Assembly: GCF_963921235.1 (NCBI RefSeq)
Contig: NC_086101.1
Coordinates: 31,620,001-31,684,000 of the forward strand
Length of the DNA stretch: 64,000 bases
Reading direction: 5' to 3'
Source: Mobula hypostoma
Lineage: Eukaryota
The notes under the pieces were generated by a model that did not search any database, was not told the DNA's origin, and worked only from the letters and a program-made list of their open reading frames with translations. Within the stretch, counting starts at the first letter, position 1. The number at the start of each line of letters is the position of its first letter. The position numbers were made by a program, and so were the translations under genes. This document shows, in pieces, positions 1 through 64,000 of this stretch.

Positions 1-590
1 AAGCTGTTTCTGAAACGAAGACAGTGAGCCTTCAGATGGTGGTAATGAGAAGAGGGCATGCACTGGGTGATGAGGCTAACTCAATACGCTGATGCCTTTT
101 GAAGATGTCCTTAATACTGGAGAAGGATTCTTATGATGAAGTTGCCTGAGTCGACAAACTCTGCAGCTTTTCGATCCTGTGCATTGGTGCCTCCATACCC
201 GAAGGTGATGGAACCAGTGAGAATACTCTGCACAGTACATCTGTAGAAATTTGCTACAGTCTTCAGTGACATAACAAATCTCCTCACATTCCTAATGAGG
301 TACAGCCGCTGGCATGCTTCCTTCGTGATTGCATTGATATATTGGGCCCAGGATTGATCCTCTAAGATGTTGAAACCCGGGAACTTGAAGCTGCTCACCC
401 TTTCCACTGCTGACCCCTCGATGAGTACCAGTGTGTGTTCTGATTTCTCCCTCCTGAAGTCCACGATCAACTCCTTCATCTTGCTGACGTTGAATGCAAG
501 GCCACTCACCCAGCTGATGTCCCTCACCCCTGTACACACCCTTGTCACACCTGAGATTCTGTCAACAACATGTCATCAGTGAATTTATTG
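1..590 (-). mobile_element. Rex1/Babar-like LINE, RT C-terminal fragment
   Basis: ORF 111-548: LAFNVSKMKELIVDFRR...ERVSSFKFPG...ACQRLYLIR, typical of Rex/Babar RT C-termini; paralog at about 20050-20790. Confidence 0.75.
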
Positions 591-599
591 ATAGCATTT

Positions 600-860
600 G
601 AGCCTACTCCCTTTGTGCCATTTTCCTGCACAATCTCATATCCCCAATCCAGAAATTCACTAATATCATGTTGAATGAGCTCAGTGACAGAGCCTGCATT
701 GCCCTCGGGAAGACAGAATTCCTCAGGCACATCACACTCTGGGTGAACAACTGTCTCAGTTCTGAACAGCTGACCCCGTTGTGAGATTTCTCTTATCCTG
801 ATTTCTGTTTCTAGGCTCTTCACCCTCCCTGGTCCAGACTGGTGGAATTTTGTTCCTCCC
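600..860 (-). mobile_element. Old CR1 3'-end fragment
   Basis: Minus strand resembles the CR1 3' end (ttcacccagagtgtgatgtgcctgaggaattctg...), related to the 3' ends at 1884-2200 and 42700-42987; duplicated at about 20800-21070. Confidence 0.55.
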
Positions 861-1550
861 AGTAACACTTTCACTGGGAGTCCATTGTAAATTAAGTGTT
901 AATGAGGATCGTGGGTTACTGTTGATTGGGAGTTACTCGGGTGCCGATTCTACACATGTGCCACCAATGGGTAAACTTCTGTCCCTGCCCCTCCACCACC
1001 CTGAGCTGCGTCCTTTTCCTGTCCAACCAGTAACTCTGGTTTCAGACAAGGGGAACAATCACTGAGCTGGAAAGTCCCCAGAAGTGAAATCAGGAACGAG
1101 GTGGTTCCAACTTCCCTGTCAGCATTCTCCAATCACAGGCTGTATTTTCCGTTCGTCATCTGTTGCCGGGTAAACTGTGCTGCTGGTGGTATAGTTGAGC
1201 CACAGTGGGTGCGGGCTGACTCTTAGAGGCCGGTGGCGGAACTGCAGGCGAGCGGCGGCAGCTGTCACCGCCCCAGGCTGTGTGCAAAGGCCGATCTTCA
1301 GACTGATCATTCAATGAGCCATCAGACTGCATTTTTTGACTGAGAGCAAGTTCCCAATACTCCGGTATTCAGGCTGGGAGTCCCGTCCATAACAGGTGAC
1401 ATCAGCCACAGTCATTAGAGTTGGGCAGCAGAAGCTGGTCCCCACTCGCCATGTCCCCGTCCACATCCCCCTGGTCCTGATGTTGAAGACTCCATGCCGT
1501 GCAGCACTGTCTCTCTGAGTCACACAGTCGTAGGGATATAACCCATATCC
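860..1550 (-). pseudogene. Possible decayed coding segment with RRM-like C-terminal pattern
   Basis: One frame is mostly open with isolated stops (ORFs 1311-1523 and 1119-1310 abut in frame). AAARLQFRHRPLRVSPHPLWLNYTTS loosely recalls RRM helix2-beta4 of hnRNP L/PTB/matrin-type proteins. Also present at about 21070-21770. Confidence 0.2.
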
Positions 1551-1561
1551 TGAATAACATA

Positions 1562-4500
1562 CAGTGCCTATAAAAAGTATTCAATGCCCCCTTGGAAGTT
1601 TTCATGTTTTATTGTTTTACTACATTGAATCACTGTGGATGTAATTTGGCTTTTTTACACCGATCAGTAGAAAAAGACTCTTTCGGGACAAAGTGAAAAC
1701 AGATCTCTACAGAGTGATCTAAGTTATTTACAAACATAAAACACAAAAATATTGACAGCACAAGTACTCACCCCCTTTAATATGACACACCAAATCATCA
1801 CCGGTGCAGCCAATTGGTTTAAGAGGTCATATAAATAGTTAAATGGAGATCACCTGTGTGCATTCAAGGTGCTTCCATTGATTACCATAGAACCATAGAA
1901 ACCCACAGCACAGAAACAGGCCTTTTGGCCCTTCTTGGCTGTGCTGAACCATTTTCTGCCTAGTCCCACTGACCTGCACATGGACCATATCCCTCCATAC
2001 ACCTCCCATCCATGTATCTGTCCAATTTATTCTTAAATGTTAAAAAAGAATCCGCATTTACCACCTCGTCTGGCAGCTCATTCCATACTCCCACCACTCT
2101 CTCTGTGTGAAGAAGCTCCCCCTAATGTTCCCTTTAAACTTTTCCCCCCTCACCCTTAACCCATGTCCTCTGGTTTTTTTCTCCCCTTCCCTCAGTGGAA
2201 AAAGCCTGCTTGCATTCACTCTATCTATACCCATCATAATTTTATATACCTTTATCAAATCTCCCCTCATTCTTCTACACTCCAGGGAATAAAGTCCTAA
2301 CCTATTCAACCTTTCCCTGTAACTGAGTTTCTCAAGTCCTGGCAACATCCTTGTAAACCTTCTCTGCACTCTTTCAACTGTATTAATATCCTTCCTGTAA
2401 TTTGGTGACCAAAACTGAACACAATACTCCAGATTCGGCCTCACCAATGCCTTATACAACCTCATCATAACATTCCAGCTCTTATACTCAATACTTTGAT
2501 TAATAAAGGCCAATGTACCAAAAGCTCTCTTTACGACCCTATCTGCCTGTGACGCCACTTTTAGGGAATTTTGTATCTGTATTCCCAGATCCCTCTGTTC
2601 TACTGCACTCCTCAGTGCCTTACCATTAACCTTGTATGTTCTACCTTGGTTTGTCCTTCCAACATGCAATTCCTCACACTTGTCTGTATTAAACTCCATC
2701 TGCCATTTTTCAGCCCATTTTTCCAGCTGGTCCAAGTCCCTCTGCAGGCTCTGAAAACCTTCCTCACTGTCTACTACACCTCCAATCTTTGTATCATCAG
2801 CAAATTTGCTGATCCAATTTACCACATTATCATCCAGATCATTGATATAGATGACAAATAACAACGGACCCAGCACTGATCCCTGTGGCACACCACTAGT
2901 CACAGGCCTCCACTCAGAGAAGCAATTCTCTACCACCACTCTTTGGCTTCTTCCATGGAGCCAATGTCTAATCCAATTTACCACCTCTCCATGTATACCT
3001 AGCGACTGAATTTTCCTAACTAACCTCCCATGCGGGACCTTGTCAAAGGCCTTACTGAAATCCATGTAGACAATATCCACTGCCTTCCCTTCATCCACTT
3101 TCCTGGTAACCTCCTCAAAAAACTCCAATAGATTGATCAAACATGACCTACCACGCACAAAGCCATGTTGACTCTCCCTAATAAGTCTCTGTCTATCCAA
3201 ATGCTTGTAGATTCTGTCTCTTAGTACTCCCTCCAATAACTTACCTACTACCGACGTTAAACTCACCGGCCTATAATTTCCCGGATTACTTTTCGATCCT
3301 TTTTTAAACAACAGAACAACATAAAATACACCTGTATCTGGAAGGTCCAACTGCTGGTAAGTCAGTATCCTGGTAAAAAACTGCACTGTGAAGACAAAAG
3401 AACACTCCAATCAACTCTGTGAAAAAGTTATTGAAAAGCACAAGTCAGGAGATGGATACAAGAAAATTTCCAAGTCACTGAATATCTCTTGGAGTACAGT
3501 TAAGTCAATCATCAAGAAATGGAAAGAATATGGCATAGCTGTAAATCTGCCGACAGCAGACTGTCCTCAGAAACTGTGTGTGCAAGAAGGGGACTAGTGA
3601 GGGAGGCCACCGAAAGACCAATGACAACTCTGGAGGAATTACAAGCTTCAGTGACTAAGATGGGAGAGACTGCACATACAACAACTGTTGCCCGGGTGCT
3701 TCACCAGTTGCAACTTTATGGGAGAGTGGCAAAACTCAAATGATCTCTCAGTTAGAGCTTGCCATATGGCATGTGGGAAATTCTGATGTCAGCTGAAGAA
3801 GATTCTATGGTCTGATAAAAACAAAATTGAGCATTTTGGCCATCATAGTGTTTAGTCTGTTTGACATAAACCGAGAACTGCACATCATCAAAAACACACT
3901 ATCCCTACCGTGAAGCATGGTGGTGGCTGCATCATGCTGTGGAGATTCTTCACTGCAGCAGGCCCTGGAAGGCTTGTGAAGGTAGAGGGTAAAATGAATA
4001 CAGGGAAAGTGGAGAAAAACAGGGAAATCCTGGAGGAAAACCTGATGCAGTCTGCAGTCTGCAAGAGAACAGCGGCTTGGGAGAAAATTTGTTTTCCAGC
4101 AAGACAATGTCCCCAAGCATGAAGCCAAAACTACACAGGAATGGCTTAAAAGCATAGTTAATGTCCTGGACTGGCCAAGTCAGAGTCCAGACCTCAATCC
4201 AATTGAGAATTTGTGGCTGGACTTGAAAAGGGTTGTTCCCTCATGATCCCCACACAATCTGACAGAGCTTGAGCAGTTTTGGAAAGCAGAATGGGGAAAA
4301 ATTCGGATATGCAAAGTGGGTAGAGACCTATCCATACAGACTAAAGGCTGTAATTGCTGCCAAAGATGCATCTACTAAATACTGGCTTGAGGGGGTGAGT
4401 AATTATGCAATCAATTACTTGGTTTAATAATTGTGATAAATTTCGAGCACTTTGTAGAAATTTGTTTTCACTTTGACACAAAAGAGTCCTTTCTGTTGAT

Positions 4501-4599
4501 CAGTGTCAAAAATCTAAATTAATTCCACTGTGATTCAATGTTGTAGAACAGCAAAACATGAAAACTTCCAAGGGGGATGAATACTTTTTATAGACACTG
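1562..4599 (+). mobile_element. Tc1/mariner DNA transposon (IR/DR type), defective, interrupted by CR1
   Basis: TA on both sides, about 220-bp inverted termini starting CAGTG, transposase remnants (KTKEHSNQLCEKVIEKHKSGDGYKKIS; KHGGGCIMLW; FQQDNVPKH). Confidence 0.93.
1884..3321 (-). mobile_element. 5'-truncated CR1 LINE inserted into Tc1 copy A
   Basis: About 420 uninterrupted codons of RT (PGNYRPVSLTS, SGVPQGSVLGP, FADD) within ORF 2058-3410; (CCATAGAA)n tail at 1884; absent from the paralogous Tc1 at about 22090. Confidence 0.95.
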
Positions 4600-4999
4600 T
4601 ATCTATTGAGTCTGTACCATTTAGTGCATTGAGCCCCTATCTCCCTAAACCTTTACTTTCCACACACTTATTCAAATGTATGTATACCCGCCTCCGCAGC
4701 AACTTCTGGCAATGCGAAAAGGATGCCCCCAGATTCCTTTTCAATCTTTTCCCTCTTACTTTCACTCTATCCTACAGTTTTGGACTCTCCTACCATCGTA
4801 AAAGATTGTATCCACTCACCTTATCTGTGTATGACTTCACTACTCAGCCTCCTTCCACTGGCCTATTTTGCATCCAATTGGCTGGTGTACCATGGACCCC
4901 ATGTGATTGAACATTCCAGACCACCTTACAATGGGACCTTGTAAAAGCACTTGCTAATGACCAAGTCGACAACATCTATCACCATTATCTTGTCACTCT

Positions 5000-5585
5000 T
5001 CTTCAGCATCTCTTCAAAAGCTCTGTCAAATCTGAGTTTTGAACTGTTCCCACCGTTGTGAAGAATGCCTAGCCAAATTCCCATGCAATATCCTTGTCAA
5101 TCAAATACTACCACACTGTCATTCAAAGAACAGTCCTTTCAGAGAAACACCTCTGACCACAAGTCCATCAGTCAGTGCTCAGCATGGAATGTCCTGCAGG
5201 CACTGTGGGACAGGGACTCAAATGATCCTGTGGGGTAGTTCTCTCAGCAAATTGTCGAAACAAGTTGGAAGAATTGCAGATTTCACAAATAAGCACGAAC
5301 GTCTCATTTGGCTGATGATAAGAGGGACCTCCCCATCAGATCCTTCCTGTACAGTCGAAGTCTTACTCTCAACATTCTCAGGAGGACTGTATTGAGAATG
5401 AGACGATCACTTAATTCTCTGTAGATTGTGTGTTTGCCAAGCAGGTCTGGAGAAGGATACAAGGGGCTTTGTTGACTCTCATCCTGAGTAGCTGTGTAAC
5501 AGAAGACTCTCTGATGTATGGGCTGTTCCCAGGGATATGATCCAACACAGACATCAAGTGCTGCTGGAAGGTCATCCAGCCAGTG
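5000..5585 (+). mobile_element. Tx1/L1-type LINE 3' fragment (zf-RVT region)
   Basis: Degenerate C..C...ETxxHLxxxC..AKQVW...LIPSSCVTEDSLMYGLFPG motif; paralog at about 24500-25035 (ORF 24921-25187). Confidence 0.6.
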
Positions 5586-6509
5586 ATAGAGGTGAGTGAA
5601 TATAGAAACAGGGTGGTAGGTCAGATGAATGTGTTGCTAAAAGGATACTACAGGGGGATGATCTTTAGATACTTGGATCATTGGGGCAACCTCTCGGTAG
5701 ATGAGACCTGCACAATGTGGAGGGGTGACATCTGAACTGGGAGGTGAGAGATTTCCTTGTTGTTGAGGAGGGCTTGAACTGGTTTGACACAGGCTGGGTC
5801 ACAGACCAATGGCACAGATTTGGGGAGATGGTTCAATGCAGCAGATAAACCAAGTGAGTCCCGTCAGGAGAGCAAGCAGGTGCATGATGAGGAACATGGG
5901 AGGAGTGGTAAGCTAAATTATATCATTGAATGGAGCCTGATGGATGAGACCAACGAACTGACTGTGTCGATAAGCATGTGGGGCTACAACATTGTTGTGA
6001 TCACAGAAACGTGGTTGGAAGGAGAGGACTGGTTGCCCAGTGTTCCAGATTATGGAAGTTTCAGATGTGACAGTGCGGAGGTAAGGGAGAGGGAGGATTC
6101 ACAATAATGATCAGGCAGAACATCATGCAGTGCCCAGGGATGGTGTCCTGGAAGCTCTTCCAATGGGGTCATGTGGGTATAACTACAAAATAAGATACAT
6201 TTATTCAGTTCACCTGGAGTACACCACAGGTCTCCCAACAGTCAGCACGAGACAGGAGCAGATATACAGACAGGATGCTTGGAAGTAACTTGTATGTTCT
6301 CCCCATGACTGTGTGGATATTCCAAAGATGTTTGGTTAGGGTTAGTAAACTGTGGCATGCTGTGTTAGCACTGGACACATGACAATCCTTGCAGGCTGCC
6401 CCAGCACTTCCTCACACTGTGTTGGTCGTTGGCACAAACAAAACATTTCAATGTTTGTTTCGACATCTTGATGTACACATCATAAATAAAGCTAATTTAA
6501 TCCTGACAA

Positions 6510-7790
6510 CACACACAAGGTGCTGGAGGAACTCAGCAGGCCAGGCAGCATCTATGGAAAAGCGTACAGTCGACATCTCAGACCGAGACCCTTCCAGAGG
6601 ACCAGAGAAAAGATGAGGAGTCTGAGTTTGAGGGTGGAGTGAAGGGAGGGAGAAACACAAGGTGAAGGGTGAAACTGGGAGGGGGGAGGAGTGAAGTTAA
6701 GAGCTGGGAAGTCAATTGGTGAAAGAGATACAGGACTGGAGAAGGGGGAACCTAATAGGAGAGGACATGTTCCCAGGAAGGATATGTTACGTGGCTGTGG
6801 TAGTCGGTCTGGGTGAGCACGTGGTTGAAGAGCTGGAGAGCAGCAGGGATCACAGAGGAGGGGCAGTGAGAGAGGGTTTCACTGAACTCCTGTTAAAGGG
6901 AAGATTTAAACTTCTTTAGGGTAGGCATCCCTGAAGAGACTCTCAGTTTGCGTGTTGCTTGGATTTCCAGCACCTCTAGATTTTTTCTCTTGTTTATAAT
7001 TTAATCTTGAAGATGCTACACCTACCCCTACACCTCCTCTCTCACCACCATCCAGGGCCCCAAACTATCCTTCCAGGCAGGGCAGGGCTTCAACTGTGAA
7101 TCTGTCAGGGTCATCTATTGTATCCAGTACTCCTGAAGTGGTCTCCTCTGCCTCAGTGACACCTGATACAGACTGGGGGAACGGCTTCAACAAGCATCTT
7201 CTCTCTGTCTGCTGAAAAAGGCAGGATCTCCCTGTGGCTTCCCATTCCCATTCCAGCATGTCAGTTCCTGGGCTCCTCTACTGCCATGGTGAGGTCACAC
7301 TCAGGTTGTAGGAGAAAAACTGCATATTCTGTCTGGGTGGCCAGCCTCCAACCTGATGGCATGAACACTGATTTCTAAATTCTGCTCCACCCCCCCCCTT
7401 TTCTATTGCCATTGCTGGTGACCCTTTCACCCCCTCTCTTCTCCTCACTGTCCATCACCTCCCTCTGGTTCCTCTCCTCCCGCCTTTCCTTCCATGGTCT
7501 GCTGTCCTCTCCTATCAGACTCCTCCTCAGCCCTTTACCGCTTCTGCTTCGCACCTCCCGGCTTCTTACGTCACCCCTCCTTTCCCACCCATCTTACCCC
7601 TCACCTGCCTTCAGCAGACAGTTTGTACTCCTCCCCCTCCTCCCCACCATCTGGTTTCTGCCCCTCCCTTTCCAGTCCTGATGAAGGGTGCAGCCCAAAA
7701 CATCAACTGTTTGTTCCCCCTCCATAGATGCTGCCTGACTTGCTGAGTTCCTCCAGCATTTTGTGAGTGTTGCTCAACATTTCCAGCATC
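6510..7790 (+). mobile_element. Penelope-like remnant bounded by inverted terminal modules
   Basis: GIY-YIG-like remnant (IQGPKLSFQ...VIYCIQ...GERF) at about 7040-7260; gctggaggaactcagcagg at about 6522 and its reverse complement at about 7740; paralog about 25960-27260. Confidence 0.6.
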
Positions 7791-8507
7791 CGCTGTGTCT
7801 CTTGTGTTGACGGTGGAGGTGTCAGTGGGGGAGCATTTTTTTGGGGATAGGGCTCCTAATTCTCTAAATGTCAAGGCAGTGAAGGATAATCATGGTGCAC
7901 AAGATAACGTCCAAGATTAGGAAAAGCTCGATTTCAAAATTAACAAAAGGGTTGAAATAGGTTTTGGACAGTAGGTAGGAGCCTGTTAAACAGTGGCTCA
8001 TGAGAGTTCAGAGTTACCCTGTGCCTGTGAGGGTGAAAGTTAAGGACAGCAAGGTGGGGAGAGGGTCGCGGGGGTGCTGGATAATGAGGGCTTGATGAAA
8101 AAGGAAAACTTATGACAAATGTAAAGGGAAAATGGGTGGTGACGTTTCTGGAAAAAAAGAATGACAAAGAGGGGCCAGGAAATGTCACTGGATGACAAAA
8201 AAGTTAAAGGACAGTCCCAAAGCATTTGATAAGTAACTTAGGAGCAAGAAGGCAAGCAAGCAAAGAAGATGTTCCCTTAGATAGCAAAGGGTCGTCTGTG
8301 TGTGGAGCCTGGGGATGTGGGTGTGAAGTGTGTTCATCAGTAACAAGGGCATTGCAGATGAAGTGCTTGAGGTGAGGGAGTATGATACTCTCGGGCATGT
8401 TAGGATGAAGCAAGAGGAGGTGTTCATGGTCTTGGAGCACATACAGGTGGATAAATCGCCAGGGCCTGTTGAGATGTATTGCAGGCTGCTCTGTGCAGGG
8501 GAGAAGA

Positions 8508-9505
8508 TTGGCGATTCTGTTGGGGGTGGGGTGTTAATCACGACCGGAATATAGGTGGTAAGTGGTTAATACACTCAATTTCATTTCTAAAAGGGTTTAT
8601 CTAATGAATTTAATATTAAACACACAGCGCATATTTTCCTTGCATGAATATAGTGATAAGTCAATTATCAGAGGAGGACAGGGGAGCTGGAAGTAAGTGC
8701 TGAACGAACTTCCAGTAGAAGTGGTAGAGGCAGGTTCGATATTATCATTTAAAGAAAAATTGGATAGGTATATGGACAGGAAAGGAATGGAGGGTTATGG
8801 GCTGAGTGCAGGTCAGTGGGACTAGGTGAGAGTAGCGTTTGGCACGGTCTAGAAGGGCAGAGATGGCCTGTTTCTGTGCTGTAATTGTTATATGGTTATG
8901 TAAGTCAATAGCATCATAACATTTTAAGTAACGTTTGGATATTAAACACACAGCACATATTTTCCCCGTATGAACATATAAAATCATTGCAACACACCAA
9001 TATCGCCGAATCAGTGGGAGCCCTGGGCTTGTTTCCCTGCAACAAGACGGTCCTATCGAGGGGTGATGGGAGACAGCGATACTCGAAGGGGGTTCCTTAT
9101 GTCCGGTCTATTCTGCAATTTAGTTTTCGTTGCATTCATTGCAGAAAACTCTGCTTCGCAGAGATATGATGTTGGAAATGGAAGCTACGTTTTCAGTGCT
9201 TCTGTGGCTATCTCAGGATATTTAGCCTTGATTTTGATCCAGAATCCCGGCAGAGATGTTACGTCAAACATACTTTTCAGCCCGTCGTTATTTGCAAGCT
9301 CGAGGAGTTGATCTCCTTCCCGCGCTGACATGGATGACGCGTGCGTAATGACCTCGCGTGCGTTCAAGCTCAACAGTGGGCGTGACAGGGAATGAGGAAA
9401 GGTGCAGATGACTCATCTCGCCAAATCATATCGTTCCCTTGCGGCCCGGTAGCACATTCTTTGCGGCCTGGTACCAGTCCGCGGCCCGGTGGTTGGGATC
9501 CTCTG
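8508..9505 (-). mobile_element. hAT (Charlie/Buster-like) non-autonomous element, left end deleted
   Basis: Right TIR ggttgggatcctctg followed by target GTCTAAGA; hAT dimerization-domain remnant (FWIKIKAKYPEIATEALKT); matches 17160-18153. Confidence 0.85.
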
Positions 9506-9750
9506 GTCTAAGAGCAAGTGATTCTCTTGGGTCTTTTTCCTGTGATTGCAGGACCCTGTTGGACATTGGTAATGTAAAATACTGCAAGTCTGGTTCACTG
9601 GTTTATTGGTGAGACCAACAGTGATGAAGGTGCGCAGAATCAGTTGTAGCGAGAGCTGGGCCTCATTTCACGGGCTTGTTTGTTGCAGCTTTCCAGGAAG
9701 GGAGGTGCCAGAGGCAGCATGATATGACATCCAGCCTGCCCCTCCCATCA

Positions 9751-9766
9751 GTGCTGCCCTCTAGTG
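9751..9766 (-). promoter_or_regulatory. CTCF-like motif
   Basis: Minus strand CACTAGAGGGCAGCAC, one mismatch from the CCASYAGRKGGC core; identical copy at 36535-36550. Confidence 0.45.
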
Positions 9767-9899
9767 TTCACTCAGTAAACTGGATCGCGTGAGTGTGTAC
9801 GTACGTGCATTCACCTACAGACCGCTGAGAACTGCTTGTTCTAGTCAACAACACACACGCACCATCAATTTTCAGGGCGTGTCACTCAGAAACCTGGGT

Positions 9900-9956
9900 T
9901 ATTTATATATACGTGTGTGTGTGTGTGTATATATAGACACACACACACACACACAG
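9900..9956. repeat. Compound (TA)/(GT)n/(TA)/(AC)n microsatellite
   Basis: tatatatacgtgtgtgtgtgtgtgtatatatagacacacacacacacacac read directly. Confidence 0.9.
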
Positions 9957-10154
9957 TGCCTACAATGTATTCAAAACCCCCTGAATTGAATTGAATTGAC
10001 TTTATTACTTACATATTTCATATACATCAGGAGTAAATTCTTTACGTTACATCTCCGTCTAAATATGCAATGTTCAAATTCTCATAATTTATAATAAATA
10101 GTACGTACAACAGGACAGTCAATATATCATAGAAATACAGTTGTATCAGCATAT

Positions 10155-11640
10155 TAGGGAAAGTGAGCAGAAGATAGATAGGAGCTACATGGAGTTAGTC
10201 ACCCTGAGGCTGCAGGAGTTAGATAAGTGGGTGACTGTCAGGGAAGGGATGGGAAGAGCTCAGATAGTAGAGAGCACCCCTGTGACCATCCCCCTCAGTA
10301 ATCGTTATCTCATTTTGGATGCTGTTGAGGGGTTGACCTGACAGAGGACGACCACGGCGATCGGGTGTCTGTCACTGAGCCTGGTTCTGAGGTGCAGAAG
10401 GGAGAGAAGAAGCTGAGGAATGTGGTAGTCATAGGGGATTCAATAGTGAGGGGAACAGACAGGAGGTTCTGTCAGCCTGACAGAGATACCCGCATAATGT
10501 GTTGCCTCCCAGGTGCCAGGGTACAGGATGTATCAGATCAGGTGCAGAGTATTCTGAAAGGAGAAGGTGAATGGAATCTTGGTACACATTAGTACCAATG
10601 ACATAGGTGGAAAAAGGGAGAATTCAAGGAGCTGGGTAGGAAGCTAAAAAGCAGGACCACCATGGTAGTAATCTCAGGATTGCTGCCTGTGCCACGTGTT
10701 AACGAGTGCAGGAATAGCGTAATCAGGTATATTAATGCATGGCTGAGAGACTGGTGTAGGGGGCAGGGCTTCGGGTTTCTGGATCATTAGGGCCTCTTCT
10801 TGGGGAGGTACGACCTGTACAAAAAGGACGGGTTACACCTGAACCCAAAGGGGTCCAATATCTAGCAGTCAGGTTTAATAGATCTGTTAAGGTGGGCTTA
10901 AACTAATTTGGCAGAGGAATGGGAACCAGAGTGATTGGGCTGAAGAAGGGGAAAACAGAAATAAATCAAAGATAGCATGCAACAGAGATGATAGAAAGGA
11001 TAGGCAGGAGATGAGCCATAATCACAGCCAGTGGGATGAGTTACAGGGCAATAGAGGTGTGGTGCGGTTAAAACAAAAAGCAACAAATACTGCACTGAAA
11101 GTAATATATGTGAATGCATGCACCATAAGAAATAAAATGGATGATCTTGAAATTCAGCTACCAATTGGCAAGTATGATATTGTGGCCATCTCAGAAACTC
11201 AGCTAAAAGATGGCTGTCATTGGGAGCTAAACATCCAAGGATATATGGTGTATCGGAAAGATAGGTTAGTAGGCAGAGGGGGTGGTGTGGCTCTGTGTTT
11301 AAGAAATAATATTAAATCATTAGAAAGGGTTGGCAAAGAATTGGAAGGTGTAGAATCTCTCTAGGTTGAGTAAAGAAATGGCAAGGGTAAAAGGACCCTA
11401 ATGGCAGTTGTATACAGGCCTCCAAACAGCAGCCAGAGGTGGATTACAAATTACAGCACGAGATAGAAAAGGAATGTCAGAAGGGCAATGTCATGATATT
11501 CATTGGGGATTTTAACATGAAAGTGTTTTGGGAAAACTAGGTCATTACTGGACCTCAAGAGAGAGAATTTGTAGAATGTTTAAGGAATGGCTTTTTAGAA
11601 CAGCTTGTAATTGAGCCCACTCGGGGATTGGCTGTGCTGG
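10155..11640 (+). mobile_element. CR1 LINE fragment (ORF1 SGNH-esterase plus ORF2 endonuclease start), decayed
   Basis: VVVIGDSIVRGTD...CCLPGARV (ORF 10365-10592) and LKVIYVNACTIRNK...YDIVAISET (ORF 11011-11364). Confidence 0.85.
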
Positions 11641-11714
11641 ACAGGTTCCTGATTAGCCAGGGCTTCAAAGGGTATGGGGAGAAGGCAGGGGAGTGGGGAT
11701 GACTGGAAGAATTG

Positions 11715-12390
11715 GATCAGCCCATGCAAACCAGAGGAGAGGTTATCTCAAATACATATATCAATAGTAGTATAAAGAAAAAAAGGAATATACACTGTCA
11801 AAATCATAAGTAGTATTAAGCTAATATAAAGAGACAAGAGAACCTCTTCTCCTCTTAACAGTTCATCGAAAAAAAAGGCTCAAGATTTTCTGTTACTGAG
11901 AAAAAAAACACTAAACTAACCTAAAACAAAAAAAAAGGGACTGGGCAGTCCAATTTGAGGATACAGTTTTAAAAAAAAGGGAAAATCCTTCTGATCAAAT
12001 CTAAAACTGCAGAGAACAAAAAATTAACTGGAAAAGTAAAAAGAATTAGATCATATGAAAATATTAAATAAAAGGTAGCCAAGTTTGCTCAAATTTATAA
12101 GATGCATCAAACATCCGACTCCTTATTTTCTCCAAACTTAAACAGAACATCATGGAAGTGAGCCAAAAAAAAACAGTAGGTGGATTGGGATCCTTCCAGT
12201 ACAATAGAATGGCCCTCCTAGCCAATAAAGTTGAGAAAATTATCATGCGTTGAGCGGAAGCAGGAACGTTTCCTGCTTCCGTTGGAATAATCCCAAAGAT
12301 TGCAGTAATCTGCTCCTATATCTTATGGTCTTATAGTCTTATTTATAATGAAGTTTAGTACAATCATCAGTTCAACATCTTGTAACTTAG
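11715..12390 (-). mobile_element. L1-clade LINE 3' fragment
   Basis: ORF 12064-12246 LLARRAILLYWKDPNPP...LSLEKIR...TWLPFI resembles fish L1 ORF2 C-termini; T-rich 3' tail on the minus strand. Confidence 0.7.
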
Positions 12391-12589
12391 GGAATAATTT
12401 AGGTAATAGGGGAAAGATATAAACCAGACGAAGAGGCAACATTTTCTACAGAGGGTAGTGGGAATATGGAACCAAATGCCAGAGGAAGATGCGTACAATT
12501 ATATTTAAAAAGCACTTGCCATAGGCACATGGAGGAGAATAGTTTAGAGAATTGTGGATCATATGCAGACAAATTGAACTGGGCACATT

Positions 12590-13750
12590 ACCTCACTGAT
12601 TTCCTCACAGACAGGCCCCAGTTAGTATGGATTGGCAACAACATCTCCTCCACACTTCCGATCCGCACATTTACACCACAGGGCTGTGTGACCATAAAAG
12701 ATAGGAGCAGAATTAGGTGATTTGACCCACTGAGTCTGCTCTGCTATTCCATCATGGTTCATTGATTCACCATCCCGCCCCCTCCCCGCTCTACTCGCTT
12801 TGTAATTATGATAGTGTGGACAGCACAGCTCCAATGCCATGTTTAAGTTTGCTGATGACAGCACTGTCACTGGCTGAGTCAAAGGTGGTGGTGAATTGGC
12901 ATATAGGAGTGAGATTGAAAATCTGGCTGAGGGGTGCCACAACAACAACCCCTCATTCATCATCAGCAAAATGAAGGAGCTGATTATTGACTTTAGGAGG
13001 AGGAAGCTGGAGGTTCATGAGCCAGTCCTCTTTAGGGGATCAAAGCTGAAAAGGATTCATCGTTTGGTCGCATCTGGAATTTCCAGTTGGTGGACGATTT
13101 CCCTCCATACTCCTCAGCTCAATCCGCCAAGGCCAGATTTCACACGCTGGGACAGACAAATCCCCTACCTCACCGAGGGTCGAAGACCCGTCGGCTACCC
13201 TCACCTGGTTAGGTCCATCTGCCGAGACAGTTTACTGGGGTGTGGCCGCTGAACGTGGTACAGCTACTTGGAGCCACAGGTGAGACCTGAGTGCCCGGTG
13301 GGGACAAAAGGTGGACGAGCTGCCCTGAAAAAGGGCACAGCAGGCCCCTCCGTCGGAGATGTTACCCCTCCCTAGACACCCCACTAGCAACTTTAAATTC
13401 CTTGGTGTTAACATGTCAGAGATCCGTCTTAGGGCCAGCACATCAGTGCCATCATAAGTGCATTATGGCCTGCTGTGGAGTAGGCTACAGGAAGAGGTGG
13501 ATGCAGCCCAGTACATCACAGGCAAAGCCCTCCCACCACTGACCACATTTACATGGAGCACTGCTAAAGTAAAGTACCATCCGTCAAGGATCAAAGACCC
13601 CCACCATCCAGGCCATACCCTCTTTGCACTGCTGTTGTCAGACAGGAGATACAAGAGTCTTGGATGCAACACCACCAGGTTCAGGAACAGTTATTACCTT
13701 CCAACCAGCGTAGATAACTTCCATCGCCACTACTCTAACCTGATTCTCTG
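12590..13750 (+). mobile_element. Rex1/Babar LINE fragments interrupted by an unrelated insert (about 13050-13385, possibly RTE-derived)
   Basis: FADD-region remnant (tttaagtttgctgatgac), KMKELIIDFRR and IKDPHHPGHTLFALL...RFRNSY motifs. Confidence 0.7.
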
Positions 13751-14119
13751 ACTTACATTCACTTTCAAATAGGTTTTATAACTCGTTTTCATGTTTGTGT
13801 TATTTATTTGCACCATTTGTCTTCTTTTGCACTTTGGTTGCTTGTCAGTCTTTGTCTGTTCATGTATAGCTCTTTTCATAAGTTCTGTTGTATTTATTTT
13901 TTCGGTAAATTCCTGCAAGAAAATATATTTCAAGTTTGGATATGGTAACATATACGTCCTTTGATTTAAAAAATACTTTGAATGTTATAGGTTGTAGGTC
14001 TTGACACTAAATTTCAACATTTCAGTTAACCAGATTTCACAGTTTGTATCAGAACTCGTTAACGCTGATGTAAGGCCATGAACGTGAAACACTAACTTAG
14101 CTTTCCCTCTCGACAGATC

Positions 14120-14297
14120 AACACTCACAACACGCTGGAGGAACTCAGCAGGTCGGTCAGCATCTGTGGAAACGAACAGTCAACGCTTCGGGCCGAGAAT
14201 CTTTGTCAGGACAAAGGGACTCAGTCCGAAACGTTGACTGTTCGTTTCCACAGATGCGGCCCGACCTGCTGAGTTCCTCCAGCATATTGTGTGTGTT
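14120..14297. repeat. Palindromic (hairpin) short element built from Penelope-type terminal modules
   Basis: About 60-bp arms: gctggaggaactcagcaggtcgg...aacgaacagtcaacg and cgttgactgttcgtt...ccgacctgctgagttcctccagc. Confidence 0.8.
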
Positions 14298-14923
14298 GCT
14301 TTGACCCCAGCATCTGCAGTGTATTTTGTGTTTACCTCTCCATAGACGATGCCTGACATGCTGGGCATACTCAGAAGTGTCCACTATTATCTCAGATTTC
14401 CTGCATCTGCACTATTTTATTCTCAGCTATGGATCTCATGTTCACACAGACTCACTCGTCTCCCTCTGACAGCTCAGCCGTGACGAACAAACCTTCACTG
14501 CCCTTTCTAAACCAGAACCAACCCCACTGGTGTCATCCAGTCTTTCTTTGTCCCTGTCCGGTCACAGACACTCTCTCCCTTCTCCCCCACCCTCCACACC
14601 TTCTCCACAACATAATATTTATTCTAACTTTCCTCCTCTCTGACGTAAGGTCATTAACACTGAAATGTTGATTCTGCTGAGTGTTTCCTATTTTTATTTC
14701 CTCTCAGCACACGGAGAGTAGGGGGTGGACTGTGTGGGGAGGCTCAGTCACTGCGGGTTGAGGGGTGGCTCACAGCACTGACTGGGTTTCAGTTATTGTG
14801 TCCCTGTGGTCTGCCAGGGGGATGTAGCTGTGACTGTCCCATGACTGAAACCAAAGGTGCGGCGAGAACAATCACAGCCCAAACAATCCATGTAAATGTC
14901 ACCCAGAACCAAACTCACCCTGT

Positions 14924-14989
14924 CCAATCATAGTGCTGAGTTCTGGAGGATCACCAATCTTTGGGTAAACTTCAAACTTAAGTAAGTCT
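14924..14989 (-). promoter_or_regulatory. S-X-Y-like MHC class II promoter module (orphan or decayed)
   Basis: Minus strand: S-like AGACTTA (14983-14989), 17 nt, X1-like CCCAAAGATTGGTG (14952-14965), exactly 20 nt, Y-like ATGATTGG (14924-14931). Order and spacing fit class II S-X-Y modules; the motifs themselves are degenerate. Confidence 0.4.
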
Positions 14990-15094
14990 GCAGAAAGTGA
15001 AAATCCAAAGCAATGCACGCAAAACGCTGGAGGAACACGGCATCTACGGAAAAGAGTAAACAGTCCACGTTTCAGGCCGAGACCCTTCGTCAGG

Positions 15095-16810
15095 GTAAAC
15101 TTAACACTCTGCTCATCCCTTTCCCTGCAGGACCTGTGCCTGGGCTCTATTTATGCCTCTCAAACTCTTGTAAACCTTTATTAGATCTCGTCTCATACTC
15201 CGGTGCTCCAAAGAAAACATCCCAGGTTTATCCAGCCCGTAATGGTACTTGCCCTCTAAACCAGGCAGCATCCTGATAAACCTCTTCTGCACCCTCTCCA
15301 AAGCCTCAACATCTTTCCTATAGTGGGATAACCAGAACTCCATGCAGTACTCCAGATGTGGCCTAAACAGAGTTTTATAAAGTGCAACATAACTTTAGAA
15401 TTAAATGCCTGGACTAACAAAAACAAGTATTCCATAAACCTTCTTAACCACCCTATCGACCTGTGTAGCCACTTTCAAGGAACTTGGATCCCAAGATCTC
15501 TCAGCTCAGCAACACTGGTAAGGATCTTGCCCTTAACAGTGCACTGCCTCCTTGCATTCGTCCTACCGAGGTGCAGTACCTCACATTTATCAGGGTTAAA
15601 CTCCATCTGCCATTTCTCTGCCCATATCTACAATTGATCTATATTGCACTGTATTCTGCACTATCCGTAACGCCACCAATCTTGGAATCATCTACAAACT
15701 TACTAACCCACCCATCTACATTTTCAAGCAAGTAATTTATAAACATTACATATAGCAGAGGTCCCAGCACAGATCCCTGTAGAGCACCACAATTACAGAC
15801 ATTCAGCTCAAATAAGTCCCTTCAATCACTACCCTCTGTTTTCTATGTGCTAGCAGGTTCTGAATCCAAACAGCTAATTCACTGTAGATCCCACACATAT
15901 TAATCTTCTGGATTAGTCTCCCATGAAGGACTTTGTCAAACGCCTCACTAAAGTCAATGTGGACAACATTCACTGCCCTACCATCATCAATTACGCTTGT
16001 CACCTTGTCAAAAACTCAGTCAAGTTGGTAAGACATGTCCTGTCCCACACAAAGCCACACTGACTCTTCCTAATTAGGTCATGGGTTTCCAAATACTCAT
16101 ATATCCCGTCCCTCAGCATTTTATCCAGCAATTTCCCTACAACTGACGTGAGACTCACTTGTCTATAATTCCCAGGAATTTTCCTTGTTCCCTTCTTAAA
16201 TAAAGGTACAACTTAAGCCAGTCCTCCAGGTCCTCACCTATGCCTAGAGCAGATATGAAGATACTGATCAAGGCCCCAACAATCTTGTCTCTTGCTTTCT
16301 TCAATAACCAGGGGTAAATCCCATCAGTTCCTGGGGATGTATCTACCTTAATACTCATTAAGAGCCCAACACATCCTCCTCTTGACCTCTAAATGCCCTA
16401 ACATATTTATACACTCAGCACTGATCTCCTTGTCCTCCTTGTCATTTTCCTTGATAAATCCTGAAGTGAAGTACTCATTAAGTTCCTCACTCATATTCTC
16501 CACATCCAAGTAAATGTCCCCCCTTTATCCTTGAGTGGTCCTACACTCTCCCTATTTATCCTCTTGCTCTTGATGTATGTACAGAATGCCTTGGGATTCA
16601 CCTTAATCCAACTTCTCAAGGACTTGTCATGACCCCTCCTGTCTTTCCTAGTTCCTTTCTTGAGTTCTTTCCTGGCTTGTTTATAATCTTCATGTGCTTC
16701 GCTGGATCCCAGTTTCTGAAGCTTTACATACTTTTCCTTTTTCTTCTTGACCAAATTCATCACCTCTCTGGACATCCAAGGTTTCCTAATCTTTCCATCC
16801 TTGTCCTCCC
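15095..16810 (-). mobile_element. Decayed CR1 ORF2 fragments
   Basis: ORFs 15113-15343 (YRKDVEALERVQKRF), 15803-16003 (DFSEAFDKV), 16155-16358, 16491-16775. Confidence 0.8.
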
Positions 16811-16929
16811 TTCTAACTGTAACTGGAAGTAAATCATTGAATAATTTATATGTAAAGATAGATAATTAAAAGCGTATGTGCTTAAAGCACTAAGTTACAA
16901 TGAATTGAGACTTCGCACAGCCAATTAGA

Positions 16930-18153
16930 TCGGGGTCCCCAACCTTTTTTGAACTGCGGACCGGTTTCACATTGACAATATTCTTGCGGACCGGCCAACC
17001 GTGGGGGGTGGGGGGGGGGTTGGTAGTGGGGTTGCCAAAGGATAAGAGTAGCAGCCAAATACATTGTGTTTACCCTGAGAAGGACTACAATGACCATGAA
17101 GCCTTGCGTGGGCACCAATGCACATGCGTGTACGTACCGATTTTTTTTCTGCAAATCGTTTTTGGCGATTCTGTTCGGGGGGAGGGATTGTTAATCACGA
17201 CCGGAATATAGGTGATAAGTGGCTAATATACTCAATTTCATTTCTAAAAGGGATTATCTAACGAATTTAATATTAAACACACAGCGCATATTTTCCTCGC
17301 ATGAATATAGTGATAAGTCAATTATCGGGGAGGACAGGGGAGCTTGAAGTAAGTGTTGAATGAACTTCCAGCAGAAGTGGTAGAGGCAGGTTTGATATTA
17401 CAGCTATATGGACACGAAAGGAGTGGAGGGTTATGGGCTGAGTGCAGGTCGGTGGGACTAGGTGAGAGTAGTGTTCGGCACGAACTAGAAGGGCAGAGAT
17501 GGCCTGTTTCCATGCTGTATTTGTTTTATGCTTATATAAGTCACTTATAAGTCAATAGCATCATAACATTTTAAGTAACGTTTGGATATTAAACACACAG
17601 CGCATATTTTCCTCGTATGAACATATAAAATCATTGCAATGCACCAATATCGCTGAATCAGTGGGAGCCCTGGGTTTGTTTTCCTGCAACAAGACGGTGC
17701 CATCAAAGGGTGATGGGAGACAGCGATACTCGAATGGGTTCCTTATGTCCAATCTATTCTGCAATTTAGTTTTCGTTGCATTCATTGCAGAGATATGTTG
17801 GAAATGGAAGCAATATTTTTAGTGCTTCCATGGCTATCTCAGGATATTTAGCCTTGACTTTGATCCGGAATGCCAGCAGAGATGTTATGTCAAACATGCT
17901 TTTCAGCCCGTCGTCCTTTGCAAGCTCAAGGAGTTGATCTCCTTCGCGCGCTGACATGGATGACGCATGCGTAATGACCTTGCGTGCGTTCGAGCTCAAC
18001 AGTGGGCATGGCAGGGAATGAGGAAGAGTGCAGCTGACTCATATCACCAAATCATATCGTTTCCTCGCGGCCCGGTGGCGCATACCTTGTGGCCTGGTAG
18101 CACATGCCTTGCGGCCCGGTACCGGTCCGCGGACCAGTGGTTGGGGACCGCTG
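16930..18153 (-). mobile_element. hAT (Charlie/Buster-like) non-autonomous element, both ends present
   Basis: TIRs tcggggtccccaacc / ggttggggaccgctg; dimerization-domain remnants (YPEIAMEALKILLPFPTYLC; MNATKTKLQNRLDIRN). No clear 8-bp TSD. Confidence 0.85.
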
Positions 18154-18679
18154 AAGTATAAGGGTCCTGTTAATGAAAGGTTACACTGAGCACCTTCCAC
18201 TGGAATTAGAGGTTAAGATCAGGAGACAGACCTTATTGTTTAAGCGGGTACATAATAGATATCAGGGCTCAACGCTGAATACAACCCTTTTCAGGCAAAC
18301 AGTCTTTTCATTCTATATAAGATCTGGCCAATGGTGATGTAAGGTCAACAATGTGAAAGACTAACTCAGTTTTATCTCCCCACAGATGCTACCTGACTTG
18401 CTGGGTATACCTAGCTGCCTCTGTTTTTATCTCAGATTTCCAGCATCTGCAGTATTTTATTCTCAGCTTTGGATCTCTCTGTTCCAGCAGACTCTCTCTC
18501 TCTCTTTCCTCTATTTATCTCTTCCCTAGACAGCTCAGCTGCAATAAACCTACATTTACTGCTCTCTCTTTCTCAGCCAGATCCATCCAATTTGTGTCCC
18601 CCGGTGTTCCTCTGAGTCTGCCTGGTCCACAGACACTCCTTTCTTTTCTCCCTTTCCTTCTGCTGCTCAATTTAACAGG

Positions 18680-19360
18680 GACACACACAAAATACTGGAG
18701 GAACTCAGCAGATCAGGTAGCATCCATGGAAATGAAGAAACGGCCGACATTTCAGGCCGAGACCCTACTTCAGGGCTGGGAAGGAAGGGAAAGACACCAG
18801 AATAAAGAGGTGGGGGAAGGTACGGAGGTGGTGATAGGTGAAGCCAGGTGGATGGGAAAAGTAAAGGGCTGGAGAGGAGAGTAGACCATGGGAGAAAGGG
18901 AAAAATGAGGGGCAGCAGGGTGAGGTGATAGGCAGATGAGGAGGAGGGGTAAGAGGCCAGAATGCAGAATGGAAGAAAGAAGAGGAGGGAAAAAATTACT
19001 GGAGGTAGAAATTCATGTTCATTCCAGCAGATTGGAGGCTACCAAGACAGAATATGAGGTGTCGCTCCTCTACCCTGAGAGTGGTCCCATCGTGCCAAAA
19101 GCAGAAGACATGCACGGACATATCAGAGCGGGAATGGAGATAGGAATTAAAATGATTGGACACCAGGAAATTCTGCTTTTGGCGGATGGCGTGGTCATGC
19201 TCAGCAAAAGTGTCTCCAATTTCCTTTGGGTCTCACCAGTGTAGAGGAGGCTGCATTGGAAACGCTGGTCGCAATAGACAACCCCAACAGTTTTGCAGTT
19301 AAAGTGCTCTTCAACCAGTTGCAAAACCTCAATTACTGCAGTTTTGCACCACTGCAACCA
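18680..19360 (-). mobile_element. Penelope-like remnant
   Basis: ORF 19070-19357: FNCKTVGVVYC...CSLLYTGETQRKL (GIY-YIG) plus the terminal module ctggaggaactcagcag. Confidence 0.65.
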
Positions 19361-21770
19361 CTTTGATCACTTTGCAATAAAATGGACTTTGCTTTTTTCT
19401 CTGGTTATGTTCATTCTTTTAAACGTTGTGTACATTTTTATTTAACAAGTTTTCCTTGTGAATGCAGATTATCTGATGCAATGCGCCTGTAATGCTGCTG
19501 CTAGTAACCTTTTCATTGCATCTGTTCATACACGTATTTGTGCAGATGAAAATAAACGTGATTGTGACTTTGACCTGCAGCATTTTCTGTTGTTATTCCT
19601 GCTTCCAGCTGCCCAGCAGACTCTGACTTCAATTTTAGCCAATGAGGAGGAGATCACCTCACCTGCTGCCAAGGGGAAGGTACTCAGTGATGTTACATAG
19701 GTGTTGCTATGGTTGATTAGACCTGAGGGTAAAATTGTGTCGATCACTGAGCTGTTATCAATAAACAGCAGCCTGACATAGGTGCTGCTATTAACCAAGT
19801 GTTCTGAGGCCGAGTGGAGAGCCAGTGCTTGGGCAGGATTTCATTCTGGCCATGACCAACCTCTCAGCACTTTATCACAGCAGATGTGAGTGCATTAGTC
19901 ATTGAGCCAGCTAACCCTGCTCCTCCTGATCTAGTACGATTGTCACTCTTCTTGAAGCAGGTGGGAACCTCCAACTGCAGCAGTGAGAGACTGACAATGT
20001 CCTTCAACTCCAGTTGGTTGGTACAGGATTACAGTATCTGACCTGGTATGCGAGGTTTCACCCTCTTGAAAGTTGTTCTGATCTCAGCCTCCGAGACAAC
20101 GATCACAGGGTCACCAGATGCTGACTTATGTTCTGAAATGTTCATGGGTTCATGGAGAGTTCTAAGTTCTGGCAGCAGATGGGAAGAAGCAGTTTCTAAA
20201 ATGAAGACAGTGAGCCTTCAGATGGTGGTAATGAGAAGAGGGTATGCACTGGGTGATGAGGCTAACTCAATACGCTGCTGCCTTTTGAAGATGTCCTTAA
20301 TACTGGAGAAGGATTCCTGTGGTGAAGCCGGCTGAGTCGACAAACTCTGCAGCTTTTTCGATCCTGTTCATTGGTGTCTCCATACCTGAAGGTGATGGAA
20401 CCAGTCAGAATACTCTGCACAGTACATCTGTAGAAATTTGCTACAATCTTCAGTGACATAACAAATTTCCTCACATTCCTAATGAGGTACAGCTGCTGGC
20501 ATGCTTTCTTCGTGATTGCATTGATATATTGGGCCCAGGATCGATCCTCTAAGATGTTGACACCCGGGAACTTGAAGCTGCTCACTCTTTCCACTGCTGA
20601 CCCCTCGATGAGTACCAGTGTGTGTTCTGATTTCTCCCTCCTGAAGTCCACGATCAATTCCTTCATCTTACTGACGTTGAATGGAAGGTTGTTGTTGCAA
20701 CACCACTCACCCAGCTGATCTCCCTCACCCCTGTACGCACCCTGGTCACATCGCAGATTCTGTCAGCAACACATCATCAGTGAAGTTATAGATGGCATTT
20801 GAGCCTACTCCCTTTGTGCCATTTTCCTGCACAATCTCATACCCCCAGTTCATCTCATATCCCCAATCCAGAAATTTACTAATATCATGTTGAATGAGCT
20901 CAGTGACAGAGCCTGCATTGCCCTCTGGAAGACAGAATTCCTCAGGCACATCACACTCTGAGTGAACAACTTTCTCTTGTCTCAGTTCTGAACAGCTGAC
21001 CCCACTGTGAGATTTCTGTGATCCTGATTTCTGCTTCTAGGCTCTTCACCCTCCCTGGTCCAGATTGGTGGAATTTTGTTCCTCCCAGTAACACTTTCAC
21101 CAGGAGTCCATTGTAAATTAAGTGGTAATGGAGATCGTGGGTTACTGTTGATGGGGAGTTACTAGGGTGTTGATTCTACACATGGGCCACCAATGGGTAA
21201 ACTTCTGTCCCTGCCCCTCCACCACCCTGAGCTGCGTCCTTTTCCTGTCCAACCAGTAACTCTGGTTTCAGACAAGGGGAACAATCACTGAGCTGGAAAG
21301 TCCCCAGAAGTGAAATCAGGAACCAGGTGGTTCCAACTTCCCTGTCAGCATTCTCCAATCTCAGGCTGCATTTTCTGCGCGTCATCGGTTGCTGGGTGAA
21401 CTGTGCTGCTGGTGGTATAGTTGAGCCGCAGTGGGTGCGGGCTGACCCTTAGAGGCCGGTGGCGGAACTGCAGGCGAGCGGCGGCAGCTGTCACCGCCCC
21501 AGGCTGTGTGCAAAGGCCGGTTTCGACGAGACTCACCATTCAAAGTGCCCTCGGACTGCATTATTTGACCCACAGCGAGTTCCCAATACTCCGGTATTCA
21601 GGCTGGGAGTCCCGTCCATAACAAGTGGCAGCAGAAGCTGGTCCCCACTCGCCATGTCCGCGTCCACATCCCCATCCCCCTGGTCCTGATGTTGAAGACT
21701 CCATGCCGTGCAGCACTGTCTCTCTGAGTGACACAGTCGTAGGGATATAACCCATATCCGGAGTAAAATA

Positions 21771-23387
21771 CAGTGCCAAGAAAAAGTATTCACCTCCCCT
21801 TGGAAGTTTTCATGTTTTACTGTTTTACCACATTGAATCACTGTGGATGTAATTTGGCTTTTTTTCACTGATCGGCAGAAAAAGACTCTTTCGTGACAAA
21901 GTGAAAACAGATCTCTACAAAGTGATCTAAGTTGTTCACAAATATAAAACACAAAATTATTGACAGCATAAGTATTCACCTCCTTTAATATGCAACACCA
22001 AATCATCACCGGTGCAGCCAGTGGGTTTTAGAAGTCACATCATTAGTTAACTGGAAATCACCTGTTTGCAGTCAAGGTGTTTCAATTGATTGTAGTAAAA
22101 TACACCTGTATCTGGAAGGTTTAACTGCTGGTGAGTCAGTATCCTGGTAAAAAACTACACCATGAAGACAGAAGAACACTCCAATCAACTCTGTGAAAAA
22201 GTTATTGAAAAGCACAAGTCAGGAGATGGATACAAGAAAATTTCCAAGTTGCTGAATATCTCTTGGAGTACAGTTAAGTCAATCATCAAGAAATGGAAAG
22301 AATATGGCATAGCTGTAAATCTGCCGACAGCAGACTGTCCTCAGAAACTGAGTGTGCAAGAAGGGGACTAGTGAGGGAGGCCACAGAAAGACCAATGACA
22401 ACTCTGGAGGAATTACAAGCTTCAGTGACTGAGATGGGAGAGACTGAACATACAACAACTGTTGCCCGGGTGCTTCACCAGTTGCAACTTTATGGGAGAG
22501 TGGCAAAGAGAAAACCACTGTTGAAAAAAAGTCACATGAACTCTCTGTCAGAGTTTGCCAGAAGGCATGTGGGAAACCCTGATGTCAGCTGAAGAAGGTT
22601 CTATGGTCTAATAAAAACAAAATTGAGCTTTTTGCCATCATAGTGTTTAGTCTGTTTGGCATAAACCGAGAACTGCACATCATCAAAAACACAGCATCCC
22701 TACCGTGAAGCATGGTGGTGGCTGCATCGTGCTGTGGGAATGCTTCACTGCAGCATGCCCTGGAAGGCTTGTGAAGGTAGAGGGTAAAATGAATACAGGG
22801 AAAGTGTAGAAAAACAGGGAAATCCTGGAGGAAAACCTGATGCAGTCTGCAGGAGAACTGTGACTTTTGAGGAAAATTTGTTTTCCATCAATACAATGAC
22901 CCCAAGAACAAAGCCAAAGCCATACAGGAATGGCTTAAAAACAAAGTCAATACTTTGGAGTGGCCAAGTCAGAGTCCAGACCTCCAATCCAATTGAGAAT
23001 TTGTGGCTGGAATTCAAAAGGGCTGTTCACTCATGATCCCCACACAATCTGACAGAGCTTGAGCAGTTTTGTAGAGAACAATGGGGAAGATTGCAGTATC
23101 CAGATGTGCAAAGCTCATAGAGACCTATCCACACAGACTTAAGGCTGTAATTGCTGCCAAAGGTGCAGCTACTAAATACTCACTTGAAGGGGTTCAATTA
23201 TTATTTGGTGTTTAATAATTGTAATAAATTTAGAGCACTTTGTAGAAATTTGTTTTCACTTTGACACAAAAGTGTCCTTTGTTGATCAGTGTCAAAAACA
23301 GCCAAAATAAATCCACTGTGATTCAATGTTGCGGAACAGTAAAACATGAAAACTTCCAGGTTGGATGAATACTTTTTATAGACACTG
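21771..23387 (+). mobile_element. Tc1/mariner transposon (IR/DR type), full-length 1617 bp, defective
   Basis: TA..CAGTG....CACTG..TA, long TIRs, transposase from ATG 22162 (MKTEEHSNQLCEKVIEKHKSGDGYKKIS) broken by frameshifts; same insertion site as copy A. Confidence 0.95.
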
Positions 23388-26300
23388 TATCTATTGAGTT
23401 TGTACCATTTAGTGCATTGGGCCCCTATCTCCCTAAAACTTTTCCTTTCCACATACTTATTCAAATGTGTGTTTTCCCGCCTCTGCAGCAACTTCTGGCA
23501 ATGTGGAAAGGATGCCCCCAGATTCCTTTTCAATCTCTTCCCTCTCACTTTCACTCTAACCGACAGTTTTGGACTCTCCTACCATGGGAAACAGATTGTG
23601 TCCACTCACCTTATCTGTGCTCCTCAATGACTTCACTACTCAGCTTCCTGCGCTGCAGGAAAAACAGACCCTGCCTGTCCAGCATCTTCTCATAGCTCAA
23701 GCCCTGCAGTCCTGGCAATATCCTTGTGGATATTTTCTGCAGCCTTTCCAAGCTAATGACACTTTCCCTATAACTGTGCGAACAAAATTGCACACAATAC
23801 TTTCAGTGTGGGGTCACGAATGAGTTGTACAGTTGCAATGTGACATCCAAAATCTTGTAGTCAATGCCCGCTGTGATGAAGGTCAGTATGCCCAGTGTCT
23901 TCTTCACCATCCTATCTACCTGTGTTTCCACATTCAAGGAAATATTTATCTGCTCCTGTTGGTTTCTCAGTTATTCAACACTTTCCAAGGACCTACCTTC
24001 TACTGTGCCTGCCCTGTCCTGGTTTCACTTACTAAAATAAAATGCGTTATATTTGCCTAAGTTAAATTCCATCTGCCATTCCTTGGCCCACTTTCCCAGT
24101 TGATCCAGATCCTGTTGTAATCTTAGACACCATCCTCACTGTCTACCATACTACCAATTTTGGTATTGACTGCAAATTTACTAAATATGTTCAAACATTA
24201 TCATCCAAATTTTAATTTAAGTGACAAACAACAGAGGACCAGCACTTGTGGTCACAGAACTACAATCTGAATTACAACCATCCATTACTCCCCGCTCTGT
24301 CCTTCCACTGGCCTATTTTGCATCTAATTGGCTGGTGTATCATGGACCCCATGTGATTGAACACTCCAGACCACCTTACAATGGGACCTTGTAAAAGGAC
24401 TTGCTAAAGACCAAGTTGACAACATCTATCACCATTATTTTATCACTCTTCTTCAGTACCTCTTCAAAAGCTCGGTCAAATCTCAGCTTTGAACTGTTCC
24501 CACTGTTGTGAAGAATGAGCCTAGCCAAATTCCTATGCAATATCCCTCTCAACCAAACACTACCACCCTGTCATTCAGAGAACAGTCCTTTTAGAGAAAC
24601 ACCTCTGACCACAAGTCTATCAGTCAGTGCCCAGCATGGAATGTCCTGCAGGCACTGTGGAACAGGGACTCAAATGATCCTGTAGGGTAGTTCCCTGAGC
24701 AAATTGTCGAATCAAGTGGGAAGAATTACAGATTTCACAAATAAGCACAAACATCTCATTTGGCTGATGATGAGAGGGGCCTCCCCATCAGATCCTTCCT
24801 GTACAGTCAAAGCCTTACTCTCAACACTCTCAGGAGGGCTGTATTGAGAATGAGAGGATCACTCAATTTTCTGTAGATTGTGGGTTTGCCAAGCAGGACT
24901 GGAAAAGGATATAAGGGACCTTGTTGACTCTCATCCTGAGTAGCTGTGTAACAGAGTGCTCTCTGATGTATGGGCTGTTCCCGGGGACATGTACCAACAC
25001 AGACATCAAGTGCTGCTGGAAGGTCATCCAGCCAGTGATAGAGGTGAGTAAATATAGAAACAGGGTGGTAGAGCAGATGAATGTGTTACTAAAAGGATAC
25101 TACAGGAGGATGGTCTTTAGGTACTTGGATCATTGGGGCAACCTCTCAGTAGATGAGGCCTGCACAAAGTGGAGGGGTTACATCTGAACTGGAAGGTGAG
25201 ATTTCCTTGTTGTTGAGGAGGGCTTGAACTGGTTTGACACAGGCTGGGTCATGGACCAGTGACACAGGTTTGGGGAGATGGTTCAGTACAGCAGACAAAC
25301 CAAGTGAGTCCCGTCAGGAGAGCAAGCAGGTACATGCTGAGGAACATGGGAGGAGTGGTAAGCTAAATTATATCATTGCATGGAGCCTGATGGATGAGAC
25401 CAACTAACTGAGTGTGTCAATCAGCACGTGGGGCTACAACATTGCTGTAATCACAGAAACGTGGTTGGAAGGAGAGGACTGGTTGCCCAGTGTTCCAGAT
25501 TATGGAAGTTTCAGATGTGACAGTGGAGGTAAGGGAGAGGGAGGATTCACAACAATGATCAGGCAGAATATCATGCAGTGCCCAGGGAGGGTGTCCTGGA
25601 AGCTCTTCCAATGAGGTCATGTGGGTAAAACTACAAAATACGATACATTTATTCAATTCACCTGGAGTACACCGCAGGTCTCCCAACAGTCAACATGAGA
25701 CAGGAGCAGATATGCAGACAGAATGCCTGTAAGAAATTTGTATGTCCTCCCCATGACTGTGTGGATATTCCAAAGATGTTTGGTTAGGGTTAGTAAATTG
25801 TGACATGCTGTGTTAGCACTGGACACATGACAATCCTTGCAGGCTGCCCCAGCACTTCCTCACACTGTGTTGGTTTTTGACACAAACAACACATTTCAAT
25901 GTTTGTTTCGACATCTTGATGTACACATCATAAATAAAGCTAATTTAATCCTGACAACACACACAAGGTGCTGGAGGAACTCAGCAGGCCAGGCAGCATC
26001 TATGGAAAAGAATACAGTTGACGTTTCGGACCGAGACCTTTCATCAGGACTGGAGAAAAAATGATGAGGAGTCTGAGTTCGAGGGTGGAGTGAGGGGAGG
26101 GCGAAACACAAGGTGAAGGGTGAAACTGGGAGTGGGGAGGAGTGAAGTTAAGATCTGGGAAGTCAATTGGTGAAAGTGATACAGGACTGGAGAAGGGGGG
26201 ACCTAATAGGAGAGGACATGTTCCCAGGAAGGATACGTTACGTGGTTGTGGTAGTGGGCCTGGGTGAGCACGTGGTCGAAGAGTTGGAGAGCAGCAGGGA

Positions 26301-29300
26301 TCACAGAGGAGGATCAGTGAGAGAGGGTTTCACTGAACTCCCGTCGAAGGGAAGATTTAAACTTCTTTAGGGTAGGCATCGCTGAAGAGACTTTTCAGTG
26401 TGTATGTTGCTTGGATTTCCAGCACCTCTGGATTTTTTCTCTTGTTTGTAATTTAGTTCTGAAGTTGCTACATCTACCCCTACACCTCCTCTCTCACCAC
26501 CATCTAGGGCCCCAAACTATCCTTCCAGGCGGGACAGGGCTTCAACTGTGAATCTGTCAGGATCATGTATTGTATCCAGTACTCCTGAAGTGGCCTCCTC
26601 TGCCTCAGTGACACCTGATACAGATTGGGGGAACGGCTTCAACAAGTATCTTCTCTCTGTCTGCTGAAAAAGGCTGGATCTCCCTGTGTCTTCCTATTCC
26701 GATTCAACTTCCCATTCCCATTCCAAAATGTCGTTCCTGGGCTCCTCTACTGCATTTTCTGTCTGGGTGGCCAGCCTCCAATCTGATGGCCTGATGGCAT
26801 GAACACTGATTTCTAAATTCTGCTCCTCCCCCACTCCTTTTCCCACTGCCATTGCTGGTAACCCTTTCACCCCCTCTCTACCTTCTCACCTCCGCCCCCC
26901 CCCTTCTCCTCGTTGTCCATCACCTCCTTCTGGTTCCCCTCCTCCTTGCTTTTCTTCCATGGTCTGCTGTCCTCTCCTATTAGACTCCTTCTCAGCCCTT
27001 TACCACTTCTGCTTCGCACCTCCCGGCTTCTTACGTCACCCCTCCTTTCCCACCCATCTTAGCCCTCACCTGCCTTCACCAGACAGTTTGTACTCCTCCC
27101 CCTCCTCCCCACCCTCTGGTTTCTGCCCCTTCCTTTCCAGTCCTGATGAAGGGTGCCATCCCAAAACATCAACTGTTTGTTCCCCCTCCATAGATGCTGC
27201 CTGACTTGCTGAGTTCCTCCAGCATTTTGTGAGTGTTGCTCAACTTTTCCACCATCTGCTGTGTCTCTTGTGTTGACGGTGGAGGTGTCAGTGGGGGAGG
27301 ATTTTGGGGGATAGGGCTCATAATTCTCTAAATGTCAAGGCAGTGAAGGATAATCATGGTGCACAAGATAACGTCCAAGATTGGGAGAAGATCGATTTCA
27401 AAATTAACAAAAACATTGAAATAGGTTTTGGACAGTAGGTAGGAGCCTGTTAAACAGTGGCTCATGAGAGTTCAGAGTTACCCTGTGCCTGTGAGGGTGA
27501 AAGTTAAGGACGTCAAGATGGGGAGGGGGTTGCGGCGGTGCTGGGTAATGAGGGCTTGATGAAGACAGGAAAGATATGACGTGTAAAGGGAAAATGGGTG
27601 GTGACGTTTCTGGAAAAAAAAGAATGACAAATAGGGGCCAGGAAATATCACTGGATGACAAAAAAGTTAAAAGAGAGTCCCAAAGCATTTGATAAGTATC
27701 TTAGGAGCAAGAGGGCGAGCAAGCAAAGAAGATGTTCCCTTAGGTAGCAAAGGGTCATCTGTGTGTGGAGCCTGGGGATGTGGGTGTGAAGTGTGTTCAT
27801 CAGTGACAAGGGCATTGCAGATGAAGTGCTTGAGGTGAGGGAGTATGATACTCTCGGGCATGTTAGGATGAAGCAAGAGGAGGTGTTCATGGTCTTGGAG
27901 CACATACAGGTGGACAAATCGCCAGGGCCTGTTGAGATGTATTGCAGGCTGCTCTGTGCAGGGGAGAAGATTGCTGGCTCCCGACAGAGATGCATACATC
28001 TTCACTGGCCACAGCTGAAGTGTCTGTTAACAGGAGGACAACAAATATAGTCCCTTTAATCAAGAAGGGTAACACATGGTGAACATTTTGCAAACCATTT
28101 CTTTTAGTATGTGTGTCACAGACAGTATTGTCAATTTGTTAATTTCAATTTACTGTTGCAGTTTACAAGTTGCGTTAAGAACTTAAAAAAACTAGTTCTT
28201 GCTTGAATTAATATTCGCTACATTCATACAAACTCCAGAATACCCTCCTCTTGCCCCTTAGACAGAAATCTGTCTTGGGAAGGCCAAACTTCAAGGAGGA
28301 ACTAATTAAGGCAGCGAAGATGCCCTTCACTTTGGATCCCTTCCCAATTAATAACCCATATTGTCCTTGTCTATCTAAGTACATGTACAATATCTGCCAT
28401 CCCTAACTGGCCATCTACGTGACTAAGCAGAGTTGACAATAAAACATTCTGGAAATTAGATCACATTCTCCTCTTGCACATATTTGTCTTTTTGATTTAA
28501 ATTAGTCTTTAAAATGCAGATTTGTCATTTGTTTGCTTGTTGCCTCTTTCCCTGATGACCGATGGCATTTTAATCACATCCTTATCTTCACCTCTTCAAT
28601 CTCTGATCGGTGAAACTATCAAACATGCTGTCAGTGGTTACTGTGTGGGCAGCGGGCAGTGGGCACCAGCAAGGTACCTGTGTTTCAGCTTCATAGGCAA
28701 CAGTTCACATTCCATGCCATGACAGAAGATTATCAGAATAATCGGACAAGTCTCTCAATCCCTTTGATCGATCTACAGGAGGATTTGGGGTGGTCTCTAC
28801 TCAAATAGTTGCAAGGATCTCAGCCCGGTGGCACCCCTCCCAGATTATCCTGTTGATTGCTGGCCCAACAACAGAAAGAGGCCAGTTCATTTGTCTTCAC
28901 TCCCATTCAGGCTGGGAAAGCTCCCTTCCAACACTTTGTGCAATTTCTTCTCTTTTTCTCAATCTGCCTTGCCATTGAGATTAACGTCTGTCATAACTTG
29001 AATTCCTGCCCCTCTATTTCACAAATCTTTCCATTCTGATCTGTATAACTAATCATCTCCCTCCGAGGACCAGCCTTCATTACAAAGTACTGCTAACATT
29101 ATATGTTAACATTTTATTCACGGTTTGCTCTCAGACTCTCACTGTCCTCTGCATTCACGTCCCCGTTCCTTTTCACTCACAGGTCTGCTTCAATCAGCAG
29201 GGTGATGGGCATTATTTTAGTTTCCTGTAATGCGATTGTCAGTGGGCTGACTCACTTGTTCTGCCGTCTCCCGCATCAATGGTGAACTCTCACATACATT

Positions 29301-29398
29301 TTACCAGACACATGCAGGAAATCAAGCACTTTCCACACTTGCGTTCTAAGGGATAGGAATGATCTGGCTTCGGCCACTCATTTGTATTTTATAGATAC

Positions 29399-30245
29399 TG
29401 TTACGCAACCGGCAACAATGAATATCAATTGAGTCAGGTTATATAAAAACAACCAAACATTTATTAAACATGGATAAACAATAAAAAAAACAAACGACCA
29501 CCTTAACCGGCAGTTAACCGCTATGTGGCCATTCAACAAATCGCCACTCAGTACTGGTTCTTAAAGCGATAAATGCGAAAACAGTTCTTAAAGCAGTTGA
29601 ATCAAATACAGTTCTTAAAATGGTGAATTCAAAAGTCCAACAGATTTATACATTCAATTGGAAGAGAAGGATTTCTAGAGAAGGATTTCTTCATAGATGT
29701 GACTTTCCTGCTGGTTCTGTCCAAAGGATTCACGATGAAGGAAATAAACAGCTTAAAAACAACTAACCTGTCTTCTGACTAGCAAAACCTTGCATGAACT
29801 ACCTTTCCCTTTCAGCAGGAGCTATCTTTGATGCATGTCACTACTCCTTCAATGAAGACTCAATAAGGTCGATCCTTTATTAAACTGCTGAACATTCCCA
29901 ACTTCTCTTAAACCTTCATATCCTGTACTTTGATAAAGTCTTCACTCTCCAATACTACTGAAAAGGTACATCAACAAACCTGGCAGAAATTGCCAGTCCA
30001 GCACTATTGTACCTTACAATAGAACGTAGAACTCCGTTTTAAATCGAAACTGTGTCATAAAAAAAAACACGCAATGGAGCGGAGTCTCTGACTAACGTTT
30101 CAACTGGAAAACTAAACTGCGTCACTGGGGTCTCCTTTTTATATACCTGTTGAGAACAGGTCATCATGTGACCTCACATCGGCGGGAAAAGACCATTACA
30201 TCATTCTCACAAGAAAGTCACAAGATCTCCTTGAGGTATGTAACA
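29399..30245 (-). repeat. 3' LTR of Gmr1-like element
   Basis: tgttacg...tgtaaca, adjacent to the PPT (30246-30254). Confidence 0.93.
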
Positions 30246-33200
30246 CCTCCCTCCAAAAAAAATTTCGGTCTCTTAAGGAACAAAATTTTAACAATTAACA
30301 ATTTACACAAAAAAAATACAAAGGTATAAAATTTACAACATACACAATATACACAGTATTATCTTTCAGCACTTTACAAACTAATATACAGTAGGAGTGT
30401 TACAAGTGCTAAAATACCACTCCATAAAAAAATTTACATTGTACATTTAACATCTAGATAGAAAATCAGTGATCACATTATCTTTATCTTTAATATGAGT
30501 GATCAAAATATTATACTCCTGTAACATTAAACTCCAATTTAATAATCTTCTATTTTTGTTTTTCATCTTACTCAAAAACACTAACGGATTATGATCAGTC
30601 TAAACTGGGAGTGGTTTATGAGTAGTACTAACATACACTTCAAAATGTTGTGAAGCCAAAGCAAGAGATAATAATTCCTTTTCTATTGTTGAATAATTTC
30701 TTTGATGGGCATTAAATTTCTTTTAAAAAATAAGCTACCGGACAATCAACTTCATCACCATCATCTCTTTGAAGTAACACTGCTCCTGTAGCTTCATCAC
30801 TAGCATCTACAGCTAACGAAAATGGTTTTTCAAAGTCAGGAGATTTAAGTACAGGTTGACTACATATTATAGTTTTCAATTTATCAAATGCTTCCTGACA
30901 AGACTCTGTCCAAACAAACGTTTCACCTTTCTTCACGAGATTAGTTAATGGAAGAGCAATATTCGCAAAACTCTTACAAAATTTTCTGTAATATCCTACC
31001 ATACCCAAGAATCTTCTGAGAGTTTTCTTACCAGTTGGAGTGGGTACTTCTAAAATTGCCTGAAATTTTGCTTGAACAGGAGCTAATTTTCCTTGACCCA
31101 CAACATAACCAAGGTAAGTCACTGTGGCATGGCCAAATTCACTTTTCGCTAAGTTAATAGTTATCTTTTGAAAGTCTCTCAAGTAGTTTCTCCACCGCAG
31201 TAGTATGTGCTTTCCACATATTATTTCCTGTAACTATATCATCAATATAGGCATCTGTATCTTTTAATCCCTGAATCACACTATTAATCATCCTCTGAAA
31301 AGTACCTGGTGCATTCTTCATCCCAAATGGAAGAACATTATATACCTATAACCCAGATGGGGTTACAAATGCTGAAATCCCTCTACCTCTATCTGTCAAT
31401 GGAACACACCAATAACCTTTCAACAAATCAATCTTTGTAAGGAATTTGGCTTGTCCAACTTTATCCACATAATCATCTACCCTAGGGATTGGATATACAT
31501 CAGTTTTTGTCACAGCATTCACCTTCCTGTAATCTGTACAAAACCTAATACTATTGTCAGACTTAGGCACCATAACACACGGTGAACTCCAATTCGAATT
31601 AGAATGTCTAATAATATCATTCTCTAACATATACTTAATTTCTTGTTCAGCAAGTTCACATTTTTCCCTGTTCATTCGATACGGATGTTGTTTTATTGGT
31701 TTTGCATCTTCAACATCTACATCATGTGAAGCTACGGTGGTTCTTCTAGGAACGTCTGGAAATAAATCTATATTTAAAAATTAACTGTTTCATCTGCTCT
31801 CTCTGCTCTAGCTGTAAATGAGCTAATTTTTCATCCAATATTTTTTAGGATTTTTGAATTTGGTAATCTGGTTGAAATAATGTTGGGCTTAAAATGAGTT
31901 TCAGATGAATCATCCATTAAGTTTTTCTAAAGATCAGACTCATTATTTATCACAACAATCATAGTAGCAGTCTCTCTCTCATAATATGGTTTTATCATAT
32001 TTATATGACACAGTTGTGTTGGCTTTCTTCAATCTGGGCTTTTTAATCATGTAATCCACATCATTTCCCTTAGATTTAATCTCATAAAGACCATGAAATT
32101 TAGCTTGTAATGGGTTCATTTGCACCAGGAAAAGAACCAACACCTTATCTCCAGGCTGAAATAACCTCATTCTAGCTTCCTTATCATACCAAGTCTTCAT
32201 TTTCTCTTGAGCCAATTTTAAATTTTCCTTTGCCATGCTACAAGCTTTATATAATCTTTCTTTAAGTTTTAAAACATAATCCAGCAAATTAGTGTGTACT
32301 TCTTTATTAATCCACTGTTCCTTCAGCAAGGCCATAGGTCCTCGAACTCTATGCCCAAACACAAGTTCAAAAGGACTAAAACCTAATGATTCCTGCACTG
32401 CCTCTCATACTGCAAAATGTAGTAAATGTATGCCTTCATCCCAATTCTTCTCATTTTCCACACAATATGGCCTAATCATAGTTTCTAGGGTAGAATGGAA
32501 TCTCTCCAAGGCTCCTTGTGATTTTGGATGATAGGCTGATGAGATAATCTGTTTTGCTCCCTGTTTATAAACCATCTGCTGAAAGAACCCAGACATAAAA
32601 TTACTACCTTGATCTGATTGTTTTTCCTTAGACAACCCAAAATAAGTAAAGAATTTTATAAGAGCCTTTGTCACAGTTTTGGCTGTTATATTCCTAAGAG
32701 GTACTGCCTCTGGAAACCTAGACGCTGTGCACATAATAGTTAACAAATATTGATGTCCAGTTTTAGTTTTTGGCAAAGGACCTACACAGTCTACAATGAT
32801 TTTTGAGAACAGCTCACCAAATTCTGGAATTGGTTGCAGTGGGGCCCCTGGAGTAACTTGATTAGGTTTACCTACAATTTGACACATATGACACGTTCTG
32901 CAAAATTTTGCCACATCCTTTCTTAAACTAGGCCAATAAAAATGTTTAAAAACCTTGTTCATAGTTTTCTTTACCCCTAGATGGCCACCCAAAGGTATAC
33001 TATGAGCCATAGTTAAAATCTCATTTCGATAAACTTTAGGAACTACTACCTGGTGATTAACTTCCCATTCCTCACTAGCAAGAATTATAGGTGATCTCCA
33101 CTTTCTCATTAATACTCCCTTTTCAAAATTTTGGTACTTTTTCAATTTCACTATCTGGAAGAGCTTTCTCCTTTAATTTAACTATCTCAGAATCTCTACC

Positions 33201-35083
33201 CTGCTCTACTATCATCTCCTTCCAAGATAAAGACAAATCTTCATGGTCAGACTTACTACCAAAATCCTGATCAAATAATGTAGGTAAGAAAGTTTCTGAC
33301 ACATCCTCAGAATTCACATCCCGAGTTGAACAGTCATGGGTACCAACCTCATCCTGTACATCAGTCTTTTTAGCCATAGCTCTTGTTACAACACGGGAGA
33401 AATCTGCGTTAGAATCCCTCTGTGGTTCCTCAGAATTAGGATTTATTGTGAAATGCACTTCAGGAAAAACTTGTCCACCTGTTAAGTCATTCCCTAACAG
33501 AAGATCATTCACAGGTAAACTGGATGGTAGTCCTACTTTAACAACCCCTGTAACTAATACTGACCTTAAATTTACTCTATGTAAATGGGCTGGCATAAGG
33601 GCACTCCCAACTCCTCTTATATAATTTACCTCACCAATGTCAGACTCATCACTAAACTTTAGCACACTGTCTAATATTAGTGATTGAGAAGCTCCAGTAT
33701 CTCTAAGTATTCTTATTGGTACTGAATTGGATCCTTCTTTCAAGGATACAAATTCTTCTGTTATAAAAGATTCATATCCCCTCTTAACTTGGTCAGAATC
33801 TGACAAATCTTCATTAGTATTTATCAAACTCTGTGAATTTACAGGTTTTTCAATATGCTGCACACAAACATCTGGGACTGCTTCCTTCTCTTTCGTTTTC
33901 AATCGAAAACAGTTAGCTACTACATGTCCAGGTTTCTTACAATAATTACAAATAATACCAAAATGTCTTTCCTTCACATGTCTCCTTTCATCCTTACCTT
34001 TCTCACGAACTTCAGATTTAATTTCTGGTTTACCTTGACTCTTTGTGCTATTTTTCCTTTTAAAAGTTCTACCTGGAGAAAATTTATTCTTATGAATTAA
34101 AACTAATTTAGCAGTCTCCTGCAATGTAGCAGTGTCCCATTCATTTAAGTATGTTCTCACTTCAACAGGAATGCTTCTTTTAAATTCCTCCAGTAAAATC
34201 AACTCTTTTAATTTATTATACTCCCCATTCACATTTTTAGAGGAAACCCATCTCTCAAAACACAAGATTTCTCATAAGCAAATTCCACATGTTTTTTCCT
34301 TCGATTTCTTCAAATTTCTGAATCTTTCTCTATACGCTTCCAGAACCAACTCATATGCATTTAATATATGCTGTTTAACAATATCATAATCCAGTGCTTG
34401 CTCAGCATTTAAAGCTGTATAAACTTGTTGTGTCTTGCCATTAATTACACTTTGTAACATCACTGGCTATTGCTCTTTCAGCCACTTTAAACTCAGAGCA
34501 CAATTTCAAAATGCTGGAAATATTTGTCCACTTCAGCTTCATTAAATGGAGGAGCCAAAATAACCTCACGACTAGCAATAAACTGTTTCGTAGAACCAGA
34601 AGACTGATTTCCCATCCTTAATTTCTCCATCTCTGGCTCAAATTTCGTCTGGTATTCAGCTTTTCTTTCTTTAAATTCCCTTAATTTACTTTCCTCTCTT
34701 TCTTCAAATTCTCTTTTTTTATTTGCCTCTCTTACATCAAATTCCCTTTTTTTATTTGCCTCTCTTTCATCAAACTTTTCCAAACTTATATAACGCTCTG
34801 CGATTTTTCTTTGAATTAAGGCTTTTGTTGTACCTTTCATAATTCCTTTAATATCCAACCTCCTAGCAATCTCTGATACAACAGGTTTTCTCCTATTTGC
34901 TAAAAACTCCGGGTCAGGGGAGGTCATAAAGTCGTCAACATTCTTTGCAGCCGAATACCACTCACACACCAATCAAACTAAAAAAAGAAATCGGATATTT
35001 CCCTTTTCCAAAACAGAATGGAAATTAAACAAGCAGTTAAGCTCAAAAATTTGGAACAAGATCCCTCAAGCCCCCACAATTTC

Positions 35084-35939
35084 TGTTACGTAACCGGCAA
35101 CAATGAATATCAATTGAGTCAGGTTATATAAAAACAACCAAACATTTATTAAACATGGATAAACAATTAAAAAAAGACCACCTTAACCGGCAGTTAACCG
35201 CTGTGCGGACATTCAACAAATCGCCACTCGGTACTGGTTCTTAAAGCGATAAATGTGAAAACAGTTCTTAAAGCGGTAAAGTCAAATACAGTTCTTAAAA
35301 TGGTGAATTCGAAAGTCCAACAGATTTATACGTTCAATTGGGAGAGACTTCTCTGGAGAAGTATTTCTTCATAGACGCGACTTTCCTGCTGGTTCTGTCC
35401 AAAGGATTCACGATGAAGAAAATAAACGGCTTAAAAATAACTGACCTCTCTTCTGATGAGCAAAACCTTGCATGAACTTCCTTGTTTTTTTGGCAGGAGT
35501 TATCTTTGATGCAGGTTGCTACTTCTTCGACGAAGACTCAATAAATCGATCCTTTGTTAAACTGCTGAACATTCCCGACTTAATCCTTCATATCCTGTAC
35601 TTTGATAAAGTCTTCACTCTCCAATACTACTGAAAAGGTACATCAACAAACTTGGCAGAAATTGCCAGTTTAGCACTGTTGTACCTTACAATAGAATGTA
35701 GAACTCCGTTTTGAATCGAAACTGCGTCATTAAAAAAAACACACATTGGAGCGGAGTCTCTGACTAACGTTCTAACTGGAAAACTAAACTGCGTCACTGG
35801 GCTCTCCCTTTTACATACCTGTTGAGAACAGGTCATCATGTGACCTCATATTGGCGGGAAAATTACATCAGGTGACCTCCAAAAGACCATTACATCATTC
35901 TCACAAGAGAGTCACAAGATCTCCTTGAGGTATGTAACA
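35084..35939 (-). repeat. 5' LTR of Gmr1-like element
   Basis: tgttacg...tgtaaca, followed on the minus strand by a tRNA-Pro-like PBS (about 35061-35078). Confidence 0.93.
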
Positions 35940-36534
35940 CACACTGTGACTATGTCTCAATTTTACAAAGTTTACTTTTGCAAAAGAACTAAAACTCAGT
36001 CAGTGTGTTGACAATACTCCATTATGGAGTAGGTGGATCCCACAATTATCTCTAAGGATGAGATGGTGGTGAACGTAGACGCAGCAGCCTCTCCAGGGTC
36101 AACCAAAAGTGTTTTGTCCTGTTTAAACATCCTTTTCACAATTGCAAGACCCCGCTGGACATTGAGACTTAAAGCACTGCAGGTCTGCCCCACCAGCAAG
36201 TTGCTCATTGACAGGGGAGCTGGAGAAACTGGACTTGTTACTGCCCTGCTGAGGGGGGCATCGGAGTTGGTACGTGAAGGCTGTGTGCAGTCTAAGAGCA
36301 AGTGATTCTCTTGGCCCTTTTTCTTATGATTGCAGGACCCTGTTGGACATTGGTAATGTAAAATACTGCAAGTCTGGTTCACTGGTTTGTTACCGAGTCT
36401 GACAGTGACGAAGCTGTGTGGAATCAGTTGTAGCGAGAGCTGGGTCTCATTTCACGGGCTTGTCTGTTGCAGCTTTCCAGGAAGGGAGGTGCCAGAGGCA
36501 GCGTGATATGACATCCATGCTGCCCCTCCCATCG

Positions 36535-36550
36535 GTGCTGCCCTCTAGTG
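36535..36550 (-). promoter_or_regulatory. CTCF-like motif (paralog of 9751-9766)
   Basis: gtgctgccctctagtg on plus = CACTAGAGGGCAGCAC on minus. Confidence 0.45.
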
Positions 36551-36672
36551 TTCACTCAGTAAACTGGATCGCGTGAGTGTGTACGTACGTGCATTCACCT
36601 ACGGACCACTGAGAACTGCTTGTTCTAGTCAACAACACACACGCACCATCAATTTACAGGGCGTGTCACTCA

Positions 36673-36800
36673 NNNNNNNNNNNNNNNNNNNNNNNNNNNN
36701 NNNNNNNNNNNNNNNNNNNNNNNNNNNNNNNNNNNNNNNNNNNNNNNNNNNNNNNNNNNNNNNNNNNNNNNNNNNNNNNNNNNNNNNNNNNNNNNNNNNN
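36673..36800. other. Assembly gap (128 N)
   Basis: Run of N; its flanks match both sides of the microsatellite region 9889-9976 in copy A. Confidence 0.99.
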
Positions 36801-36804
36801 CCCC

Positions 36805-37495
36805 CTTGAATTGAATTGACTTTATTACTTACACCTTTCATATACATGAGTCAACGTCTTTACATTACATCTCCATCTAAATGTGTAATGTGCAAATTAT
36901 AGTCATTTATAATAAATAGCATGTACAACAGGATGTCAATATAACATAGAAATACAATTGTATCAGCATGAGTTCGTAAGTCTGATGGCCTGGCGGAAGA
37001 AGCTGTCCCGGAGCCTGTTGGTCCTGGTTTTTATGCTGTGATACCTTTTCCCGGATGGTAGCAGCTGGAACAGTTTGTGGTTGGGGTGACTCGGGTCCCC
37101 AATGATCCTTCAGGCCCTTTTTACACACCTGTCTCTGTAAGTGTCCTGAATAGTTGGAAGTTCACATCTACAGATGCGCTGGGCTGTCCACACCACTCTC
37201 TGCAGAGTCCTGCGATTGAGGGAGGTACATTTCCCCATACCAGGCAGTGATGCAACCAGTCAGGATACTCTCAATTGTGCCCCTGTAGAAAGTCCTTGGG
37301 ATTTTGGGGCCATACCAAACTTTCTCAACCATCTGAGGTGAAAGAGGAAATTTTGTGCCTTTTTTACCACACAGCTGGTGTGTACAGACCACGTGAGGTC
37401 CTCGGTGATGTGGATGCTGAGGAAATTAAAGCTGTTCACCATCTCAACCCCAGATCCATTGTCAACAGGGGTTAGACTGTCTCCATTCCTCCTGC
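36805..37495 (-). mobile_element. Rex1/Babar LINE 3' portion with (TTCAA)n tail
   Basis: (aattg)n tail at about 36806; VEMVNSFNFLSIHITEDLTWS..KKAQ; FYRGTIESILTGCITAWYG. Confidence 0.8.
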
Positions 37496-37499
37496 ATTT

Positions 37500-38040
37500 T
37501 TCCTCCTTGGAAGTTTTCATGTTTTATTGTTTTTAACAGCACTGAATCACAATGGATTTAATTTGTTTTGTTTGACACTGATCAACAGAAAAGACTCTTA
37601 CCTGACAAAGTGCAAACAAATTTCTTCAAGTTGGTCTAAATGTATTACAATTATTAGAATCAAAATAATTGAGTGCATAATTACTCAGCCCCTTCAAGTC
37701 AGTATTGAGTAGATGCACCTTTGGCAGAACTTACAGCCTTCAGTCTGTGTGGATAGCTCTTTCTGGATAGTCTCTGTGCGCACATCTGACACTGAAATTT
37801 TTCCCCATTCCTCTTTATGAAACTGCTCAAGCCCTGTCAGATTGCATGGGGATCGTGAATGAACAGCCCTTTTTTAAGTCCAACCACAAATTCTCAATTC
37901 GATTGAGGTCTGGACTCTGACTTGGCCACTCCAGGACATTAACTTTGTTGTTTTTAAGCCATTCCTGTGTAGCTTTGTCTTTATGCTTGGGGTCATTGTC
38001 TTGCTGGAAAACAAATCTCCCAAGTCGCAGTTCTCTTGCT
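37500..38040 (-). mobile_element. Tc1 right-end fragment
   Basis: TIR sequence ccttggaagttttcatgttttattg and the transposase 3' region (cagagtccagacctcaatcgaattgag on minus), same family as 21771-23387. Confidence 0.8.
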
Positions 38041-38525
38041 GAGGTACTGAGGTCTCACAGTCAGGAAGTCTAGGATCCAGCTGCAGAGGGAGGTGTTCAG
38101 GCCCAGAAGTTTCAGCTTTCCAATCAGGTGCTGAGGAACGATTGTGTTGAATGCTGAACTGAAGTCCACGAACAGCATTCGAACGTACGTGTCTTTTTTG
38201 TCCAGGTGGATGAGGGCCAGGTGGAGGGTGGTGGCGATGACATCTTCCGTTGAGCGGTTGGGACGATATGCGAACTGCGAGTGAGGGGGGCAGCAGAGTC
38301 TTGATGTGCCTCTGGAAACACTTCATGATGATGAATGTCAGTGCAATGGGACAGTAGTCGTTGAGGCAGGACACTGAAGAGCTCTTTGGCACAGGGACGA
38401 TTGTGGCGGCCTTGAAGCACATTGGAATGACGGCGCTGCTAAGGGAGATGTTGAAGATGTCAGTAAGAACATCTGCCAGCTGGTCTGCACATCCTCTGAG
38501 CACTCTGCCAATTCCTCTCCTGAAT
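38040..38525 (-). mobile_element. Rex1/Babar RT fragment
   Basis: [22 protein letters not shown]...VPVPK...[10 protein letters not shown] and [15 protein letters not shown]. Confidence 0.85.
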
Positions 38526-38914
38526 GGCAACTCCTGTTCATAAAATACATTCCCTCAATTTTGTCCCAATATCACTTGACAGTAAATTTTCAGCTCTTCC
38601 TTTTCACACTTAACCCCTTCATCCCAGGGAAGAACTGACTCCACTTACTCCAATGCCAGCACATCCTGTCAAGTGCTCTTCTTTCATACTGCTCATCTCT
38701 TGCGATAGGCTACTGCACTAGATTTTAGCGATATTTACACTTAGCTACTGAGAAAATTCAAGCCACTGCACCTTTGGCATTCAAAACCCAGGTTAAGTAG
38801 GATCACTCAAACACTCACCACTTATCTCTAGTCCATTTCTCAGTTTAGTGTCCCTAAAGCATTAAACATGCAATAGCTGGAAATATTTGACCAGAAATTC
38901 TAACTGAGAAAGGA

Positions 38915-41900
38915 ACAGGGGACGACTGCACAAGCGCGTGAAAGTCGGACCGTGAGGCAGCAGGAGAGTTTAAAAGTGAGGGGGGAGATGGAGTAGGGGG
39001 AGACAGAGTAGGAAGGCTTTGGCTCGAGAGGCTTCGGCCAGCAGAGGCTGAGGATGAGCTTCACTCCAAGTGAGGCAAGGCCGGGTAAGTTCCTTAAATT
39101 AATTTAATTACCTTAAGAGTAGGTAATGGAGGCAGCAGTTAGGGCAGTCGAGTGCTCCGTTTGCAGGATGTGGGAAGTCATGGCGAGCACAATCGTCCCT
39201 GATGACTACACCTGTGACAGGTGCATCCAGCTGCAGCTCCTGACAAACCGAGTTAGGGAACTGGAGCTGGAGCTGGATGAACTTCGGATCATTCGGGAGG
39301 CAGAGGCAGAAATAGAGAGGAGTTACAGGGAGATAGTCACCCCTAAGAGTCAGGAAACAGGTAGCTGAGTGACTGTCAGGAGAGGGAAGGGGAATAGACA
39401 GAATGAGCAGAGCACCCCTGTAGCTATTCCCACCAATAATAAGTACATTGTTTTGGATACTGTTGATGGGGAAGACCTACCAGGGACAAGTTGCAGTGGT
39501 TGCGTCTTTGGCACCGAGACGGGACCCTCAGCTCAGAAGGGAAGGAGGGAAAAGAGGAGAGCAGTGGTGATAGGGGATCCGATAGTTAGGGGGACAGATA
39601 AGAGGTTCTGTGGAGGAAATCGAGAATCCCGGATGGTCTGTTGCCTTCCTGGTGCTAAGGTCCACAATATCCTTGATCGAGTTCTCAGTATTCTCAGGAG
39701 GGAGGGTGAGCAGCTGGATGTTGTGGTCCATGTAGGGACCAATAACATGGGTAGGAGGAGTGAGGAGGTCCTGAAAGACAAGTATAGGGAGATAGGCACC
39801 AAGTTAAAGACCAGGACCTCCAGGATAGCAATCTCAGGATTGCTACCAGTGACACGTGCAGGCAGGTTTAGAAATAGTAAGATATCGCAGATCAACACGT
39901 GGCTGAAGACATGGTGCAGGAGGGAGAGCTTCAGATTTACAGATAATTGGGCAGTTCTCCAGGGAAGGTGGGACCTGTTCCGGCAGGATGGTTTACATCT
40001 GAACTGGAGGGGGACAAATATTCTTGCAGGTAGGTTTGTTAGAGAGGCTCCAGTGGATTTAAACTGGATACAATGGGGGAGGGGAACCAGAGAGTAGGAA
40101 CAGAAGTAGGGGAGAAGGAAGAAAACGAAAATAAAGTTGTTTGCACTGTTAGTGATAAACAGAGAGACAGGTGGAAAATTTCTTAAATGCATTTATTTTA
40201 ATGCCAGGATCATTATAAGAAAGGTGGAAGAGCTTAAAACATGGATTGATACCTGGAAGTATGACGTGGTAGCTATTAGTGAAACATGGTTGCAGGAGGG
40301 GTGTGATTGGCAACTAAATATTCCTGGATTTCGTTCCTTCAGGTACGATAGAATCGGAAGGGCAAGAGGGGGAGGTGTTGCATTGCTTGACAGAAAATAT
40401 TACAGCAGTGCTCTGGCAGGATAGATTAGAGGGCTCGTCTAGGGAGGCTATTAGGTGGAATTGAGGAATGGGAAAGGTGTAGTAACACTTATAGGGGTGT
40501 ATTATAGACAATCTAATGGGGAGCGAGAATTGGAGGAGCAAATTCGTAAGGAGCTAGAAGATATTTGTAGTAAGCACAAGGTTGTGATTGTGATTTCCAC
40601 ACAGACAGGAAAGCCCATGCTGTAAAGGGGCTGAATGGTTTGGAGTTTGTAAAATGTGTGCAGGATAGTTTTTTGCAGCAATACATAGAGGTACCAAGAG
40701 AAGGGGCAGTGTTGGATCTCCTGTTAGGGAATGAGATACGTCAGGTGACAGAGATATGTGCTGGGGAGCACTTCGGGTCCAGTGATCACAATGCCATTAG
40801 TTTCAATATAATTATGGAGAAGGATAGGTCTGGACCCAGGGTTGAGATTTTTGATTGGAGAATGGCTAACTTTGAGGAGATGCGAAAGGATTTAGAAGTA
40901 GTGGTTTGGGACAATTTGTTTTATGGGAAGGATGTAATAAAGAAATGGAGGTCATTTAACGGTGAAATTTTGAGGGTACAGAAACTTTATGTTCCTGTTA
41001 GGATGAAAGGAAAGGTTAAAAGTTTGAGAGAGCCATATTTTCAAGGGATCTTGGAAACTTGGTTCAGAAAAAGAGATATCTACAATAAATATAGGCAGAA
41101 TGGAGTAAATGAGGTGCTCGAGGAATATAAAGGATATAAAAAAAATCTTAAGAAATTAGAAAGGCTAAAAGATGATATGAGGTTGTTTTGGCAAGTAAGG
41201 TGAAAATAAATCCAAAGGGTTTCTACAGTTATATTAATAGCAAAAGGATAGTGAGGGATAAAATTGGTCCCTTAGAGAATCAGAGTGGATGGCTATGTGT
41301 GGAGCCAAAAGAGATGGGGGAGATTTTGAACAATTTCTTTTATTCGGTATTCACTAAGGGGAAGGATATTGAATTGTGTAGGGTAAGGGAAACAAGTAGG
41401 GTGGTTATGGAAACTATGATGATTAAAGAAGAGGAAGTACTGGCGCTTTTAAGGAATATGAAAGTGGATAAGTCTCCGGGTCCTGACAGGATACTCCCTA
41501 GGACCTTGAGGGAAGTTAGTGTGGAAATAGCAAGGGCTCTGACAGAAATATTTCAAATGTCATTAGAAACGGGGATGGTGCCAGAGGATTGATGTATTGC
41601 TCATGTTGTTCTATTGTTTAAAAAGGGTTCTAAGCGTAAACCTAGCAGTTATCGGCCTGTGAGTTTGACGTCAGTGGTGGGTAAATTGATAGAAAGTATT
41701 CTTAGAGATGGTATATATAATTATCTGAATAGACAGGGTCTGATTAGGAACAGTCAACATGGATTTGTGCGTGGAGGGTCACGTTTGACAAATCTTATTG
41801 AATTTTTTTTTTTGAAGAGGTTACTAGGAAAGTTGACGAGGGTAAAGCGGTGGATGTTGTCTATATGGACTTCAGTAAGGCCTTTGACAAGGTTCCACAC

Positions 41901-42987
41901 AGAAGGTTAGTTAGGAAGGTTCAATCGTTAGGTTAGAGACGCCAAAGAGTAGTGGTGGATAACTGTGTGTCAGATTAGAGGCCGGTGACTAGTGGTGTGC
42001 TTCAGGGATCCGTACTGGGTCCAATGTTGTTTGTCAAATACATTAATGATCTGGATGATGGGGAGGTAAATTGGATTAGTAAGTATGCAGATGATACTAA
42101 GATAGGTGGCGTTGTGGATAACGAAGTAAGTTTTCAAAGCTTGCAGAGAGATTTAGGCCAGTTAGAAGAGTGGGCTGAAAGAGGGTAGATGGAGTTTAAT
42201 GCTGATAAGTGTAAGGTGCTACATTTTGATAGGACTAATCAAAATAGGACATACATGGTAAATGGTAGGGCATTGAAGAATGCAGTAGAACAGAGGGACC
42301 TAGGAATAATGGTGCATAGTTCCCTGAAGGTGGAATCTCATGTGGATAGGGTGGTGAGGAAAGCTTTTGGTATTCTGGCCTTTCTAAATCAGAGCATTGA
42401 GTATAGGAGTTGGGATGTAATATTAAAATTGTACAAGGCATTGGTAAGGTCAAATTTGGAGTACTGTGTACAGGTCTAGTCACCAAATTATAGGAAAGAT
42501 GTCAACAAAATATGGAATACAGAGATTATATACTAGAACATTACCTGGATTTCATCACCTAATTTACAGAGAAAGATTGAACAAGTTTGGAGCATAGAAG
42601 GTTGACGGGGGACTTGATAGAGTTATTTAAAATTATGAGGGGGATAGACAGAGTTGACGTGGATAGGCTTTTTCCATTGAGAGTGGGGGAGATTCAAACA
42701 AGAGGACATGAGTTGAGAGCTAGGGGGAAATGTTTAGGTGTAACATGAGGGGGAACTTCTTTACTCAGAGAGTGGTAGCTGTGTGGAACGAGCTTCCAGC
42801 AGAAGTGGTAGAGGCAGGTTCAATATTGTCATTTAAAGTAAAATTGGATAGGTATATGGACAGGAAAGGAATGGAGCGTTATGGGCTGAGTGCAGGTCGG
42901 TGGGACTAGGTGAGAGTAAGCGTTCGGCACGGACTAGAAGGGCCGAGATGGCCTGTTTCTGTGCTGTAATTGTTATATGGTTATATA
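38915..42987 (+). mobile_element. Near full-length CR1 LINE (ORF1 zinc finger/coiled coil/SGNH esterase; ORF2 APE-RT), defective
   Basis: ORF1 from ATG 39126 (CSVCRMWE...CDRC, coiled coil, VVIGDPIVRG) with one in-frame stop; ORF2 CIYFNARII, YDVVAISETW, YRPVSLTS, YADD; (GTTATATG)-type tail; many frameshifts. Confidence 0.95.
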
Positions 42988-43125
42988 GGAATTTCTACTC
43001 CCTTTCTGGCCCATTAGAAGCACAATTTGAGAATCTCAGCATCTGCTGACAAACCCCGTGGCTGAACTCTGCCTCACTACTGGAGCAAAGACCAGTTGTA
43101 TTCACAGGGGGTGGAATACTCAGTC

Positions 43126-43151
43126 CTAGCCAAGAGGCAACTGAATGACTG
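43126..43151 (-). CDS. Candidate terminal cytoplasmic exon of the class II beta gene (AVIQLPLG-stop); unconfirmed
   Basis: Pyrimidine-rich acceptor tttttccctaatcag followed by a phase-1-compatible short ORF ending TAG. No poly(A) hexamer is seen before the CR1 end at about 42987, and other candidates exist. Confidence 0.2.
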
Positions 43152-43538
43152 CTGATTAGGGAAAAAGTCCTCGCCCATCCTAGACTTGCACCAGTCTGGG
43201 ATGGAAACAGGAAGCTGGAGCCACTATCCAGATATTGATGGAGCAGAAATGGAGGGTCCAGATTCACAACCTCCCACCCACTCTAAACTCCACTCTGCCC
43301 CAGAAGGTTGGGGATTGGCGGGGGGGGGCGGGGAGAAGAAGAAGAAAAAAAATCATTCAGGAACAGACCCTTCAAGCCTATCATATCCATGCTGATCCCA
43401 GGAAAAGGCAGATAATTCTCTAAAATAGTTCTAGTATGTTTTGACAATTTATGACTTTGGATTCCAAGTAGAGTGGATGAATAAAAGGAACGCATGTTAG
43501 CCAGACCCCTTCAGTGCCCACCTCAGACAGAAGCACAC

Positions 43539-43655
43539 CTTTCGCATTCTTCAGCTTCATGATAACTGCTGCCAGCAGGATGAGCAGCTCGAACACAAAG
43601 CCCAAAGCTCCCACGATGATCTTTGTTCTCTCTGATTCTGGCGTGATCTGCACTT
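43539..43655 (-). CDS. MHC class II beta chain, connecting peptide/transmembrane exon
   Basis: 117-nt exon, acceptor gtttcccttgggcag|AA, donor AAA G|gtgtgc, phase 1/1. EVQITPESERTKIIVGALGFVFELLILLAAVIMKLKNAK matches the class II beta pattern (PESxRxK..GxxGFV..basic stop-transfer). Confidence 0.9.
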
Positions 43656-46600
43656 CTGCCCAAGGGAAACAATTTCTTAGAGCAGGATGGGGAGATGTCC
43701 AGGATCTAGACGCCGCAACCAACAAGATCTGACACTGGAGTAATCTCCATCTGTACCAGGGAAATTATCTTCAGCTGTAGAACAATGCTGTAAGTTTTTA
43801 AAAATCAGAAATTAAGTGGAGAAATTAACCCCCACGTCTTTTCTGGGGCCATCAGAAGTGCAATGCTGGGATGTGGGATGTGGGAATTTGTGGTAAGGAA
43901 CTGGTTCAGGGCAAACATTTGGTTGCTCCCAGGGCACTGCTGGACACAGACTTGAGTGAAGGTTCTGCCCAAGTAGTGAAATCCATCAATATCTTAGGGC
44001 TAGTGCAGTATGGGGTCTGCTGCCCAGATGAGAGTTACACCAGGCCCTGTAGCCTGGGGAAGGACTATGTTTTCAGTAACATTTACACAACTTTCTGCAC
44101 ACTGAACACTATACTTGGTTTAACTGTGCAGCACGTTAATCAGCATCTAACAATGAAAAGCCAGCAATTTATTTCCCTGTGCTGATGAATGGCCCCAAGT
44201 GAGAAACTGACTGTTTGTCCATTGATGCTACTTGCTGAATGTTTCCAACAATTTTTTTAATGTAAAAGTGTCAGAGCAATATAGCACAGATAGAGGCCCT
44301 TCAGCCCAGCATCCATTCCAATCATAGTGTCCACCCATTGTGTACCAATTTCCGGCATTCAGTCCATATCCCTCCAAGAGCTGCTCTTCCATGGGCTTCT
44401 CAAGTTATAGTATAACACCTGCCCCAGCCATTCCCTCTGGAAGCTTGTTACATATATTCACCACCCTCTGCCCCAGGAAAAGCTGTGCCTTTAAGCATTG
44501 CCCTCACCCCAAATCTATACCCTAGTTTCAGAACAACTTGGGGTAAAGATGGTTATCATCCACATTACCCATGCTCCACAGTTTCTAAACTTCTACAAGA
44601 TCACTCATTCTCTTATGCTCAAAAGCCTTTTCCCATCACTCAGGCAATCCAGTCCTGGCAATACTCACTTTTCTGCACCCTTCCTATTTAACCAAGGCTC
44701 TATAACAGGGTGTGATGCACAGCACTCCAGGTGCAGCATCACCATTAACATAAAATAGCAACGTAACATCAACTCATACTTACCCTGACTATTGAAGGCC
44801 AGTGTTAAAGCTGTATCACCTCGTCTGCCCGTGATGCAGCATATAATGAAATGCATTTGAATAAAGGGATCTTGGCCTGCAATTATCCTCTAGTACGCTA
44901 CCATTCATTGAAGCCCTACACTGGCTTGATTTTCCCCAAATGCCCCAAATGCAAAAGATTAGCTTTGTCACATGTACATCAAAACACACAGCAACATGTC
45001 ATGTCAACTTTAATCAGGGATGATTGTGCTAGGGTAGCTGCAAATATCACCACACATTGATACCAACAAAGCAAGGCTACAACTCACCAACCCCAAACAT
45101 ACATTTTTTGAATGTGGGAGGAAACCAGAGCACCTGGAAGAAACCTATGTGGTCATGGGAAGTGTACAAACACCTTACAGACAGAATTGAATCCCATATT
45201 ACAGCTGGCAGTAATAGCTTTACTCTAATCATTATGCTGCCCTCATTTCTGTATTAAATCTATTTGCCACTCTTCAGCAGACTTCCCTAACTGACAAGAA
45301 TCCTCCGGTAATCTTATGATAACCTTCACCACTAACACCCAATTTCATACCATCCACGAATTTACTGCTCAAACCTTGTTGATTTGGATGAAATGCACAA
45401 GCTTCCAACACCCACATCATGATCACTAAATCAGTCTCAATTCCACAAAATTTACGATCACCCCCCTCTGCTTCCCATCTCCAAGCAAATTTTGAACCCA
45501 CATAATTAGTTCTCGATTTCATGAGACCAAACCTTCCAGGACCTTGCAGGGGGTATGGAGGGAAGGCTGGTACAGGGTTCTGAGTTGGATGATCAGCCAT
45601 GATCATACTGAATGGTGGTGCAGGCTCGAAGGGCCGAATGGCCTACTCCTGCACCTATTTCCTATGTTTTTTATGTTTCTAAAACAAATTTATCAACCAT
45701 GACTTTCCATACAAAAACTATGCATACTCCTAATCAGACTATCTATTCAAATGCTGGTATATCCTGTCACTCAATTCTCTCCAGCAACTTCCTCACTGAG
45801 GTCAGACTGACTGGGCTGTCGTTCCCTAGCTTGCTCCTGCCATCTTTCTTGAAAACTTAAGCCACCTTCCAGCATTCAGGAATTTTGGTGGCTAAAAATC
45901 AAGGGCTTCTACAATTTAATCTCTATTCCCTCAAAGTTCAAAGATAGATTTCAGGTGCTAGGAATTATTCACCATAATGCACTGCAAGGCTTTAAATATC
46001 TCCTGCCTAGTAATGTGAATGTTGTCCAAAGCAGCTCCACTTCTCATTACCTCTGGAGTAGATCTTCAGTAATTTATTAAAAATCATTTCCTGTAGCTCA
46101 AGACATATGCTGGCTGGCTAGCTGATCTCTAAAGGGACTTACTCCCTAGCCACCCTTAAAATTACCAAGGAATCCCCTTTTTCTTCACCTCACCTGCCAA
46201 ATCAATGTCACAACTACCAGATTTCCCTTGAGTATCCTGATTCAAAGGATCCACTCATCACTTACCTCCTAAATCCAACATACCATTTCAATCTCTTGTC
46301 CACAGCCTCACTCTCAGCTAGGGTTCCCATTCACCTAAACAGATGGTGCACCTGGACTCTTGATATATTGCTCTTAAAAGCCTCCCACTCACCATTCATT
46401 CCTTTCCCTTCAAACAGACTCTCCTAATTGACCTCTAGATTTGGTAATTCCCCCACAATTAGCCATGCTTCAGTTTAGGGCCTAACCTGTGAATTTATCC
46501 TATCATTGCCCATCATTGACAGAATTAGTATCACTAGAGCCAAAGTGCTCCCTGACTGCCATTTCACTACTATATCCAAGGTTGAGTATTGCATCTTCCT

Positions 46601-47825
46601 GAATATGGCCCTTTATATTGACTGAAAGTTTCCTGGATACATTTCACATAATCCATTCTATCCAGGCCATTAATACCAATTAGTTTAGTCAGTACTTATG
46701 TTAAGTTTTCCTAATACAACCTTAGGCTTCTTAAAGATTTCATATTTCAGGCATCTGCAACATTTTTCATTTGCAATTTAAAGCTCCCTCTTCACTTTCA
46801 ATCTGTAAACCTCTCGCTCAGTTAGGACCAAATCATTGACATGGCACAGGAAGCAAGGGACAGTACTGACAATGAACCCCTACTGGTAAACACTTGACAC
46901 ACACCCACCATTATCACTCACTTCCTGTCACAATTTCAATCCAACTTACCTCTTCCTGTATCCCACGGACATTCAATTTGACCATTCTATGTGACACTTG
47001 TCAAAATCTGTGCAGGTGAAGGCATTGATATCAATCTTGCTGTTATCACAAGTGGGCATCACCTTAAATTTACAGTACCTGTTCAGTTATCCAACCTTCG
47101 AATCCTACCTTGAAGTATTTTACAACATCTTGCGAGCACATTTAACTATTTGTTTCAACTGTTCTGTCCTTTAGCTAGCACAGCAGTCCTCCAGTTCTTC
47201 AGAACAACTCTTGTGACTAGGAGTGACTGATGACACTTGTGTCAGTGGGAGCATTCATGCCGCAGTTCTGTAGGGCAGTTTTGTTGTGTGGGTTTGTTGC
47301 TTCCATCTGTGGGTGATGCTGCAAAGACCAGTTCTCCAAATACAAAAATCAGGTTCACAATTGTTTAAATAACCATTGTGTAATGAAAGTCCATTGTGGT
47401 CCAGAATAGGAATACAGATAAATTCAAAGCAAAATTATCGAAGTACATTTATGTCGTCATATTAATAGATTAATTTTCTTGCAAGCATTCACAGCAAATA
47501 CAAAAATACAATAAAATCAATGAAACATTACTCAAAGACAAAAAGACCAATTTACAAAAGACAACAAATCATGCAAACAAAAAGAAAATATATTCAATAA
47601 ATAGGAACATGAGATGAAGAATTCATAGGTTGTGGGAACAGTTCAGTGAAGTTATCCTCTCTGGTTCAAGAGCCTGATGGTTGAGGGGAACATTAATGTT
47701 CCTGAACCTGGTGGTGGGAGTCCAGAGGATCTTGTACTTAATTCCCAAGATCAAAACTGCTTTTGAAATGGTATTAGAAAGATTGGAATAAATTAATTTT
47801 CTTATCCTGCATTGATCTGTAATAG

Positions 47826-48085
47826 TGTAGCAGTTAGTGCAAGGCATTCTGGAGTTCAGAGTTCAATTTCAGTGCCATCTGCAAGAAGTTTGTACACCCT
47901 CTGCTTGGAATAAGTGGGTTATCACCAAGTGTTCCAGCTTTCTCCCACAGCCCAAACATGTACCAGGTAGGTCAATTACTCATTGTAAATTGAGCCATGG
48001 TCAGGTTAGGGTTAATCAGGTTTGACGGGGGTTGCTGGGGCAGTGCAGCTTGAAGAGCTGGAAGAGCCTACTCTGCATAAATAAT
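47826..48085 (+). mobile_element. tRNA-derived SINE (HE1-like) in intron 3
   Basis: tagtgtagcagttag...gagttcaat (box A/B-like), then ttctcccacagcccaaacatgtacc; similar pieces at about 6295-6480 and 45040-45200. Confidence 0.5.
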
Positions 48086-48403
48086 ATATTTTTTACATTT
48101 GGTGATACAGTGCAAAGTCTGACAGAACTATTGGAAAAGACAAGCTGGAATAAATGAGCACAAGAGAAACTAAATATTCTGTTTCCATGTTTGCAGCCTT
48201 ATCTCTATAATGGGCAAAGAGAAGATGTTTGAATTCACAGCAGGCCTAGTGAATGACATTGTCCAAAAAGATATTTGGAAAGTTCCTCTGGAAAAGCTGT
48301 ACTTTGTCTTTGTGCCTTGTCTATTTTAGCAGTGTGTAGAAATTAGTAGACAAGCAAAGACAAAGGCTGCACTGAGCACTGGCTCCAGCTGCTCTGCACT
48401 TAC

Positions 48404-48688
48404 CCCAGTCCATGGTCATGGGCTCCGTCAGGCTGCTGTGCTCCACGTGACAGGTGTATTTATCCCCAGACACTGGGTCATACTGCAGGAGTTCCTCCAC
48501 CTGGTACGTCCAATCACCATCTGACAACAGGACCGTATTGATGGCTCCATTGGGAACTGGGGCTCCATTCTTCATCCATGTGACTTTAATCTTTGGAGGG
48601 TAAAACCCAGTGACATGACAGGTGAGCAGGGCCAACTGCCCTGACTGGGAGGGCAAGACTTTAGGTCGGATGGTGATCTCAGGTTCAA
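48404..48688 (-). CDS. MHC class II beta chain, beta2 (C1-set Ig) domain exon
   Basis: 285-nt exon, acceptor tttctcctccag|TT, donor TGG G|gtaagt, phase 1/1. VEPEITIRP...LLTCHVTGFYPPKIKVTWMKNG...LLSDGDWTYQ...YTCHVEHSSL...MDW has the class II beta2 motifs; in frame with the beta1 exon. Confidence 0.96.
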
Positions 48689-49590
48689 CTGGAGGAGAAA
48701 CAGTTAGACATGTAGAACAGGGCAACTTCAGAAAACCTGATTGGTCTCCATTTACCGAAAACCTCCACTGCAGTCACCCAGCTGCTGAATACTGATTTAA
48801 AAAAACTGATATTCTAGTGAAGGTTAATCCAGACAAGGTGGAGATCCCAACTGACTAATGATTTTAGGGGCAGCACATTTTGTCTCAGGCTTTGCCACAA
48901 CTGCAGTATTTATCCACTGTCATAGAAGCAGCCAACAGCCCCATAGTTTCCTGATTTACAAACTCCTGCACCAAACCCATGACCCCCACTGTGCCTAAAA
49001 CTTGTCCAACGGTAGCCCAATGTTCTGGCAGTCACAGTGGCAAAACAACTGTCCAGGAGTCCAACATCAGATGGCGTTACTGAAGGTCCAGAGGATTCCC
49101 CATCCATTCTTCAGTGAGGTGGGAGAGTTTAAGAATGGGGATACTGACAGCTAGCTACCAAAGGCAATTTTCTTTCTGAAATAGACATTTCCTACATTCC
49201 ACTAACAGGAGATACTTAATCCCAACATACACAAGAGTCAAAGACTAGGACATTAACTAGCAGATTACATATAACCAGTCCCTGTAAAACACAGTCCTAC
49301 AACCAAATATATTAATAGCTGATGAAAATGTGAATGGTGGGTTAGTGAGTTTGCAGATGACCCAATGTTTAGAGGAGTTAGAGACAGTGCAAGGTCTGTC
49401 AAAGGATACACGATATAGAACAGTTACAGATATAGACAAATAGAGAGGAATTTAATCTGAGCAGGTGAGATGCTGTACGTCAGGATGCTCAAGGGGATGT
49501 ATACTGTAAATGGTAGGTCCCTTAAAAGCATTGACAGACGGATCCTGAGGCTCAAGTCCATTGCTTCTTGAAAGTAAATAGTAAATAAGG

Positions 49591-50308
49591 TGTGACGATA
49601 TCCTGAATAATCCCTTATGGACTGTACCTTTAAAAAGAGAGAGAGGGTGCAACTGATTCAGAGAGAGAACAAGGAGCAGCTCGTGAGTTGCCATGGTGAC
49701 CGAGGGCGGTGTTATGTGATGGACAGCTGGTGTTCAGCATGCTGAGATAAATACAAGGTCAGCTGGTTGTCTGACACACACATACGGATTCGGACACTGG
49801 ATGAGTTTTGTGTGCCCACAAAAAGGTGGGTTTTTGGAGGATCAATCGAGAGAATCAGTGGCTCTCGCAGTGTGTAAAAAGGGTGACCGGTGGGAAGTTA
49901 TCAGTGTGCTCAACCCTTGCCTGGGTTGATTGTCTTCTGTGGTAAAGCTGTCTCCTTGTTGTCACATTTGGTGACTTTAAAGAGTTAAAGAGGACAACGG
50001 GAAGATACAGCATCAGCTTACTCAGACAACCACAACACCTCTCTCTCCCCAACACTACTCAACTCAATAACATGAACTGAACTGATTTCATTTACCTGTC
50101 ATCGTAAGAAAGTATCCATTACCTCCTAAGCTTGGCTTTTATATTTCCACACTTATATGCATGAACTTTGCTAACCTGTTTGATTTATCTGATTTTATAT
50201 TACTGTATTGCATAGTTACTAATAAAGTAGCTTTAGTTAACAGAAATACCAGACTCCAGGTGTTTTCCATTTCTGCTAGTTCTTTAACCCATTACGGGGT
50301 ACATAACA
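49591..50308 (+). mobile_element. Solo LTR inserted in a CR1 fragment in intron 2
   Basis: 718 bp, TGTGACG...TAACA, AAGG on both sides, internal AATAAA at about 50221; CR1 sequence on both flanks. Confidence 0.7.
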
Positions 50309-51297
50309 AAGGCATGTGGATACTTTGAATGGTGCACTGGGTAACATAGTAAGAAAGTCATGGTGCAACTATATAAAATTTGGATTAGACTGCACTTGGA
50401 GTACTGACACCACATTACAGGAATGTTGTGGGGGCATTGAAGGGAGTGAGGAGGCCCATTAGGATGCCACTTGGATCAGTGAGGGCAAGGAGACATACAA
50501 ACTGATTTCTTCCCCTCTCACCCCCCCCCCCCAGAGAAATCAAGGGGCGGCCAAACAGAAGATTACAAAATTATGAGAGAATAAGAGATGTACAGGGCAA
50601 TTTCTAAAATTATAAACAGAGGGGCAGTTGCCAGGAACTTACTATCAAAGGAATGTTAGAAGCAGATACAGCTGCTAACTCGATGTGAATATACAAGGAA
50701 TGAAAGATGGTACTTGTACAGCCAGAAGAGATTTAGTTTAACCTGGAACTTGGTTTGCTACAGTTATTGGGGGTCAAAAGATCTATTCCATGTTCCAAAA
50801 TTGAAAAGGAAACGGATGCATTTTTGACTCTCACTAGATCATATAAAGGGAGGGAGCTGTTACCACTGGATCATGAATAAAGGGAGGAATGGATTGGGAA
50901 GCTGCCAACCAGCTGACTTCACAGGCAAGAAATGGCCACGCGGTGTTGGGAAGAGGAACACAAGGACAAGGACAATACACTTGGGCAGGTGCAAAGCAAG
51001 AGAATGAAACAGAAGGCTTTTCATCCCCTGTGCCAACTATTATTCAATTAGACAATGGCTTATTTTCTACCTCTACACCAATTTCATACTCAATCCCTTT
51101 AATTTTAATTAGCAACCATTCAAGGAATACAGAACAACTAGCAGTCCTTCTGGGCAGAGAATGCCACCATCCTGGGAAATAACCTAGTGAACATCTGTTG
51201 CACTACCTCCGTTACTGGTATATCCTGCCGTATAAACTGACACGCTAAATTTGTCAGGCATCTCATTTGGTGTTACTGGAAACGTGGACTTGATCAG

Positions 51298-54200
51298 TGT
51301 ACCATATAGCCTACATTATAAGGAACTACTTTATATTTTAGTAACATGGATCTGTATGTGTGTGAGTAAAAGTTTGGACTCCACCAGTAAAGAACCATGA
51401 GACTTAGTTCCCATCTCCAGCATTGTTATTAATAATAGTTTTGCAAACAGGCCACATACACAACAAATTGGCGACAAGAATTATGAACCTTCATCTTATC
51501 GGAACGCTGTGTTTTAGTTGATAACGACACTCGGAGAAGAGAGAGAAGGGAGAAGAAAAGGAGCGACACGCATCTAGACAGTGTGCTCATTGCACTAGCA
51601 AAAAGGACACACAAGTCAAGTGAAATGTGCTGTGACTGCAAAGAGCTAGCAAAAAAGAAAACAAGGAAAAACCGGGCTAAATTAACGTAACAAAGATGGC
51701 GATGATTGGAACCATTACAGCATTTGATAGTGGCATTGAAAACTGGGTAATTTACATTGAAAGAGTGGAGTTATATTGTGATGTTAACAGTGTTAATGAT
51801 GAAAAGAAAACCAGCGTCTTACTCGGTCTTATGGGAGCAAAAACATACGGGCTGCTACAGGGCTTGTTAACCCCTGAAAAGGCAGCTGACAAAACATTGA
51901 AGCAAATAGTAGACACTCTCCAACAGCATTTAAACCCCAAACTACTGGTCATTGCTGAAAGATTTAAATTTCACAAACTGAAATCAGCAAAAATGAGAGC
52001 ATTTTTGAACATTGTGCTGAATTGTGCAAATTATCAGAACATTGTCAATTTGGAACTGGTCTATTGGATGCATTGAGGGACAGGTTAGTGTGTGGCATGC
52101 ACTGTGAAACCACACAGAAGCTGCTCCTGTGTGAAAAGGACCTTACATTACAGCAAGCGCTGAACATTGCAATATCATTGGAAACTGCAGCACAGGGTGC
52201 TTCAAAGATACAACAAAAATCTCTGGAGTATGCTACAAATAAAATGTCACTGAACAGAAATGAAGGAAAGAAATGTTACCATTGTGGGAACATGTCACAT
52301 GACCCTGAGGACTGTTGGTTAAAGACAAAGAATGCAGAAACTGTGGCAAACAGGGCCACATTTGCAGAGTATGCAAAGCTAGTAAACAGCAGAAAAAAGG
52401 ACAAAGTACAGAGAAACAAGAAACTCCATAAAGGAAAATACAACAATGTACACAAAATGAAAGAAAGCAGTTCTGATGAAAATGACTCAGACAAAAGTGA
52501 ATTGTCTTGTCTGCAACTCTACAGCGTGAAAGAAACGGATGATTGAAGAGTAATATGGATCACACCACAAGTGACAGAAGTGAGACTGAAAATGGAGTTG
52601 GACACAGTCTAAGCTTTAACAGTGATCTCTGTACATGACTACAAACGACTGTTTTCTCACATACCTCTGAAACGAACTAAACTACTGTTAAAGACTTGCA
52701 CAGGACAGAAAGTGTGTCCCAAAGGTAAAATTAAATTGACAGTGAGCTACAGAGACAAAACACAGCAGTTGAACCTCTATGTACTGAAAAATGGAGGACC
52801 ACCGCTGCTAGGACGTGAATGGCTCAGGAAAATCCAGTTGGATTGGTACACCATCAAGGCACTAGTTGTGTCAGCAAAGGAGAGCAGCAAGGCTACATCT
52901 GAGAGATTGTCACAAGTACTTGCTGACTCTGAGGAAGTGTTCATGAAACAAATAGGAACACTTCAGGGCATGAAGACAAAGACTGAGGTTGAGGAAAATG
53001 CATGTCCAAAATTTCACAAAGCCAGACCAGTGCCATATGCAATCTGTCCTACAGCAGAGGCAGAGCTGATAAATCTGGAGCAGACTGGGGTCCTGTCAAT
53101 GGTGGATTGCAGTGAATGAGCCACATCTATTGTTCCAGTGATGAAGAAAACCTAAAGCACAAAACCGGGAAAACCAAGCAAGGTGCACATATGTGGAGAC
53201 TTTAAAGTGACTGTTAACTCAGTTCTCTGCACAGTACAGTATCCCCTACCCCATATTGAGGACATTTTTGCTTCCCTGTCAGGAGAGGAACATTTCACAA
53301 AAATCGATTTGGCCCAGGCTTACTTCCAAATGGAAATCAATGAACCATCTAAGAAATACCTGACAATAAATACACACACAAAGGACTTTACCAGTACAAC
53401 AGGTTGGTGTTTGGGATGGCATCAGCTCCTGCAATCTGGCAAAGGGCAATGGACCAGGTCCTGCAGGGAGTTCCAGGGACTCAGTGTTACCTTGATGACG
53501 AACATTGTCACTGGCAAAGATGACGAACATCTTTCTAACCTTGAACAAGTGCTCACCAGGTTACGAGAATATGGGCTCAGAGCTAATCGACAGAAATGTG
53601 AGTTCTTCAAAAAGGAAATCTCATACTGTGGGCATGTGATCGACAAGGATGGCTTACACATGTCTCAAGACAAGATAGAAGCGGTGTTTAAGGCACCACC
53701 ACCTGAAAATGTGTCTCAGCTGAGAGTCTATCTTGGACTAGTGAACTACTAGCACAGGTTCTTGCCTAACCTATCCACAGTCCTACACCCACTAAATGCA
53801 CTATTACAGACAGGGACAGAATGGAAGTGGACTGAGAGCTGTGAGAAAGCATCTCAAGAAACTAAAAGACTTCATAACTTCGGAAGGGGTGCTCGCACAC
53901 TTTGACCCCTCCTCACCAATCTGACTGGCTTGTGATGCCTCAACCCATGGGTTAGGAGCGGTGTTATCACACAAGTTTCCAGATAGCTCAGAAAGATCAA
54001 TAGCCTTCACCTCAAGAACGCTAACTTCAGCTGAACGCAACTACGCACAGATTGACAGGGAGGTCCAAAGCCTCGCATGGGGAGTCAAGAAATTCAGTCA
54101 CTACCTGTGTGGTCAAAAATTTACCCTGTTGACTGACCATCAGCCTCTCTTTAACCCAAGGAAAGGCGTTCCAGTGATGACAGCACAAAGGCTGCAGCGA

Positions 54201-55965
54201 TGGTCTCTTTTCTTAGGAGGTCACATGTATGACATTGAACACAAGGGGACCAAGCTACATGGCAACACAGATGGTGTGTCACGTTTACCACTGCCGACTT
54301 CAGAGATAACTACACAAGTGGATTCAGCAGAGGTCTTTCACACAACAATAGTTGAACAGTTACCAGTGGCAAACAGCCTCATTGAAAGAGAAACACACAA
54401 TGACTATGCTGTCAAAAGTGTATGACATCACGGTAAAGGGATGGCCAGCTCGTGGTAACACAGTTTCCAGCCTTCTCAGCGAGGAAGGAGCAGTTGTCAG
54501 TGTGTTGGGGAACACTAATGTGTGGTTCACGAGTTGCGATTCCTCCCAAGCTACGCACCAGAGTGATGGAGGAACTGCACGAGGGCACCTCGGTACCGTG
54601 AAGATGAAAAGTCTTGCCCGTGCCTATGTGTGGTGGCCAGGAATCGATAAACAGATTGAGGACTTGACCAAGAACTGCTCTGGATGTCAAAAGATCCAGA
54701 ACACACCACCACAAGCCCCTCTCCATCCATGGAAGTGGCCCTCATCACCATGGCAATGAGTGCACATCGACTTTGCTGAACCATTCATGGACTATATTTT
54801 AATTGCCGTCGATGCACATTCCAAATGGCCAGAGGTCATCAAAATGAAAACAACCACATCAGAAAAGACCATTACAGTTCTGAGGACCATGTTCGCCAGG
54901 AATGGCATACCAGAACAAATCTGCACAGACAATGGATGACAATTTGTCTCTGAAGAATTCCAAACTTTTGTGAAGAACAATGGAATCAGGCACTTGACAT
55001 CTGCCCCTTACCATCCATCCACAAATGGCTTGGCAGAAAGATTTGTGCAGACATTCAAGAAAGCCATCAAGGCAATGGACAGCGAAAATCGACCACTGCA
55101 ACACAAGATAGACAACTTTCTCCTTGCCTATCATAATGCAGTACATGCAAGCACTAATCAGACTCCAGTGATGAGGTTTCTGAACAGGAACCTGAGGTCC
55201 CGCATGGATCTTCTTAAACCAGATGTACAGCGTGATGTGGAGAACAGACCGTTCAAACACTTGAATGCCAAGTCAACACGGAGCTTCAGTGTGGACAGTC
55301 AGTTCTTGCATGTGATTACCTGGCTGAAAAATGGCAACCAGGTACAATTTCCCCCATAGACGGGCCACTAGTGAAGGTGGGAGAGAACGTATGGAGACGT
55401 CATGTGGACCAAATCCTGGATGCTCAGGTGAAAAGCACAACACATTGCCCGGACTCCCCGGACATAGAGGCAAACACTCCTGATGTGACCACATCAGCCG
55501 CATCTACAGATAAGCCTGTTATCAGTGCTGATGACCTACCTGATGTACCTGTGGAGACTCATTCCCCAAAGCAAACGTTTCAGGTCAAACATTACCCAGA
55601 GAGGCAGAGGAGACCTCCCCAGAGACTTGAGTTCTAAATGGGTCTTAGACCAAAAGTAAAAAGGCTTGTGATAATTTGATATTACATATTAAGTTACTTT
55701 GTTATATAGACGTCTGTATGTTAAGGGTAAACATTTGTTTAGCATAGTGCCCCAGTAAAAAAAAAGTTGATACACTATTAAGAGAAAAGGGGAGGAGAGC
55801 ACCGTATAGTCTACTTTATATTAAGGAGACTACTTTATGTTTTAGTAACACGTCATTGCATGCGCTATTAGACACGTGTGGGTCAGTATGTGTGCGAGTA
55901 AAAGTTTGGACTCTACCAGTAAAGAACCATGAAACTTAGTTCCCATTTCCAGCATTGTTGTTAAT
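51298..55965 (+). mobile_element. Ty3/Gypsy LTR retrotransposon (gag-PR-RT-RH-INT), decayed, antisense in MHC intron 2
   Basis: LTRs 51298-51465 and about 55798-55965; PBS-like tggcgac at about 51469; PPT about 55779-55797; gag ORF 51696-52546 with CCHC remnant, MELDT protease, RT (KIDLAQAYFQ), RH, integrase (SAPYHPSTNGLAERFV). Confidence 0.93.
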
Positions 55966-56353
55966 AATATAGTTGTGTATGTAGCCTGTTTACACAGTCA
56001 CCATGGAAATGGTGGGCCAAAGACTTGTCTGTGCTCTGTAACTGACACACAGAGCACCTCCCACCCCCCCCCCCAGTCTCTGCAGCTGGTTCACAGTTCA
56101 GGCCTCCAAATCTGGAATGTCAGGCCACCCACCAGTTCTTTTTAGTGGGGTTAGAGTCCAGAGCTTGGTAGATTAAACCCTGTGGGGGGGGGGGGCTGAA
56201 GAGATGAGGGATCATAGTTTAGTGTTAACAGCTGTCATTGGGGCCGCAGTGCATGTGTCCCACCCAGGATGACCTAGATACTTGTTGGCTCCCTGGAATT
56301 GTCCCAATACTGGGGAGGTACCAATTCCTTCCTCGCACCACAATTGCACTTAC

Positions 56354-56623
56354 CACTCCGGGGCAGCACCCATTTTTCATCGATGGGGATGGTGATCTCA
56401 CACGCACGGCTCCCCTCCTGGTACCTTGCTTCCGCTTTCCCGTCCTTGTTCCAGTTGTTCACATTCCTCTGCATCGGTGTCTTTGCTGCCACATACTTCT
56501 TCATGTCATAGTTGTAGTAGGCAATCAGCTCACTGTTGTAGAAGAGCTCTTCGAAGTAGGTCCATTCTCTGGCGTCACTGCTGTTAAACCGACAACCGTT
56601 CACGTAGTAACCAGAGTTGGCCC
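56354..56623 (-). CDS. MHC class II beta chain, beta1 (peptide-binding) domain exon
   Basis: 270-nt exon, acceptor ctttctttcttccag|GG, donor AGT G|gtaagt, phase 1/1. Translates (G)ANSGYYVNGCRFNSS...NVNNWNKD...SRACEITIPIDEKWVLPRS: two Cys 64 residues apart (C15-C79 spacing of class II beta), N-x-S sequon after the first Cys, WN motif. Confidence 0.93.
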
Positions 56624-58859
56624 CTGGAAGAAAGAAAGTTATTCCCACGCCAAACACCACTGCCTTGGCTCAGAGGAGCCACTCTCCCGAGGGATGCCAG
56701 GTCATCTCTCCCCACCCCACACAGGACTGTGCAACCTGCACCTCCTAAGCGGTCTTGGACATGGTCTCATCCCACAACCCGAGGGCCTGAGCCCTCTGGG
56801 GGCAGTTGTCATGAACAGTAAATCTACCCCAGCCCACTGGTGCACATGTCCACTGTTCCAGCTGTTTTCACAGCAGGGGCAAGGGTGGTGGGAACTAGTT
56901 CAGTGAGTGCCTGTCAAGATCCTGGGCTCTTTTTTTTTGCAGTTCAGTTTGTCTTTTACACATTGTTTGTCCATCTTGTTGTGTTTTTCAATTGATTCTA
57001 TTGTTTCATTGTTTACTTCAAATGCCTGCAAGAGAATGAATCTCAATATAGTACATGTACTTTAATAATAAAGTTACTTGAACATCTGAGGGGTACTGAA
57101 CTGTATTAGTGTGCAAGGTGAGGGAGTTTGATGGCAATTGGGATGTGTAGTGACGCTGGGCCCAGATTTAATTATGGAGGAAATGCAAGGCAAGATAAGC
57201 AGAGGAGGTGACTGGGTAAGAGGATATGGAATGCTCAGAGACAACAATGAGCATGGGACAGAGCAAATGAAGGTCTGAAAGTGTGTTTTCTAACAGGGAA
57301 CTTTGCTCAGTTTGGTATGATAGGATTTTATTTAGTATTAAGTGGTTTGAGATCTATATGTGGGATTGATGTGTTAAATACTACTGACGTTGTGGGATAA
57401 GGGAGATGCTACTCACAATCAAGTTCTGGCAGGTGCATCAGATCTGTGCTGGAATCTACAAGGATCACTGGTTGAATCTTCTACAGCCATTAAACTCTGT
57501 TTGCACTCTGCTGCTGGGTGCCTGCAGTTCAATGAAGCTTGTTTTATAGAGCCATGGTCATTTGTTGTGGAAAGAAATCATTGCCCAAATGCTGGCTTTT
57601 ACCTCAGTGCTGGAATGAGGCAGATTAGGTCCCTGGTTTAAACAGCAGGGCTCAATACAAGGCATGCCCCTTACAGGGACAATAGGAACTGTCAGCATTG
57701 GTTGAACCCTGTAATATTTACAGTGGAGGTGCAAAATTTTGAACATAATGGCCAATTCACATCTCACTGTCAGAGACACAGCAGGAAAACAACTGTATCT
57801 AAGTTTCATGTTTCCTTCCTTGCATACACGTCAGTTAATACCATAACTAGCTCAGGATGGCCGCATCTGTGCAAAGTAGTCCAACAGCAAGGAGGAAATG
57901 GAGTGCAACAGGATACATACTTCAGTGGGACAGGAGAATTTGGTTCAGGTAAACCAGAAACAGGTTGGTAATCTAAACCACTGAAGTTATCCTTCAGTAG
58001 GGAGGTTGTTCAATCCAGGTACATTCCCACAGGGGATAGTAGAGCAACCAATGCAAAAATTATAAATGCTGAAACCCACAGGTCAGATAGCAACTGTGGA
58101 GAGAAACCATTTTAAGGCATTACAATGTCCCTTGCCAGCCCATCACCATGAAATGTTAAAGGTCATCACCACAAAATGCAACCAAATTGTGGGTGTCAGG
58201 TCAGTCACCTTAGTACCAAGACATCCCACAGAGACCCTCAGGACAGGGCCCTGGGACCAGCCAGTTACAGCTGCTTCACCAGTGACCTTTCTTCCATTGT
58301 AAGGTCAGGAATATAGGGGATGTTCAATAACAATGTCACAAGGTTTGATTCTGAATACAATTCCTCACCAAATGAAGCAGGGCTCACCTATAGGCAGGAA
58401 AATCTGGACAATATTCAACGGACTGATGAAGCAGGTAACACTCCTGGCACAACTGCCAGGCATGGTCTCCAATGCAAGTTTAACCTCCTCTTGATAGTTA
58501 GTGATGTTACTGTCACCTCCAGCCCCTGCCCCACCACCATAACATTCTGAGAAACAGCATTGACCCCCTACCCACTCAATTACTATGGCTACAAGTGCAG
58601 CTCTGAGACTGGGTATCCAGTGGTGAGTGACTTCTCCTGATGCCCCAACATGCACACCCTAAGGAATTCCCACCTTAACAGCCCTACGCCCCTCACCAGT
58701 TCAAGGCACTGACTCATCACCACACGCAAGGCAATTAGGGATGCACATTACTCACAACAGGCACTTCCAAATGCCAAATAACATCTTGCCAAGTACATTT
58801 ATGCAAAACTTGGTGTCCCTAAAAAAAGATGAATTAGAAACAATGTTATATCAGTGTAA

Positions 58860-61800
58860 TGCTCAGGTCTATTGGCTCATTTATCTAGGAGAAACCCCGT
58901 CCGCCCGCTAAACCGTGTCTCACAGTTGTGTCATTGCTGTGTAATGCCACCTGGTACAAACTCACATCAAATATCAGACAGCACACAATGTACAATTTAC
59001 AGATTACACTTTATAAATCTTACTGGAACTATGTAATTAACAGAGATACAATATAAAAGGGGAAGTAAAAGGCGCCAGACTTAGAGTTCAACCACTTCGT
59101 GCACAACAGTCGGAGCTCAATTAACGGGGTCCTCCTTCCACCCTGCGATCCCCTCGAACCCCTCGACTCGCCACTCGGGACCAACCACGGTGGTCGACCA
59201 GAGCGCGTCCAGCACGTCCTTCCTCTTTGGGTCTCCTCCTGAAAGCCCGCCAAACCACACGGTTCCCAGCCGTATGAGACAGAATACCACCCACAAAATG
59301 AATAACATGGACACCCATTGGTTCGTTCGCCCCCTTATCAATAATATAACCCAAACAAGCAGGGAGAGAGATAACTCCCTACATCGCAGTTATTATTACA
59401 GAAAAGCCATTTTTCTTATAATATAACTAAGAAGCCATTTTGTTAGCCTTCGCAGTAATAAAAGAAACCCCTTACACTCCCCTCCCACCAAATAAAGTCA
59501 TGTCCTCATGACATTAAAGGAGTTCACCAATGCTCCTTGTAAAACACAAAACCTAACCCAGGGCATAAAGCAGTGACATAATTTCCCAGGGCGGTAGAGA
59601 TCACACCCTGTTCTCCCGGCACTACATAGGTCAACCGCTCCGGGGGGGGGGAGCGGTTCCTACTTCTGACACCTCCGTACCTCCTCTGGCAACCCTTCCA
59701 GCTCAGACATGACTGAGACACCCCTGGTCTACCTGTTGAACCCTTGCCCACTTCCTCCCTGGGACCCGTCTCGGGTTTTGGTTCCACCCTCTCTCCCTCC
59801 AAGGCCGGCTGTATCCCAGGCCGCCCCCCAACACTCTCCCTCCTCTCACCTAACTCAGTGGGATGGGGGGGAGAAAAAGAGGGTGAGGAGCATCTTCTTC
59901 CAGTACCAGAGAATTAACAAATGGAAGCAGGTACCACACATCCGAATCATCATCTTCCAAATCAGTATCCCTTTCTGGGGCGAGGCCCAGCCTCATCTCT
60001 TTCACGGTGGGCTCTACCCTCGCCCCGCGCCTCCGCAGTCCTCGTACTAGGCGTAAACTCCAATTCGGGCTCTTGGTGTACTTGCACCTCTTGACCCAGG
60101 GGCAATAGGTGGTTCCGATGGAGTACCTTGACAGACCCCTTCCCGTCCTCGGGTCTCACCCAATAAACAGGGAGGTTTGGCATCTGGCTCTCTACCACAT
60201 AGGGGGTGGCTGCCCAGTGATCTGCCAACTTGTGCTTACCAGGTAGTCCTAAATTCCATTTGAGAACCCGGTCTCCCGGCACAAGTTGGGCAAACTTCAC
60301 TTTCTGATCATACCTCTTCTTATTCCTCCGATTCTGCTTGGTGGCCACCGCCTCAGCCAACTCGTACGCCCTTTTCAACTCTCTCCTCATATCGGACACA
60401 TACTTCAGATAGGGCTTTGAAGGTAATTCACCCACTTCAGTCCCAAAACACAGATCAATGGGCAACCTCGCTTCCCACCCAAACATCAGATAATAAGGCA
60501 AGTATCCCGTAGCATTATTGCGGGTACAATTGTGACAGTGAACCAAATGCCCGATGTGCTGACTCCACTTACTCTTCTGTCCGATCTCCAGAGTCCGGAG
60601 CATGTCCAACAGGGTCTGGTTAAACCTATCGGGCTGAGGATCACCCTGCAGGTGGTAGGGTGTGGTCCTGGATTTCTCAACCCCAAGCATATCTAGTGGA
60701 TAAGCCTGCTCTCGAAATACCGTCCCTGATCACTATGGATCCGTCTGGGGGGGGCCATAATGAACAAAACGCCTCTCACATAACACCTTCACCACTGTAG
60801 TCGCTTTCTGGTCCTTAGTGGGAAACGCCTGAGCATACCTAGTGTAGTGATCCGTGATGACTAAAACATTCGCGGTGTTGCTGGTGTCTGGCTCAACAGA
60901 CAGGAAATCCATACACACCGGGTCCATGGGTCCCGCACTCTGCAAGTGGGACAGAGGGGCCGCCTGCACAGGCAGGGTCTTCCTCCTGATGCAGCGACTG
61001 TATGTCTTACAGTATTCTTCGACCTCCCCCCTCATCTGGGGCCAGTAAAACCAGTCCTTGAGTAATCCACAGGTCTTTTCCACCCCCAAAATGCCCGGAA
61101 TCTTGTAATGAGCTCAGCACAGTCTTCCAATACTTCTCAGCAGGCAATGCCAGGGGTGGTCCAGGGACGACGTGACCCAGTATACGATATGGTTCTTCAA
61201 CTTCAACAGAGGCGACTCCTTCAGTAGTAAGGGCACTGAGGCGTGTTGCCTTCTCCACCTGAGCCATATCCCACTTTTTAGCCACATACCAGATAGTGCC
61301 AATGCCCGGGTCATCTCGCTGAGCCACCTCCACTTCCTGGGGGCTCAACTCCAGTAACTGCTTGTCCTTCAGAGCAGTCAAATTACAGTAAACAGTGGGT
61401 AGCGCGTCATTGTCAACCCCCAATTGATACACTGCCTGATCCGGCCCCATCGGGTCTCCGGCTTTAGTGTCGCTTGCAAATTGACACATGGCCTTCACTC
61501 CCGGGGCAGGGACGCTCTCCCACTCTTCATCTGTGCCCGATCCCTCATGTGCCCGATGAGATAAAGCATCTGCATCGATGTTCCGACTCCCCGGCTGGTA
61601 CTTCAGGCTGAACTCATAGGCAGACAAGGCCGCCAACCACCGATGCCCAGTAGCGTCCAGTTTCGCTGAGGTCAGAATATAAGTGAGGGGATTGTCGTCC
61701 GTCCTCACCTCAAACTTGGCCCCGTACAGATAGTCACTCAACTTGTCCACCACCGCCCATTTCAGTGCCAGAAGTTCCAACTTGTGAGTGGGATAGTTTC

Positions 61801-63040
61801 TCTCAGAAGGCGACAAACTCCGGCTGACAAACACCACTGGCCTCAATCCGTTGCCCTGCTCCTGGTACAGGACAGCCCCCAGCCCCTCCCGGCTGATATC
61901 AGTGTGTAGCTCATAACGGCTTCTGGGGGTCAGCAAAAGCCAACACCGGAACCTGTGTCAGCGCCCTTTTCAGCGAATGGAACGCCTCCTCACATTGAGT
62001 ATCCCACCTCGGTCCAAAGGGGTCCGACAGGTTCAGATATCCTCCTGCCTCCTGCCTCCTGCCCTCGTTCTCCCTTCCTTTTCTTCCCCAAGGGGGGAAT
62101 AGCCACACAAAAGCTGGTTCAATGGGGGACTCACTTTAGCATATCCTTTCACAAATTGCTGATAATACCCATAGAACCCCAAAAACGAGAACAGGGCGCT
62201 CACAGTCTGGGGTCTCGGCCAGGTGGTCACTGCGTCCATCTTAGCCAGATCGGTAGCCACTCCATCTGATGAGATTATGTGTCCGACATAGCCGACAGAC
62301 GTCTTACAAAACTGGCATTTGTCCAGGGAAAGTTTTAACCCTTCCTCCTTCAGCCGGCTTAACACCTTCGATAGCTGCTCCTCATGTTCTTCCAAAGTAG
62401 ATCCAAACACTATCAAGTCTTCCAGATACAGCAACACCTCAAGCAAGTTCATATCCTCCACTGTCCTCTCCCTGACCCTCTGGAAGGTGGCTGCGACCCC
62501 CCGATACACCTTGGGACATTTGTTCGAGCTGAAAGAATCCCAGGGGGCAGATAAAGGCCGTCTTCTCTTTATGGGCCCCACTCATCGGAATCTGGTAATA
62601 CCCGCTCTGCAAATCCAATACACTAAACCACTGGGCACCACTCAAACAGGCCAATGCATCTTCAACCCTCAGGACCATATACTGGTCAGGGACAGTGCAC
62701 CAGTTCAGGGTCCTGCAGTCCACACACATACGTACTTTCCCATTTTTCTTCCTTGCCACTACTATAGGGGATGCATAGGGGCTCCGTGATAATCCCCACA
62801 TCCTTCAACTGGCGCAAGTGCTGCCGCACATCTTCCATATCAGCCGGGGCCAGCTGTTGCGACCTTTCTCTAAACGGGGTGTCATTTGTCACCTGGATAG
62901 TGTGCTGAGTGCTCTTGGAACATCCCACATCAAACTCGCCCTGAGAAAAGACATCCCCTAACTCCAGCATCTTCTCCACCAGCCTTCTCTTTACACTCCG
63001 GCAGCACAGGGGAGTCCTCAAAGTTAAAGGCCTCCTCGGT
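58860..63040 (-). mobile_element. 5'-truncated Ty3/Gypsy element (RT-RH-INT plus 3' LTR), same strand as the MHC gene
   Basis: RT (ASPIVVARKKNG, LDLQSGYYQI, YLEDLIVF), RNase H (ORF 61007-61936), integrase (ORFs 60733-61089, 59962-60690); PPT ggtgggaggggag (59477-59489) then LTR from TGTAAGGGG at 59476; distal LTR end uncertain (58855 or 58940). Confidence 0.9.
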
Positions 63041-63289
63041 CAGCCAATACTCCTCTGGACTCTCTAATGAGAGCACATCCTTAGGGAGTATTGTCAAAAG
63101 TTTGGGGCCCCAAGTGCAGCCTGACTAGTTTTTTATAAAGGCTCAGCATCATCTCCTTGTTTTTAATATTCCATTCTCCTTGAAATAAATGCCAACATTG
63201 TATTTGACTTCTTTACCACAGACTCAACCTGTAAATTAACCTTCTGGGAGTCTTTCACAAGGACTCCCAAGTCCCTCTGATGGAGTAGA

Positions 63290-63874
63290 GGGATAGACAA
63301 ATTGGGGAATAGACTAAGAACAATGATTAACTAATGATCAATTATCTTGCTTACCTTAGTTTACTGTTTTGGACAGTCAGAATGAAGCTTTACCCAGCAG
63401 CCGGTGACGTACTAGTCATTATTGTCTAAAGATAGGCAAAGGCTCAAATAAGGAGCTATCTGATCATGCAGAAGCATCAAGGTGTAGCTAAATATGGGAA
63501 GAACAGTGTAGGGGTTAGAATGTTCTAGAGAAAAGGGGAAGCTGTCCAAATGAGGAACTGATGGGCTAGCTTTGGCTTAAAATAATTATAACTGACTAAC
63601 CAATGATCATTTTACATCTAATTGCATCTTAGCATGTGATTAAAATGATTCTAATATTGTCTAAACTTGTAATCCTAAGATTTCCTGCTACCTGATCAAT
63701 GTTATAAATTGTGGAGAATTGTGTAATTCGGGGGCAGTGTCCGGACTAGCTCTTTGGGAGATCAGTCTGTAACTTCCACCATAGCATACTGTGAATAAAG
63801 AGTAAAAGTTTGAGAAAGAATTGTGTTAGTCTATTTGTGGTATTGTTCTTGCATCAGGTCAATTTACCGTGACA
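63290..63874 (+). mobile_element. Probable solo LTR (ERV-like)
   Basis: TATA-like gttataaatt at about 63701, AATAAA at about 63795, ends ...gtgaca; left boundary not resolved. Confidence 0.35.
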
Positions 63875-64000
63875 CCTCAGCACCTCTGACATTTGAACCT
63901 TCTCCCTATTTAGATAATAGCCTGCACTATAGTTCTTCCTACAAAAATGTATCATACATTTCCCAAAACAATTCCATCTGACACTTTTTACCCATTCTTC

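Follow-up and report, generated by a model that had tools for sequence, protein, structure and literature searches.

Does a class II beta gene of a devil ray that has changed the residues clamping the peptide backbone still present peptides, has it taken on another role, or is it on its way to being lost? The question arises from twelve bases in a 64-kb window (the whole stretch of Mobula hypostoma DNA analyzed here). Positions 56391-56402, reverse-complemented, read TGT GAG ATC ACC, which translates as C79-E80-I81-T82 at the end of the beta1 helix, in a gene that otherwise carries many of the expected marks of an MHC class II beta chain.

Gene structure and family placement

The gene lies on the minus strand, and the twelve bases fall within its exon 2, which encodes the beta1 domain (56354-56623, 270 nt, phase 1/1; in-frame codons 56621-56355, 89 residues). 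This exon opens behind an acceptor AG at 56625-56624, itself preceded by a pyrimidine-rich tract, and closes on a donor GTAAGT that starts at 56353. Within it C79 occupies 56402-56400 and is followed by E80, I81 (56396-56394), and T82 (56393-56391); the ATC of I81 and the ACC of T82 are each one second-position change away from AAC. On the same strand follow exon 3 (48404-48688, 285 nt), encoding a beta2 domain of the Ig C1-set type with the class II-type Trp in GDWTYQ, and exon 4 (43539-43655, 117 nt), encoding the connecting peptide, the transmembrane helix, and the start of the tail and ending in a GT donor. Joined, the three exons give 223 open codons with no stop or frameshift, phase-1 boundaries throughout, and canonical splice signals at six of six positions. 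The original prediction had described C79-E80-I81-T82 in a setting of normal C15-C79 spacing, WN motif, glycan sequon, and open frame, and every element of that description is borne out by the sequence: the beta1 cysteines stand 64 residues apart, matching C15-C79; an NSS sequon lies three residues after C15, with the N-glycan site near beta19 intact; and a W-N pair occupies the W61/N62 position, with a one-residue offset common to all rays. By tblastn with five class II beta proteins, these three exons are the only matches in the 64 kb (the beta1 exon matches a Hypanus sabinus class II beta at E = 2e-34), and no alpha-chain exon was found in the window by the same program.

Domain models recognize the beta2 domain readily (Pfam C1-set, E = 4.5e-23, 81.8 bits), and it matches the class II beta2 domains of PDB structures at ~1e-25. 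For beta1, the Pfam MHC_II_beta model (PF00969) returns 17 bits, below its cut-off of 20.9, and matches to class I alpha2 domains in the PDB are similarly weak. We considered and dropped the idea that these scores indicate a very divergent beta1 domain, as classical elasmobranch chains score as low or lower. The same model gives 21.4 bits for a stingray chain, 12.5 for a white shark chain, and 95 for the coelacanth, and gives no score to a published classical bamboo-shark chain, a skate chain, and a Mobula chain. As a separate observation, PF00969 misses or barely detects the beta1 domains of classical shark and ray chains (0–21 bits for P0015, P0018, P0021, P0024, and P0025), and annotation that relies on such domains will therefore underestimate the number of class II beta genes in cartilaginous fish. 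The model does not carry over to elasmobranchs, and published classical shark chains fall below its cut-off too.

Searches for the protein itself recovered few relatives. Among 1.84 billion cluster representatives, a HMMER search with beta1 found six proteins only, of which four are fragments or transcripts of shark and ray class II beta at 43–55% identity. Neither this search nor a word-indexed search of ~5.8 billion proteins, covering lengths of 72–229 aa only, contained a protein carrying the window's beta1, the best match being 55% identical. When a full-length transcript from the HMMER set served as query, 25 elasmobranch class II beta chains were recovered, including published chains of Chiloscyllium plagiosum; a single Mobula hypostoma protein was among them, and it comes from another locus. 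Two very long proteins, P0005 (2474 aa) and P0008 (1411 aa), match beta1 in six to seven separate stretches at 26–28% identity and may represent tandem genes of class II beta type that were merged into single gene models.

The alignment and the beta1 and beta2 trees that the original prediction had proposed assign the gene to the ordinary elasmobranch class II beta family. Whichever of the two domains the tree is built on, it falls inside the class II beta chains of Myliobatiformes, as sister to P0024 of Hypanus sabinus, the Atlantic stingray (support 98/87 for beta1, weak for beta2); next in relatedness comes P0021, the annotated chain of Mobula hypostoma. Judged by these alignments, the gene is by descent a member of that family. 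The devil ray's class II region would then hold a second MHC class II beta gene, of which this is exon 2, and its counterpart in the Atlantic stingray is a gene of classical type. The beta2 motif PP(K/E)I(K/E)VTW adds an observation of its own: its K-I-K and E-I-E alternatives are common to the paralogue pairs of several sharks, and the devil-ray pair splits likewise, with KIK in the window and EIE in P0021, a hint that rays, too, may have the two old beta2 lineages known from sharks.

Residues 81 and 82 and other conserved positions

According to the original prediction, His81 is near-invariant and had been lost here. In cartilaginous fish this premise fails. The consensus after C79 in the alignment of elasmobranch chains is C-(E/Q)-N-N-I, and among 25 aligned sequences and the published set beta81 is mostly Asn and sometimes Thr, Gln, or His; in Table 1 of Almeida 2020 (PMC8010645), beta81 varies among N, T, Q, and H, and beta82 is N in 18/18 chondrichthyan rows. 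Because both the table and the aligned chains show N, T, Q, or H at this position, a missing His81 is the norm of the lineage, and residue rules derived from mammals, such as the one for His81, do not carry over to elasmobranchs. At beta81, where bony vertebrates have His and cartilaginous fish have Asn, Thr, Gln, or His, the window gene has Ile in place of a polar residue able to form hydrogen bonds.

The loss of Asn82, by contrast, was correctly called. Asn82 is kept in 25/25 other elasmobranch sequences and in both bony-fish sequences aligned, and the window gene replaces this universal residue of the compared sequences with Thr. Nor is the pair common among the lineage's classical chains: Ile81 together with Thr82 occurs in 0/25 aligned elasmobranch sequences and 0/18 rows of Almeida's Table 1. 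Beta-N82 has been described as the best conserved and most important residue for hydrogen bonding to the peptide backbone, and loss of H81/N82 was used to class the teleost DB/DE genes as nonclassical (Dijkstra 2013, PMC4219347). Of the proposal that loss of H81/N82 is a hallmark of nonclassical class II, the N82 half stands on this teleost precedent, while the H81 half falls away with the norm of the lineage. By its residues, the gene would probably not count as a classical presenter: Asn82 and a polar beta81 are absent, and Trp61 is retained.

A leave-one-out count of invariant columns, taken over 25 other elasmobranch sequences plus coelacanth and gar, shows three such columns broken in the window gene: D41N, N82T, and a transmembrane Gly to Glu. 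Most other sequences show 0–2 violations, and two divergent shark loci show 4–5, all or nearly all of them in beta2. The count alone is not extreme; in this alignment, it is the identity of the sites affected that is. All of the altered codons are on the minus strand. Asp41, the D of the FDS/FDF motif, is Asp in 25/25 elasmobranchs, coelacanth, and gar and is encoded here as Asn (56511-56513). Trp53, present in 24/25 other elasmobranch sequences, has become Pro through two base changes (TGG to CCG, 56475-56477), and beta60, usually Arg (column conservation 0.84; R in most rows of Table 1 of Almeida 2020, PMC8010645), is Asn (56454-56456). In exon 4, GAG (43588-43590) places Glu at the second Gly of the transmembrane GxxxG, a position that is Gly in 27/27 other aligned sequences; the motif reads G-F-V-F-E instead of the usual G-F-V-x-G. 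In mammals and nine nonmammalian species, the only completely conserved transmembrane residues of beta chains are reported to be the GxxxG glycines and one C-terminal glycine (J Immunol 2026, PMC13399432).

The beta1 changes are compatible with a folded domain in a structural prediction. An AlphaFold2 model of the 89-residue beta1, built from a 28-sequence alignment, has four strands and a long helix at a pLDDT of 90.1. The best 50 matches listed from the PDB belong without exception to class II beta chains of classical type (such as I-Ek, HLA-DR, HLA-DQ, and chicken BL), the top ones at TM 0.82–0.85 and most at TM 0.80–0.85 with an rmsd of about 2.4 Å. As modeled, the window's beta1 can still adopt the classical fold, and a model of half a groove is silent on the ligand.

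Divergence by exon and the ends of the gene

Divergence is distributed very unevenly along the gene. Identity to Hypanus P0024 is 63.6% in beta1, 96.8% in beta2, and 92.3% in the connecting peptide and transmembrane exon; the corresponding values for Mobula P0021 are 54.5%, 93.7%, and 94.9%. The beta1 terminal branch, at 0.66, is the longest among elasmobranchs (sister 0.15, median 0.23), and the beta2 terminal branch is 0.019. Where the Hypanus and Mobula chains agree, the window gene differs at 18/61 beta1 sites and at 2/125 sites of beta2 and the transmembrane exon (P = 3e-8, Fisher's exact test), and in a relative-rate comparison its beta1 has accumulated 18 changes vs. 5 in the sister, or ~3.6 times as many (P about 0.007–0.011). 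Differences from the sister are over-represented among the positions that Almeida's Table 1 gives as peptide-binding (13/23 vs. 19/65; P = 0.025). Conserved and variable beta1 columns are altered in about the same proportion as in the sister gene. This acceleration is confined to beta1, and a pseudogene that has decayed uniformly over a long time is therefore excluded by the 18/61 against 2/125 changes. In this comparison, most of the beta1 divergence appears to be divergence that arose while the remaining gene stayed constrained. Exon-specific recombination or gene conversion could also yield divergence in beta1 only.

The original prediction held that the gene may be intact, which the sequence does not establish: neither a leader nor a tail exon turned up in the window, and the transmembrane Gly is now Glu. 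In 56624-64000, ~7 kb upstream of exon 2, neither tblastn with four ray leaders nor a scan for an ATG, hydrophobic core, and phase-1 donor detected a leader exon. At the other end, the tail motif AILDSSxHGPRLM is nearly invariant across the aligned elasmobranch chains, and in 1-43538 on the gene's strand we found no credible match to it by tblastn with BLOSUM62 or PAM30 or by motif regular expressions. The best candidate, 17010-16984, was rejected, having neither the upstream half of the motif nor a stop. The two sister genes are 35 and 42 kb long overall. Set against these spans, the absence of the tail from 1-43538 means that the tail exon of the window gene, if present, would lie more than 43 kb beyond exon 4. 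The leader or the tail exon may lie outside the window.

Several mobile elements surround and interrupt the gene. Intron 2 holds a Ty3/gypsy-type retroelement (51680-55640, plus strand, antisense to the gene) with long gag, zinc-knuckle, protease, RT, RNase H, and integrase frames spread over several reading frames. A second LTR-type retroelement (59965-63040, minus strand), with RT, RNase H, and integrase in shifted frames, lies in the gene's orientation 3.3 kb upstream of exon 2, and its insertion could have displaced or separated the leader exon. Downstream of exon 4 lie two further retroelements with long open frames, at 30715-34970 (minus strand) and 39120-42480 (plus strand): one is of gag-pol type and the other is LINE-like, with endonuclease and RT. 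Through these young insertions, the 3′ part of the gene may have been lengthened or broken up. A run of 128 N bases (36673-36800) falls within a repeated element. Farther downstream, a direct, co-linear duplication of ~8 kb joins 1-8510 to 20187-27973 at 89–93% identity, and its first copy is interrupted at 1883-3322 by an additional reverse-transcriptase element. At 14924-14989 there are two CCAAT/ATTGG boxes with a spacing of 30 bases. Mammalian-type X1-X2-Y patterns matched no full promoter module in the window, an uninformative result.

Decay, a new role, or ordinary variation

The reading we tentatively rank as most likely, without great confidence in it, is that a duplicated class II beta locus left classical peptide presentation and is now a young, unprocessed pseudogene or null copy in decay. 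We prefer it because universal invariants are altered in several modules of the protein, the terminal exons are missing, and there is no corresponding database protein. The groove-forming beta1 domain has evolved several times faster than its sister's, with the Ig domain and the membrane anchor nearly static; the Asn82 clamp on the peptide backbone has given way to Thr and Asp41 to Asn; and the second Gly of GxxxG, the site at which the alpha and beta helices pack, has become Glu. Under this scenario, the three exons would still be open because the decay is recent. That function has been lost is what we infer from D41N, N82T, and the transmembrane Gly to Glu, all of which break invariant columns, from a near-invariant tail motif not found in 1-43538 and the lack of a leader-like exon in 56624-64000, and from the lack of any protein with this beta1 in the databases searched. 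The last argument is indirect and presupposes that the window comes from the annotated assembly, and the terminal exons may, as noted, lie beyond it. Harder to reconcile with decay are the 223 open codons and six canonical splice signals, a beta2 and transmembrane region that is nearly unchanged (2/125), as it would be in a working gene with a changing groove, and the concentration of differences from the sister at peptide-binding positions.

Those same features could instead describe a working nonclassical class II beta chain, whose groove was remodeled under changed selection and whose Ig domain was kept for pairing, a reading that we consider less likely and on balance rather unlikely. Such a chain would have no Asn82 clamp, hydrophobic or small residues at 81–82, and alterations at beta53, 56, 60, and 71; it might hold peptides only loosely, have a different ligand, or help classical molecules, and its transmembrane Glu would alter partnering. 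Acceleration limited to beta1 with beta2 and the transmembrane exon constrained, changes enriched at groove positions, and an intact open frame with its splice sites all fit this account, as does a beta1 that is predicted to fold confidently as a class II beta1 domain. The two base changes behind Trp53 to Pro point to long-standing freedom at that site, and by analogy loss of beta-N82/H81 also defines teleost DB/DE (Dijkstra 2013, PMC4219347). However, the GxxxG glycine lost here is invariant in 27 other aligned chains and reported as fully conserved (PMC13399432), a tail exon found elasmobranch-wide is missing from 43 kb downstream, and the proportional alteration of conserved and variable columns, as in the sister, fits relaxation as well as adaptation. 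Moreover, the odd residues are not kept in other species: the window's beta1 has no database match, and the sole identified counterpart, Hypanus P0024, keeps all of the classical residues, and there is therefore no conserved nonclassical lineage. The stronger form of the proposal, that the locus is an expressed, intact nonclassical class II beta of devil rays and the first in any cartilaginous fish, is somewhat more doubtful still. If true, the groove would have dispensed with Asn82 as its clamp on the peptide, and a charge within the membrane helix would change the way the chain pairs or its partner.

An ordinary polymorphic class II beta allele or locus of classical type, with unusual residues and still presenting peptides, is improbable. 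Its beta1 identity to paralogues of 54–64% would be unexceptional, lying within the range between loci of one shark species (about 53–56%), it retains the disulphide pair and glycan site as well as Trp61, and groove positions are the most changed. But Asn82 is present in every classical sequence compared, the altered transmembrane GxxxG and Asp41 are unprecedented in the set, and the beta1 terminal branch (0.66 vs. a median of 0.23) is the longest among elasmobranchs. It is very improbable that the odd codons are artifacts of sequencing or assembly in a gene that is otherwise normal, as six or more separate substitutions outside homopolymers, one of them a two-base codon change, would be needed at conserved sites in two exons 13 kb apart.

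Membership in another MHC category, as a W-category beta or a DM/DO-like chain, has a negligible probability: what might speak for it, the weak Pfam MHC_II_beta match (17 bits) and the similarly weak class I alpha2 match in the PDB, is undercut by Pfam scores just as weak in published classical shark and ray chains, and both candidates were rejected on their own characters. The beta2 Trp of GDWTYQ is present in the window gene, and W-category and class I chains are by definition without it. DM-type chains are set apart by an insertion in the middle of beta2 that is unique to DM (Dijkstra 2013, PMC4219347) and by a tyrosine sorting motif in the tail; the window's beta2 aligns to classical chains without such an insertion, its tree position is inside the Myliobatiformes class II beta chains, and its fold matches are classical. 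The original prediction's suggestion of a DM-like chaperone role finds no support in a gene that is sister to a classical-type stingray gene and has no DM-type beta2 insertion.

Previous surveys of shark and ray genomes reported class II genes of the classical kind alone, and neither DM nor DO (Almeida 2020, PMC8010645; Verissimo 2023), and further divergent class II genes were judged unlikely in cartilaginous fish (Almeida 2020, PMC8010645). The classical elasmobranch DAB/DBB genes share with the window gene the domain architecture, C15-C79, the beta19 glycan, Trp61, the lack of His81, and the Ig-domain motifs, but the members tabulated by Almeida 2020 (PMC8010645) all have Asn82 and four transmembrane glycines, unlike the window gene. 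The W-category WB chains (Okamura 2021, PMC8713811) likewise have the two-domain layout of a beta chain and occur in rays, but they map outside the MHC and have no interdomain Trp in beta2 (Ig-domain position 61), which the window gene has. Teleost DB/DE beta chains (Dijkstra 2013, PMC4219347) are old lineages kept across species with alpha partners of their own, whereas the window gene is a single locus with a classical-type nearest relative and no common descent with them. That relative, Hypanus P0024 (annotated as [quoted passage not shown]), is the closest comparison: it has an exon 2 of the same length class and the same glycan site, and both genes have a ray-specific Ala at the position of the C-terminal transmembrane glycine. 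P0024 keeps Asp41, Trp53, Arg60, Asn82, and the GxxxG glycine together with a leader and the conserved tail, whereas the window gene alters all five residues.

The locus may thus be a snapshot of the death of a class II gene or, less likely, a first hint of nonclassical class II in sharks and rays, and it would be of note only if it proved to be transcribed and other species proved to have kept both Thr82 and the transmembrane Glu. Vertebrate MHCs commonly contain pseudogenes of class II beta as well as divergent loci. In humans, HLA-DRB6, DRB9, and DPB2 are class II beta pseudogenes or low-activity loci that were duplicated within the class II region; they arose by duplications unrelated to that of the devil ray, whose three identified exons are still free of stops and frameshifts, and, like the window locus, they keep some open exons and lack key residues or, as may also hold for the window locus, terminal exons.
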